64,000 nt of DNA, taken from positions 29,240,078 to 29,304,077 of the forward strand of contig NC_081366.1 of assembly GCF_030684315.1 (NCBI RefSeq). The letters run 5' to 3'. Positions 1 through 64,000 of this stretch are shown here, one piece after another (the first letter of the stretch is position 1; each line of letters starts with the position of its first letter). Origin of the DNA: Stegostoma tigrinum (lineage: Eukaryota). Under the pieces are notes generated by a model. It worked only from the letters and a program-made list of their open reading frames with translations. It made no database searches and had not been told where the DNA came from. The position numbers and the translations under genes were made by a program.

Positions 1-9
1 TTTTATCCA

Positions 10-150
10 AGGGATCTTACTTGCAAACATCCTCTGCGCCCCCTCCAAGGCTAGCATATTCTCCCTTAGATATGGGGCCCTGAAACAGCTGGCAATATTC
101 CTAACTAGATCTGTAGAGCCGTAAACAGCCTCAGCAGTACACCTCTGCTC
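10..150 (-). mobile_element. CR1 LINE fragment (RT 3' region), degraded
   Basis: Resembles the minus-strand CR1 segment at 20430-20560 (aaatatcctctgcacc...cagaactgaacacaatattcc). Confidence 0.55.
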
Positions 151-534
151 TCCATGGTGGGCAATGGATTTTAAGTTAAACCTGATGAATGGAACTGTCG
201 GCTAACAAAGGCAGACAGCACTGGGGGAGATTGACTTCTATTTTTGAGTGAGTAACAGATTCAACCCAATTCTACACAAAACCCTTCTGGATGATACAGG
301 AACCCAGACAGGCCAAGCAAGGGAGAAGTTAACTTCACGTGTTGAACTCAAATGCGTGCCACAGCAGCAACAGGGAAACTGTGCAAAAGTAATGCCTGTA
401 GCCAATTTTGGGTATTCCTGAAGTAGATCTATTGTGACCTACTGTGGGTGGGATGGTAGTAAAAGACTCCACCCAAACTGCTGAATGCTGTGGTTGCAAT
501 TGCAGCCCTCCCCTGTACAAACCATATCCTTCTG

Positions 535-1128
535 GAAAACATTCAATGTTTAACCCTTAACTGCTTTCTATGCCAGAGAATTTCAAACATTCACCACTCT
601 CTGGGTGAAGAAATTTCTCCTCCTCTCAGTGCTAAAGGCTGTATTTTTTAACAATTAAAGGTAATCATTTGTCAAGGCAAATTCACAGAGCAATTGTTTT
701 TCTAGAAAAGTCGATCCTGGGCAGAGACATTACTGTCAATAGCCACTGCACACAGGTTGAATGGAACATAGGAACACAGAAAATAGGAAGAGCGGGCCAT
801 TGACTCTTTGAGTTTGATTCTCCAATCAACAATGTCCCCATACTCATATCCTTTGAGTCTTTTAGCCATAAGAACTACTTTTTGAATAAATTCAATATTT
901 AAGCCTCAATCATGTTCTATGACAGATAATTCCACAGGCTCACCACCCTTCGAGCAAAGAAATTTCTCTTCGTCTCAGTCCTAAATGGCCTATACCATAT
1001 CCTTAGACTGTGACCCCTAAATCTGGACTCTGTAGTCATCAGGAACATCTTTCCTGTGTTTACCCTGTCTAATCTTGTTAAATCCCACTTCAATCGTCTA
1101 TACTCCACTAATCCAATCTCTCTTCATA
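535..1128 (-). mobile_element. Two CR1 LINE 3'-end fragments (approx. 535-640 and 763-1128)
   Basis: Minus ORF 917-1108 reads SRFRGHSLRI...FRTETKRNFFARRVVSLWNYL, the typical CR1 ORF2 C-terminus. Tail ggaacataggaac near 763. Confidence 0.8.
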
Positions 1129-1129
1129 T

Positions 1130-2960
1130 GTCAATACAGGTTACAGTCACTGTTCTGTCTGACAGTTTTAAATGGCTGAGGAAGTTCACCTACAACTTTC
1201 ATCTCTCTAATGTACAGCTCAGAAGGAACCAAAGGTTCAAGGCCAGTTTCAGGTAATGTTAAGAGTTCAAGATAAAGACATTTCTGAAACACTCTGTTGT
1301 TTATAACTAGACATGCTCCCCACTCATATTAATGTAAATGCAAGTGTCGGTTAAAAATGAGAAAATGAGTTTAGACAATGATTGTAAGCTTTGAAAGCCT
1401 AGGTAAACATTAGACCACATCACACTGAAGGCAGATTCCAAACCGATCTGCTTAAAGCGGAGATTCAAAGAAAATTGGTGGCAGCTCTTAAACTGAACAG
1501 ATCAAGTAAAATATGTGTGAAATTAGTTGATACTTGATGACATATGAATGGTCAATGCCAACTAATATATTTTAGGCCCACACTCTTTTTCATTGGAGGT
1601 TACAGCAGACCTGCTGAAAATAAAAGCTAAGAGGACACCCAGGAATGTTACGGACTCTAACAGTTCAGATGGGTGCTAACTCATAGGAGGAAAACTTTCA
1701 TTAATACGTCATTCAAATTAATAAGCCTCTCAGGCAATCTTTGAAGCAAGATCAGGCCTAGTGATAGAGAGAGCATCTATTATGTCCATTTGACTCAATG
1801 AAGCACATGCTCATTTCATGCAAGATCCTTAAACAGTCCTTGGATAAGCATATGGATAATGATGGGATAGTGTTGGGGGAGGGGCCTAGATTAGTTCACA
1901 CGTTGGTGCAACATCGAAGGCCGAAGGGCCTGTTCTGCGCTGCATTGTTCTATGTTCTATGATCCTGAATTGTTTCCTCAAATACATGTTCTCCAACAAT
2001 GCCACCTGAGCTACTTGAGACAGGAGCAGAAAGAACCTTTTCTGTAATCCTTATTTCCAGCTAGACCTGGGGAACACTTTCACATTGACTTATTTGCTTC
2101 TAAGGTGGATTTTCCCATCTTGTCTGACTATTATTCCCAATGGATTGAAGATCAGGAACTCAATCCATCCACCTTTGAGGCTGTGATAGCCTCTTCAGGG
2201 ACCATATTTTCCATGCATGTAACTGCAGGTGTTATTATCTCTGACAATGAACCACATGTTTCCAGTAAAAGTTTCCATTCCTTTGGAGGCCTGCATGGAT
2301 TTATTCATGTTGCACTTTAACCAAGGTACCCTCAAGCCAATGGTGAATCCAAAGAAGAAATACAGACTAGTAAAGAAACCCCTGAGGTAGAATGATGATT
2401 TTCATTCAATCCCTACTCAACTACCTCTCCACAGTGTTAAATTTGCTAGGCCAAAAGCTGAGAACCCAATTTTTATCCATTCCCAATCCTACTCTTCATG
2501 TCACAGTGCAGAAAAGTGACAAACATGACAGACCTTACAGGACAGACCAAGCACATATCTTCACACGGATCATAACCTGCCCATACTGGAAAACGGTAGC
2601 TCGGTGTGGCTTATGGAGCAGCAGCTTCAGGTCACAGTACTGGCTAGGCTCCAAAATAAAATACGAGATTATGCTTCATCTGAACATTAAATGGTATTGT
2701 TTGGAGGAACAGGGATGCATTGATTTTGGCAAAATCAGAAGCCAGAAGCTAAACGATCCTAACACAAATACTAACAACCGCGATAAAAACTGAAGACTGT
2801 CTGAATGATTGATTCTCCACAACTTCTACGGGATTCTGCACGCTTGTCATTTGGACAAACATCCCACAGACTTCTCCAGTAAACCACAGAGACTTAGGGA
2901 TGGGGTTGGTGGGAGGGATATGTGGAATAACATGTAACTAGTGTCTATACTTAATGGGCT
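1130..2960 (+). mobile_element. Heavily deleted Gypsy LTR retrotransposon remnant (protease, RT pieces, integrase core, possible PPT and 3' LTR start)
   Basis: Hand translation: TVLSDSFKWL (protease), HITLKADSKPICL and NKPLRQSLK (RT), DLFASKVDFPILSDYYSQWIE...IISDNEPHVSS...PRYPQANGES (rve core). Purine tract gggagggata at 2911-2920 followed by TG at 2921. Confidence 0.8.
1830..1960 (+). mobile_element. Short 5'-truncated CR1 3' end inserted in the Gypsy remnant
   Basis: CR1 3' stem-loop ggccgaagggcctgttctgcgctg plus (ttctatg)2 tail. Confidence 0.8.
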
Positions 2961-3124
2961 GAACATTACCATATTTTGAAAAAAACGTCATTTTGTTGGA
3001 TTTTGTGGAAGGTTACTCTCTTTGAGGCCCAGTCAATTTTTTCACATGATCATCACCTCTTTAACCACCAAGGGTATATACCTATATACCCTTTCATCAA
3101 ATACTGGTCCAATTCCACAACTTA

Positions 3125-3490
3125 GGGGTGACACGGTGGCTTGGTGGCTCAGTGGTCAGCACTACAGCCTCTCAGAGCCAGGGACCCAGGTTTGATTCCA
3201 CCCTCAGGCAACTGTCTGTGCAGAATTTGCCCATTCTCCCTGTGTCTGCGTGGGTTTCGTCCGGACGGTCTGGTTTCCTCCTAGAGCCCAAAGATGTGCA
3301 GGTTAGATGGATTGTCCATGCTAAATTGTCTGTCGTGTCCAGGGATATGCAGTCTACGTTGATCAGCCATGGTAAATGTGGGGTTACAGGGAGAGGGTGA
3401 GGGTGCAGTGTTTGTATGGGATGCTATTCGATGGATCAGTGTAGGCTTGATGGGTTGATGGCCTGTATCCACACTGTAGGGATTCTATGA
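3125..3490 (+). mobile_element. tRNA-derived SINE, HE1/V-SINE-like, with CR1-type tail
   Basis: A box tggctcagtgg, B box ggtttgattcc, V-domain-like ttctccctgtgtctgcgtgggttt, tail ctgtagggattctatga. Second copy at 17842-18194. Confidence 0.85.
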
Positions 3491-4848
3491 CTTGCTGTAG
3501 TTGGATGAATTTTCCACTAGAAGGTCTATTGATGGGTTGGCAGTGGTCATACCTAAGTAGGTCCAGCACTCTCAGTGTCTGCTGGATACAGAAATACACC
3601 TATAATCCATCACTCTATCTATTAGCCCTCAACACCAACTGCAAAGGGACAGGGGCGTGAGGGACGCACACAGCATGTCTGTACTCTCGAGACAAAGATA
3701 CTTATTGAGTCTGTGACCACAGGGTGAACAGGCTCCCCAAGTGCCCATCCAACTCAGGTAGTCGGGTCTCCATTTGCCCACTTTACACCTCCTCAAAACC
3801 TACCCCACTATTTTCCTTCCGCCCCATTATATGTTTTGCTGCCATCCTTCAGAAGTACCATTTCCTCTGCATTCCAACATTCTGACTCCAATCCTCACAA
3901 TTAAGTTCCTCAGCTTCCTGCCACACTACTTGCCCCGTGATTACCCCTCTTTGGCATTTAATAAACAGATTCCCTGAGGTCAACTCCCTTGAATGCCTTA
4001 GTTTAACAGTCCCAATCAATGAGTGGCCAGCTCTGCAAACTTATTCCCATGATTCCCCAGATTGGCTATATTAGACCTACAGGGTTGACCATGGCCATTC
4101 CCCAGACTGTAACAGCTTCCTTCTATCCCTGACCACCACTGACCAAATGCCTGAGCAGACCCCAGCTCCTGGACTGATATTGGATGTTAACCTTGACGTA
4201 CTGTACCAGGATTTCCTGACTGGCCAGTGACTTCCTGGACTTCAGTGAAGACAATCCGACTAGGCTTTGAGCTTTGACTGTTTGCTTACAGCAAAGTTAC
4301 AGCATTCTCCATGCTTGTAAATGTTTCAGATGTAATTGCAGGACATTGACGTACAACACAATGTTGACCCCCTTGACTGATGACTACTGTCAAGTTTCCT
4401 CGATTTGTGTCTGTACTAAAAGCAGTCAAAACAAAAGAACTGTGTGCCCATTAGCTCTGGTTGAAGAGGCAAAATTCTAAAAGACAAGGCAAGGCAGGGA
4501 TGTTGGGACATCCAAGTAGGTGCTAACTGTGTGTGTGTTAAGAGAACAGGCAACAAGCCCTGAGTTGCAGCCTGGTCCAATCCGTGAGCTGGATGCCTGT
4601 CTCTGCAAACAAAGTCTTCCTTTCAGCAGGGTTGCAATAATAGTTGCTGGCGTACTCTAACGTACATCATTGAAGTGCAGAAACGTACAGTAAGTGAATC
4701 AGAGAGGAGCCATGATGATGCAGTGAGGCTGACGTGTTGAATTCAATGTGTGTGGATGAGGCGTTGTATTTATCACTGGCCATGGAGTACCCCCTAAGGC
4801 ATTACCAGTGGAGACCCAGAGGATCAAGCAGTGAGCTAGAATTATCTG

Positions 4849-6103
4849 AGATAATGGGAACTGCAGATGCTGGAGAATCCAAGATAATAAAATGTGAGGC
4901 TGGATGAACACAGCAGGCCAAGCAGCATCTCAGGAGCACAAAACCTGACGTTTTGGGCCTAGACCCTTCATCAGAGAGGGGGATGGGGTGAGGGTTCTGG
5001 AATAAATAGGGAGAGAGGGGGAGGCGGACCGAAGATGGAGAGAAAAGAAGATAGGTGGAGAGGAGAGTATAGGTGGGGAGGTAGGGAGGGGATAGGCCAG
5101 TCCAGGGAAGACGGACAGGTCAAGGAGGTGGGATGAGGTTAGTAGGTAGATGGGGGTGCAGCTTGGGATGGGAGGAAGGGTTGGGTGAGAGGAAGAACAG
5201 GTTAGGGAGGCAGAGACTGGTTGGACTGGTTTTGGGATGCAGTGGGTGGAGGGGAAGAGCTGGGCTGGTTGTGTGGTGCAGTGGGGGGAGGGGACGAACT
5301 GGGCTGGTTTAGGGATGCAGTGGGGGAAGGGGAGATTTTGAAACTGGTGACGTTTCTTGCCAATGTGGTATACAGCATCCACTGTACCCGGTGTGGCTTC
5401 CACTACATTGGGGAAACCAAGCGGAGGCTTGGGGACCGCTTTGCAGAACACCTCCGCTGAGTTCGCAACAAACAACTGCACCTCCCAGTCGCAAACCATT
5501 TCCACTCCCCCTCCCATTCTTTAGATGACATGTCCATCATGGGCCTCCTGCAGTGCCACAATGATGTCACCCGAAGGTTGGAGGAACAGCAACTCATATT
5601 CCGCCTGGGAACCCTGCAGCCTAATGGTATCAATGTGGGCTTCACCAGTTTCGAAATCTCCCCTTCCCCCACCGCATCCCTAAACCAGCCCAGTTCGTCC
5701 CCTCCCCTCACTGCACCACACAACCAGCCCAGCTCTTCCCCTCCACCCACTGCATCCCAAAACCAGTCCAACCTGTCTCTGCCTCCATATCCTGTTCTTC
5801 CTCTCACCCATCCCTTCCTCCCACCCCAAGCCACACCCCCATCTACCTACTAACCTCATCCCACCTCCTTGACCTGTCCGTCTTCCCTGGACTGACCTAT
5901 CCCCTCCCTACCTCCCCACCTATACTCTCTCCGCCTATCTTCTTTTCTCTCCATCTTCGGTCCGCCTCCCCCTCTCTCCCTATTTATTCCAGAACCCTCA
6001 CCCCATCCCCCTCTCTGATGAAGGGTCTAGGCCCGAAACGTCAGCTTTTGTGCTCCTGGGATGCTGCTTGGCCTGCTGTGTTCATCCAGCCTCACATTTT
6101 ATT
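4849..6103. mobile_element. Penelope-like (Neptune-type) insertion, fold-back structure: inverted pLTR arm + GIY-YIG C-terminus + pLTR
   Basis: 4885-5350 is the reverse complement of 5642-6103. Spacer encodes NVVYSIHCTRCGFHYIGETKRRLGDRFAEH. Flanked by the 15-bp direct repeat agctagaattatctg (4834-4848 and 6104-6118). Confidence 0.95.
6013..6044 (+). ncRNA. Minimal type-I hammerhead ribozyme motif in the Penelope pLTR, core intact
   Basis: CTGATGA (6015-6021), extra A, stem II gggt-ctag-gccc, GAAA (6035-6038), CG, then TC. Predicted cleavage after 6042. Stem I is only 2 bp. Confidence 0.7.
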
Positions 6104-6366
6104 AGCTAGAATTATCTGCTCGGTCATTGATATCAGGAATTCTCAGCATCTAATTTCTCTCCTGTGGGCGAAGAATATAGAAGTGAGGTGTGGTGATAAT
6201 GAACAATAATTCTCAATAATAGGCTTTTCACTACTGACCAGTGAGAATCTCATCTCAAACTCCAAAAAATGCAACTTATTGCTTCCTACATCGAGAAAAA
6301 GCTTTAATCAACTTTGCACATGAAACTTTCAGATTTCTCACCTTAGCTCGAATTGTTAAGGTACTG

Positions 6367-6577
6367 CTAAGTTTCAGCCAGTGGAGATAAAAATTTGGGA
6401 GGAGAATATTTCCCCTCATGGGCACAAACCCTTCCACTGTGTATGTACAGCTCAGAGACCACAAGAATAACAAGTCCTCTGATGACCTCAGCAGTCAAGT
6501 GCCGGTAGAAAGACTTTACAATTTTTCCAGTAAATGGTGATATTTGGAATTCTGCTTGAGACAATGTTTTGTTTAGA
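6367..6577 (-). CDS. Candidate terminal exon of an unidentified spliced gene (tentative)
   Basis: Acceptor ttttgaccatttttag. Phase-2 frame is open: LNKTLSQAEFQISPFTGKIVKSFYRH...PLAET-stop. No homology recognised. Confidence 0.22.
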
Positions 6578-7419
6578 CTAAAAATGGTCAAAATTATTGA
6601 AACAGATTTTAATTACAGTTTAGGTGGATTGAAGCAAGGCCCTGAGCATTTTTACAATTATGTTTTGAGAATTAGATCTTAACTAAATTTCTCATTAGAT
6701 AAGCAGCCACCAGTAGCACATTAGACTTAATGACAAAGTGCGGAAGTGATTGTGTAGGCCGATGAGACCAGCTAACCTACCGATCTAAATAAACCTGTCA
6801 CATATGATGGATTAGTTCCTTATTAAGCCCTTTTTGTTGCTGCAAACTCAAGGAAGGTCATTACAATGTTAACTATATGCATCTGTCATTCCCACAGAAA
6901 AGTGACAGAAAAATTACTGATTAGAGCTCCGATAAAACAGAAATTAGATTAAAGACGGAGATATGAATATTCAGAGAAATATTTCTACCTGCATGTTTGA
7001 GTAATGTAATAGCTCTCTCTGTCAAATAGGAAAGGTACTTTGTTTGAGATTACTGTAGCAGCTTGGCATTTAGGTTTCTTAATATGGCTCTGGAGAGCAA
7101 TAAATATTTATACTCAAACCTAATTTAAAATTCTGTTGGCAAGGTGACAACACCCAAGGGAGACACAGAGGAATTCCCCAAAACATATCAGACTGTAAAC
7201 AGGTGAGTAAACCCCGCACCATGATCAATGCTCTGAAAGATGGAAGATAGCCCAGTAAATTCCTCACAGTCTGACTTTTTTTAGATAAAAAAACAATGCT
7301 CTCAGTCTAGACAATATGATGTGAAGCTCATAGAGAGCACAGCCACACAGTTGTTCCTGTCCCTTATCATCAAGGCTTTAGATGGTAGTGCATGGGAACA
7401 TCCAAGCAAACGACTAACT

Positions 7420-8085
7420 CTGGAAGAGACTTGTAGCCCTTTAAGGAGGGTAGATCTTCTGGAAACAATGGCTTACTAGCTGAGTTCTATTTGCCTCTTT
7501 GGGACTTGACCAACCAGAACCTGTTGTAAGTGTACAAGAGTATTCTTCTGGTTGACCTCATGTCCAGATGCACAAGCAAAGGCACTGCCATCCTCATCTG
7601 CCAGTGGAAGGAGGGGAAGGGAGAGGAAATTAGAAATTGGTGACCCATCTCACTGTTGAACAGGGGGGTTCATAATATTCTGGTTGAGGTTATTATCAAT
7701 TGGCACAGCATGCTCTGGAGTTTGAGATTCATGCTGACAAAACCTGCACAGTACCTGGCAGAATGTTCTCTGATCTCTGGGAATGTCACCAACTGCAAGT
7801 TCCCCTCCAAGCCACTCATGATCTTGACTTAGTAGTATAACACCATTCCTTCATTATCACTGGGTCATAATCCTGGACTTCCCTCCCCAACAGTATTTAA
7901 ATGCCCACATCATGTGATTGAATGAAAATCAATAAATTCTTGTGCTACTTAAGAATCCACTTACTTTTGTGCAGGACAGGATGAATAGGCATCTCCCTTA
8001 TCAGCCTAGACAAGGAGAAGGCCTTTGACAGAATGTCTTATACATTTATGATGGTTTTACTCTGCAAAATCAGATTTGGGAGGTG
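7420..8085 (+). mobile_element. Tx1/L1-clade LINE RT remnant, interrupted at about 7775-7940
   Basis: Translation GNNGLLAEFYLPLWDL...EEIRNW*PISLLN...IHADKTCTVPGR, then LISLDKEKAFDRMSY after the insertion. Confidence 0.8.
7775..7940 (+). mobile_element. L2/CR1-group LINE 3' fragment nested in Tx1
   Basis: Similar to 8350-8460 (agttcccctccaagccac...cctggacttccctccc), with a tgaa/aataaa-type end. Confidence 0.65.
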
Positions 8086-8199
8086 TTCACATGGACCAGA
8101 GCATGTGCGAAAAATGATGAGTTGGTAGCCATGGTGAACCAAAAAACAGGACATGTGTAACCAATGCTAGCTTTCCACTGGGAAAAAGAACTTGTTCTT

Positions 8200-8608
8200 A
8201 CCACATCCACTCCCTCTACCACGGACTTCTCAGTAACAGCAGTATGTACTATTTATAACATGCACTGCAAAAATTCACCAAAGATCCTCAGACAACATCT
8301 TCCAAACCCATGACCACTTACACCTAGAAGGACAAGGGCTGCAGATACATGGGAACACCACCACATTTCAGTTTCCCTCCAAGCCACACACCATCCTGCT
8401 TCAAAATACATTGCCACTCCTTCGCTGTTGTTGGGTCAAAATCCTGGAATTCCCTCCCTAAGGGTATTGTGGGTCAACTCACAGCAGATGAACCACAGCA
8501 GTTCAAGGAAGTAGCTCACCACCACTTTCTCAAGGGCAACTGGGGATGGATAAAAAAATGCTTGCCAGCCAGCAACACTCGCTTGCCACCAATGAATGAA
8601 AAAAAAAC
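8200..8608 (+). mobile_element. L2/CR1-group LINE 3' end
   Basis: SFAVVGSKSWNSLPKGIV...QQFKEVAHHHFLKG C-terminus and aatgaatgaaaaa tail. Related copies at 45940-46160(-), 61370-61860(-), 61895-62290(+). Confidence 0.75.
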
Positions 8609-8639
8609 TGCACTCCTGTGCTCTGGCAATCACTCATGC

Positions 8640-8900
8640 CACTCTCTGCTTTACCTGGAAGTAAAAAGTGAAGCATGTCGGTGGTGACTACTCATGAACT
8701 TCCGGATAAAGGAGGAAAGAAATAAAGCCAATATTACTTTCATCCTGATTGGCACCTTTGTGCGCAGTTGCATCAAGCTGTGCATTGATCCTCAAATGTA
8801 AACTCCAAATGTCAACATATGGTGAAGTTCTACCCACTTTAGTGTTGCAAAGGATGGGCCAGGCCTCATTACTGCAGAACACTCCAAGTAATTGAACCAT
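8640..8900 (-). mobile_element. Possible Harbinger transposase N-terminal remnant
   Basis: Minus translation PIRMKVILALF...SGSS*VVTTDMLH resembles the PVAVKVTVALNFFASGSFQ motif of HARBI1-like transposases. Confidence 0.35.
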
Positions 8901-9439
8901 GCCATACATGTGTCCATCATGGAGACATTGTAGAATAAAAAAACACCTTTTATGCCACAAGCCTACTCAGCAGTGGATAATATATACCATCATTGAGGCT
9001 TTGTGGGAAAATGCAATGGTTTGATTCAGTCAAATTGCTCAGTGATGACCCTCATTCCTTTCCCAATGCTGGATCTGCCAATCAGGCATAGGGCTTCTAA
9101 TAAAAAAGAACCTTTCCCCATGGCCCATTGAGGGTGTGGAAAAACAATGCAGCTCTGTTAAAGCCATGAAGTGCCATTAAATTATAATCAGCTCAGGCAG
9201 AATTTGTATCAATTCGTTCGTAAATTAGTCAAAGACACAACCCACTGTAGGCAGCCTAGAATTTCCCATTTAATCCTGGGTGATATTAGGGTGACAGAGA
9301 GTCTGATGTGAGACCAGGACCTGGAATAGGGATGGTTGCAGATGATATTAATCATTGAGACAAATTCCTCAAAGGAGGCCCAATATTATTGACTGAGTCA
9401 CCTGTCAATTGAAATAGCCAGTTTCCTTTGCATCTAATC

Positions 9440-9560
9440 TAAACCATTGATATTTTCTAATCAGCCTGTTCAGAGACATTAGGACACACCTCTGGAACAT
9501 GTAGGACTTGAACCCAGGCTTCCTGGTCTAGGGCCACTACCCCCTGCACCAGAAGATCCC
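9440..9560 (-). mobile_element. Short tRNA-derived SINE
   Basis: Minus strand tggtgcagggg (A-box-like) and gggttcaagtcc (B box). Confidence 0.6.
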
Positions 9561-9866
9561 TTCCAGTTTAACTTGAAAACCATTCCAATTGTTGTTCTAA
9601 ATGGCAAAAATCGTTGGCAAAGTTGGCCACACCAGATTCTCCAGTCCCTCCTTTCTTTCTTACCTCATGGCCTGTCTCATGGATTATTCTTTTGGACTTA
9701 CCTGGATCAGTCCTTGAGTACAAAGTACCCTGAGATGGTTTGCTCCAACCTGACATCTCATCCCCCTCGCTCCCCTCACAATGTCATCCCATGCTGGCTG
9801 ATAATGATTCCTTTCAACAATGATACTCACCACTCAAACCTATCTTTTCCATCTGATCTCCACCCT

Positions 9867-10023
9867 GGTGAGTGTGAGAGAATGAGGGTCTTTGCCAAAG
9901 TGTATGTGAGAGATGAGTGTGAGAGAGTCAAGTATGGGAGAGAGTGTGTGAAAAACTGTGAGACAGAAAGAGAGATTGCAAGAGTGAAAGCGAGTATGAG
10001 TGTAAGTGTGAGTGTGTGTGTGC
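9867..10023 (+). repeat. Degenerate GA/GT low-complexity microsatellite
   Basis: Runs of gagt/gtgt/gaga seen directly. Confidence 0.75.
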
Positions 10024-10650
10024 ATGGGACAGAATTTACACACAGGGCTGGCAGACAAGGAAAGTTTTGCAGAGGCCAACTCAGAATGTATGCTTCCAAA
10101 GGCGAAAGCAAGTTAAATATGACTCCTTCACTTGGCACCAATTTCCTTTCATTCCCCAGTGACCAAGATTTGAGGCCTAGCCTGTCGCTCTCTCTTGCTC
10201 TGACTTTTAAAAGAAAAGGCAGAAAGGCTTCAATTGTTTGCTCTGCTGCATGATAGAATTGATGATATTTTTATTAGTTATTAAATTTTAGCATGATCAG
10301 TTTTATGATTTGGCTGTTTGTGTTTCACTCATCATGATAATTACAGTTCGTCCTATCTTACCTTTATTTGGAAATTCATGCTTAATGTTGAAGCACAATT
10401 TTTTGACTTGGTTACCCTGTAACTTAAGGAAGTGCAGTCAGAGAAGGAATGAGTGAAGAAGAGAGGCAGGCAGTTCGGTTGGAAAGCCCCACTGTGTGTA
10501 CCTCATTTAAAAGCAGATTTTCAGTTTTGGAATGTAGTGAATGTGACAGTTCCTCTGGGGAGAGCATTTAGAGCCCAGCTGAAAGTAAGTGACATAGTGG
10601 TAAGAGACCTAATAACAAGAAGTATGGACTGGCATTTCTGCAGCTGCAGA

Positions 10651-11014
10651 TTTTTTTTTCCCTTTATTCATTGACAGGATGAGGGTGTTGCTGGTTAAGC
10701 AGCATTTATTGCCCATTCCTAATTGACCAGAAGATGATTAGTAATAAACCACATTGCTGTGGGAGTGGAGACACATGTAGGCCAGACCAGGTAAGGATGG
10801 CAGTTTCCTTCCCTAAAGGGCATTAGTGAACTAGATGGGCTTTTCTGATGATCGACAATGGATTCATGGTCAGTATTAGATTCCTAATTCCAGATATTTA
10901 TTGAATTCAAATTCCACCATCTGCTGTGGTGGGTTTCAAGTCCATGTGTCCAGACCATTATCTGGGTCTCTGAACTAATGGTCCAGCAATAATGCCACCA
11001 GACTATTGCCTCCC
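10651..11014 (-). mobile_element. tRNA-derived SINE, DeuSINE/SacSINE1-like, inserted in CR1 ORF1
   Basis: Minus head gggaggcaatagtctggtgg...gacttgaaaccc, core ccttacctggtctggcctacatgtg, aatgaataaa/poly-A tail. CR1 ORF1 continues on both sides. Confidence 0.8.
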
Positions 11015-11971
11015 CATATGTGACTCTGGGATGGTGTGTTATCTCCTTGAGGAGAGGGTTAAAGATGCCACTGATGGCTGCTAGTCATTCTGAATGGGAA
11101 GTGGGAACGGTCAAGAGATCATAGTTCACTTTGGTAGCAACATCAAAGGTAGCTAAAGGAATGAGGTTCTGCAATAAGAATTTAGGGAAATAAGCAATAG
11201 GTTGCAAGACACAATCTGAAAAGTTGTTTTCTCTGGATTACTCCCAGTGCCACATGTTAGTGAATATAGCAATAGGTGATATGGCAGATGATTGTGCGAG
11301 TGAAGAGTTGGTGAAGGAGGGAAGGCTTGAGATTCCTTGATCTCTGGGTCCATTCCTGGGCAAGGAGGGAACTGTACAAGCCCAACAGGCCACACCTCAG
11401 TTGAAATAGGACCAACATCTTTGCAGAGCGATTTGCTAGTGCGGTAGGTGTGGCTTTAAACTAATTAGGCAGTCGAATGGAACACCAAGTGAAGGCACAC
11501 AGTGGCTGATGCACACCCAAATGTACAAAAAACAAACGCCAAGTCAGTCCAGCATGGGCAGTGTATACAGTCAAGGTAAGAATCAAGGGATTTCAACGAT
11601 GCTGGATGGTATTTATTTTAAAAAAATAAGTCTTGCTAGTACTTGAGTGAAGGGTGCTGATTAAGACATGGGAATATTACATAATCCTGTCACAGAGACA
11701 CAGCTCAGGGAGAGGTACGACTGTCGGCTCAATATTCTGGGGCATAACATTTTCAGATAAGGCAGGGAGGAGTGTAGAACATGAGGTTGTGTCACACTAT
11801 TGGGTAAGGAATAAACTACAGCAGTAAGGACACACCATATCCTGGAAGGCTTCTCAATTGAAGCCATTTGGGTGGAACATAAAAACAAAAAAAGGGTCAA
11901 TCACATTGTTGCGAGTATTCTAAAGGTCCATGAAGATTCAGAGAGAAATGCAATGGCAGATATCAGGCAAA

Positions 11972-12056
11972 TTTTTGTATGCTCCCCACTTCACTTTCCT
12001 AATTTCTTTTTCACAAGTCTCCTGCTCTTTCTATAAAACCTTTAGGTTCTCACAGG
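11972..12056 (-). repeat. 85-bp inverted copy of 12586-12671
   Basis: Reverse complement of 12586-12671 with one substitution and one 1-nt indel. Confidence 0.93.
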
Positions 12057-14529
12057 GTAAAAATAACAGGGCAGTAACCAGTAGGGAATTTCCACTTTGC
12101 TAACGTTAATTGGGATAAATTAAGTGTAAAAGGGTTAGAAGAAGCAGAATTCATAAAATGTAGGAGAAAATTTTTAAGCCAGCCTGCAGAAAGTCCTACA
12201 AGACACAAGACAGTACTGAACGTAATTTTAAGGAACAAAGCCAGGCATACAGCAGATGCGTCAGTGAGAGAACATTTTGCTTTCGGTAAGCGTAACTCAA
12301 TAAAATTTAAAGTTCTCATGGAAAGGGACAAATATGTGCCAGAAATAAAGAGGAAGAGTTCAGAGGAAGGGAAATATTAATACAACAAGACAGGAAATGG
12401 TCAAAATGAACTGGGAGCAGCCACTTGTTGGAAAATCTGCATCAGAGCAGTGTGAACTTTCAAAAGGGAAATAATGAAAGTGCAGAGCTAAAATGTTCCT
12501 GTGAAGGTGGTGGGTGGGACCAAAAATTTCTGAGAACCCTGGGAGCCCAAGGATTGGAGAGCGAAACGTATGATAGATACAGAGGCCTGTGAGAACCTAA
12601 AGGTTTTATAGAAAGAGCAGGAGACTATGTGAAAAAGAAATTAGGAAAGTGAAGTGAGGAGCATACAAAAACACTAGTGGATAAAATAAAAACAACTTTT
12701 TTATGGGCAAAATGACAAGCAGGGACAACGTGGGGTCCATTAGGGACCTAAGTGGCAAACTGTGGGAGAGCTGGAAGGTGTAGGTGATGTTTTAAGTGAT
12801 GACCTTACATCTGTATTCACAATAAAGAAGATCTATAGAGGTTTAGAAATCAGGGAGGAGAACCTTGACATATTTGAATAAATTACCGTTGAGGACGTGG
12901 TTTTAGTGAGTTTGAAATTGGAGATGATGCCAGGACCAGATGGGATTTAACCCAAACTGTAGTGGGGGGGGGTAAAGGAAGAGATTGCAGGAGCTCTGAC
13001 ATTAATTTTCAGATCGTCTCTGGACATAGCTGAAGATGACTGGAGAATAGCTAATGTGGTGCTATTATTCACAAAGATTGATAAAGATAAACCAGGAAAT
13101 TATAGGCTGGTAAGTCTAACATCAGTGGTAGGGAAATATTATTAAAAGCTCTGAAGGGTAGAATTAATTTCCACTTGCAGAGGCAGGGAAGAATAAAGGA
13201 AAGTCAACATGACTTTGTCAGCGGAGTTTATGCCTGAGAAGCTTGGTTGAATTTTTTGAGGAAATGAGTAGATGCGTGGATGAGAGTATTACAGAAGATA
13301 TGGCCTGTGCTTGGCTTTTGACAAGGCCTCACATAGGAGACTGGTCAACAAATTAAGAGGCTGTGGGATCTAGGCAATTTCACAAATAGGATCCAAAATT
13401 ATCTCAGTGACAGGAAGCAGAGGTAATGATTGAAGTTTGTTTTTATGGCTGGAAGCCTCTTCAAGTAGCATACTGTTGGATTTGGTGCTGGGTTCATCAT
13501 TGTTTGTACTATACATCAATGGTTCAGACATGAATGTAGGACATGTGATCAGTAAGTTCATAGAAGATATGAAAATTTGTGATGTGGTAAATAATAAGAA
13601 GGAACGCCATAGATAATGGGACGATATAGGTGGGCTGGTCAGATGGATAGAGCAATGGAAAATAGAATTTAACCTGAAAAGCATGAGGTGATGCTTTTTG
13701 GGAGGACTAACAAGACATGGGAGTACAAAACGAATTGTAGGATTCTGTGAAGTACAGGGGATCAGAGGGACTTTGGTGTGCTTGTCCACAGATCTTTGAA
13801 GGTAGGATAAGGTGGTTAAGAATGCCTATGGGATACTTGGCTTGTTTAGTTGAGTATTAAATAGAAGAGCAGGGAATTTATGATGGAGCTGCAATGTATA
13901 TTAGTTAGGCCACAGCCGGAGTATAGTGTGCAGTTCACACTGTTATGTTATAGAAATGATGTGATTATACGAGAAGAGGAGATTCACAGGATGATGCCTG
14001 GCTAGAGCATATTAGTTAAGAAGAGTGACTAGATAGGCTGGGGTTATTTTTCTTAGGGCAGAAAAGGCTGAGAGGGACCTGGTGGAAGTGTACAAACTGA
14101 TGAGGGGCAGACCTTGGGTAGATCAGAAGAAACATTTTTCCCCTTAGTAGAGGAATCAATCACTGCGGGGTATAGATTTAAGGTTGAGGACAGGAAGTTT
14201 AAATAGGATTTAAAGAAGATTCTTTTTCCACTCAGAAGGTAGTGGATATCTGGAAATCACTGCTTGAAAGAGTGATAGAGGTCGGAACCATTGCAACATA
14301 TAAGAAGTATTTAGATAATTTGAGCCACACATACAAGGCGATGGGCCAAGTGCTGGTATGTCAGATTAGAGTAGGTGAGTCCTTAGTGACCAGCATAGAT
14401 ACAATGGCCTAAGTGGCCTCTTTCTGTGATGTAGAGCATTATGACCCTTTGTTGCGTCAAGCCAGATCTCAGCTCCAAATAATTCTGATTGCTTTTTGGA
14501 GGGTAGGCAAAAGGCATTATCTTTGCTCA

Positions 14530-14745
14530 AACACAAATGGGAAGTGTTGGAGGTGTTTAGCAAGTCTGGTGACTCCTCTGCAAATAGAGAAAATGTCACT
14601 GACATTTCTGGTAGAACTAATACAGATCATGAATTTGAAGAGTTGATTCTGTTTCGCTCTACATGAGCAATGAGGTACCTGATGAGGATTTCCATCTTTT
14701 TACATTTATATTTTAGCTTTCTATTAGCAGTACTACTTTGCTTTT
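14530..14745. mobile_element. Old degraded Penelope-derived palindromic mini-element
   Basis: Left arm gtgttggaggtgtttagcaagtctgg...gacatttc and right arm ttgattctgtttcgctc...cctgatgaggatttcc follow the layout of 60470-60713. Confidence 0.45.
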
Positions 14746-15144
14746 CTAAAATTTATCTCACAGTGGGCGTTTGTAAGTGTGGGTTAGTTCCAGTTTGAAC
14801 TAAAAAACTATTTTCCACAAAATATATTTTAATGTGAACAAAGCTAAAGTTTTTAGGGTGTTTCTGTCAGGATCTCACACATGGCCAGGTTCAAAGAAGT
14901 GGAGTTAACTTGCATTATGTGAATGACTGAGATGTGTGTGATTGTCTGACACAGCAGTGGTTGGAAGTTATATTAAAGCCTGAGCCTTTGATAGGCTTTA
15001 AAAGTAGAGACAACATAGCACAAAAGTCAAGATTTTTTTGCCAACCTCACTTGTTCCCAGTTCTGGGTGCTGGGAGGATGTAAAGGAAGAGGAGGTGGGG
15101 TATAGAATTGGCCCAAAACCAGCAGAAGTCCACTATTTATTTCA

Positions 15145-15340
15145 GAGATAATGGGAACTGCAGATGCTGGAGAATCCAAGATAACAAAGTGTCGAGCTGG
15201 ATGAACACAGCAGGCCAGGCAGCATCTGAGGAACACTAAAGTTGACATTTCAGGTGAAGGGCCTAGGCCCGAAACGTCAGCTTTTGTGCTCCTAAGATGC
15301 TGCTTGGCCTGCTGTGTTCAGACAGCTTCACACTTTGTTA
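15145..15340. mobile_element. Penelope-derived palindromic mini-element (subfamily A)
   Basis: Arms are reverse complements around 15255. 16-bp direct repeat tccactatttatttca at 15129-15144 and 15341-15356. Hammerhead core truncated (tgaagggcctaggcccgaaacgtc). Confidence 0.93.
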
Positions 15341-15613
15341 TCCACTATTTATTTCACTGACTTTGTACAGAGTCTTTCTCATGATGTAAATGGGTCCAGC
15401 CAATATATTCCTAACACAACTAACTGCATTAAATCCAGCCCTAGAAGAGCCTTATCCCCTTAATTTCCAAAAGAGCCAGCTGTGGAAAATCATCCTCTAC
15501 ATAAGTTCCATGTATAGGAAAATACACTGCCCATCAAGTTATTCTTTTCCCTTTGTCGCATCACTTTTCAAATGAAGAAATCAGTGTAACCTGGGACCAA
15601 TGAATTCCCAAAC

Positions 15614-15748
15614 CTGTTTATTTTCTTCCTCCAGTTATTAATATGGTCCAAAGAACAGTTCAGTGGAGCATCACTTTTCCTGTTTGCACGTTTTTGTGTT
15701 CCTGCAGCACTTTGATAGTAAGCTTTCATCTCAAAAATCTCAACAAAA
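15614..15748 (-). CDS. Candidate internal exon, 135 nt, phase 2-2 (tentative)
   Basis: Acceptor ttttttttgacag, donor AG/gtttgg. Only the phase-2 frame is open: FVEIFEMKAYYQSAAGTQKRANRKSDAPLNCSLDHINNWRKKIN. Confidence 0.33.
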
Positions 15749-16837
15749 CTGTCAAAAAAAACTCATTTAAAACCATTGGCTGTTGGGGAATGATGTGATT
15801 TGTGTTACAAGCGCATTAATTCAAGTTGGATTACTCATCTTTGTCGTTCCGTTTGGCTAAAATTTAGTGTAATTCATGGAGCTTATGCATCAACATAAAA
15901 GTATCTCATTGATCATTCTTTCTCCTTACGAAATTAATGTTGATTTCTCTTGCATTTATTTGCAAATGTCCTTTTGCTTCTGGTTACGTGTTCTTTCCTA
16001 AGTACACCGCTGTATATGCAGCTCAAAGACTTATTATTTTTCTGCTCCTTGATTAGCCTCATGACATTTTCGGCCTCAGTACCTACAAATGATTACAGTC
16101 ACACACACAGAATCAGCAACTGTGTCACTGGCAGGAATCTCTCCCTCAATTGTTTTGTGCACCTTAAAATTCAATCAGGCTACCAGCAATCATAATCTGC
16201 CTGACCACACTGGCATCATTACGCCCTCCCTTCTGCCAATTCCTGCAGCTGTCTACTCATTGTAACTCTTCCATTGAGATCTTCACATGCACAATCCTAC
16301 TATTTCAGGTTTCCGTGTGGCCTTTTACCAGCTGGGATCCGTTCCACCATAATTAAAAGACAGTGACCTTCAGCCATAAGGCAGACCTGACCTGTCTACT
16401 ATTATTTTCTCACCAAATGCACATCTTTGCTACAGAATGCAGCCCACTCCTTTTCAGTACTTTTTGAGCCTTTTGCATGCTGTGTTTTCAACTGATATGC
16501 AACATTCTAATTCTCATTGTTCCACAAAAGAAAACAGTTTTATTGTATAATTATTAAGTTCCTGCTATATTTATTAAGTTCAACACCATTTTAATAATGA
16601 GTAAATGTCGGCCCCTTCTGCACTAGTGTATTATAGTGATTTCTTCAAAACTATTCCTGTGCACAACAACGCTAAATTAATGCAGTCTTTAAGTGATGAC
16701 ATAAGTACTATGCCTATTTTGTTTCAATTTATGCTATATATAGGACATGTACAGGATAGAAGAATGGTTTCGAAACCTCCTATGTCCAATTAAATTACTG
16801 TACAATGCAGACTGTCTTGTGCAAAAAGTATGCTTAC

Positions 16838-16901
16838 CTCTGCTTGTTTAAATCAGTGGAGATTTCATTTTTTTTCTATTTCTATCTCTACTTTTGAGAT
16901 C
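16838..16901 (-). CDS. Candidate internal exon, 64 nt (open only if one A of an A8 run is removed)
   Basis: Acceptor cttctttaaattgcag, donor AG/gtaagc. With 7 A it reads ISKVEIEIEKNEISTDLNKQ in phase 2-2. Confidence 0.28.
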
Positions 16902-17175
16902 CTGCAATTTAAAGAAGTTACAAACGGGGCAATTTTTGACTTTGTTTTCAACTGTGGTACTTTCCAGGATTACTGTTTGGACTTCACATAGGCACGAGTC
17001 TAATCCCCATTACCCACATTAAAATAGTCATGTGGAAAACGGTATGTAAACCCAAATTCCAAACAAGAACTCTGGACACAATAAGTTTCAATAATTTAAA
17101 AATCCTCGTGTAGCACCTAGAGAAAAAAAATTGATTAATATGCTATCACTGACAAGGTCAGCATTTAATGCTCAC

Positions 17176-17238
17176 CTACATATACAATATAGCGGGGTAA
17201 TTTGAGAACTGTGTTGCTGCGTTTTTGTGGGACTTATG
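17176..17238 (-). CDS. Candidate internal exon, 63 nt, phase 2-2 (tentative)
   Basis: Acceptor gttcctaacctttcag, donor AG/gtgagc. Only the phase-2 frame is open: ISPTKTQQHSSQITPLYCIC. Confidence 0.33.
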   Translation of the reverse strand, partial: HKSHKNAATQFSNYPAILYM

Positions 17239-17544
17239 CTGAAAGGTTAGGAACCTAGGCCATTGGTAGTACAGACAAATTTTCAGTGGTGACAGCAGAA
17301 AAACTAGAACTTCCAAGGGCAACCACCCACGGTTGAAGAATCCTTCAGGAAAAGAATTTGAGTTTTCTTTCAACACCTGAGGAAAGCATGGAAAATCACC
17401 TCGAGACCTAATTTCTGTGGTCACAATGCTAGTGCAGTTGAAAATGGAAGGCTGTCGTTTGCAACTGAAGAGGAAGTTGCACGACAGTGAAATGTGGCAA
17501 AATAAGCAGAAGCCCCGTCCCAAGACAGATGATTTCTACAGATG

Positions 17545-18214
17545 TTATTGAGTGGCTTTCTAGGCAATTACCAGAGGACAGTTAAGGGCCAAACGACTTA
17601 CAGTGGGTCTGGTATCACATATAGGTGAGAGTGAAATGGCAGTTTTCCTTTCCTGAAGTACATTGCAAACAAAATGATTCTTTTTAATCCAATGGTTTCA
17701 TGGTCACCATTGCCGATATTTGCTTTTCATTCATTCCAAGTTCATTTAATTATCTGAATTTAATTAACCCAGCAACCGCAATGGGATTTAAAGTCACACC
17801 ACCCAGATCAGTAGCCCAGGCCAAAGGATTATAGGACAGTAGGGGTGCCACAGTGACTCAGCGGTCAAACGGCTGCCTCACAGCTCCAGGGACCCGGGTT
17901 TGATTCCAGCCTCGGGTGACTGTCTGGGTGGAGTCTGCACATTCTCCTTTTGTCCGTGTGGGTTTTCTCGGGGTGCTCCGGTTTCCTACTGTCCAAAGAT
18001 TTGAAGGTTGGGTGGATTGGCCATGCTAAATTGCCCCATTGTGTCCAGGGGCATGCGGGCTAGGTGGGTTAGCCAGGGTAAATGTGGAGTTACAGGGTGG
18101 AGGGGTTTCAGCCTCAGCTGGATGTTCTTTGGAGAGTCTTTGCAGACTGGATGAGACAAATGGCCTCTCTCTGCACTGTAGGGATTCCATGATTACTAGT
18201 TCAGCAACATAACC
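17545..18214 (-). mobile_element. Degraded DeuSINE-like SINE, head interrupted by the HE1-like SINE
   Basis: 17560-17832 aligns by eye to 10710-10975. The head resumes at 18195-18214 (ctagttcagcaacataacc). Confidence 0.65.
17842..18194 (+). mobile_element. HE1/V-SINE-like SINE
   Basis: gtgactcagcgg A box, gggtttgattcc B box, gggtgctccggtttcc core, ctgtagggattccatga tail. Matches 3125-3490. Confidence 0.85.
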
Positions 18215-18980
18215 TGAACAATTTCTATTAAAATTGAAATCATAAAATATTGTATAATAGAATTGTAACACTTATACAAAGCCACAGTTTTATAAAGGTA
18301 TATCAATTTTGTCTTCAATAATGGTCTGTTCATTTAAAAAAGTAAAATTAAATCCCATTACTGCACAAATTCCATTAAAAATCTCTGACTGGTGACGTAT
18401 AGGTGGCTGCTCTCTTTTGTTTCAGGAGAATAAAATTAATGCATCTCTCTTTCCCTCTTGATGTGAATCTACATTTCACCCTAGATTTATTTTAATCAAA
18501 TAATCGTGATCCTATCAAATCACTCAGTAATTTTGCACGGAAATAAATGGACCAGGGAATTCCATTCTTTTCTGTTGCAAGAGAAAAGTCAGAGCCTCTT
18601 TTCCACTTCAATAAAGGCAAATCAGAAAATATTTGTCACATCTGTCACACAGAGAGCCCATGTTGCTGTAGCAGCATACATTTTTACATCTGTTATAGTC
18701 TGAAGCTTTTGGTAATAGTCAGGTCAAGTCTCTAACATTTTTCTTTCATACTTCCATAATATAGCTGCTCAGGAATCTCTTCTGATCTTATTGACTGTCA
18801 CTGACATATGTTTGAAGAATTTGCAAGTTGACAAATCAATTTGCTTGGCCAAGCTATGCTTTCACCTTGTTTGGTTGTTAAGTTCTGGGATGAGATTCAA
18901 ACTCAAACCTCTGACTCAGGAGAGGTAAGCATTACCCACCACAACAAAAGACAAAAATTACATTAGCTCGGAAATCTTAC

Positions 18981-19040
18981 TTTAATCTACTAACCAACTT
19001 CATTGTATTGTGAGTCTTAGTAGAGAATAACTTCAGAAAG
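18981..19040 (-). CDS. Candidate internal exon, 60 nt, phase 2-2 (tentative)
   Basis: Acceptor gcatttattatag, donor AA/gtaaga. Only the phase-2 frame is open: FLKLFSTKTHNTMKLVSRL. Confidence 0.25.
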
Positions 19041-19976
19041 CTATAATAAATGCTACATAAAATTATTTTTCTTCCATTTTAGATTAAAAGGCTGTTCTAG
19101 TTGAAAGCAAGTCTGAAACCTGTGACATCTAACAAACCAACTGTTAGAACTTTCTCCATCAGAATACAACATGCCCATCAAATAAAACAGTTATCACAGC
19201 AACTGGAAATGATAAACAGTTAATTCATTATCTGAAGTAGCCAGACAGTAAATAATACTAAAACTGTATTTAAATTGCACAAGATCAGCACACAAAATTT
19301 TTCCAGTCAAGTGAAATTTCTGTGCATGTGAGAAATTATATTCCATCAAATTGACATTGGATCAGGATCCTGAAGTCAATTGCTCTCATCTAGATTTCCC
19401 TAGGGCTGATTTCTACCACTTTGGTTTTAGTGGGAAAGTGGTTGAGCTCATGAAAAAGCAGTACAGACCCTTTTTAATTCTGGAATCCTTTCTAAACATG
19501 CATGGCTCTCACACCGTGCCTGCTCATTGCGAAGATCACAGAGGTGGCTCAAAGAGGGAAGACCTCCTTCAGCAAATGTGATAAGGTTTGAAAACATTGC
19601 TCAATGAAACTGAAGAACTCTGGCCATGGACAGGTAAAATCTGTTTTTGATAGAGCTTCTCCTCTGAGAGAATTTTGTCACCACTTGAAACACAATTACC
19701 AATTTCTTTGAGTGTACTTCACCTGCCCAATGTCCTCCTCACCTTCACTCACACTCCCCTGCTTCCAATTTTCACCAAACATGGGACCAGCTAATTCAGC
19801 TCCAGCTTCCATTTCTACTGAAGAGCAAAAGCAGAAGCCACAACACTGTAAGTAGTTCCAACAGTAGCAACACACAGCCATAGCCTCGAGACAGGTTAAA
19901 GGAGATGGGCATCTAAATCCATCAGGAAGAAGGTATCCCAACAAAGGACCTATAGACATTGGATCAACATCTCAAT

Positions 19977-20668
19977 ATAGAACATAGAACATAGAACAGT
20001 ACAGCACAGTACAGGCCCTTAGGCCCATGATGCTGTGCTGACCTATTATCCTACTAAGATCAAACTACCCTGCGTGCCCTTCATTTTACTATCCTCTGTG
20101 TGCCTATTCAAGAGACACTTAAAAGTCTCTGAAGTGACTCCACTACCACTGCCGGCAGCGCACTCCACACATCCACCACTCTTTGTGTAAAGAACCTACC
20201 TCTGACATCCCCCCTATACCTTCTCACAATCACTTTAAAATTATGCTCCCTCATAGTACAGTCATTTGCACCCTAGGAAAAAGTCTCTGGCTATCCGCTC
20301 TATCTATGCCTCTCATCATCTTATACACCTCTGTCAAGTCACCTCTCATCCTTCTTCGCTCCAATGAGAAAAGCCCTAGCTCCCTCAAACTTTCTTCATA
20401 AGACCCGACCTCCAGTCCAGGCAGGATCCTGGGAAATATCCTCTGCACCTTCTCTAAAGCTTCCAAATCCTTCCTATAATGAGGCGACCAGAACTGAACA
20501 CAATATTCCAAGTGTGGTCAAGCCAGTGTTTTATAGATCTGCAGCATAACTTTGCAGCTCTTACATTCAATTCCCCTGCCAATGAAAGCCAGCAACACCA
20601 TACACCATAGTTTGAGAAATCTATGGACATGGACCCCAGATCCCTCTGTTCCTCCACACACTGTCTGA
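19977..20668 (-). mobile_element. 5'-truncated CR1 LINE
   Basis: ORF 20251-20511 EYCVQFWSPHYRKDLEALEKVQR...LFSLERRRMRGDL. (catagaa)n tail. Confidence 0.93.
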
Positions 20669-21329
20669 ACACTACTGCCTGAGGAGGTCCAGACTATCAC
20701 TGGAGGTCTATAATGGCATGGAACAAGATTTCCTTTCCAGTGGTTAAGAAAAGAAACTGGCATATTATCTGTGACCAACAATATTCCTTTCACTGTAACT
20801 TTCACAGCTTTCCATTGCCACCCATGCCTTCACAAACTCTGAAACTCTGCCTCTGGTCAAGCCTTGCGTTCTCCTCTTTTGCAAGAAAATTAAGCAGAGC
20901 TGTGTGTTCATTTCACCTTGTGTGGAGGGGAGGACAAGGCATTATTTGTGGAGAATCACCGTGAAGCATTATCCAATAAGACAATATACTGTGTGAATGT
21001 GAGTGTTTGCTGCTTAGAGAGAGATGTGACTTACGTAGAAAGATAGGAATAAGTGAAGCTGCAAGTGTGTTATCTTGAGGAATATAATGTAAGTGAATGC
21101 CTGGCAGGTTACAGTTTAAGGCTTGACACCTACAGATGTTATGCCACTTGCTTTCCTCATTGCCATGAAGCACTGGACCTTCTTAGTGCATTATCTCTAG
21201 ATTAGGTGGACCACAGTTCTGCTGCTGACAACCTCAGCCTGTTCTATCCACACCTGATAAGTTGGAGAGCTTTGCCTCTTTCTCCTGATCTTGACAAAGG
21301 TCATATTATTGAATTTTCTCAGATCTTAC

Positions 21330-21574
21330 AACAAGACCTTCAACAAGAATGAAAGATCCAAAGGGAGGAAATCTCCCCAAGGTCTTCTCCTTTCTTTTCT
21401 CCATTCCAAAAATATGAGTGGAGGTGAGACTTTGAACCTATATTGTAGACCATTAATTGAAAAGACCTCATCTGATAGAATGGAAAATTCATCTGTCTGC
21501 TCTCTCTGTGTTTGTTTAGGAGCCTGGAGGACAGACACCAATGTGATTGCTCTGCGAAAGATCATTGGCAAAGC
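21330..21574 (-). CDS. Candidate exon, 245 nt, phase 0-2 (tentative)
   Basis: Acceptor tttcttaatgatcag, donor TT/gtaaga. Open frame ALPMIFRRAITLVSVLQAPK...SFLLKVL. An alternative acceptor at 21603 gives 273 nt with one TGA. Confidence 0.2.
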
Positions 21575-21699
21575 CTGATCATTAAGAAATCAGGTTAAAA
21601 ACCTGAAAAATTATTCACTCTTTTGGCGGAGACTAAGCCGACAGGATTCTTTCACACCAACACAAGCAGCAATTCCTACAGCAACATAAGCACCTCCAT

Positions 21700-22030
21700 T
21701 CTTTAATCAATTCCCTCTTTTACCCCTTTCCTTCCATTTGTTTCACTTCACCCAACTCTAACTTACATCCTGTTCTTTCCCCTCCCCTTTTTTTCCTCAA
21801 TCTTCTCAGCATCTTTCCTTTTCCCCATTCCCTTTATCTCTCCACTTTCATCCGAATGCACCCTTCATTTCCCTCTCCACACCTTTCTTCCTGTTATGCC
21901 CTTCCACTCTTTGTTCACCTCTTGTCTCTTCCCAATTCTTTCTCTCAATCTTTCTTTGGCCCTTCTATTAACACGTCTTTATCCTCTCCCACACTATTCT
22001 CATTCCCCTATGTGCTCCTTCTTCTATTTG
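21700..22030 (+). repeat. Pyrimidine-rich low-complexity tract
   Basis: About 330 bp of predominantly C/T. Confidence 0.7.
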
Positions 22031-22195
22031 GATTATCTATGTTAGCTGAATTCAATGCAAAGCTTGCTTCATCTGAAAATTGCCCTTCTCCTCATGCAGC
22101 ACCATTGGAGATAAACTAGGTAGTGATCTACATGATAACAAAGTGTGAAGCTGGATGAACACAGCAGGCCAAGCAGCATCTCAGAAGCACAAAAG

Positions 22196-22227
22196 CTGAC
22201 GTTTCGGGCCTAGACCCTTCATCAGAG
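22196..22227 (-). ncRNA. Minimal hammerhead motif, core intact
   Basis: Minus strand ctCTGATGAagggtctaggcccGAAAcgTCag. Confidence 0.7.
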
Positions 22228-22909
22228 AGGGGCATGGGGGAGAGGGTTCTGGAATAAATAGGGAGAGAGGGGGAGGCGGACCGAAGATGGAGAGAAAAGA
22301 AGATAGGTGGAGAGGAGAGTATAGGTGGGGAGGTAGGGTGGGGGTAGGTCAGTAGACTTGGGGACCGCTTTGCAGAACACCTCCGCTCGGTTCGCAATAA
22401 ACAACTGCACCTCCCAGTCGCGAACCATTTTAACTCCCCCTCCCATTCCTCGGACGACATGTCCATCATGGGCCTCCTGCAGTGCAACAATGATGCCACC
22501 CAAAGGTTGCAGGAACAGCAACTCATATTCCGCTTGGGAACCCTGCAGCCCAATGGTATCAATGTGGACTTCACAAGCTTCAAAATCTCCCCTTCCCCCA
22601 CTGCATCCCAAAACCAGCCCAGTTCGTCCCCTCCCCCCACTGCATCACTAAACCAGCCCAGCTCGTCCCCGCCTGCCTAACCCGTTCTTCCTCTCACCTA
22701 TCCCCTCCTCCCACCTCAAGCCGGACCTCCATTCCCTACCTACTAACCTCATCCCACCTCCTTGACCTGTCCATCTTCCCTGGACTGACCTATCCCCTCC
22801 CCACCTCCCCACCTATACTCTCGTCTCCACCTATCTTCTTTTCTCTCCATCTTCGGTCCGCCTCCCCCTCTCTCTTTATTTATTCCAGAAGCCTCTCCTC
22901 CATCCCCCT

Positions 22910-22941
22910 CTCTGATGAAGGGTCTAGGCCTGAAACGTCAG
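22910..22941 (+). ncRNA. Minimal hammerhead motif, core intact, stem II variant
   Basis: ctCTGATGAagggtctaggcctGAAAcgTCag. Confidence 0.6.
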
Positions 22942-25404
22942 CTTTTGTGCTCCTGAGATGCTGCTGGGCCTGCTGTGTTCATCCAGCTTCACACTTTGTT
23001 ATCTTGGGTCCTCCAGCATCTGCAGCTCCCATTATATCTGTGATCTACATGACTTGGTTCTCAGCTTTTGACATATCTGTACACTACAAGGATTGTTCTT
23101 ATAGCATTCAGTTACGAGTCAATACATCAAGGAGCAACTTACATTTAAAATATCCATTTTTTAAAAGTTTAGTAAAAATATGGCAAACTCCAATTAATGC
23201 TTAAAATCTGACAACCATCTTAATTTCAGCTGTAAATGTAGCAAGCTGAGGACATGACCGTCATTTTGCCACAGGCCAATCATATTCCCACGAAGCAAGC
23301 AAGGTTATATTTATTAGTTATATCAATCTAAAATACACCACAGCCTGAAAAAAAATCTCATAAAATACCTGTAAAATCTTCACTTACCCTTGTTTTGAAA
23401 GTTTGGTTTACATTCTATTCAAAATTGGCAGAAAATATTGTATGGTAATATTCTAAACATGGCTCCAATTTCAATATTTTTGCTATTTTTATATTTTACA
23501 CAATGATCATTCTACCAAGTACTATTCAAAATCATTCCATAATCAGAAGAGATTATTAATTTCATATAATCAAAGTAAATATTCTACAGGAAATAATGTT
23601 TGTGCTTAAATGATTTTATTCTACAATGTAAACTTTGTACTTTGCTGCTGCCTCTGTTTTCTCCAGCTCTGTACTGACAAGCTGTCTCCAATATTTCGTA
23701 AAAATAGATCTAGGTTTTAATTTGTTTAAGATACTTGTCACTTTGTAATCTGTATTTGCACTTCAGAACTGAAGCTGCTAAAAATAATTGAAACCAGTTG
23801 ATGCATGTAGCGAAAACATGAAATTGTGTCACTGGGAAGTGTTTGAAATACAGATGAATGCTAGAATGTTTAAAAGGTTTTTTTGTATTAATTGGTGGCA
23901 AGGCAATATCAGACTGAAATGCAACCCACACAAAAATGATTCTTTTTCTAAGTGGTACAAGGTTGATTGCTGTAAGTTTTATTTGGTTTTCTCCAGCACA
24001 TTTTTAAAGAGTGATAACTTGAGGGTATTTCAGGTTGCCACCTTTAACTCTCGCAATTTAAGTCTCAAGGTGGGCAATTAAACATAAATGCATATTAATA
24101 TCAAAGATGGCAGAGAGATAATTTCCTTCTAATACCAAAATCATAAACATATTTCCTGACATCATATTTTTTAACAAATATTGCACAAGGAAACCCTAAT
24201 TCCAAAGAGAGTTGATTTGAAGTTATCACAATCGTGTTTCACATTGAAGGAAATTGAAAAACGACATCGAGTTGAAACTCCAACTGTTTGTACATGTGCC
24301 CATTTTGGTTCTGTAGTATAGTGCTTCTGGACTTATGACTTCACTAATATTTATGAAGAAGTTCCAGTGCATTTCAAACTGAAGTTGCTTCTAATTACAC
24401 TGTTTTGCATTGTTTTATCTGAGAAAGAATAAGCTCAAACCATTCATCTCTCCTCCACCAAAGATGCAAACTTATTTTTAGCCCTTCCTTTTATTAATAG
24501 AAAAACTGTGCAGAACACAACAGGGACAGATGAGCTGCCTCAAGGCGAGAGTGCAACATTTCACCTGATCTATCACAACAAAGTGTTTTTTTGTATTCAG
24601 TAGGATTTCCAGACGTTGAAATAGCTTCTCTCGACCTATGAGATGCTGTTAACAGTCTTACTTTGTTGCCCAGAATGTATCCTGCCACCTACTCCACTTG
24701 ATCCAATATTTTTGGCCCAATAATTGTTACAAGGTGTAAACATCACAGCTGCTGTGTTTGCCCAAGTCATTTGAATTAACCTATTGTAGTCACCTCTTTT
24801 TTGTTTTACAATTCATATAGACCACGAAGATTACTAAAAATATCTTGATTATTAGAAGAGGAGCATTAGTTTTTCAAATCAAGCGGCCTAATAAAAAGCT
24901 GTATTCTTTCCACTTGTTTCCACCTTTCCATAAGGAAAGTAACAAACAGCTCACCCCTAAGCTTCAGCATATGATTTGATGCATCAATATATTCTAGCAG
25001 CAAGAATTCCAGGAGTTCACAGCCTGGTGAGCATTTGCACCTCTCCCATCATGTGATTCCACAGAAAGGGTGTAGTGGAGTCTTAATGGTAATTAATTTG
25101 ATGGAAGTTGGGAAGATTGCCTGGAAAATGTCACTATGAGCCACGGTGAGGTAGGTACAATGCATCTCACTCCAAACAATACTAAACCAAAATGGAAAAA
25201 TTCAGCCCTTAATTTCAAATGGGTAGTGACAACAAATGCTGATAGTTCACTGCCAAGCCCTCATAGAGTTCAGGACATTGATTTGGTATTCTGCCACTTA
25301 GTTTGTTTGTTCCTATTTTGAATAACTTTAAAGCCACAGATGAACTCAACCTGCGCTGATTGTTTTTAATTACATGCTGAACACAGCGTAGATTTGGAGT
25401 GCAG

Positions 25405-25820
25405 TAATAAAGAAAAATACCAGAAGTAATCAGTAAGTCTGCATCTGAGGATTGAAAACAAAAAGGGTTAAAATTTCAGAGCTGAGATTAAGTTAGAAAT
25501 ATGGTAGATTTTCAGCAAAGTGGAGAATATGCAAAGAAGAAAAGAAAGCACTGTCTGTGATCAGATAGATGATAGACGACGAGAAATTAACAGACAAAAT
25601 AATTCATGGTGGAGAATTATCTTTATTGGAGCAGGTGTGAGGAACTATGGTTGAGGTAGCTATGGGAGTCATTGGGCTAATGGAGAACATTGGTTCATAG
25701 TCTTTCCCCAGCACGAGTGACAGAGAAGTAAAGAAAAGAAAGAGAAGAGTCAGTGATAAACCATTAGCAAATGAGAGAAGGGTCAAAATTGAAAGCAAAA
25801 TCAGCTCATCTTTACATTTC
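25405..25820 (-). mobile_element. Old Penelope pLTR remnant
   Basis: aaaataccagaagtaatcagtaagtctgcatctgagg...gttaaaatttcag resembles the left arm of subfamily B, followed by a purine-rich tract. Confidence 0.4.
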
Positions 25821-26004
25821 TATGTTAAGAGTAAAAACTGGCATGTGACAGCAAATGTACTGGAAAACAAAATGAGGGAATGAAGGGGAGGAAGGTCCTG
25901 AATAGGTTTGGAATAGCTAGGCACAACTAGGATCCATACAATTCCATTGTTGTCTTGGTCAATTGGGGCTAAGTAGTGATGTTGAAGGAAAAGGTGTTCA
26001 ATGT

Positions 26005-26836
26005 GAGAGCACAACGGGACCTTGATCAGGTGGTCGATAGGCTGAGAAGAGGCAGATGGTCTTGAATTTAAATAATTAGAGGTGCTGCATTTTGGTAGGG
26101 GAAAATCAGGGCAGGGCTTATACACTTAATGTTAATGGGAATGTTGCCAACCAAAGACAGCTTAGAATACAGCTTCAGTGTTCCTTGAAAGTGGAGTTGC
26201 GGGTAGAAAGGGGTAGTGGAGAAGGCATTTGGTATGCTTGCCTTTATTGATCAGTGCTTTGAGTAAAGCAGTTGGGAGGTCATGCTGTAGCTATTCAGGA
26301 CAGTAGTTAGGCCAATTTTGGAATACTGCTTTCAATTCAGGTCTCTCTGTCATTGGAAATATTTTGTTCAACTTGAAAGGGTGCAGAAAAGATTTACAAG
26401 GATATTGCCAGGGTTGCAGAATTTGAGCCATAGGGAAAGGTTGAATAGGCTGGGATTATTTTCCCATGGAGCATCAGATGCAGAGAGGTGACTTTGTAGA
26501 AGTTTGTAATTTCATGAGGGGTATGGATAGGTCTCTTTCTCCAGGATGGGGGAGTCCAAAACTAGAGGGCATAGGTTTAAGGTGAGAGGGAAAAGACTAA
26601 TGAAGGATCTAAGCAGTAACTTTTACATTGAATGAACTGCCAGAGGAAGTGGTGAAGGCTGGCACAATTACAGCATTTAAAACGGCATCTGAATGGGTAT
26701 ATGAATAGAAAGGGATTAGAGGGATATGAGCCAAATGCTGGCAAATGGGACTAGATTAATTTAGGATATCTGGACAGCATGGTCAAGTTGGACCGAAGGA
26801 TCTGTTCCCATTCTGTACATCTCTATGACTTTATGA
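26005..26836 (+). mobile_element. 5'-truncated CR1 LINE
   Basis: RT 3' region (LVRPILEYCFQF...LERVQKRFTR) and terminal ggaccgaaggatctgttccc...ctctatgactttatga. Confidence 0.9.
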
Positions 26837-26861
26837 GAACATGTTCAGGCAGTCAGAGGAT

Positions 26862-27010
26862 GATGGGGTTGGGTGGAGCCTGGTGGGCCTGGGTGGGGGT
26901 GGGTGGAGCCTTATAAGGCCAGGTGAGAGTGGATGGAATCTGGTTGGGCTGGGTGGGGCCTGGTGAGACCAGGTGCCGGTGGATGGAGTCTGATGGAGCT
27001 GGGTGGAGTG
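26862..27010 (+). repeat. G-rich degenerate minisatellite (ggtggagcctggtgggc-like units)
   Basis: Recurrent ggtggagcct / gatggaatct / ggtggggcct / gatggagtct units. Confidence 0.65.
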
Positions 27011-27479
27011 TCATTGCAGTTTCAATGAAGCGATGATTGGAGAGTACACAAGCTGTCAGGGTGCTAATGTACCTCCACAGAGGACCTCAATGATGAAAAA
27101 GAAGTAATTAAGGTCAAGAAAATGCAATCTGTTCAAGCTGCATAATTAAGAAGGCCCTAAATGTGATAACTAACTGAAGTAAATTTCTTCATATTTCCCG
27201 AGATATTTGAAATAGTTAAAATTGAAAGCTTCATTGAAACTGACAAACGGCAAGATTTCGGCTATCTCTCACTTTCCTGCTGTTACTATTTGATGGAAAC
27301 AACTGACCCCAAGAGTTCTGCACAACAAGGTTTTAATCTATTAACAGTGAAGAAGGATGTCATTTTATTGTTTGCTTCTTAAGTAGTGTCTTATATTCGA
27401 GTTTAACTATTAATCCAAATTAGATTAACTCTGAAAGTAACTTTTGGTCATCCACTGACAACTTACTTCATAACATTCA

Positions 27480-28070
27480 ACAGCTGGGCAACTGAAACTT
27501 GCATGTATTGATGCTATCATTGCAGCAAAATGTCCCCATGCATTTCACAGGAGCACGATCAGACAAAATTTGAAACCCAGATAAATAAAAATTAAGGAGA
27601 TGTAACCAATAGCTTGGAGGTGGAGAAGATTTGAAAGCATTCTGGAGATAAGAAGCTGGGAAGCCACCAAGAGCAGCATAACAAAATTGAAATGGAGAAG
27701 AAACCAGAATTGGAATAACATTAAGATCACAATATTGGAAAAGAATATTACAAAGATAGAGTGGAGTGAAACTTTGAAGAGATTCAAAAACTAGGATGGG
27801 AAATTTTACAATTGAAGCACTGATGAATCAGGAATCAATGGGGATCAGTGAGCACACAGAAAATGAGTCTGAGTGAGGAAGAATGTAGACAGCAGAGTTT
27901 TGGGTGCATTCAAGGTACTAGAGTGCAGAAGCGAGGCATTCGGCAAGAGAGTATTTAAATAGTCAAGGCTAGAAATGATTAAAGATAAAGATTTCGGCAA
28001 CAGATAAATGAGACAGGGATGTAGATGGCCAGTGTTACAGGCAAACAAGGTGGTCGTAGTAATTGGGCAG
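27480..28070 (-). mobile_element. Degraded L2-like LINE
   Basis: Minus ORF 27845-28048 LIISSLDYLNTLL matches the L2 RT C-terminal motif (LVISRLDYCNALL). Confidence 0.6.
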
Positions 28071-28554
28071 CCATATGGTTATTTCTTCATCCGTATGGTT
28101 GGAAGTTTGTTTTCTATTTTGGCAGCACTGGCAAATTTGACCTCGAACTATTTCAGTTCTTATTGCGAAAGAAATTTCAAAGAGATTTCTGTGAAAACTT
28201 CTACGACAAAAACCTGACTCTAATTTAAATGAATTAAAAGCACATCTAAATATGTAATCTAAAGATTAGGAATACATAAATTCTTGGAAACTGAATTTAT
28301 TTAATACGGGTACAAGTATATGATTTTAATTTAGGAGCATTTGTGCTGTATTTCAACATTTTTTTTGGCTAAAGCTGACAGTTAATATCAAGATACATAA
28401 GAACACAATCATTAAAAAAAGTTCTTATTGCATAGAAAGGGATAAATTAATCCATAATATCTTAGATAAGTGTTCTAGAATTAATCCTACTATCCTGTTC
28501 TCTTCCCACAGCCTGACATCTCCCTCTGTTTCAACAGTTTATCCATATATATTA

Positions 28555-30010
28555 ACAAACAAAATAGGAACAGAAGTGGGCCATTTGGTCTCTTGAGCTT
28601 GATATGTCCTTCAAAATAATCTTGGCTAATCTGTTTTTGTTTTGAATTCCATATTCCCATTTGCCCCCCAATAACCTTTAATTCTCATGTCTAACAAGAA
28701 TCTATCTAAATTTGCCATCAAAATATTCAATGACCTGCCTCCATCAACCTCTGAGGTCGAGAGTTCCAAAGTGGCACAGCTTTGAGAATTTTTTTTTCCT
28801 TATCTCATTCTTGGAAAGGGGAACCCTAGTTTTAAAGTGGTATGTCCTAGATCTGGATTCACCCACAAGAAGAAACATCCTTTTCATGTCCACTTTGTCA
28901 AGAGCATCCAGGATATAATATACTTCAATCAAGCCATCTCTTACTCTTCTACACTCCAGTGGAAACAAGCCCAACCTGTCTAATCTAAAATAATAAGACA
29001 ACTCACTCATTCCATTTATCACCTTAGTAAACCATTTTTGAACAACCTCTGATGCATTTGCATGCTTCCCTTAAAAAAAGATCAAAATCATGCTCAGTAT
29101 TTGAGATGTGATCCCACCATTCCCTATATAACTTCTACACTTTTCTGTTCAATTCTTCTCATCATAAAGCATTCCATCCCACTTAACATCATGCTGTTAA
29201 CGTTTTACAACTATATAACACTCAGACTCCTCTCCATTGTAGATGTTCGTGCTTGTTCTCCATTTAATTAATACTCTACTTTTCCATTCTTCCTGTCATA
29301 GTGAACAACTTTGTATTTTCGCATAATATTCTTCATTTGCCAGATTTTTCGCCTACTTCCTCAACCTATCTATATCCATCTACAAGCTCCAAATGTTTTC
29401 TTCACAACATACCTTCCTATTTATTTTGTATCATTTGTAAATTTAGTATCATGCACTTATCCCTTAGCTGAGGTATAAAAAGTCAAGGGCCAGTCATAGA
29501 CCCAACAACCAGTGGTTACCATTGATCAGAACAGAATTGGACTCACCATATAAATACTGTGGCTACAAGAGCAGGTCAGAGGCTAGGAATCCTACAGTGA
29601 CTAACTTACAGTCTGACTTCCCAAAGTCTGTCTGCCATGCATAGGCATATATAGCTAACCAGTGATAATGAGTCCTCACTTTTAAAAAATTCTCAAAGCA
29701 GAAATATTTTTATTTTGAGTATTTTGTCATGGTCACTTAAATGTCTGCCACAGTCTCCCAATTGATACATTCTCTTGCCTAACATCCCAGTTCACTTCAA
29801 CTCATTTGCCAGCAACATTGTGCTCATTTGAGTATAAAATACCAGTCTTAAGCCCAATATCCTCTCTTTCAAACTGGATTCAAATTCAATCATTTAGTGA
29901 TTGCTGCTACCTAGAGGTGCCGTTACTCTGAGATCATTAGTTAATCCTGTCACATTACGTACTACTAAGTCTAAGATAACTTGCTCTCTGGTTGTTTCCA
30001 GAATATATAG
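28555..30010 (-). mobile_element. Internally deleted CR1 LINE with a nested L2-group fragment (about 29510-29650, +)
   Basis: LDRLGLFPLECRRVRDGLIEVY (ORF 28744-29022). EN C-terminus ILDLVVRNVTGLTNDLRVTAPLGSSNH at about 29890-30000. Confidence 0.85.
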
Positions 30011-30277
30011 CCTCCTATTCTCTTAAATAATGCAGTGATCTCTGAATCAGTTATACTTTATAGCAAAGTATCTGTGGTGCAATTATTCTTTGCAATGATA
30101 AATTTCTTGATATACGTCTCTTCACTCACTTTGTGGTCATGTTAAATTGTGGATCTGCTACCATAAACTCCACAAACTGTGGAAATAGTGTTTTTCCACT
30201 CACTTAAGTAAATTTTTAAATCTGCTGACATTTTATGCTCCAAATGTAAATAGTCCAAATATCAAAGTTTCTCCTTA

Positions 30278-30910
30278 TAGATAAGAAGATATGATTATGA
30301 GCAGAAATAGGCCATTCAGCCCTTCACACCAGCTCCACCATTCAATAAGATCATGGCTGATCTGATTACTCTGCATCCCATCAATTTTCAATAACATTTC
30401 ACCGTATTGCTTGCCAAGTCTCTATCTACTCAGCCTTAAACATCTTCAAAGACTCTGCTTCTTTTGAGAAAGAGAGTTTTTAAAAACTCACATTCCAGTT
30501 GAGTTTAAAACATTTTTCTCATTGCTGTCTTAAGTTGATGATATTTTTATTTTTAACAATGATTCCTCTTTCCACCTTCTCCTACAGGAATAAACATCAT
30601 TTCCACTTCTACCTTATCAACATTTCTCAGGATCAATATCAATCAAGTCATCTTATATTTTTATAAATTCCAGCAGATACAGGTCTAATCTGTAAAAGCT
30701 GTAATAGCACACCGTTCCAGGGATTAGTTTGGCAAACCTTTTTCTGAGCTGATTGTAATGCATTTACTTCTGCCTTAAATAAGGAGACTGGTACTGTACA
30801 CAATGCTCCAGATTTGGTTTCACTCTTGTCATGAATAATTCAAGCATAACCACCCCCCTGTAATACTCAATTCCCTCCATTAAAATAATAACATTCTATT
30901 GGCTTTCCAT
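30278..30910 (-). mobile_element. CR1 LINE 3' fragment
   Basis: Similar to 28560-29140 (aggccattcagccc...aataagatcatggctgatctg). Confidence 0.8.
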
Positions 30911-33900
30911 TTAAGTTTAATTTCTTATCCCTGGTATATCAGTGTTATGCCCATACATATAGACTTGATGTTCTTACAGCAACAGGACACCAGAATTCAA
31001 CAGCACTCTAAATGTAAGCTAATACTATAAATAAGTTTTTTCATTATTTACATTTCTACAGGCAAATGGAGTTAAGATATTATTTAGCAATTATTAAATT
31101 GAATAGTAAAATAGACTCGAAAAAAATGAATGTCCTTCTACTATTCCTAATTCCCCTCAAAGCCTCTCACAGCTCTCCTCACAGGTTGCCAAAACTTATC
31201 ACTAATGAATATCTAAAGAAATCACTGAAAACAATGATCAAATCAAGCAGCATCTGTGGAAGAACAGAAAATCAACATTTCTTCTTCAGATGAGGAGCGC
31301 AAGCATGGAAATAGAGCAAGTAAAAGATAGAGTAGATAAACAAATGCAAAGAGAAAATACAAGCATGATGATTGTGGGTGATATATTATTATGCAACAAA
31401 AAAAGCATCTGAGAAATTAAAGGTATTTAAGCAACAAAGGGCGATTTTCAAGGCTAGGCAAGGTCAAAGGTAAAGCCATGAAGTTTGTAGGTCTTGAAAA
31501 TAGAAAAGATTGTGGGAAGCCGGGTGGCTGGGTGGGGTTTGGGGTAGGTAGATCAGATGCAAAACTCATAGAAGGAATGGTGACAAAGTACAATGTTTTC
31601 TCAAGCTCTGGAGTAATAAAGGACTAATCTCAGGAGGAAGAATCATCTGACATGATTTCTCCATTTCCCCTGTCATTGATACTTTTGCCCTCTGACTAAC
31701 ATTGAAGTTTGTATTGGGTTAGAGGTAATCTTGTGATGTGAACATGTAGCTTCTGTGAATCGGATTGAAACATCCCCAAACTCATTCATATTTGTGGAGC
31801 ATAAGTTCTGTTTTGCGTGCAATTACCAATTTTGGCACAAACACAGCTCAAAACTTCACAAGTGAAGTAATGGTAGAAGTTTCAGATCAGATTTATTTGC
31901 ATAATCACAAATCTTCAATGATGCAGGATTGGGCAGTGGTATAATTCGCATTTGGGTATCTTCTGTCTTGCATTAAAAATATCCCTTGATAAATGTTAAA
32001 TTGTGGTAGTCCGATACATTTTATTAAAAAAAATGTTTAAATGCTTGAAAAGGAGGCCGTTGGAATCCTGGCAGTTAAATAAAAGCCACTTGGTTTAAAG
32101 AGCCTCCTCAAATGCAAACAAACCAGTATGATTAGGAGAAATTTGTCATGGTGATTAATTCATTCTTATGATGTTCGGTTTTTTGACTGGCCGGTTCCAG
32201 ATACATTCAGTATAATGTCAGAGAAACTCTACTCAAAGATATTTAAAGCCACCAGAGTAGAAAGAGAGGTGTCAGAGATTAAAGAATTAGCTTCACCTAC
32301 CGTTATGCAGTCTCATTATTCAAATTAAAAAGAATGCAGAATCAATTGATCAGATTACAAATTTGAAATCTTCCTCTCTCCTATTCAGTGTTTACTACTA
32401 TGTTCCACATATATAGATTTCAGATATATGGAATACGTTAAAATTAATATGATATGTTATTGCAATATAGAATGTAAATCATGGAATAAGAAAGCACCGT
32501 TCACTTGTCAAGCCTAAGTCTTCTGCACGTCAGATGCAATTTGTTCAATCATAGAATTCATGCAATTCAGTTAATCGCTTCAGGGAGGCAACCAACTCAA
32601 ACTAATCCTCCAAATAAGGTGAATCTCTTCAAGATCTCTATTCATCAAAAGTAGTCAAGTGGTACTCTAAAGTATTAATTAAATTAGCATATATTTTGTA
32701 TATCCAGTCTGACTGAAGCATTTAAGTAAAAGGTCAAATAACAGCATTAAATGTCGGTTAATGATAAGTCAGAAGGATACTGCATTCCCATGGGAACTAA
32801 TCCCTTGTAAACTGAAACTATTACAGTATAGAAAAATCAAACATAGCATAAAACAAATTCCCTTACAGATCAGGCAGTTAAAATCCCCAATGTGTGCAAC
32901 CCTAAATTTTGATATTACGTGCTTGATTTATAATTATTTTTAAAATTTCTACTATAAATGCTGCAGGGCTGTTTCATTCTGCTTGAGACCACATCTGCGC
33001 TAACTGTTGCTCCCAGCATAGATGATATTTCACAAGGCACTCTATGTTGTCAAAATGACATTCCAAATTAAAAATCAGCCACTGTGACACCAAAAATACA
33101 ATACATTTATTGCAAAATAATTAGCCTCGAGGAACCAGAAAATCTGATATAAAACAAATATATTAAAAAGGCCCTTAAAACAAATCCTCTGAGAGCAGGC
33201 TTTGTCAACCTCTCCCCCACAACAATTGATGAATTTTCTGTATGCGTATATGATAGTAAAGTTACCGCTTTGGTCTATAAGAAATCATATACAATATTTA
33301 AAAGTGTCTAACATCATTTGTTAAACATATTTAAACATAGTTAAATTCAAGGAGTGGAATGTTGTATTAATTCCCATAATCTAAAAATTTACAGATCCAA
33401 AAAATGAAATCTTTAATAATTTACTGGCAGCAACAAATGAGATTATAAAACTTGAAAATAAAATATGGTGAAATGAATGCGAAGGAAAACATTATGTGAT
33501 ATTAAGTCGAACCCAAATAAATCAAACCTCACAATATAGCAAGATCACAGGGAATATCCCCACATATAATAAATGTGTAAATAAGGCAAATCATTTATTC
33601 AAAATATTATACATTTTGGAAATTATGCCCTGAAGAATAAATATATTTCAAGAGAGGTTTTGAAATAGTTACAAATGATGTTAAGAGACCTAAGTGTCTT
33701 AAGTTGGCAAATAGCTTGCATTGTATAGGTAGAACATTTTTCATAACTTCTGGATTTTCCAAACAACTTTTCAACCACTTAAGTTTGTAATTGCACTAAT
33801 TCTTAATGGAAAGAAACCTGATAGCTAATTTGCTCATCAGCTAAAAATAGCCAAGTCTAGAAACAGTAATGACGCAATATTATAAACAACAACAACACAG

Positions 33901-33959
33901 ATGAGTTCCAATGTTTTGTTTTTGCGATGTTAGTATTAAAAAGACTTTAAAATAAGCAT

Positions 33960-36000
33960 AGCTATAGGACAAATAAATGTCGATAACTGTAGATATTGTT
34001 ATCTTCGGCAATCACTTACGAACAAGTGTGATTGTCCACTTGGGAAAATTCGACTATTAGAAAATGGGCCTATATGTTTAGTCCATATTCTTTAATAGAA
34101 GCACAACAAATGGGTTTAGAACTAAAAATGTTGTGCCAAAAGTCATTCTCAGAAATTGAATCAGAAATAGTACCTGAGTGTTATTACTTGAAAACAAAAT
34201 ATTAATGAGGAAATGGAGACTACCTCAAATTCCAGCCAATGAGGAATGGACAGTGGTCCATCAAATAGTTCCATGTGAGTATCTTCATGAAACTTTATGA
34301 GTGGCTCATGATATTCGAAAGGCAGCTCACTTAGGTATTACAAAAACAAGGCTAAAATACTAAAACATCAGATTCATTCTCTTTAGCTTCATCCTTTTCA
34401 GTTAATATTTTTGAAAATTGTACCTTAGAACTGAATTTCCAATTCATGACCCTGCTTCATTGACTCCTATTATTTCCGTGCCGTTCAATGGGCCAGATCT
34501 AGATTCAAAACAAAATGTTTTTATTGGCCCAAATTATACTGAGATGTATTCAACTTTTCCAGGTATGCCATGTGTGTGAGGCCTTGGAGAAACACGAAAC
34601 TCTGAAATAAAATTTCATCTTTAATTCCAACACCATTTTTTGAAGAATGATTCAGCAAGATCCTACAAGGTTGTTCAGGATATCAATCTAAATTTAGAAC
34701 TGGGAGCCAGAAAAGTTTAATGATTATGAATGCTTCCACAAGATTTCGTGAAGCTATGTGTTTTGGAAATGTTACGACAAAAATGATAGTGGAAATGTTT
34801 ATTTTCTTTTAAGATATAGATTACCCAAAGAAATACAATCAGAACAAGGTTCAAACATTATGTTTCCGATATTCTAAGGAATAACGAATAGTTTTGTAAT
34901 AAAACAATTCCCATCTTTTGCTTATCATCCACAACCTGAAGGTTCTTTGGAAAAATTGCATCAAACTCTGAAGACCATTTTAAAACTCTACTACCAATTA
35001 TTGGGTTAAGGGAACTCCTTGGTTACGGTCTATCATGAGAGACACTCCTAATGAGTCCACAGGATTTAGTCCCTTTGAGATAATGTTCGGACATGAAGAT
35101 TAGAAACTATATTTCCAACAAATGTGTAAAATTTCAGAGAGAACCCACACAAAGCCAATCTGTTGGCAGAAAAAGATTTAAAAAGTGCTCACCAAAAATA
35201 TGTTTAAAAAATTAAAGGCTAAAATTCTGTTCCTGGAGACAAGGTACGAATGTTGTTATCCACCTCTGGGGACCCAATAAAAGCAAGGTCGAGTGGGTCT
35301 TATCAAATCATAAAGAAACTCAATTATCTGAATTACGTAAGATAACAAAGTGTGGAGCTGGATGAACACAGCAGGCCAAGCAGCATCTCAGGAGCACAAA
35401 AGCTGACGTTTTGGGCCTAGACCCTTCATCAGAATATATCTGAATTATGTGATGAGTTCAATAGACAGGAGAAAGAAATAGAAAGAATGTTATGTTGACA
35501 TGTTGAAAATAAGAAAGGGACAATATTCAGGAGAATAATGTATTTCGAGTAATGAACGAAATAAGGAGTCAAATGGAAACATCAGAGCAATTGGAGAATG
35601 AACCAGGAATTGGAAGTTCGCAAATTAATCAGATTGGAAAACATCGATGTTCTTAAAGTGTTACACTGCATTATGCCTTATCTTCCAGAAAACTATCAAA
35701 GGTGAATTATGAAGACTGCTACAGAATCACAAATCAATTTGTGAGAATAGGACAGGAAAAATGGTTTGGGCTGATCAAGATGTTAATGCAAGAAATGCTT
35801 TATCTATAAGATAGTATGCATACAGATTCAAACTAGAACCATTTCTTCAGCTGAGGAACAGATTAGGTTCATGATGGACAATGAACTGAGTCATAGTTGC
35901 TGGAACTCACTCATCACAACAGTGCCAAGGCAGGATAGGTCCCAAAGACTCTGTATCGATCATCTTGAGATCAATGTAGTAACAAAAGCAGATTCATATT
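33960..36000 (+). mobile_element. Gmr1-type Gypsy remnant (protease end, integrase, then RT start)
   Basis: ILMRKWRLPQIPANEEWTVVHQIV...AHDIRKAAHLGITKT, FYWPKL...CHVC, AYHPQPEGSLEKLHQTLK, RDTPNESTGFSPFEIMFG, then RT-like WNSLITTVPRQDRSQRLCIDHLEINVVTKADSY. Confidence 0.88.
35341..35433 (-). mobile_element. 93-bp single-arm Penelope pLTR fragment inserted in the Gmr1 remnant
   Basis: Subfamily A arm from tctgatga to ctttgttatc (minus). Imperfect duplication tatctgaattacgtaa (35325-35340) / tatctgaattatgtga (35437-35452). Confidence 0.9.
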
Positions 36001-36151
36001 TGTGTGTTAGTATATCTATTAAATTGTTTGACTTTTGTCTGTCTTTATTGTGAGTATGAGTTTGCGGTTTTGAAGGGCTACTTTAAGTTTTATTTTTCAA
36101 TTTTTATGTTGCTGTTCTTTCTCAAATGTCTGGAGGACATTTTTTTAGAGG

Positions 36152-36451
36152 CCTAATTGTCTAGAGTTAAGAGTCAATCATGTAACTGTGGGTCTGGGTT
36201 ACTTTTAAGTCAGGGCATGTAAGGACAGCAGATATCTTTCGCAGAAGGACATCAATGAACTATATGTGTGTTCACAACAATCAATAATGGTTACATATTA
36301 CAGTTAGGCTAGCTTTTAATTCCCAGTTACTTTGTTGAATTCAAACCTCATCATCTGTCATGTTGGGATTCAAACTGATGTCCTCAGAACATTAGCCTGA
36401 AGTTCTAGATTATTCATCCAGCGACATGACCGTGACATCATCAACTCTTCC
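36152..36451 (-). mobile_element. Degraded DeuSINE-like SINE
   Basis: Aligns by eye to 10715-11014 (gttaagagtcaa...gtaaggacagcag...gggattcaaact). Confidence 0.75.
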
Positions 36452-36654
36452 TACCATGGTTTTGATCACACTTTAACTCCCACACACAAGTTTAGCTATC
36501 CACTTTTGGAATATCTCTGCAAAGTAAGGATGGCAGGTAAATAATCTGTAGATATTAAGGCAGAAATTTGCGACACAAAAATTAAAATTCATGACAATCA
36601 GAAGTATGCCAAAAAATTTATTCTCCTTAGAAGTATCAGCAGTGTAGATGGCTT

Positions 36655-38252
36655 AGAGATAATGGGAACTGCAGATGCTGGAGAATCCAAGATAACAAAG
36701 TGTGGAGCTGGATGAACACAGCAGGCCAAGCAGCATCTCAGGAGCACAAAAGTTGACAGTTCGGGCCTAGACCCTTCATCAGGGAGGGGGATGGGGAGAG
36801 GGTTCTGGAATAAATAGGGAGAGAGGGGGAGGCGGACCGAAGATGGAGAGAAAAGAAGATAGGTGGAGAGGAGAGTATAGGTGGGGAGGTAGGGAGGGGA
36901 TAGGTCAGTCCAGGGAAGATGGACAGGTCAAGGAGGTGGGATGAGGTTAGTAGGTAGGAAATGGAGGTGCGGCTTGAGATGGGAGGAAGGGATGGGTGAG
37001 AAGAAGAACAGGTTAGGGAGGCAGAGACAGGCTGGGCTGGTCTTGGGATGCAGTGGGTGGGGGGGAAGAGCTTGGCTATTTGTGGGATGCGGTGGGGGAA
37101 GGGGAGATTTTGAAGCTGGTGAAGTCCACTTTGATACCATTGGGCTGCAGGATTCCCAAGCGGAATATGAGTTGCTGTTCCTGCAACCTTCGGGTGGCAT
37201 CCTTTTGGCACTGCAGGAGGCCCATGATGGACATGTCATCTAAAGAATGGGAGGGGGAGATAAAATGGTTCGCGACTGGGAGGTGCAGTGGTTTATTGCG
37301 AACCAAGTGGAGGTGTTCTGCAAAGCGGTCCCCAAGCCTCCGCTTGGTTTCCGCAATGTAGAGGTAGCCACTTCGGGTACAATGAATACGGTATACCACA
37401 TTGGCAGATGTGCAGGTGAACCTCTGCTTAATATGGAAAGTCATCTTGGGGCCTGGGATGGGGGTGAGGGAGGAGGGGTGGGGACAAGTGTAGCACTTCC
37501 TGCGGTTGCAGGGGAAGGTGCCGGGTGTGGTGGGGTTGGAGGGCAGTGTGAAGCGAATAAGGGAGTCACGGAGAGAGTGGTCTCTCCGGAAGGCAGACAA
37601 GGGTGGGGATGGAAAAATAGCTTGGGTGGTGGCGTCGGATTGTAGATGGCAGAAGTGTCGGAGGATGATGCGTTGTATCCGGAGGTTGGTGGGGTGGTGT
37701 GTGAGAACGAGGGGGATCCTCTTTGGGCGGTTGTGGCGGGGGCGGGGTGTGAGGGATGTGTTGCGGGAAATGCGAGAACACGGTCAAGGGCGTTCTCGAC
37801 CACTGCGGGGGGAAAGTTGCGGTCCTTGAAGAACTTGGACATCTGGGATGTGCGGGAGTGGAATGCCTCATCGTGGGAGCAGATGCGGCGGAGGCGGAGG
37901 AATTGGGAATAGGGGATGGAACTTTTGCAGGACGGTAGGTGGGAGGAGTATTCTAGGTAACTGTGGGAGTCGGTAGGCTTGAAATGGACATCAGTAACTA
38001 GCTGGTTGCCTGAGATGGAGACTGAGAGGTCCAGGAAGGTGAGGGATGTGTTGGAGATGTCCCAGGTGAACTTGAGGTTGGGGTGGAAGGTGTTGGTGAA
38101 GTGGATGAACTGTTCGAGCTCCTCTGGGGAGCAAGAGGCGGCGCCGATACAGTCATCAATGTAACGTAGGAAGAGGTGGGATTTGGGACCTGTGTCGGTG
38201 CAGAAGAGGGACTGTTCCATGTAACCTACAAAGAGGCAGGCATAGCTGGGGC
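36655..38252 (-). mobile_element. 5'-truncated Neptune-type Penelope element: RT (YIDD), Cys linker, GIY-YIG, pLTR with tail; frameshifted
   Basis: PSYACLFVGYMEQSLF...LRYIDDCIG...FLDL...KPTDSHSYL (ORF 37441-38220). GTFPCNRRKCYTC...NVVYRIHC...YIAETKRRLGDRFAEH (ORF 37076-37600). Same pLTR as 4849-6103. Hammerhead GAAA mutated to GAAC. Confidence 0.96.
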
Positions 38253-38404
38253 TTGTTTATTTCAGTCAAATCTCATTCAGCATTACTCCCTGAAGTTAAA
38301 GTATCTAATTTCTAGCTGTAGTTCACGGTGTAAAGCATACTTTATCAATATTTTTGAGCACCAACAAATTTATAGTTAATGAATGGTCACTTCACCCAAT
38401 TCAG

Positions 38405-39790
38405 AATCATTGGAAGAGGGTATCAATTCAGTCCAGTCTGGCTTGTCGTACCTGATACTGATGGTGATGGTGATGCTCCTCCTGCTCTGTGTCCTCACCT
38501 TCATCCTTGAAAGACTGCTGCTGCTATTCCAGCATTTTAGCGTCCATCACATCTCTACTTTACCTGCTTCAGTTGTGCAAGAAACTACAGAGGGTTGTGA
38601 ACATAGCCCAACCTTTCATGCAAATCAACCTCCCATCCATTGACCCCATATATACTTCACGCTGCTTTGAGAAAACAATCAACCAATGATAGCTCCCACC
38701 CTGGTTCTACTCCCTTCCACTGGGCAGAAGGTATAAAAGTTTGAATACACGTACAAACAGACTTCAGCCCTGCTGTTGTCAGCCTTTTGAATGGGCCTTT
38801 TAAGTGTTAATGTTGATCTCTCTCTGCACCTTCTCAGCAGCTGTAATACTTTATCCTTTACTCTGTTCTGTTACCCTGATGAGCTTGTATCAAGGTAAAG
38901 CACGTAGGACAACACCTCTCAGTGCATGTCAGTACATGTAACTGTAATAAATCAAATCAAATCAAATGTCAGATTATACAACACTTTCTGTTATCTTGAA
39001 GAGACCTATCATATGGCCCACAATGGCCCTTGTGAAGGTATGGGTTCATCATATCTCTGCTTGGCTTCAGTCAGAAAGTTGCTCAATGGGAATCATTAGC
39101 TTTGGTTGCAAGGGGTAGTCTTTATATCTAAGTAATCATCCTTCAAAGGCATCTGGCAATTGAAATGAAGCAGGAAATGAGAATTCTCAAGGATACAGAG
39201 ATCGTGGCAGTCCCCAGAGTATTGAGCACAGGCCTCCAATATGTGGTACTGATGATCACTGGTGACTGTTACGTTAATGGAATAGAACCATCTTTACTTG
39301 GTGAATTCAGCTGCATTACAACATGGCACTCTCATCATGTGCGTATAATTTATAGTGCCCTGCACCTGGAGATGCCAGCTATGTTGGCAATGTGTTGGCA
39401 ATGTCTGGGCTGCAGAACAGATAATGTCATGGGGAAGAAAGATGAAAGGCTGTGATCTGATACAAACTGCGTCATTAACAGCCTTGATACCTTTTGGGAG
39501 TTGAGGATCAAGAGATCCCATATGGATTTCTGTGGATCCTTGGAAACAGCCAGCTGCATAATGATTTAGTTCAGATGGCACCTTGAAGTCACTGGAATAA
39601 GACAGCCAACCATCCCTTTGTGTCATGAGTCCCACTCCAGCAACGCCGTGACTCTGTCCCAGGACATCCTCAATCTGTGGTGATGCTACACCTCACTCAT
39701 CAGGAGGAAAGGCATCGAGGTAGAGTTGGCATAGACTCAGGGCCTCTTCTACCTCTTCTAAATACTGAGATTACTCTCAGTTGTGACTTA
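38405..39790 (-). mobile_element. PIF/Harbinger (HARBI1-like) transposase pseudogene, split by a Rex1-like insertion
   Basis: LNHYAAGCFQGST...QVQGTINYTH...FYSINVTVTSDHQYHILEACAQYSGDCHDLCILENS...DIKDYPLQPKLMIP...TRAIVGHMIGLFK. Acidic C-terminus DEGEDTEQEE at about 38480. Confidence 0.88.
38565..38966 (+). mobile_element. Rex1/Babar-like LINE 3' end
   Basis: KKLQRVVNIAQ...LPSIDPIYTSRC motif and aataaa(tcaaa)3 tail. Confidence 0.75.
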
Positions 39791-40904
39791 CTTGTATGGA
39801 GGCTATTCAGCAGCTGCTGGTGATTGCCGCTGGTCCTGAGCTTTCTGGCACATTTGTGCCTCCTCCATTTCTCTACACGTCCATGATTGGGTCTGAAGTG
39901 ACAATAACTCCTAGTGTGATGGGATGCATAGGTTACAGTTCCAGTGAATCTGTTTGTGGAATCTCAGAAACAGAACAGATCCTTAGTTATGTGAGCAGTC
40001 AGCATTTGGAACACATGAAAATAACAGTTTAGTATAGTCCTCCAAAGAGTAGGTCATGGAGGATTCTAATTAGAAAGGCCATGGGCCTTATGAAGCATAA
40101 GTCAGGCCATTGCACTACATACAAGAGCAGCTCAGCAAATACTTATGGTTGAAACTGTGAGGAAATCATCTCTGTGCCCTCATACAGCCGATAGAAATTT
40201 GGTTGTTTTTATGCTCAACTCTGATTATTTCTGCTTCGCGGAAATGACTATGATCAATCTATTTGCTTCTGACCAGGACTTGCATCCCATTCAGTTTACC
40301 TGAGCAGGTGTTTCACATGCAGGATTCTTTGATTACAGATATCTTTAAGCTGTACTGTGAAAGTGTCTGATTATTGAAACAGCTCCATGCACAGCCCCAC
40401 ATTGCTCACGGTAGAATTCACCTCTTCAAACAGAAAAAAAAATTCCTCTGCCCATTCTGAGTGTGGTGACTACCACTTTTCATTTCATTTCATTGCATAT
40501 TTGCATTCAGAAGAAGATAGAAAGCAACACAATACATTTTCACAGAATGAGTCATAGGCTCAGCTTCTTAATCTAGATGGCCCTCCTCCCAAAACTTCAT
40601 GTTCCCTATTTCACTCTTGCTCTCAACCTCATCATTTCTGAACTTTCACATATTCCCACCTACACTTCCACTTAAGTGTTCTTCTCCGAACATTACCCCA
40701 CTCAGCCCTGGACCTACAGTCTAGCCATTTCAGCAATTGTTGTGCGCTGTTCTCCCAGTGAGGGTGACCTTCAGTGAACCCACCTCCTGCATCACACCTT
40801 TCCCTTTCATGCTGTATTGCTTTCCACCCTTGTTGAGTATATATATGCTGGGTTTCCAAACTCACAATATTGCCCCCTCTGTATCCCAGTATACTGCCTC
40901 TAGT

Positions 40905-41138
40905 AAAAAACGGAAAGGACTGTGGATGCTGTAAGCCAGGATCAAATACAGAAGTAACTAGAAAAGCTCAACAGACTTGGCAGTGTCTGTGAAGATAAAA
41001 TCAGAGTTAACATTTTGGGTCCGGTAACTCGACCAGAGCGGGTCTGAAGAAGGGTAAACGGATCCGAAATGTTAACTCTGACATTTTTCTTCACAGATGC
41101 TGCCAGACCCGCTGAGCATTTCCAGCAACTTCTGTTTT
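40905..41138. mobile_element. Penelope-derived palindromic mini-element (subfamily B) with + strand hammerhead core
   Basis: Arms inverted around 41035. CTGAAGA-a-gggtaaacggatcc-GAAAtgTT from 41044. Degenerate duplication atactgcctctagt (40891) / atgctgcccctaat (41141). Confidence 0.88.
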
Positions 41139-42660
41139 CAATGCTGCCCCTAATCCCTCCGACTGACTTCCCAACTCCCCTACCACCCAAATAGCCCCTT
41201 ATAACTCTCACTGACTTTCAGGAAACTTACTCCTGGGCCTGTTAGTCACCTACCCTGCCCTGACTGACTTAGGAGGACTACTCCAACTGATGACTGACCA
41301 GATCCCGAACTGATCTCTGTGTTGTTCATGCTCCTAGTCTCCAGACTGACTGCATTGGATTTACAAGACTAGCCATGGCCCAATCCCAGAGTTATAGTGA
41401 CAAGGAAGTCTTGTCCCTAACCAGCCCAAGAGGCTGACTGTGCCCAAGCCCCAGAACTGAGATTAAATTTTGCCCTTAACTGACTGTGATGGACCGCCTT
41501 GACTGATGACAATTTTTCTTGAATTGACTGAGGACTACTACCTTGAAACTTAGAAACATGTGTATTTCATAGATCCACGTTCTGTGTTGGCCTCAAAAGC
41601 TCTTGAAATACGCTGTAGTTTTGACAATGATGTAGCACAGTGCCTTATGGCAACATATCTGCCACCTTGATTGATAATTGCTGACAACCATGGCAAACCT
41701 GCCTGGATTGCTGTAAAAAGGCAAGTCAAACCAGAAGCACTTTTTAGCCTGTATATACTGAAAGAAGTGACAAAGTACAAAATGTTAAGGCAAAGAAGAA
41801 ATGCTGTGGGCACAAAGTGAAGATCCCTGAGATGTGCCCTGCTCCCAGGTATGAGATGTGTACCTGTATGCAAAATGTCCTGACAGGTGCATGGCAATGA
41901 AAAGTGCCGGGGCTCTCCAAAGTGCGGCACAGAGCTGTATTTCTAGTGAATTAGAGATGTGCCATGATGATGTTGTCAGGCCGGTGTGTATCTAATGCCA
42001 AAGTCTGCTGACAGGGTGCTACCCATGGAGCATGTCCGGAAATGTTGGAGACTGCTAGCCAAGTCAGAGAAGCAGAGACGTACGCAGCGAGCTGGAGTTG
42101 TTAGGTAACCACTCTATCTTTCATGTCAGGAGTTGGTGCCGTCTAGCTGTCACTGAATGGGAGAAGAGCAAACAGTATACAAATGAGGTAAGACTAGGTG
42201 ATACGACATGTTAATATATGAAAATTGACCGCTTGAGATACACTAATGAGATTCTTTCCTCACCATTCAACATTCGGGTGCAAAATCGGACTTTTTTTCT
42301 CGACATCAAGGATCTAATTTTTGTGATCTTACCACATTTCCTGAATTGAATTGCCAGCCTCCCCATCATTCCTCTTATTGCTGTCTTGTTAATTTGTTGA
42401 CTTCACTTTTATTATGCTTATTATTTCAATGATCACCCAGCATAAAATACAAATTTCTTGACTTTTCTATTCAGCTGATAACTATTACAGAAACTATGAC
42501 TAATGATTTTTGCGCTCACCTCAACAGGCAGACATTAGATTTGTTCTTTACTTCTTCACAGCCTTTTGCAAAGGAATACAAATGGTCAGACAGCATTGAA
42601 CATAGAATAATCATCTGCTAGTGTTTTCTCTGTATATTATGCCAGTTTTTAAATGGAACC

Positions 42661-42750
42661 AAAGAAGAGTCATTAGACTCAAAACATTAACTCTGTTTCT
42701 GTCTCAAAAAATACTGCTAAATTTTCCAGAATTCGCTTGTTTTCATTTTC
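42661..42750 (+). mobile_element. Degraded single arm of a subfamily-B-like Penelope mini-element
   Basis: aagaagagtcattagactcaaaacattaactctgtttct parallels gaggaagggtcaccagacccgaaacattaactctgttttct. Confidence 0.65.
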
Positions 42751-44446
42751 GCTCTACAACAACAAATCTTATTCGAGTACAACTGCATCAGTTAAGTTAT
42801 CTCATCTGTACAAAGCATGCTTGCCAACAATCCTTGCTCATTCAAGGCTATTCTGTAAGATAATAACAGGTTTCTTCATGGAATTATTCATGATATCTCA
42901 GCTGGAAGCTCACAATTCCCTATAGAAGCAAGAAACAATAATGTATGAAAATACTTTGACCTGGGACTTTAATTCACATCCCAGTAGACCATACAGAGTG
43001 ATTGCACTTCATGAATTTTTCTTCAATTTTGTGAAGATTGCATTACCTTATTACTTTCTGCACATTCTTATTACAGCATGACTATGGCAGCTGGAAAGCA
43101 CCTGATTAGGAGTTCCCTCATCTCATGTCATAATTTGAGCCTGAAGACCAATGAATAGGGGGTAAACAGAATTTCTGTATGAGATCCCTTAATGGTTCAG
43201 TGGTGAATTTCAGTATGTGGTGTCATGTTCAGGAGATGTATAGAATGGTCTCTAAGCTAAAGAGCTAGCTATCCTTTTGATCAGCAAGTAAAACCTTGAA
43301 ATGAGGAAGTGTGACAGATGTGAAGAGTTCACAGCACTAAAAGAGATATTGAAGTTATATTAGGGCGTTAAACTGGGTTGAATATGAAACTGAGTACAGG
43401 CTTTGCAATGTTCAATTAAGCCATCCCTGTTCAGTGTAATGTGGTCACCATACCATTTTTGGACAGCCTGCTCATCACCATTTTTATTTGTAGCTAGGAC
43501 TGCCCATGTTAATTCGTTGGCTGCATGCATCAGCTGGGAGACCTGCATCATTTGTACATTGCACTCCATGAAGGTAACATGTGCCCATTTTAGATGAGGT
43601 AGATTGGTAGGAGCAGATGTCAGTTCTGTTCTGCAGCTAAATCAGACCTGGGAAAAAATGAAGAATGGCTGAAAAGTTAGGAGACTCCAAGGTTTTTTGG
43701 AGAAAGCACTGATATCTTCATTGAGAACGGAGAAAGGAAGATAATCTGAAATGGATCAGGGATGGTGGATAGGAAACTAAGAAAACACAGAGTATGAAAG
43801 AGTGGGAACAGACAATTGAATGTGTCACTTCCAGGATCAGGATTTCATGAGTTGAAATGTTTACTGTCCCTCTCTCACATACATCGTCTGAACTCCACCT
43901 CTAGTATGACTGTCTGCCCAGAGCCTGTTCAGACTCAAACTAGCATTAGGTGACTCTGAGAGAGATTTCCAGCCAGATCTGAGGGTAAAGTTCTACCTTC
44001 TCCTGCTGCTGACTAATCTTATTAACTGCCAGCACTTTAAACTCAATCACTGGTGAGATTCAGTGACAGCAATGGCCCTTGCTGGGACCTTCTCATCCGA
44101 ATGATGAACACGCAGGAAGGGAATGATAGGTAAAGTTGGGGACTCGTGACAATGCCAGGAGAGGAAACTCCAAGGAGAAAGGTGCTGAGGGGATTGCAGC
44201 CTGGGGCACTCAGGCCAAAAACATCAGGGAGCAGACGTTGAATGGGAGGCATCCGATAGAACAGGGAGGCCCTAAAGGAGGCAGAAGGCCAAAGCAGACT
44301 TTCATCCTGGGATTTCTATTCAACAACAACTCCTCCCACCAACTAAAATATTGTGATCTGGTGAGACTGGCCAACATCTCACCGATTAAATCATGGCCTT
44401 CTTGAGGGCTGGCAGTAGATATTTGAAACCGCATGCACAACACTTT

Positions 44447-44592
44447 AAATAAAAACCGAAAGAGCTGCGGATGCTGTAAATCAGGAACAAAAGGGAAGGG
44501 TCACCGGACCCAAAATGATAACTCTGTTTTCTCCTCCACAGATGCTGCAAGACCTGCTGAGCTTCTCCAGCAACTTTGTTTTTGTTCCTGAT
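44447..44592. mobile_element. Penelope-derived mini-element (subfamily B): inverted tail + one arm
   Basis: 44447-44492 is the inverted tail, then ggaagggtcaccggaccc...gttcctgat. Duplication atgcacaacacttt (44433-44446) / atgcacaacatttt (44591-44604). Confidence 0.88.
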
Positions 44593-44659
44593 GCACAACA
44601 TTTTGCTGTCTTTCCCCGCACTTACCCTCATCATAAAATTCTGACTACAAAATTTAGCA

Positions 44660-45560
44660 CCAAAAATTTTAAATACCACTGACCTCAAAGTCAGTGAATC
44701 CATATTCAAATATCACAGGCTGTTAATTGTTCCATCAGTGTTGGACACTGCTCAATTCACAACACTCCTTTGCTCACCTACAAGTGATCTCTTAGTAATG
44801 AGTGCTCACATGTTACACCCCTCGATCACATACTTATCACGGCAGAACCTCCCACAGCTCAAAGATTTAACACATAATCAAATATTGAACCAGAATATTG
44901 TCATGACACTTACAAATTGCCCAGCATTCTCTGACACATTTTCCTTTCATTTGTTTGAGAAGGTAATGCACAAACATAGACAAAAGGAACTAATCAGACA
45001 TAGGGAGCCATGTCTACATAATAGCTACTGGCTATTGTGTGAAATGCTACTGCTGAGGCTGTGGTATGTGGCCGAGATGAATGCTCTAAAGTTGATGACA
45101 TCCGCATAACTAATCCTCCTGCCAACCATCCGTTATTTGTCAAATAAATATCTCTTCAGATTTATAAATTTTAAACAGAGTATGCATGCACTTCTTACCT
45201 TCTTCTTTTCTCTGGCCACAAACAAAGCCTTGCCCCTTTTTACTCCAGTTTCAAAAAACTACAACTTGCTCTTGCAGCGAAGGAACAACAGGAGGACAGC
45301 CATGATAAACTCTACCCTCCAATCCCGCACTCAAAGCCAGCAGCCCAGCCAGTGACACCATGTGCATTTTAAGGGAACTACCAAAGGCAGTATCTATACA
45401 TAGTGAGGCATCAGATAAAATTCTGCCGTAGATAGAGCAGAGGATAAGAGGTTGCTCACAGGTTCTGCTGCAAGGAACTTAGCTGAGTACATTAACGGGC
45501 AAGAATACAGAAAGGGGACCCAGGCCTGACAGAAATGCTGAGTACCTTGTCAAGGAGCCT
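44660..45560 (+). mobile_element. Possible Harbinger Myb/SANT-like gene remnant
   Basis: EKVMHKHRQKELIRHREPCLH (ORF 44738-45109) resembles the EK.AHNRR exon seen at 57890-58021. Confidence 0.4.
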
Positions 45561-45939
45561 TCTGTCTGACACCTAGTTTGTAAAGTACTTTTCAGAGTTT
45601 GGAAGCCATCTTTTCAGTATGGAGCCAGTGATGAACAGTTGTGAAATCAACAATAATGCGATGTCCAATTTACCAATACCTTAGCTTCCTTTGCAAGAAA
45701 AGATGCAACTAACCAACTGGAAGCTCAGATTGTTCCCATTATGACCACAGATCTTCTATATTTATCAAGGAGTGTGGTCATCATTAATGGCTCATCCCTA
45801 AATTCCATTTTCAAGGCATGTTAAATGCCTTCTTAACCTGTTGCAATCCATAAACTAGAATTTCCCGCAATGCAGTTATGTCAGAAGTTTCAGAAATGTG
45901 ACTCCATTACAATGAAGTAAGAGTAATATATTTCTAAAG

Positions 45940-46160
45940 TATTACCTGGTATGTAACTTGGAGGGGAACCTGCAGGTGGTTGTATTGCAGTGCATCTGCT
46001 GCCCTTGTACTCTAAGCAGTCAAGTTCATGGGTCTACAGAAGCCTTGGTAAATGGCTGCAGTATGTCTTGCAGATGGTTGTCATTACTACTAAGGTGTTC
46101 AGCGTTAGAGGGAGTAAATGTTTTAAAATAGTAGATGAAGTGGCAATTAAGTGAGCTGCA
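45940..46160 (-). mobile_element. L2/CR1-group LINE fragment
   Basis: Reverse-complement similarity to 8240-8400 (ttggaggggaacctgcaggtgg...tctgctgcccttgt). Confidence 0.7.
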
Positions 46161-47214
46161 TGCTTCAAGGCATCACAGCAGTGCATCGATCAATCCTCTG
46201 TCAGATTGTTAGGATTGCAGAGAAGTTACACGAGGCGTAACAGTGGTTCAATGCCTTCTATCAGTATGATGTCTTTTTGTCCAATACCACGCTGCCAGTG
46301 TCCTCAATATTGTCAGCTAACCTTCCCAGAGAGCTGCCATCTATACAAAGTCGGGCAATGGAAAGCTATGTATTCCAAGATAAGTGCACATTAAGCTCAT
46401 TCTTCAAGGCATCTACATGACCCCACCCAGTGCAAGTCAGCCCACTTCCCCCAGTATTGATATGCACTACAGTGGGCAAAGCACCACAAAGACAGTCAAT
46501 AAGGGAATGCACCAGTTTGTTCAGATTGATGTTGTATTTATAAATTGAAATTGTATTTTTGTACTTTATAGTAGCTTTACCTTTGCATTGTGAGCAAGAA
46601 GCCAAGATGCGAGACATCAGCGTCAGAGGGAAGGTAAGGACTATGAAGAAAGAGGAATTGGGGTTGAGCCAAGCACAGCAGAACCCTCCAAAGAGGTCCA
46701 TACAGTGAAATTTATTCCTTCCTGGTAACAATCCTGCCAAAAGTTCCATTAGATTTCTTGTGGCAGTGTGGCTGTCATTATATGCATGGCTCATCTGTGT
46801 CAGTTAGCTGCAAATTAGGACATTCAACAATATCATTTGAGATTAATCTTTGTAACCTGGTAATCACTGTTTGATTTGCCCATGCAGACTGAAATATTGC
46901 ATGGGGTTATACATCATGACTCCTTCCAGTGTTTGCTGTTCCCTTTATTTTGAATGCTCTAAGTTGGGGGTAATATGTGAGCTAAAGGGATCATGATGCA
47001 AAGGTGATGTAAGACTACAGGAATAGAAGAGCATCTGGAGCGAGATTGCATGGAGGACATACCCTGAGGCATTTTAGGTCCATGAACGTAACAATAATTA
47101 GGCTGTAAATACAAAGTTATTGATCAATTATTCAGAATACTCCGGACTCATTCAAGAGACAATAAAACCCCCTTTCACCCCACCCAGAAGACAAAATATT
47201 GTGAAAACCTATTC

Positions 47215-47432
47215 AGAGATAGTAGGAACTGCAGATGCTGGAGAATCTGAGATAACAAGGTGTGGAGCTGAATGAACACAGCAGGCCAAGCAGCATCAGA
47301 GGAGCAGGAAGGCTGATGTTTCGGGTCTGGACCTTTCTTCCGAAGAAGAGTGCAGACTCGAAACATCAGATTTCCTGCTCCTCTGATGCTGCTTGGCCTG
47401 CTGTGTTCATTCAGCCCCACACCTTGTTATCT
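47215..47432. mobile_element. Penelope-derived palindromic mini-element (subfamily A variant), two decayed hammerhead cores back to back
   Basis: Arms inverted around ttcttc|cgaagaa (about 47341). Shared flank tgaaaacct at 47202-47210 and 47437-47445. Confidence 0.92.
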
Positions 47433-47544
47433 ATCTTGAAAACCTGATGTGTTCACATCCAGTTCACTCTTTCCTGGCAACAGCTCACACTTACATAAAC
47501 ACTTTTCAAAGAGGAATATGTCATAGGGTGCCTGACAGACTGTA

Positions 47545-48320
47545 ATCAGACATAAATGAGCAACAACATAAAGAAAAATTGATTAGGAAATGTGTTTGAA
47601 AATGAGCAGAAGAAGATGTGCTTTTTTAAAAATAGACAGACAAGAGAAAAAGGCAAAGGTGATTCGGGAGGGAATTGCTTGTTGTGGGTTTAAAGTGACT
47701 GAAGTTTCGTCAGTGAGATGAGGGATACACAAGGGATTAGATTAGGCTTGGTAATGGAAGGAGAAGACTGGAGAAAATTACAGTTAGAGAAGATTGAGGT
47801 CATGCAGATATTTTAGGGTTTTGGCCAACATGAGTCCATGCACGCCAACAGGAATGGGCAGGAATTGGATGAATTAACACATTGAGGTTTAGGGTCGAGA
47901 CCAAAAATGCTGAGATGAGCCAAGGTTTGTAATGGTAGATGATGGGAGGCAGACGCAAATTGATTTGAGTCTATAGTTAACAAAACTGTTAAGGATATTT
48001 TTCAGAAGCAAATGAGCCAAGGTAGAAGTAGAAGCTGGTGATGTCACGGAGGTGGAAACAGGTGGTCTTTCTACAGAAGAGCATGTGAATTCAAAGACAA
48101 CAATGAGGTTTTGATCAGCCTGGACCTACCTGAGACAGCACCCAGGAGAATGGATTGAATTGTTACCAAGGCAATATATTGATGTCAGCAGTCTTACCTG
48201 GAGAAAATGTGGCTCCTCCAAATTGGAGGCTTCCTTAGCAGCCTGATAGTGGAGAAATAATTGAGAGGTCAAGGAAGCGCTAGGGAGACAGAATTGGAAT
48301 TCATTATCTTGCACATTTGA
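47545..48320 (-). mobile_element. Highly degraded L2-like LINE
   Basis: Purine-rich tract with local similarity to 27600-28070. Confidence 0.45.
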
Positions 48321-48323
48321 CCT

Positions 48324-48968
48324 ATAGAAACATAGAAGCATAGAAGATAGGAGGAGGCTATTCAGCCTTTCGAGCCTACTCAGCAATTCTTCATGATCAT
48401 GACTGATTGCCCAACTCAATAGCCTAATCCTGCTTTCTCCTCATAACCTTTGATCCCATTTACCCCAAGCGCTATATCTTGTCACCTCTTGAATACATTC
48501 AATGTTTTGGCATCAACTATTTCCTGTGGTAATGAAGTCCACAGGTTTACCTCTCTTTGGGTGTAGAAATGTCTCCTCATCTCCATCCTAAATTGTCTAC
48601 ATCAAATCTCTTACTATGACCCCTGGTTCTGGACACACTCACCATCAGGAAAATCCTCCCTGCATTTACCCTGTCCAGTCCTGTTAGAATTTAATAAATG
48701 TCTATGAAATCGCCTCTCACTCATGTGAATTCTAACAAAACAATCCTAACCGACTCAATCTCTCCCCAAACATCAGACCTGCTATCCCCAGAATCAGCCT
48801 GCTGAACCTTCGCTGCATTCCCTTGAGAGCAAGAGCATCCTTCCTCAGAAAAGGAGACCAAAACTGCACGTAATATTCTAGATGTGGCTTCACCACGCTG
48901 TGTATAACTGCAACAACACATCCCTGCTCCTTTACTCAAAACTTTTTGCAATGAAGGCCAACATACCC
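48324..48968 (-). mobile_element. 5'-truncated CR1 LINE
   Basis: (catagaa)n tail. Minus frames give LVKPHLEYYVQFWSPFLRKD. Confidence 0.9.
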
Positions 48969-49039
48969 AAGGTCAGATCCCAAAACTAATCCTTGAGACA
49001 ACTCACACATTTTTTAACCAATATAGTCTCAGTAATTAG

Positions 49040-49612
49040 GCATAGAGTAATACAGCACGGAAACAGACCCTTCGGTCCAACCAGTCCATGCCAACCATAG
49101 TCCCAAACTAAATTAGTCCCCCTTGCTTACACTTGGCCCATATCTGTCTAAATATCTTTTAAATGCTGTAACTGTATCCGCATCTACCACCTCCTCTAAA
49201 AGTTCATCCCACACACAAATCACTCTCTGTGTTAAAAAACTGTTCCTCGTGTACTTTTAAATCTTTCTCCTCTCACCTTAAAAATATGCACCCAGCCTTG
49301 AAAACCCTCACACTAGGGAAAAGATACCTGTCATTCACCTCCTCATGATTCTATAAGGTCACCTCTCAATCTCCTATGTTCCAGTAAAAAAAGTCTCAGG
49401 TTATCCAGCCTCTCCTTTTAACTCAAACCCTCCAGACTTGGCAACATCATGATAAATCTTACCTGAATCCTCTCCTCTAATAATATCCTTCCAAAACAGG
49501 ACACAGCATTCCAGATAAGACTACACTAATGTCCTGTACAACCTCAACATAATGCCCCAACTCTTACTTTCAAAGGTCTGAGCAATGAAGGCAAGTGGGC
49601 TAAATACCTTCT
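49040..49612 (-). mobile_element. 5'-truncated CR1 LINE (second subfamily)
   Basis: acagcacggaaacagacccttcggtccaacc is the reverse complement of the 3' end at 26788-26815. Confidence 0.88.
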
Positions 49613-49689
49613 TGACTTTTTTGTTAATCATTTCTTAACCAATTCCTAACATTTTTTATTGTCCAACAACACCTTAATTAATCATTGCA

Positions 49690-50500
49690 CATTTACTAAA
49701 ATTTTTCTCAAGGTAATTCACAGGGGATTTTTAAAGAAAAAATTGACACAGAGCCACAGGGCACATGGCCAAAATATCACGCAAAGTTGTAGGTTTCAAT
49801 GGAAAAAAATAGAGGCAAAGAGAATTAGAAAGGGAATTTCACTCTTAGGCCTGGGCAGTTGGGGGCACAGCAAATCAGTGATGGTGCTTTTTAAGTCAGA
49901 GATGTAACGAGGCCAGAATTAAACAAATACGACAGTCTTGGTGAGTTCTAAAGCTCTATGAGATTGTGGACATAGTGAGTGTGTGAGGCCATGGAACTAC
50001 TTTGAAATAAACTTTAAAACTAAGTTCTTGCTTCGTAAGGAGCCAATGTGGGTTACTGATAAGAAGAGTGATAGACAAACAGGACGTAATGTGAGAAGAT
50101 GCACAGGCTGCAAAGTTTCATATTACCTTAAGTTCAAGAAGATTGAATGTGGGGTCCAGCCAAATGTGCAATGCAATAGTACAGGAAGTGTTTTTTGTTC
50201 ATTAACGGGATGACGGTGTTGCTGGCCAGGCAGCATACCACACAGTCATAATGGCTTGAATGGGGATTGCAACAACTGATGGATGCAGGCAGAACAAAAT
50301 CAAGAGATGTTCCAATTGTAGAAATGGATGGTTTTAGTAACGGCAGGGACATGTGATCAGAAAATCATCACAGAATCAAGCATTTACCCAAGGAAGCAAT
50401 GAGCCTGGCTGAGACTCAGGCTGTTACTAGGAAGAGGATAGCTTGAGTGGTTAGTGAAGGAAATTTAGAGTGAGGACTGGAGACAATGATATGTGACATT
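49690..50500 (-). mobile_element. Highly degraded L2-like LINE
   Basis: Local similarity to 27550-28070 and 47545-48130. Confidence 0.45.
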
Positions 50501-52429
50501 CAGATAATCTTCAAATGTATGCTAAACTTTTTCATTATTTTACAGGTTACTGAAGTTAGTTTAATAGATCTACACATTTGCATTTGCTTTGTTAACATTC
50601 TTTTTCAAATCTATTCATGCCTTCATACTTTTCAAGGATTTGTCCCTCCCTCCCCACCCACTATATGATTGAAAGTGCCTCAGAAACCTAACCTTTGTTC
50701 ATGTTGTTTAAATCAGTACTGAAATTTTTTTTAAGCTTCTGCACATGTGTTTGCACAACTTTTACTTAACTTGGTCATCCCAAATCAGGTGCAAAAGGTG
50801 CAGAAACCATATTCAAAGTTTGCACCTCATAACTACAGTCTTTTTAGGCTTCAGTTTATAATAACTGGCCTCTAGTTATATTTTTTAAATTTGATATTGT
50901 ACAATGCCAAAGACCTATACATCGAAGATTAAAGTGCATATTCTGATTCCAGACCAAACCATAAACTTTATGCTACAATCCTGATGATCCCAGGCTATGC
51001 TATGATCTGGTTCAGGACTAGTAATCTTTATTTTAAATTGACAACCTGGGATCCAGGGATCTTACTGTGAGAATAAAGTTACAAGGTTTCAAAGTTATGT
51101 TTAAACAACAATATTGCACTATGCAGGAATTCAATTTACAGATCACAATTTATTTCTAACGTCCAGAATTAGCGTGTGACAAACATGGCAATATACTATG
51201 CTTGAACACCAGGCAGTCCATATCAAATAGCAAATGTGATCAAGACGGATCCCACAGATTACTTAGTAACTCCAATACCAACATCCCCACCCTTTCCCAC
51301 ACCCATTCCTCGAGGGGCGTCAAATCTAACTAAACTTCACAAAGATCTACATTGCCCAGTCTGTGAAAATGATACTCCACTCCTTATTCACAGGTACACC
51401 TCCAGCTCTTCACCAGTAGCGAGCTTCACCAAGCTAAATCCTTCTCTGTGCTTTTCCCTGAGCTTTCATTTTGCTGGCAATTTGATGCTGCTTGTGACTT
51501 TTAAAACTCCATTCTTAACTTACTGATCTTTAAGAGGCACTAGGCTTCTTGTGAGCTACTATAAAATCCAGGACTTTCCTTAACGCAGACTGTGACAGCT
51601 AGCTGCCTAGCCACTCACAGAACCTTGCTTAGTTATAACAGCACAGAAATATTTAGCTGCTCTTAGGAAATCGCTCACTGTCCCCTGCATGGAGCTCGGA
51701 TGATTCAGTTGCTTTCCCTGCAGGAAGCTAAAAATCATCACTTCTCACATGGTATCTCCTATTTTCCTCACCTACTCTTGAAATTTTTCAAACAAGCTGC
51801 TGTCTGTCTCCTTTAAACTGCTGTTCAGTTACTCCTTTACTATCCTGAATGATCTACCGAAAAGCCTTTTGTGATAAGCCCTTCATTTATTTCTGGGCAG
51901 AGCTGAATAATGCCACACAGCAATTCTTGTTACTGCTTGTTGCAGAAATGTTACCCCTTACTGGTTTACTCACTACACAGAAGAAATTAGGTATAACCAG
52001 ATGATTTCATCATAATATTCAACAAAAGAAAAATGGATTACTCATTATTTGTAAAAGCAACATTCACTTTCTTGTCTGCCTTACCCCTGAAAAACCCCCA
52101 GGAAATGTATATTACATTAAATTAGGTCCCAAGGGAAGTTTCATATGAGTGCATTATGTGTCTTTAAATAAGGAACATATTTCAGGAGTTTAATCAGAAT
52201 AGGTTTAACTCTTTGAATACAGCACCACCTTACCACTAGGGACCGTTTATATGTTCCTTGTAGAGGTGCACGAAGATTTTGGTGATCTGAGAGAAGTGTT
52301 AAATGAACAGAGCAGTAAGAAAATCTGAAGTTTTCTTCAATAAACATGTGACTGCCAAAACCATGAACTCTGCCACTTCATTGGATGCTTAAGAATGGTG
52401 GTATGTTGAAAGCACAGTGAGGTGCAATT

Positions 52430-53900
52430 TTCTTTTATTGGAAAAATATACTTTATTGATAAAAAAAAATCTTTATGTACATACGCAGGTACTAAAGCAG
52501 TTCTGTACAGTCTTTGAATATAAAGAAAAACCAAATATTGGAATTTGACACACTCTGCATTTGCAGAAACAAAATGTATGTCCTATTCCTATGGACCATT
52601 ATTAACATACACTATGAGGCAAAGAGAGGGCCTGATAATCGAGCTGACTCTCATTGGATTTTGGCAGAAAGACCTGTTTTGATCCTCTCATGAGCAAACT
52701 GTGGGCTATTGTCAGAAACGACAACATCCAGAATACTGTGAAGTTCAAACATCTGCTGTTAAGCTGCTTTGCTGATTGTTGATGGCAATGTTTTCTTTTA
52801 AATCTCAAATAACCTTGAGTGAAACTTAACTATGATGAGGTAAAAATGGCTTTCATAAATAAACCAATTAATGCCCGAATGGTGTCTCAGGAATAAGTAG
52901 TTATTATTATTACTATACATAATACATGTATTACGATTGACCACAAGGCCCTCAAGATACAGAAGCTTGAACACACCGACCAAAAGGTTCAATAACATAT
53001 CTTCCTGCTATTATTAAACTGCTGAATGGATCTCTCCAATTTCAAATCTAATATTGATCTTTTGATCTTGCTTTGTGCTCCTCTTGTGCAGCCATAACCT
53101 TGTATGCCTTGCTCTGTGTAAGCACTCTGTGGTTTATATGTCCTTGTTTTCTATGATCTGTCTGTTCTGTTCACAAAACAAATCTTTTCACTGTACTTAG
53201 GTACATATGACGACAATAAGTCAAACCAAAATCTCTAACAATTTTGAGATTTCTGACCACCAAACAGCCCCACAAGTTCTTGCCCTTGCATGTCTAAGCA
53301 TGCTTGGTGACTCCGATGAAGAACAGTATTTTTCAATGAATGGGGAATTACCAGTTGATCTGTGAAAAAACTCCTTGACAATAGAGAAGTGCTGTCTGTA
53401 TTCAAAAGAAGATCCTACAGTAGGGTTCGCAAATTGAGACCTAAGCTATCGTTGAATGCAATATTAGAATGCATTCAGGATCCTTCTTTTCTTCCTCCAT
53501 GATAAAGTTAAGTTTGTTTCTCATGTATAGAACAGTTGTTGAGCACAAGAGTGTACTTCAGCCCCAAGATCATCGTTGTAAGTGGCTCAAGAAAACATAT
53601 CTACCAATACCTAATAACTGCCTTGGACAAATCAAGTTTCATAAGCAAATCACTTAAATCATAAGTTTTGGCAATTGAGGTCCCCTTAAACATGTGTTCC
53701 CATGGCATTCCATATTTGGCATTTCCTGTGTGTATAAAATATCGTTTAATCATCAATTAGTAACTACATTCCACAAGCAGAAACAACAGATATATCAGGC
53801 ACCATAATATCTCATTATGAGTGCAATATTTTCAGAAATAAGAAAGTTCTGCTTTTAGGAGCATGAAAACTAACCTTCAAAAAGACAAAGGGACAATTCA
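52430..53900 (-). mobile_element. Possible Tx1/L1-clade LINE 3' portion
   Basis: Minus strand ends aataaagtatatttttccaataaaa (polyadenylation-type tail). Weak CCR-containing C-terminal similarity near 52700. Confidence 0.4.
52945..53232 (+). mobile_element. Rex1/Babar-like LINE 3' end
   Basis: Aligns by eye to 38725-38966 (agatacagaagcttgaacacac...caataagtcaaaccaaa). Confidence 0.7.
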
Positions 53901-54239
53901 GGGAATAACGTTCATCTTGTTGTAATGAGCAGCTGGCCATTGCCACTGGTGAAAAGGGATTACTCAGAAAAGGTGGTTATCCCCCAAGCTACTGCATATC
54001 AACTGGGATAGGTGGAGTGAGAGGGCTATTAGCAAACACAGGGGGTTGAGCCACCATCTTCTTGAGGGAAGACCAGGAGTTCCACTCCATCAGCCTGATA
54101 GAAGAACAAAGACAGCTGTCATCAAAGGCCGCTGGAAAATTACCATGAAAGACCCTAACAGATTTGGGATTTCGGAGTGCACTACCACTGTACCTTCAAT
54201 TCACAAAATGGAATTAGAATCAATGAAACATTTTCATCT

Positions 54240-56760
54240 GTTGTCGATCATATTCACTATCCTTTGGCTAATTAACCATATCAAAACTGTTGCTTCTCAA
54301 TAAACCAATTAAATCTCAAAACTCACTAATAAAATTGCGACAAGTCATCATTAGGTTGGGTGTGTTACCTTTGTTAGGTATGTGTGACTGTGAACCCCCT
54401 AAAATCAACACTGAGATAAAAATGTTGCATTCAAGGAAGTATTTTCACCAGCATTTTTTTCAACTAGCATTGCAACCAAAGATTTATGTTTGATTTCAAT
54501 CATGACTTTGAGGCCTAGAAAATAATCAGGACATATTCCACAAGCCCACGTAACGGCTAAAGCTTCTTTCTTGACAATGGCATACAGATTTATGTATTGA
54601 ATAATGCTTTTGTAACGCTTGGGCTTTTGATATCCTTCCAGATGTTCCTACAGAAGAACTGCCTCCAAGTCTGTGACTGAGGCATCTGCAGCAATAGTTA
54701 TGGGATATGTTCAATTGTTATGGGCTAAGACATCAGTGGAAATCAGTATGGCCATAATATTCTGAAAGATTGCTTGTTGCTCTGTGTGCCACTTCTTTAA
54801 GAGATTTCTCAAGGGGCTCTCTAACAAAGGCAGGATGTTGTGAAAAGAAAAGCTTCACCAGTTGATTTATCATAGTGAGAAACTGTTGCAGATCATGTGC
54901 CAAATTTGAAATCAGTAATTCTTTAACTGTATTGCCTTTCCAGGTATCAGTTTGTATTCCATCTGTTTGATTATGTGACCTCAGAAAGAAATAGCATCTC
55001 TGGAAAATGTATATTTGTCATCCAGTATAAGACCTGTTGCTTATAACCATTACAGGACATATGATATATGATGTTATCTCGTTCCTGTAAAATGTTAAAA
55101 GTAGTGTGATGGAAAATCCCTGATGCTGAATTGCTACCAAATCATATTCTGTTGAAATGGCATCACTTGAAAGGGTGATAAAGATGGTGAAGCAGCGAGA
55201 TGTCTCATCAAAAGCGATCTTCCAAACCTGACTATTGACCTCCAGCTTCTTAAATATTCTACTGGTGGAAGATTGAGTGAAACTTCATCAGATGTGCACC
55301 TAAGATGGATTTCCCCAGCAACTGCTTTATTGAGCTCTGTGAGAGCCTTTCAAATTCACACAAAGCCAAAGAGTTTGAGTGTAGTGACCATAGCTGAGCA
55401 CCATTCTGTCGGTTCAGTCACGAAACAAACAATGCCCATAAGGACCATGTCCTCCAATTGTTTCTTTACACTTTCAGTTACCGAATGAGGGGTTTTCCAA
55501 TGTGCAAAGATGCATTTTGGTTTAGTAGCAGCTTTCAAAGAGATTTTATAAGACATTTCGAGTTTCCCAGTCTAGTAAACAGATTAGGATATCAATACTA
55601 AACGACAATTTTCTCAGTGTGTGAGTTCCTCTCATCTGCACAGGAGGCTGGTGACAAGAGATGACTTCCTCTTCAACAGGCAAGGTTGCTAGTTACTGAT
55701 GATGTATTTCTCCACATATGTGTGATCTTTAAATGTCAGTCAGTACAACAGGCAATATCCCTTTAAATAAAGTTACAGTACATCTGCTGCACACAGTTTT
55801 ACATCAGATAGTAAAATATTTATCTCTATTAACAATGTGGCATCATCCAAAGTGACTGTGACATTGGTACCAATATCTATATAATATTCACCAGGATAAT
55901 CAATTGTGTAAATGATATCTGTCTACATCATGACTGTTGAATTTTTTTCCTGTGGAACTGTAATGTTAGCCTTTCCTAGGTAGCTGATCTTCAATGAAAT
56001 AAATTTGTTTCCTGCAGTCTTGTCATGTTCTTCACAGATTTTGAAACGACATTAGTGACAAGTATTTGATTGCTTACAATTTCATGTCGATGTTGTCGCA
56101 TGTGGTATATTATTCTGAATAAAAGTCAGTCTCTTTTAATCAGATGGTTTATTGTGCCTTAAGTTGCTGGTGGAATGTTCTGCCTTCACTGGAATTTTTG
56201 CTGATAATTCTTCCTGTGCAGTTTTCTAGATTTTATATCCAATGCGACTTGGACTGTGTGTAGAGTTAAATCCTCTTTTAATTGCAGGAGATCAATGATT
56301 GATTTATCTAATAGGCTAATGACAATGCAGTCACAAATAAGTTCTTGTTGTAATTTTCCATAACAGCATGGCTCAGATAATATGTACAGGTCATTAATGA
56401 AACTATCTAACAACTCTACTGGAAGTTGATATCTGCTATTAAAGTATGATCTCTCCAGTCCTGTATTTGATCTTACTTTGAAATATTGCCCAAAACCCAT
56501 TATGAGGTTGTCAAATGTAACTTGACTATCACTGAGCTGTTGTCTAACATGTAATTTGACTTTGTTGTTATACAACAGAGAATAGTGCCTACTTGTTCAA
56601 CAATTGATTTGGTTTCTAGTGCTGAAACTGTTTGAAATCTTAGAAATTATGTTTGCAACATCTGACAATTTGGTGGATTATCAAATGGATCTAAAAGCTT
56701 AATTCTTTTTTTTCTGATGGTCAGATTAGTACAGACAAATTAAATTGCATTATGTGATTT
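54240..56760 (-). mobile_element. Gypsy remnant: gag, protease, RT, RNase H
   Basis: gag ERSYFNSRYQ...DSFINDLY...ELICDCIV. RT VTEPTEWCSAMV and GHII.QDGIQTD. RNase H TIAADAS and YAIVKKEALAVTWAC. Confidence 0.92.
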
Positions 56761-56992
56761 TTCACAGGCATTTGAAAGTGCTGACTATCTTGTTGATTTG
56801 AATAATGATTGAAAGGATTTCAATCTCATCATACTGCGCTGATTTTGTTGCCTTGTTGTATTCTTTATTAAAATTGTTGTTTATTTTTTGTTTTGTCGTA
56901 CTACTACCGAAATCTGTTAAAGTTTCAACTATTTAATCGCTGTTTTCAAAGTAAAATGTGGTTTTACCTGATCAATACGGAGGCAGAAACAA

Positions 56993-57636
56993 TACAAAAA
57001 AAACTGCAGATGCTGGAATCCATGATAGACAAACAGGGGGCTGGAAGATCACAGTAAACCAGGCAGCATCTGGACAAAAGAAGTAGTCAACTTCTCAGGT
57101 ATTACCCTTCTTCAGGTTTGGATGTGAAGGCGGGGGAACTGCAGATAAACGTGGGAGGGGGAAAGATAGTGGAACAGTGGTGATATGCAGACACCAGTAG
57201 GTATGACCTGGTTGGTTGATGGGAGGGACAAATTTGTTTGGTAACTGGAAGGGAGGACCAGTAAGTGGAATGGAAAGGAGGAGGTGAGGGATGGGTGGGA
57301 AGGTTATTTGAAATTGGAGAACTCAAAGTTAAGTCCGCCAAGATGTAGGGTGCTGAGGCTGAAGATAAGCTGTTGTTCCCACCCATTCCCTGGCTCCCTT
57401 TCCAGCCCCACCTCCTCCCTTCCATCCCACCTACCAATTCTCTCTTTCAGCTACCAACCAGATTCATACCCACCATTGACCAACCAGGTCATACTCACTA
57501 CCAGAGTCTGTCTCTCACCTCCATTCCACCACTCACCCCCCCAACTTTACCTGCAACTCCCCCTACCCCACACATCCAGTCCTGAAGAAGGGTAACACCC
57601 AAAATGTTGGCTTTAACTTTCCTCAGATGCTGCTTC
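56993..57636. mobile_element. Penelope-like fold-back insertion (subfamily C), older
   Basis: 57060-57300 inverted against about 57385-57635. Minus strand EQQLIFSLSTLHLGGLNFEFSNFK-stop (GIY-YIG C-terminus). Decayed hammerhead CTGAAGAagggtaacacccaaaa at 57582. Confidence 0.85.
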
Positions 57637-57659
57637 CAGGAGGAAGCCTTGCCACGGCA

Positions 57660-58490
57660 TCCACTCAAGGTTCTGTGGCTTCTACCTCGGAGGCGGAAGA
57701 GGAGATACCTTGTGAGGCCCCCCTCTTGAAGTTGGAGGTTATGCAGATTTCACTAGGACCCAGAGGGAAAAACAGAGAGAATGCATTAGAAAAAGAGTAG
57801 GATTTGGGCATGTTAACAATATATTTACAGTGATGGTTATCAGATAGCAGCACAGCAATTGACAATTAATCTTATTTCCTTGCCAGGACATGGAAGTTTC
57901 TGTATTACCATATGAGCAACCATGTTCCTCTCCTATTAAGGCAAGGAGGGAGTGAGTACATGAATATGGACATTCCACTGCCATATTTGGCTTTCTTTGC
58001 CCAATTATGGACCATTTTCTCCTGAAATGAGGCAAAAGCTGATTAAATTGGCTGGCACAGCTTTTAAGGCTGTTCGCAAGTATATGAGTAGGCAGCACAG
58101 ATGGTGTGCAGGTTTACTAGTGTGGGTGTTTAGAGTGGGTGAGAGTGAATGGTGGAAGGCGCTGTATGCAATTTAGAGAGTGGTTGACCATGAACCCTGT
58201 AGGGAGATGGGTGCAGTAGCAGAATTATAATGAGTGAGATGGCAGAGAAAAGATGGTGTACTTATCCTCAAGGAGTGTAGGAAGCCTTTCTCCTGTGCTG
58301 CCTGACTGTCCTCCAGACTGTGGAAATAGCACTGATCTGGGTGGCAACCTTGGTCCAGGCTGGCAGGACCTAGTGTTGTGATCTCCTTTGGTCTCCTTGA
58401 AGAAAAGTCCTCTGTATCAGAACTCTGCATCACTCTATCCGTCAAAACCTCAACCATGTGGCAAGGCAGGGAGCTAGCTTGCCTCTCTCA
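57660..58490 (-). mobile_element. Intron-containing Harbinger Myb/SANT-like gene remnant
   Basis: Exon 1 VEVLTDRV...PAWTKVATQISAISTVWRT ends at 58266 with mutated donor ataagt. Acceptor tcatttcag then exon 2 from 58021: EKMVHNWAKKAKYGSG...ALIGEEHGCSYG. Confidence 0.7.
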
Positions 58491-60529
58491 ACCATCTATG
58501 GGACAATTCTTCAAACACAGGAACCATTCATGGCAGGTCTAGACAGACAATGCTTGGCCTGGTGCACAATCCCAGAAGACCCTTAATTCTGCTGCTGATA
58601 AGGAGCAGTCAGCAACATCAGAGGCTAATAGATGAATAATGAGGCAAGCTGTAGAGAATAGAGTGAGAAAATCTAACAGGGCTCAAAAAAAAAATTCTTT
58701 GTGAAACTCCCTCAAATTGACACTTATCTGGTTTCTGGTGAAATTCAGGCCAATGGCTTGATCCCACTGGGCTGAAGATGTTGGTTTTCATTAGAAATGT
58801 GGCAGAGGTGAGGAAGCAATTAGACAACAGGCTCACAAGTAGTTGGGCCCAATATACCAGATCCCTATTAGCGACTCTAAGAGGAATCCAGTAACAGTGA
58901 GTATGAGCAGTCAAAGTTGAAAGGGTAATATTTTCTTCAGCATTAATTGCATTTAGTGTGAAGAAAACTATATAAATTTTAAGTGTATGTGATGGAAACG
59001 GTCTCGCTTTCTTATCATCCAAGTGATGCCAATATTATACAGTCTGCATGATGCAGCCTGATGCTTTCTTTAGTGGGTCAGCAAGATATCTCCTCAGCTA
59101 ATCTGTTATATCTTGTCACAGCAAGATGTAAATGAGAAATTAGTCTGTATTCAATTCAGCAAGTATCATGTCTTTGATGTTGGTTTAGATTGACAGTCCT
59201 ACACATGAGAGAACATTTTTGAATTCTATTTTTGACTGACAGTTTTGATTAATTGTGAATGATACCTTTTTTTTAATCTCGTGTTGTGCCAGCCCAAACA
59301 TCAAAAGAAAAGGGAATCATATGATCAGACTGGCGGTCAATGCTTCTAATCCGCTGTGTCACTAATGCATTGGACACTTAATGAGAGCTTCTTTGAAGTC
59401 ATTGCTCATAAAAAGCTTTTCATCCTGGATACATAGTTAAATATGTTCGAAGTTTTTTTTACTACTTTTTAACATTAATACAAGTGTACTGTTCATTAAG
59501 TTTGTCCATCCAGTTGTTACCCTTTTGCAATTTTATTTTTGTTTCAAATACAAATGATATTTTCCATCAAACCACATGTTTTGACAGTATGACATTTTCT
59601 AGCTGTTTTAGGGGATTTGTTATCACAGTATGCTGTTTTTATTACTTCTGCTGCAAAAAGAGGCCAATGTTTTCTTTTCAACAATGGTAACCCAGATTAT
59701 AACAGGATAATGTGTTTCAGTTCAAATGGAGAATTGGCAAACCTCTGGAAGCTGATTTCTGACAAAAGAATAGAGAAGTTGATCAAATTATGATATTGGC
59801 TATTGTTTTGCACTTTTTAATCATTGAAGAAGTTCTGAAACAATTTCCCTAAATGTACATACGATGCGCACTATCCAATTTGAGTTTCACCAGAATATGA
59901 ATGAGCAGTGCAAAAATTAACTTATTAGCAATGTTCTTTAATCAACATGAAGACCATAGAAGGCAAAGAAAACTTGTCAAATTGCAAGCTGCCCAGAGCT
60001 TTTGCAGCAAATGGTGTTTTTCGTTTCTTACTAGTAACCCACCATCAATTCACCCGATTAAAACAACTATACAATTAACAAGAACTGTTTACCAGAAGCA
60101 GTGCTAACAACAAAAGTAGGTAAGAATAGGAAAAGTGGGAGGGAACTAAATTAAAATGGAAGCAAAGGCAAATTATTACTTACACTTATTGGTAAAAGCT
60201 TTCTCAACTGAGTGTTGCCACTGATTATGCACGATCAATTAATTTCTCATCTTGTGCCAGCCTGCTTTTCTGCCCAATTTTATCTGAATAAAAAATGTTG
60301 CCCCCATTTTCAGATTATCCAGTAAATAGTGACACTTATTTTTTTGAGAATGACATGTGATATTTAACTGATGGCACGTTGATTCAAATTGGGTTGGGGG
60401 CAGCTATTTAACTACTAACATAGACTTGTCAGAATAGACATGCTAAACACATGCATGTATTAATTAAAAAAAACAAGCTTGCTGGAAAAGCTCAGTAGGT
60501 CTGGCAGCATCTGTGGAGGAGAAAACAGA

Positions 60530-60566
60530 GTTAATGTTTCAGGTCCAGTGACGCTTCTTCAGAACT
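60530..60566 (-). ncRNA. Minimal hammerhead motif
   Basis: Minus strand gtt-CTGAAGA-a-gcgtcactggacct-GAAA-ca-TT-aac. Stem II has a mismatch. Confidence 0.5.
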
Positions 60567-60573
60567 CAGAACA

Positions 60574-60609
60574 GTTCTGAGGAAGGGTCACCAGACCCGA
60601 AACATTAAC
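60574..60609 (+). ncRNA. Minimal hammerhead motif
   Basis: gtt-CTGAGGA-a-gggtc/acca/gaccc-GAAA-ca-TT-aac. Stem I gtt:aac, extendable with gaaca:tgttt. Confidence 0.65.
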
Positions 60610-61369
60610 TCTGTTTTCTCCTCCACAGATGCTGCCAGATCTACTGAACTTTTCCAGCGACTTTGTTTTTGTTCCTGATTTACAGCATCCGCAGTTCTTT
60701 TAGTTTTTATTTAGTATTAATTAAAAGTTCATTATTATCATCAACTCGATTCTACCTGATTTTACAGATTTAATTTCATTTACATAAGAGGTTGCAGCTA
60801 TTTAAAGATAACCAGTGACATTTGAACATTTGTAAAGACTTGAGTCAGGTAAAAAAAAAGTTGACAGTAACTTTCTAGATGTTAATGGGTGTGAAAAACA
60901 AAGGCCCAATATTTCCTTTCTACTTTGGAGTTTTAACTCATCTGTCAGCCACTTTTGGCTCTGCCAGAATAGTAATGTAGCTAGGTTAGCCCACACATGT
61001 GGCTACCAATTGACAGCAAAGAATTTATTCCTACTTAACCTTGTTAAGTAGGAAAGGAAGAAATACAAAAGGAAGAAAAGATTTAGAAACCGCTTCTGGT
61101 TCCTGAAACTAAAATGCCCTTTCAATCTATTCCTGTAAGCAACACAGTCAGTAGCAATCTCAACTTTCAGATTATTGGGTAGTCATTATGGACTTCGGAG
61201 GGTTGGTATGAAATTGATGGGCTAAATAGCCTCTACACTGTAGAGAGTCAATGGCTTTAGAGATATCTGTGGCATGAACGAACACATTACATCATTAGGA
61301 TCCAATGACAGCTATAAACTAGCATGGCTGTTTATTGCAGGTGAGCAACTAGTCATGGATTACAGGTTT

Positions 61370-61860
61370 TTTAATCCAGTGATACTGAAGAAATGGGGCG
61401 ACGTTTTCCAAGTCTAGTTAGTGAGTGTCTTGGAGGGGAAATTGCAGGTGGTGTTATTTACATCTGCCTGCTGCATTGTCAGATTTGAAACTTGCTGACA
61501 AGGGAGCCTTGGAGAATTGTTGCAGAGTATCTTGTAGATGGCACAAACAGCAGCGGCACTAAATCAGTAATATACAGAGTGACCATCTGTGTATGTGTTA
61601 TGTTACAAACCAAGTGGGCTGCTTTTTCCTGTATGATGTTGAGCTTCCGAAGTGTTTGCTGGAGCTGCTCTCATCCAGGCAAATCGGTGGCATTCTATCA
61701 TACTCCTGCTATGTGCCTGACATATGTAGATGGTGGACAGGGTTTCGGGAGTCAAAAGGTGAGTTGCTGGCTGCAGGATCCTCAGTCTACCTCTGCTCTT
61801 GTAGCTTCAGTGTTCATATAACTAGTCTAGTTCAGTTTCTATTCAATGGCAATCCCCAGG
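61370..61860 (-). mobile_element. L2/CR1-group LINE fragment
   Basis: ttggaggggaaattgcaggtgg...ctctgctcttgtagc, same family as 8200-8608 and 29510-29650. Confidence 0.75.
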
Positions 61861-61894
61861 GTTTTGATTTTGATTTTGATTTTGAATCACTTCA

Positions 61895-62290
61895 GACTTG
61901 TTCAACCCCTAATCAATGTTTGGTAACCCACCCATCACTTTAAACTTTTATTCCCTACACTGCTGATACAGTAGCAGTTATGGATACCATTTGTAACATG
62001 CACTGCAAAAACGACCCAATGGTCCTTGGATGGCACCTTTCAAATCTGTAACCTCCACCACCAGATAAACAAAGTCAACATGGTCATAGGAAGTCCCAAT
62101 CCTACATGCTCCCTCCACGAAACACACCTCCATGACTTAGAACTATATCATAGCTCCTTACCTCTTCTCTACACTCTGGTTGTATCCACGCAATGCAGAT
62201 AGCAACAGTTCAAGAAGGTGAATCTTCACAATAAACAGGCAGTAAATGCTCATCTATCCAGCAAGGTCAACATCCAGTGAATGAATAAAT
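61895..62290 (+). mobile_element. L2/CR1-group LINE 3' end
   Basis: Aligns to 8200-8608. Tail catccagtgaatgaataaa. Confidence 0.75.
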
Positions 62291-63204
62291 TTTTGTAAAA
62301 CCTGGCTTTACACCTCGACATTGAGTCACCAACAAGCTGTCCTTCCACATGATAACCTTGGTTGAAGAGCTCACATAGTGCCAAATCCCTGCAGGTTAAT
62401 CTATCCTGATTTTTTTCCTGCAAATATTGCATGAACTTAGGAGTATGTTAAGAGAATGAACATGAAACATTTGTGAGTGATTGTTCTTTCTGTTAAGGAA
62501 AGTGGGAGAATATTCGGGGGAGTCCATGAGGCAACATGGATGCCACTTGTTCCTTCTGACATCTTACAAAATTCCCATAAAACTCACACTGTCTTACTGC
62601 ATATCAAACTGGATAAACCCTTCAGCTCTTCCTTCCAATTATCTAATAAGCACACACTGAGATGGAGCCTGGTCAATATTGTCTAAATTCTTTACGGCTA
62701 CTGGAATAAAAGTTGAGTATCGTTCTAACTGTAAATGTCACTACCAGCCAATAGGGGATAATGCCCAAAGGTCCTTATTTATCATTGTGATGCTCCAGTA
62801 ACTCTATTGCATCTTCAGTGAAGCATACACTTCAAGAACTGAGCCCCTCCTTAAAGCATAGGAACTGTGTCATCTCAAATTTATTAGGGAAAGGGAAAAC
62901 AACATTGAAAAGTATGTTTCTTGATGTTCTGACTCATTCTCTTGGCTCTTTTGTCACTTGCTGTTCCTCGTCCTTTGTCATTTCAGTGTTCACTATGGAC
63001 CTACTAGCTATCATTCAATATACTATCATTCATTGTAGGCAAAATACCTATCCCACAGAGTCTGCTGGTCCCACAGCCAATCAGAGGTGAGTCTAGTTCT
63101 TTCTTTCAGAATTACATCAAAACAGATGTCCCAAAGCTTTTCTCAGCTCCTGTAATCCAAAAATGTTTCCAGACAGGAACAATATAAAATGAATTTGGAA
63201 GCCA

Positions 63205-63790
63205 GAGAACTGAAATAATTACAGAAAATGCTGAAATCTCTCAGCTGCTGAAGCAGCATCTGTAGAAATGATTTTTGAGGTGATGGTCTTTTATCAGACA
63301 GGAAGAAACTATTGGTAAATAACTCCTAACTATACAGAGAGCAAGGGAAACGGGAAAAAGGGCAGGTATGAGGGAGGGAATGATTAAATAACAAGTGATG
63401 ATGATAATAATAATGATGACAGTGCAAAACAAATGGGAGATGTAAATGGGAGTTGTATTGAAAGAAAAGATTTGCTCAGAGAAGATATACTACTTGTAAT
63501 AAAATAGTAGAGTGGAAGGAAAACATGTAAAATTAACAAAGAGAAGAACATGTCTGTGGGTCTGGATGTGATATAAGGAAAGTTGGTAGAACCCAAGTGC
63601 ATCTTCGCTGCAGGCTGTGTATTTGTAGAGGCTCCCTATCCAAAAAGCCAGTTCATTCCTCTTCCTCTCACTGCCTCTGATGCAACTTTTTTTTTCAGAA
63701 AATTGGACAGGAGGTTCAAGTCTGAAGTAATTATGTTGATTGTTAAAATAGAAGGCTGAAGAGTGCTCTACAATTTTCCACAATCATAAG
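63205..63790 (-). mobile_element. Old Penelope pLTR remnant
   Basis: acagaaaatgctgaaatctctcagc...gcagcatctgtaga...cttttatcag left-arm pattern followed by a purine-rich tract. Confidence 0.5.
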
Positions 63791-64000
63791 TGAATACAAA
63801 ATAAAAGGTGGGATTTAAATTTGACTCATTGTAAAATAGGTTGCATTTGAAGGTTATTGCTGAAGGAGATGCTGATGTTTTTCTGACACAGTAATTGGAC
63901 AATTGTGTTTGCTTTTTTTCACCAATACATTATCATTCTTGCATCACTCGCACTCAATCCTGCCTCCTTGTCATGATCTCTGAAGTAAATTATCAGAGAG

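What the first reader, a model, noticed from the sequence alone, without database searches (positions are those of the whole stretch)
60457..60726. Palindromic ~150-250 bp retro-mini-elements carrying hammerhead ribozyme motifs (best example of a family)
Seen: a 244-bp fold-back element with a hammerhead core on each strand, placed back to back, and a perfect 13-bp target duplication. Similar elements lie at 15145-15340, 40905-41138, 44447-44592 and 47215-47432, from two sequence subfamilies. Established: Penelope-like elements carry minimal hammerheads in their pLTRs. Inference: these look like MITEs but are Penelope-mobilised, non-coding, ribozyme-centred elements. They could self-process or form a ~100-bp dsRNA hairpin whichever strand the host transcribes. 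Five in 64 kb implies very high genomic copy number. I cannot tell whether this family is already catalogued.
Basis: partly seen in the sequence, partly recalled or inferred. Interest (0 to 1): 0.75.

Follow-up and report, generated by a model that had tools for sequence, protein, structure and literature searches.

The report
Truncated fold-back Penelope insertion in shark
This 244-base palindrome is real, but it matches the known "inverted copy plus one-sided tail" footprint of Penelope-like jumping genes, is likely a dead-end insertion product rather than a self-propagating element, and its two decayed ribozyme motifs are predicted to be locked inside the hairpin.

Summary
Observation confirmed: a 244-bp fold-back (arms 101 nt, 89%) sits between exact 13-bp duplications, with a minimal hammerhead (min-HHR) core on each strand. 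The reading as a ribozyme-centred mini-element is mostly unsupported. The same build (two head-to-head 3' ends, a 35-45-nt tail on one arm only, 9-16-bp TSD) occurs in the window from 0.15 to 1.25 kb. The long copies carry Penelope-like (Neptune-type) GIY-YIG coding sequence, and this architecture is published. Junctions differ at each locus; public contigs of this family cross the E60 junction at 0.04% of arm depth. Only 1 of 5 minis has both cores. Catalytic G12 decays like a tail CpG (25% vs 27%). The hairpin (-160 kcal/mol) abolishes stem II on either strand. The scan's earlier notes on two other genomes say the same. One detail I did not find in print: 5' ends pile up at the ribozyme's 5' edge (11 of 19 arms here; the four commonest listed 5' ends in contigs), never at the cleavage site. 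That may mark the RNA's 5' end. Interest 0.3.

The parts
60457..60469 (.). Target-site duplication, left copy (13 bp)
60470..60566 (-). Tail-less arm: pLTR 3' end from -4 to +93 (C of CUGA = +1)
60533..60562 (-). Decayed minimal hammerhead motif (stem II mismatch, CG>CA at 15.2/16.2)
60567..60571 (.). 5-nt junction insert CAGAA, a copy of adjacent left-arm letters (templated insertion inferred)
   Evidence: junction letters; parental upstream differs (loose ends)
60572..60673 (+). Tail-bearing arm, part paired with the left arm (-5 to about +97)
60577..60606 (+). Decayed minimal hammerhead motif; cleavage would fall after 60606; CG>CA at 15.2/16.2
   Evidence: (G at 60604 in 48% of depth in X1)
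60674..60713 (+). 40-nt 'tail' present on one arm only
   Evidence: depth step and loose ends at 60709
60714..60726 (.). Target-site duplication, right copy
15145..15340 (.). E15: mini fold-back, subfamily A, TSD 16, tail on left arm, no core on either strand
40905..41146 (.). E41: old mini fold-back, subfamily B, tail on left arm, core on + only, no convincing TSD
44443..44590 (.). E44: inverted insertion with barely overlapping arms, subfamily B, TSD 10 (14 with one mismatch), no core
47211..47436 (.). E47: mini fold-back, A-related subfamily, TSD 9, junction inside the CUGA core on both arms
35336..35436 (-). E35: single tail-less arm starting at the core, TSD 11
42664..42744 (+). E42: old single arm, subfamily B, starts inside the core
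4849..6103 (.). E5: long fold-back, subfamily A, TSD 15, contains GIY-YIG coding sequence
22136..23039 (.). E22: long fold-back, subfamily A, TSD 13, intact min-HHR on both strands, contains part of the endonuclease ORF
36655..38256 (-). E36: 1.6-kb 5'-truncated Penelope-like copy: RT 3' part, CX4CxxC linker, GIY-YIG, pLTR with tail (frameshifted)
56991..57633 (.). E57: old 0.64-kb fold-back of a third subfamily, right arm breaks off at +53, no TSD

Best explanation
The palindrome is two head-to-head copies of the 3' end (pLTR) of a Penelope-like retrotransposon family between a 13-bp target duplication, likely laid down in one abortive insertion and likely inert since.

Shown: anatomy, length series, link of subfamily A arms to RT/GIY-YIG sequence, one-sided tail, locus-specific junctions, CpG decay of the core.

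Inferred steps: (1) the element's protein nicks both strands 9-16 bp apart at an AT-rich site. (2) Each nick primes reverse transcription on uncleaved element RNA, one at the outer start site (tail, +126 to +137) and one at the inner site (+89 to +101). (3) Both cDNAs usually stop at the ribozyme's 5' edge, most likely because priming occurred in the 5' pLTR copy and the RNA ends there ('strong-stop'-like product; about 45%), or because RT pauses at the folded or protein-bound ribozyme (about 35%). (4) The two cDNA ends are trimmed and joined, here with a 5-nt templated insert. The ribozyme is a passenger of the pLTR. Confidence is about 0.85 for 'Penelope insertion by-product' and about 0.6 for twin priming in detail.
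For: Length series with one build: E44 148, E15 196, E47 226, E41 ~242, E60 244, E57 ~640, E22 904, E5 1255 bp. E5, E22 and E36 hold endonuclease/RT coding sequence 41-52% identical to RT+GIY-YIG proteins P0042/P0052, and 87-89% to a Stegostoma protein.

Tail on exactly one arm in 7 of 7 two-armed elements (E57 left out because its right arm is broken); 0.008 if the ends chose independently at 50:50. This matches Craig 2021 and Arkhipova 2013. Frangieh 2024 shows in vitro that a PLE protein nicks and extends both strands, starts internally at two sites that delimit the tail, and uses uncleaved RNA.

Inner ends differ at each mini: -5/-4, +3/+3, +5/+17, <=-1/+10, +5/+93. In run X1, depth over the 15 left-arm letters 60547-61 is 406 against 938,006 at 60577-91 (0.04%); 58 of 60,491 records run over either end. 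None of 19 arms ends at the cleavage site (+31).

G12 G>A is 25/28/18% against tail CpG G>A 27/26/18% in X1/X2/X5. Stem II pair probability is 0.000 in the whole transcript on both strands, against >=0.996 for the isolated + arm. In 4 of 7 elements the tail-less arm reaches further 5' than the tail arm, which fold-back of a single cDNA cannot give. Unrelated PLE families in metagenome contigs show the same small build: L037, 240 bp between 11-bp repeats, tail on one arm; L016, 14-bp TSD.
Against: No autonomous parent of subfamily B (E60's own) was seen; its link to coding sequence rests on about 70-74% similarity to A-related arms and on architecture. Ends are not randomly spread as plain 5' truncation predicts: they cluster at the ribozyme, as a defined short template would also give. 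The contig test is biased: contigs break in repeats (E60's own junction is not in a listed long piece), symmetric strand-switch joints are absent from the 15 rows shown (141 unseen), and hairpins may be under-sampled, so the share of fold-backs and of recurrent junctions is not measured. No TSD was found for 4 of 11 elements (E36, E41, E42, E57). A few contigs show the -4..+135 unit head to tail (2-3 per run), as a circular or tandem template would give. No whole genome was available. No RNA was tested.
Confidence: 0.8

Rival explanations
1. A dedicated short non-autonomous RNA (the ~140-nt unit from -5 to +137, SINE-like or retrozyme-like) is transcribed from short source loci and inserted in trans as solo, tandem or inverted copies; the palindrome still forms at insertion.
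For: The commonest listed 5' loose ends in contigs are 60572-60575 (X1: 996, 764, 866, 753) with mostly unrelated AT-rich flanks, and the 3' end is 60709 (864). A few head-to-tail joints 60711>60573 (2, 3, 3 contigs in X1, X2, X5). Solo arms E35 and E42 start at the core. PLE-derived non-LTR retrozymes are reported in a chondrichthyan.
Against: The same pLTR sits on long ORF-bearing copies in the window with the same two 3' ends. A minority of B copies continue into a shared upstream sequence. Tandem joints are under 1% of ends at those positions. It cannot be told from the 'strong-stop' variant of the best explanation without RNA 5'-end data.
Confidence: 0.2
2. The whole palindrome is a master element, transcribed and retrotransposed as a unit, with working ribozymes.
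For: High copy number (about 56,000-60,000 contigs laid in each of three runs); E60 has a core on both strands; depth across the junction is about 70 times single-copy, so some tens of loci may share a similar centre.
Against: Five different junctions in five minis; 0.04% depth across the E60 junction; 7 of 10 arms lack CUGANGA; G12 decays like a control CpG; stem II is abolished in the hairpin on both strands.
Confidence: 0.06
3. Minis are what remains after recombination between the two direct pLTRs of a longer [inverted pLTR][pLTR-ORF-pLTR] insertion, as in solo-LTR formation.
For: That three-pLTR build with a TSD is described in rotifers; recombination would keep the TSD, the one-sided tail and a unique junction.
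Against: In the two long fold-backs with a clear junction (E5, E22) the inverted arm joins internal ORF sequence directly, with no direct pLTR beside it; E44's 47-nt arm is hard to get this way.
Confidence: 0.08
4. The inverted arm forms by self-priming (fold-back) of one cDNA or of an antisense template, as proposed by Arkhipova 2013, instead of priming at both nicks.
For: Near-symmetric centres in E60 and E47; arms of one element are usually closer to each other than to other loci (E47 94% vs 79-88%; E60 91% vs 86-87%).
Against: In E5, E15, E41 and E44 neither arm is contained in the other; E15's arms are only 85% alike while E15R is 93-94% like E22/E35 arms.
Confidence: 0.2

Closest known systems
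Complex insertions of canonical EN+ Penelope-like elements: pLTR + adjacent inverted 5'-truncated copy + 30-40-bp tail + TSD (Craig 2021 PMC8557442; Arkhipova 2013 PMC3846280; Schostak 2008 PMC2377424)
   Same: Head-to-head inverted copies, tail at one end only, variable 8-16-bp TSD, min-HHR in the pLTR, C-terminal GIY-YIG parent; CX4CxxC linker as in Neptune/Nematis.
   Different: Both arms are so short that no ORF remains; very high copy number in a shark-like genome; 5' ends pile up at the ribozyme's 5' edge, which the passages I read do not describe.
[quoted passage not shown]
   Same: CUGANGA, one extra base before stem II, G10.1-C11.1, palindromic CG at 15.2-16.2, no helix III, ~4-bp helix I; that paper notes dual min-HHRs 100-700 bp apart on opposite strands and many solo motifs from truncated PLEs.
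   Different: Here the two cores are only 14 bp apart, both have lost the CG, and both lie inside a 100-bp hairpin.
Non-LTR retrozymes (Li, Clavereau, Pollet bioRxiv 10.64898/2026.07.22.740005)
   Same: Non-coding, derived from PLE pLTRs, carry type I hammerhead motifs.
   Different: Retrozymes are head-to-tail tandems with at least two complete ribozymes on one strand; these are head-to-head with one decayed motif per strand.
MITEs of DNA transposons (definition recalled, no call)
   Same: Short, non-coding, fold-back, high copy, flanked by a TSD.
   Different: TSD length varies (9-16), ends are asymmetric, length is continuous up to ORF-bearing retroelement copies.

Membership tests
EN+ Penelope-like element insertion | Parent ORF with RT and C-terminal GIY-YIG with CCHH | tested here: met
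   Subfamily A: E36 matches P0042 (Pfam RVT_1 and GIY-YIG above cut-off) over RT and endonuclease, 41-51%; the window's own piece gives only a weak GIY-YIG hit (E 0.036; none at 0.001)
EN+ Penelope-like element insertion | An ORF-bearing parent for E60's own subfamily B | tested here: inconclusive
   None in the window; 70-74% similarity to A-related arms; a minority of contigs share an upstream sequence
EN+ Penelope-like element insertion | Inverted 5'-truncated copy joined head to head | tested here: met
   8 two-armed elements of 11
EN+ Penelope-like element insertion | 30-40-bp tail at one end only | tested here: met
   7 of 7 intact two-armed elements; E57 left out
EN+ Penelope-like element insertion | Variable-length TSD | tested here: met
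   9, 10, 11, 13, 13, 15, 16 bp in 7 of 11 elements; none in 4
Neptune/Nematis clade | CX2-5CxxC linker between RT and EN | tested here: met
   C-NRRK-C-YT-C in frame 37076-37783; definition
Neptune/Nematis clade | RT phylogeny placing it in Neptune | not tested
   No tree built; no clade-labelled references at hand
Minimal hammerhead (min-HHR) | CUGANGA + extra base + G10.1-C11.1 stem II + GAAA + palindromic 15.2-16.2 + UH | tested here: met
   Met for the family (E5R, E22L, E22R intact; G at 60604 in 31-59% of depth); E60's own copies fail at 16.2
Minimal hammerhead (min-HHR) | Self-cleavage as dimer or with protein | not testable with these tools
   Needs in vitro assay; fold predicts sequestration in the palindrome
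Non-LTR retrozyme | Head-to-tail tandem with at least two complete ribozymes on one strand | tested here: not met
   All multi-arm elements in the window are head to head; only 2-4 contigs per listed joint show tandem units
MITE | Symmetric terminal inverted repeats, fixed TSD, uniform length | tested here: not met
Catalogued Repbase/Dfam family | Match to a library consensus | not testable with these tools
   Neither library is available here

The most novel reading that the evidence does not exclude
Shark fold-back minis are 'strong-stop' twin-priming products. A Penelope protein dimer primes both nicks on the 5' pLTR of its RNA, one subunit at each of the two internal start sites, and runs off the RNA's 5' end just upstream of the hammerhead. 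Roughly 10^5 genomic copies would then record the transcription start, both priming sites and the cut geometry of the still unresolved Penelope insertion reaction.
Probability: 0.35. Interest if true: 0.6.

Novelty: new member of a known kind. Interest (0 to 1): 0.3.

Why it matters
As an object it is ordinary: a Penelope insertion footprint that annotation tools would mislabel as a MITE or a microRNA hairpin. As a population it may be useful. How Penelope-like elements make inverted copies and one-sided tails is called unresolved in the papers read, and a family with very many short copies, two fixed 3' ends and a sharp 5' hot spot gives a natural data set to test twin priming. Many ~100-bp hairpins in introns could also feed dsRNA pathways, which was not tested here.

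Tried and rejected
No whole genome is held for this window, so no assembly-wide junction census was made. Rfam gave no hammerhead match; its mir-3202 and MIR528 hits are below gathering score and reflect the hairpin only. Pfam at E<=0.001 gave nothing for the two broken frames of E36. The ribozyme pattern found 0 loci in viral contigs. No RNA holder was listed. Run X17, of unknown kind, had 387 records laid and was not used as evidence on expression; its G12 change (about 14%) is lower than its tail CpG (24-33%) on 26-32 contigs, which I do not interpret. Summed contig depth (arm/flank ratio 0.6-6 x 10^5) is not a copy number according to the tool and is used only as an order-of-magnitude hint.

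The 46 metagenome loci have no nucleotide match to the window. In their main family (32 loci, 21 distinct after my rough de-duplication, which may have merged distinct loci) 5' ends do not cluster at the core: 2 of 21 lie within about 20 nt (L019, L037), though the search needed an intact core. So the hot spot is not shown to be general.

Rejected: ribozyme cleavage as the cause of the junction (0 of 19 arms end at +31); MITE; tandem retrozyme. Eight paper searches found no description of these shark elements or of a 5'-end hot spot at the ribozyme. The library lacks most subscription papers, Repbase and Dfam, and no supplements were read, so absence from print is not established. A look-up of earlier scan findings by sequence found nothing.

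Full report
1. Observation. Window 60470-60713 (244 bp, E60) lies between exact copies of GTATTAATTAAAA at 60457-60469 and 60714-60726. In 500 random position pairs, an exact repeat of 13 or more arose once. The arms are 101 nt and 89% complementary, and the RNA folds at -159.9 kcal/mol (z -19.6). Numbering the C of CUGA as +1, the right arm runs -5 to +137 and the left arm -4 to +93, so 40 nt (60674-60713) are on one side only. Five letters (CAGAA) at the centre belong to neither arm and repeat adjacent letters. Each arm has CUGANGA, an extra A, a 5-bp stem II, GAAA and no helix III, the min-HHR layout of Cervera and de la Pena. Both read GAAACAUU where the family has GAAACGUU, and the left stem II has a mismatch. 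Rfam lists no hammerhead among 9 matches.

2. Context. The window holds 11 pieces of this kind, 8.8% of its length. A 1.6-kb copy at 36655-38256 (-) carries the 3' part of an RT, a CX4CxxC linker and a GIY-YIG domain in broken frames. Its best protein match is a Stegostoma protein at 89%, then Chiloscyllium at 60-65%, so the host is probably a carpet shark. The linker points to the Neptune/Nematis type; no tree was built. The same 3' end forms fold-backs of 0.9 kb (E22) and 1.25 kb (E5) with 13- and 15-bp TSDs and endonuclease coding sequence inside, and minis E15 and E47. E60, E41, E44 and E42 form a second subfamily about 70-74% alike to the first; its coding parent was not seen. Arms end at one of two places, +89 to +101 or +125 to +137, except the broken E57R at +53. 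All 7 intact two-armed elements have one of each (0.008 under independent choice).

3. Master element or formed at insertion? The five minis have five junctions: -5/-4, +3/+3, +5/+17, <=-1/+10 and +5/+93. Laying public contigs on 60547-60996 at 80% likeness placed 60,491, 58,145 and 56,042 records in runs X1, X2 (same species label) and X5 (another species), nearly all on the arm. Depth over the left-arm letters was 406 against 938,006 over the core in X1. Listed strand-switch joints are many and small (1-6 contigs each; 15 joints shown, 141 not). Limits: contigs break in repeats, symmetric joints are not among the rows shown, and depth is not a copy number. One X5 contig covers 60689-60996 with 19 differences and 4 gaps, including 25 nt of the tail, so the insertion likely predates the split of the two species.

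4. Is the ribozyme the point? Probably not. Seven of 10 mini arms lack CUGANGA. Across the family, G12 changes to A in 25, 28 and 18% of depth and C11.1 to T in 25, 21 and 19%, against 27, 26, 18% and 28, 28, 21% for a CpG in the tail (depth-weighted, one control CpG). On either strand the antisense arm comes first, and stem II has probability 0.000 in the full transcript against at least 0.996 in the isolated + arm. None of 19 arms ends at the cleavage site (+31), in line with Frangieh 2024, who found uncleaved RNA to be the main template and no reads at the cut site.

5. The unexplained part. Eleven of 19 arms have their 5' end between -5 and +17: 3.5% per base there against 0.19% upstream (p 1.5e-8). 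That p is overstated. The window was chosen after seeing the data, arms of one element are not independent, and very short arms would be missed. Five ends were set by hand or from BLAST (E15L +17, E41L +10, E44L +93, E5L -380, one E57 arm -300) where the aligner overran or stopped short. Independently, the commonest 5' loose ends listed are 60572-60575 (-5 to -2) in X1 and X2 and 60572-60574 in X5 (916 rows unseen). The reference lacks parental sequence above -5, so longer copies pile up at 60572, but letters before 60573-75 are mostly unrelated (agreement 0.32-0.35). An unrelated family in metagenome contigs shows the same small fold-backs (L037, L016, L025) but no clear hot spot (2 of 21).

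6. Mechanism. Frangieh 2024 showed that a Poseidon protein cuts and extends both strands, is predicted to be a dimer, and starts internally at two sites about 110-150 nt into the ORF that delimit the tail. I infer that each nick primes one cDNA, one from each site, giving the TSD, the head-to-head arms and the one-sided tail. In 4 of 7 elements neither arm contains the other, which argues against simple fold-back of one cDNA, though junction trimming could mimic this in the short cases. Because the priming sites also exist in the 5' pLTR of the mRNA, and the Drosophila transcript starts inside the pLTR, priming there would give short cDNAs ending at the RNA's 5' end, followed by trimming and end-joining. 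Pausing at the ribozyme, or a dedicated short RNA, are the rivals. None of these steps was tested.

7. What is known. Craig 2021: an inverted 5'-truncated copy often adjoins the 5' end and a 30-40-bp tail is often at one end only (passages). Arkhipova 2013: inverted pLTRs with 8-10-bp TSDs, optional 31-bp tail, junction palindromes, self-priming model (passages). Cervera 2014: dual min-HHRs about 100-700 bp apart on opposite strands, monomers inactive (parts 1-2 of 4). Frangieh 2024: parts 1-2 of 4 read. Li 2026 preprint on retrozymes: parts 1-3 of 5. Schostak 2008 and a Heliconius preprint that mentions short non-autonomous Penelope elements: passages. No supplements were read; they, Repbase and Dfam may already hold this family. 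Hammerhead numbering and the MITE definition are recalled. Two earlier notes of this scan on other genomes reach the same reading; my reading was stated before I saw them, and they are not independent evidence.

8. Verdict. Real feature, known architecture, new member of a known kind; interest 0.3. The 5'-end hot spot at the ribozyme's edge is the only part worth following.

Noticed in passing
window 11972-12671: 700-bp stretch bounded by 86-nt inverted repeats at 97.7% identity, unrelated to the pLTRs, with no hammerhead motif and no TSD found.
   Followed up: no
window 60572-60574 and E57 right arm, the same positions before CUGA: Subfamilies B and C have CAG at -5 to -3 after a pyrimidine-rich run, like a 3' splice site; in Drosophila Penelope the intron ends at the 5' edge of helix I. 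Subfamily A lacks it.
   Followed up: no
window 60701-60711 joined back to 60572-60573 (table 5): A few contigs hold the ~139-nt unit head to tail, a retrozyme-like tandem arrangement.
   Followed up: no
window 15145-15340: The two arms are only 85% alike while the right arm is 93-94% like E22/E35 arms; possibly two different RNA templates in one insertion.
   Followed up: partly
window 25635-25916 (-): Old Penelope-like RT fragment, 36-40% to P0001/P0002.
   Followed up: no
window 60604 and 60643 with their left-arm partners: Both E60 arms share the variant A at 60643 (the family has G in about 93% of depth) and A at 60604: same source copy or conversion between arms.
   Followed up: partly
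L037 and L046 (same locus), -170 to +80 around the motif; L016; L025; L044: Unrelated Penelope-like families in metagenome contigs form the same 140-550-bp back-to-back hammerhead palindromes; TSDs of 11-14 bp were found for L037, L016 and L025, while L044 is cut by the contig end.
   Followed up: partly
window 529-1080 / 48487-48686; 3144-3490 / 17853-18192; 26220-26830 / 49038-49612: Other old dispersed repeats, 63-74% alike, not identified.
   Followed up: no
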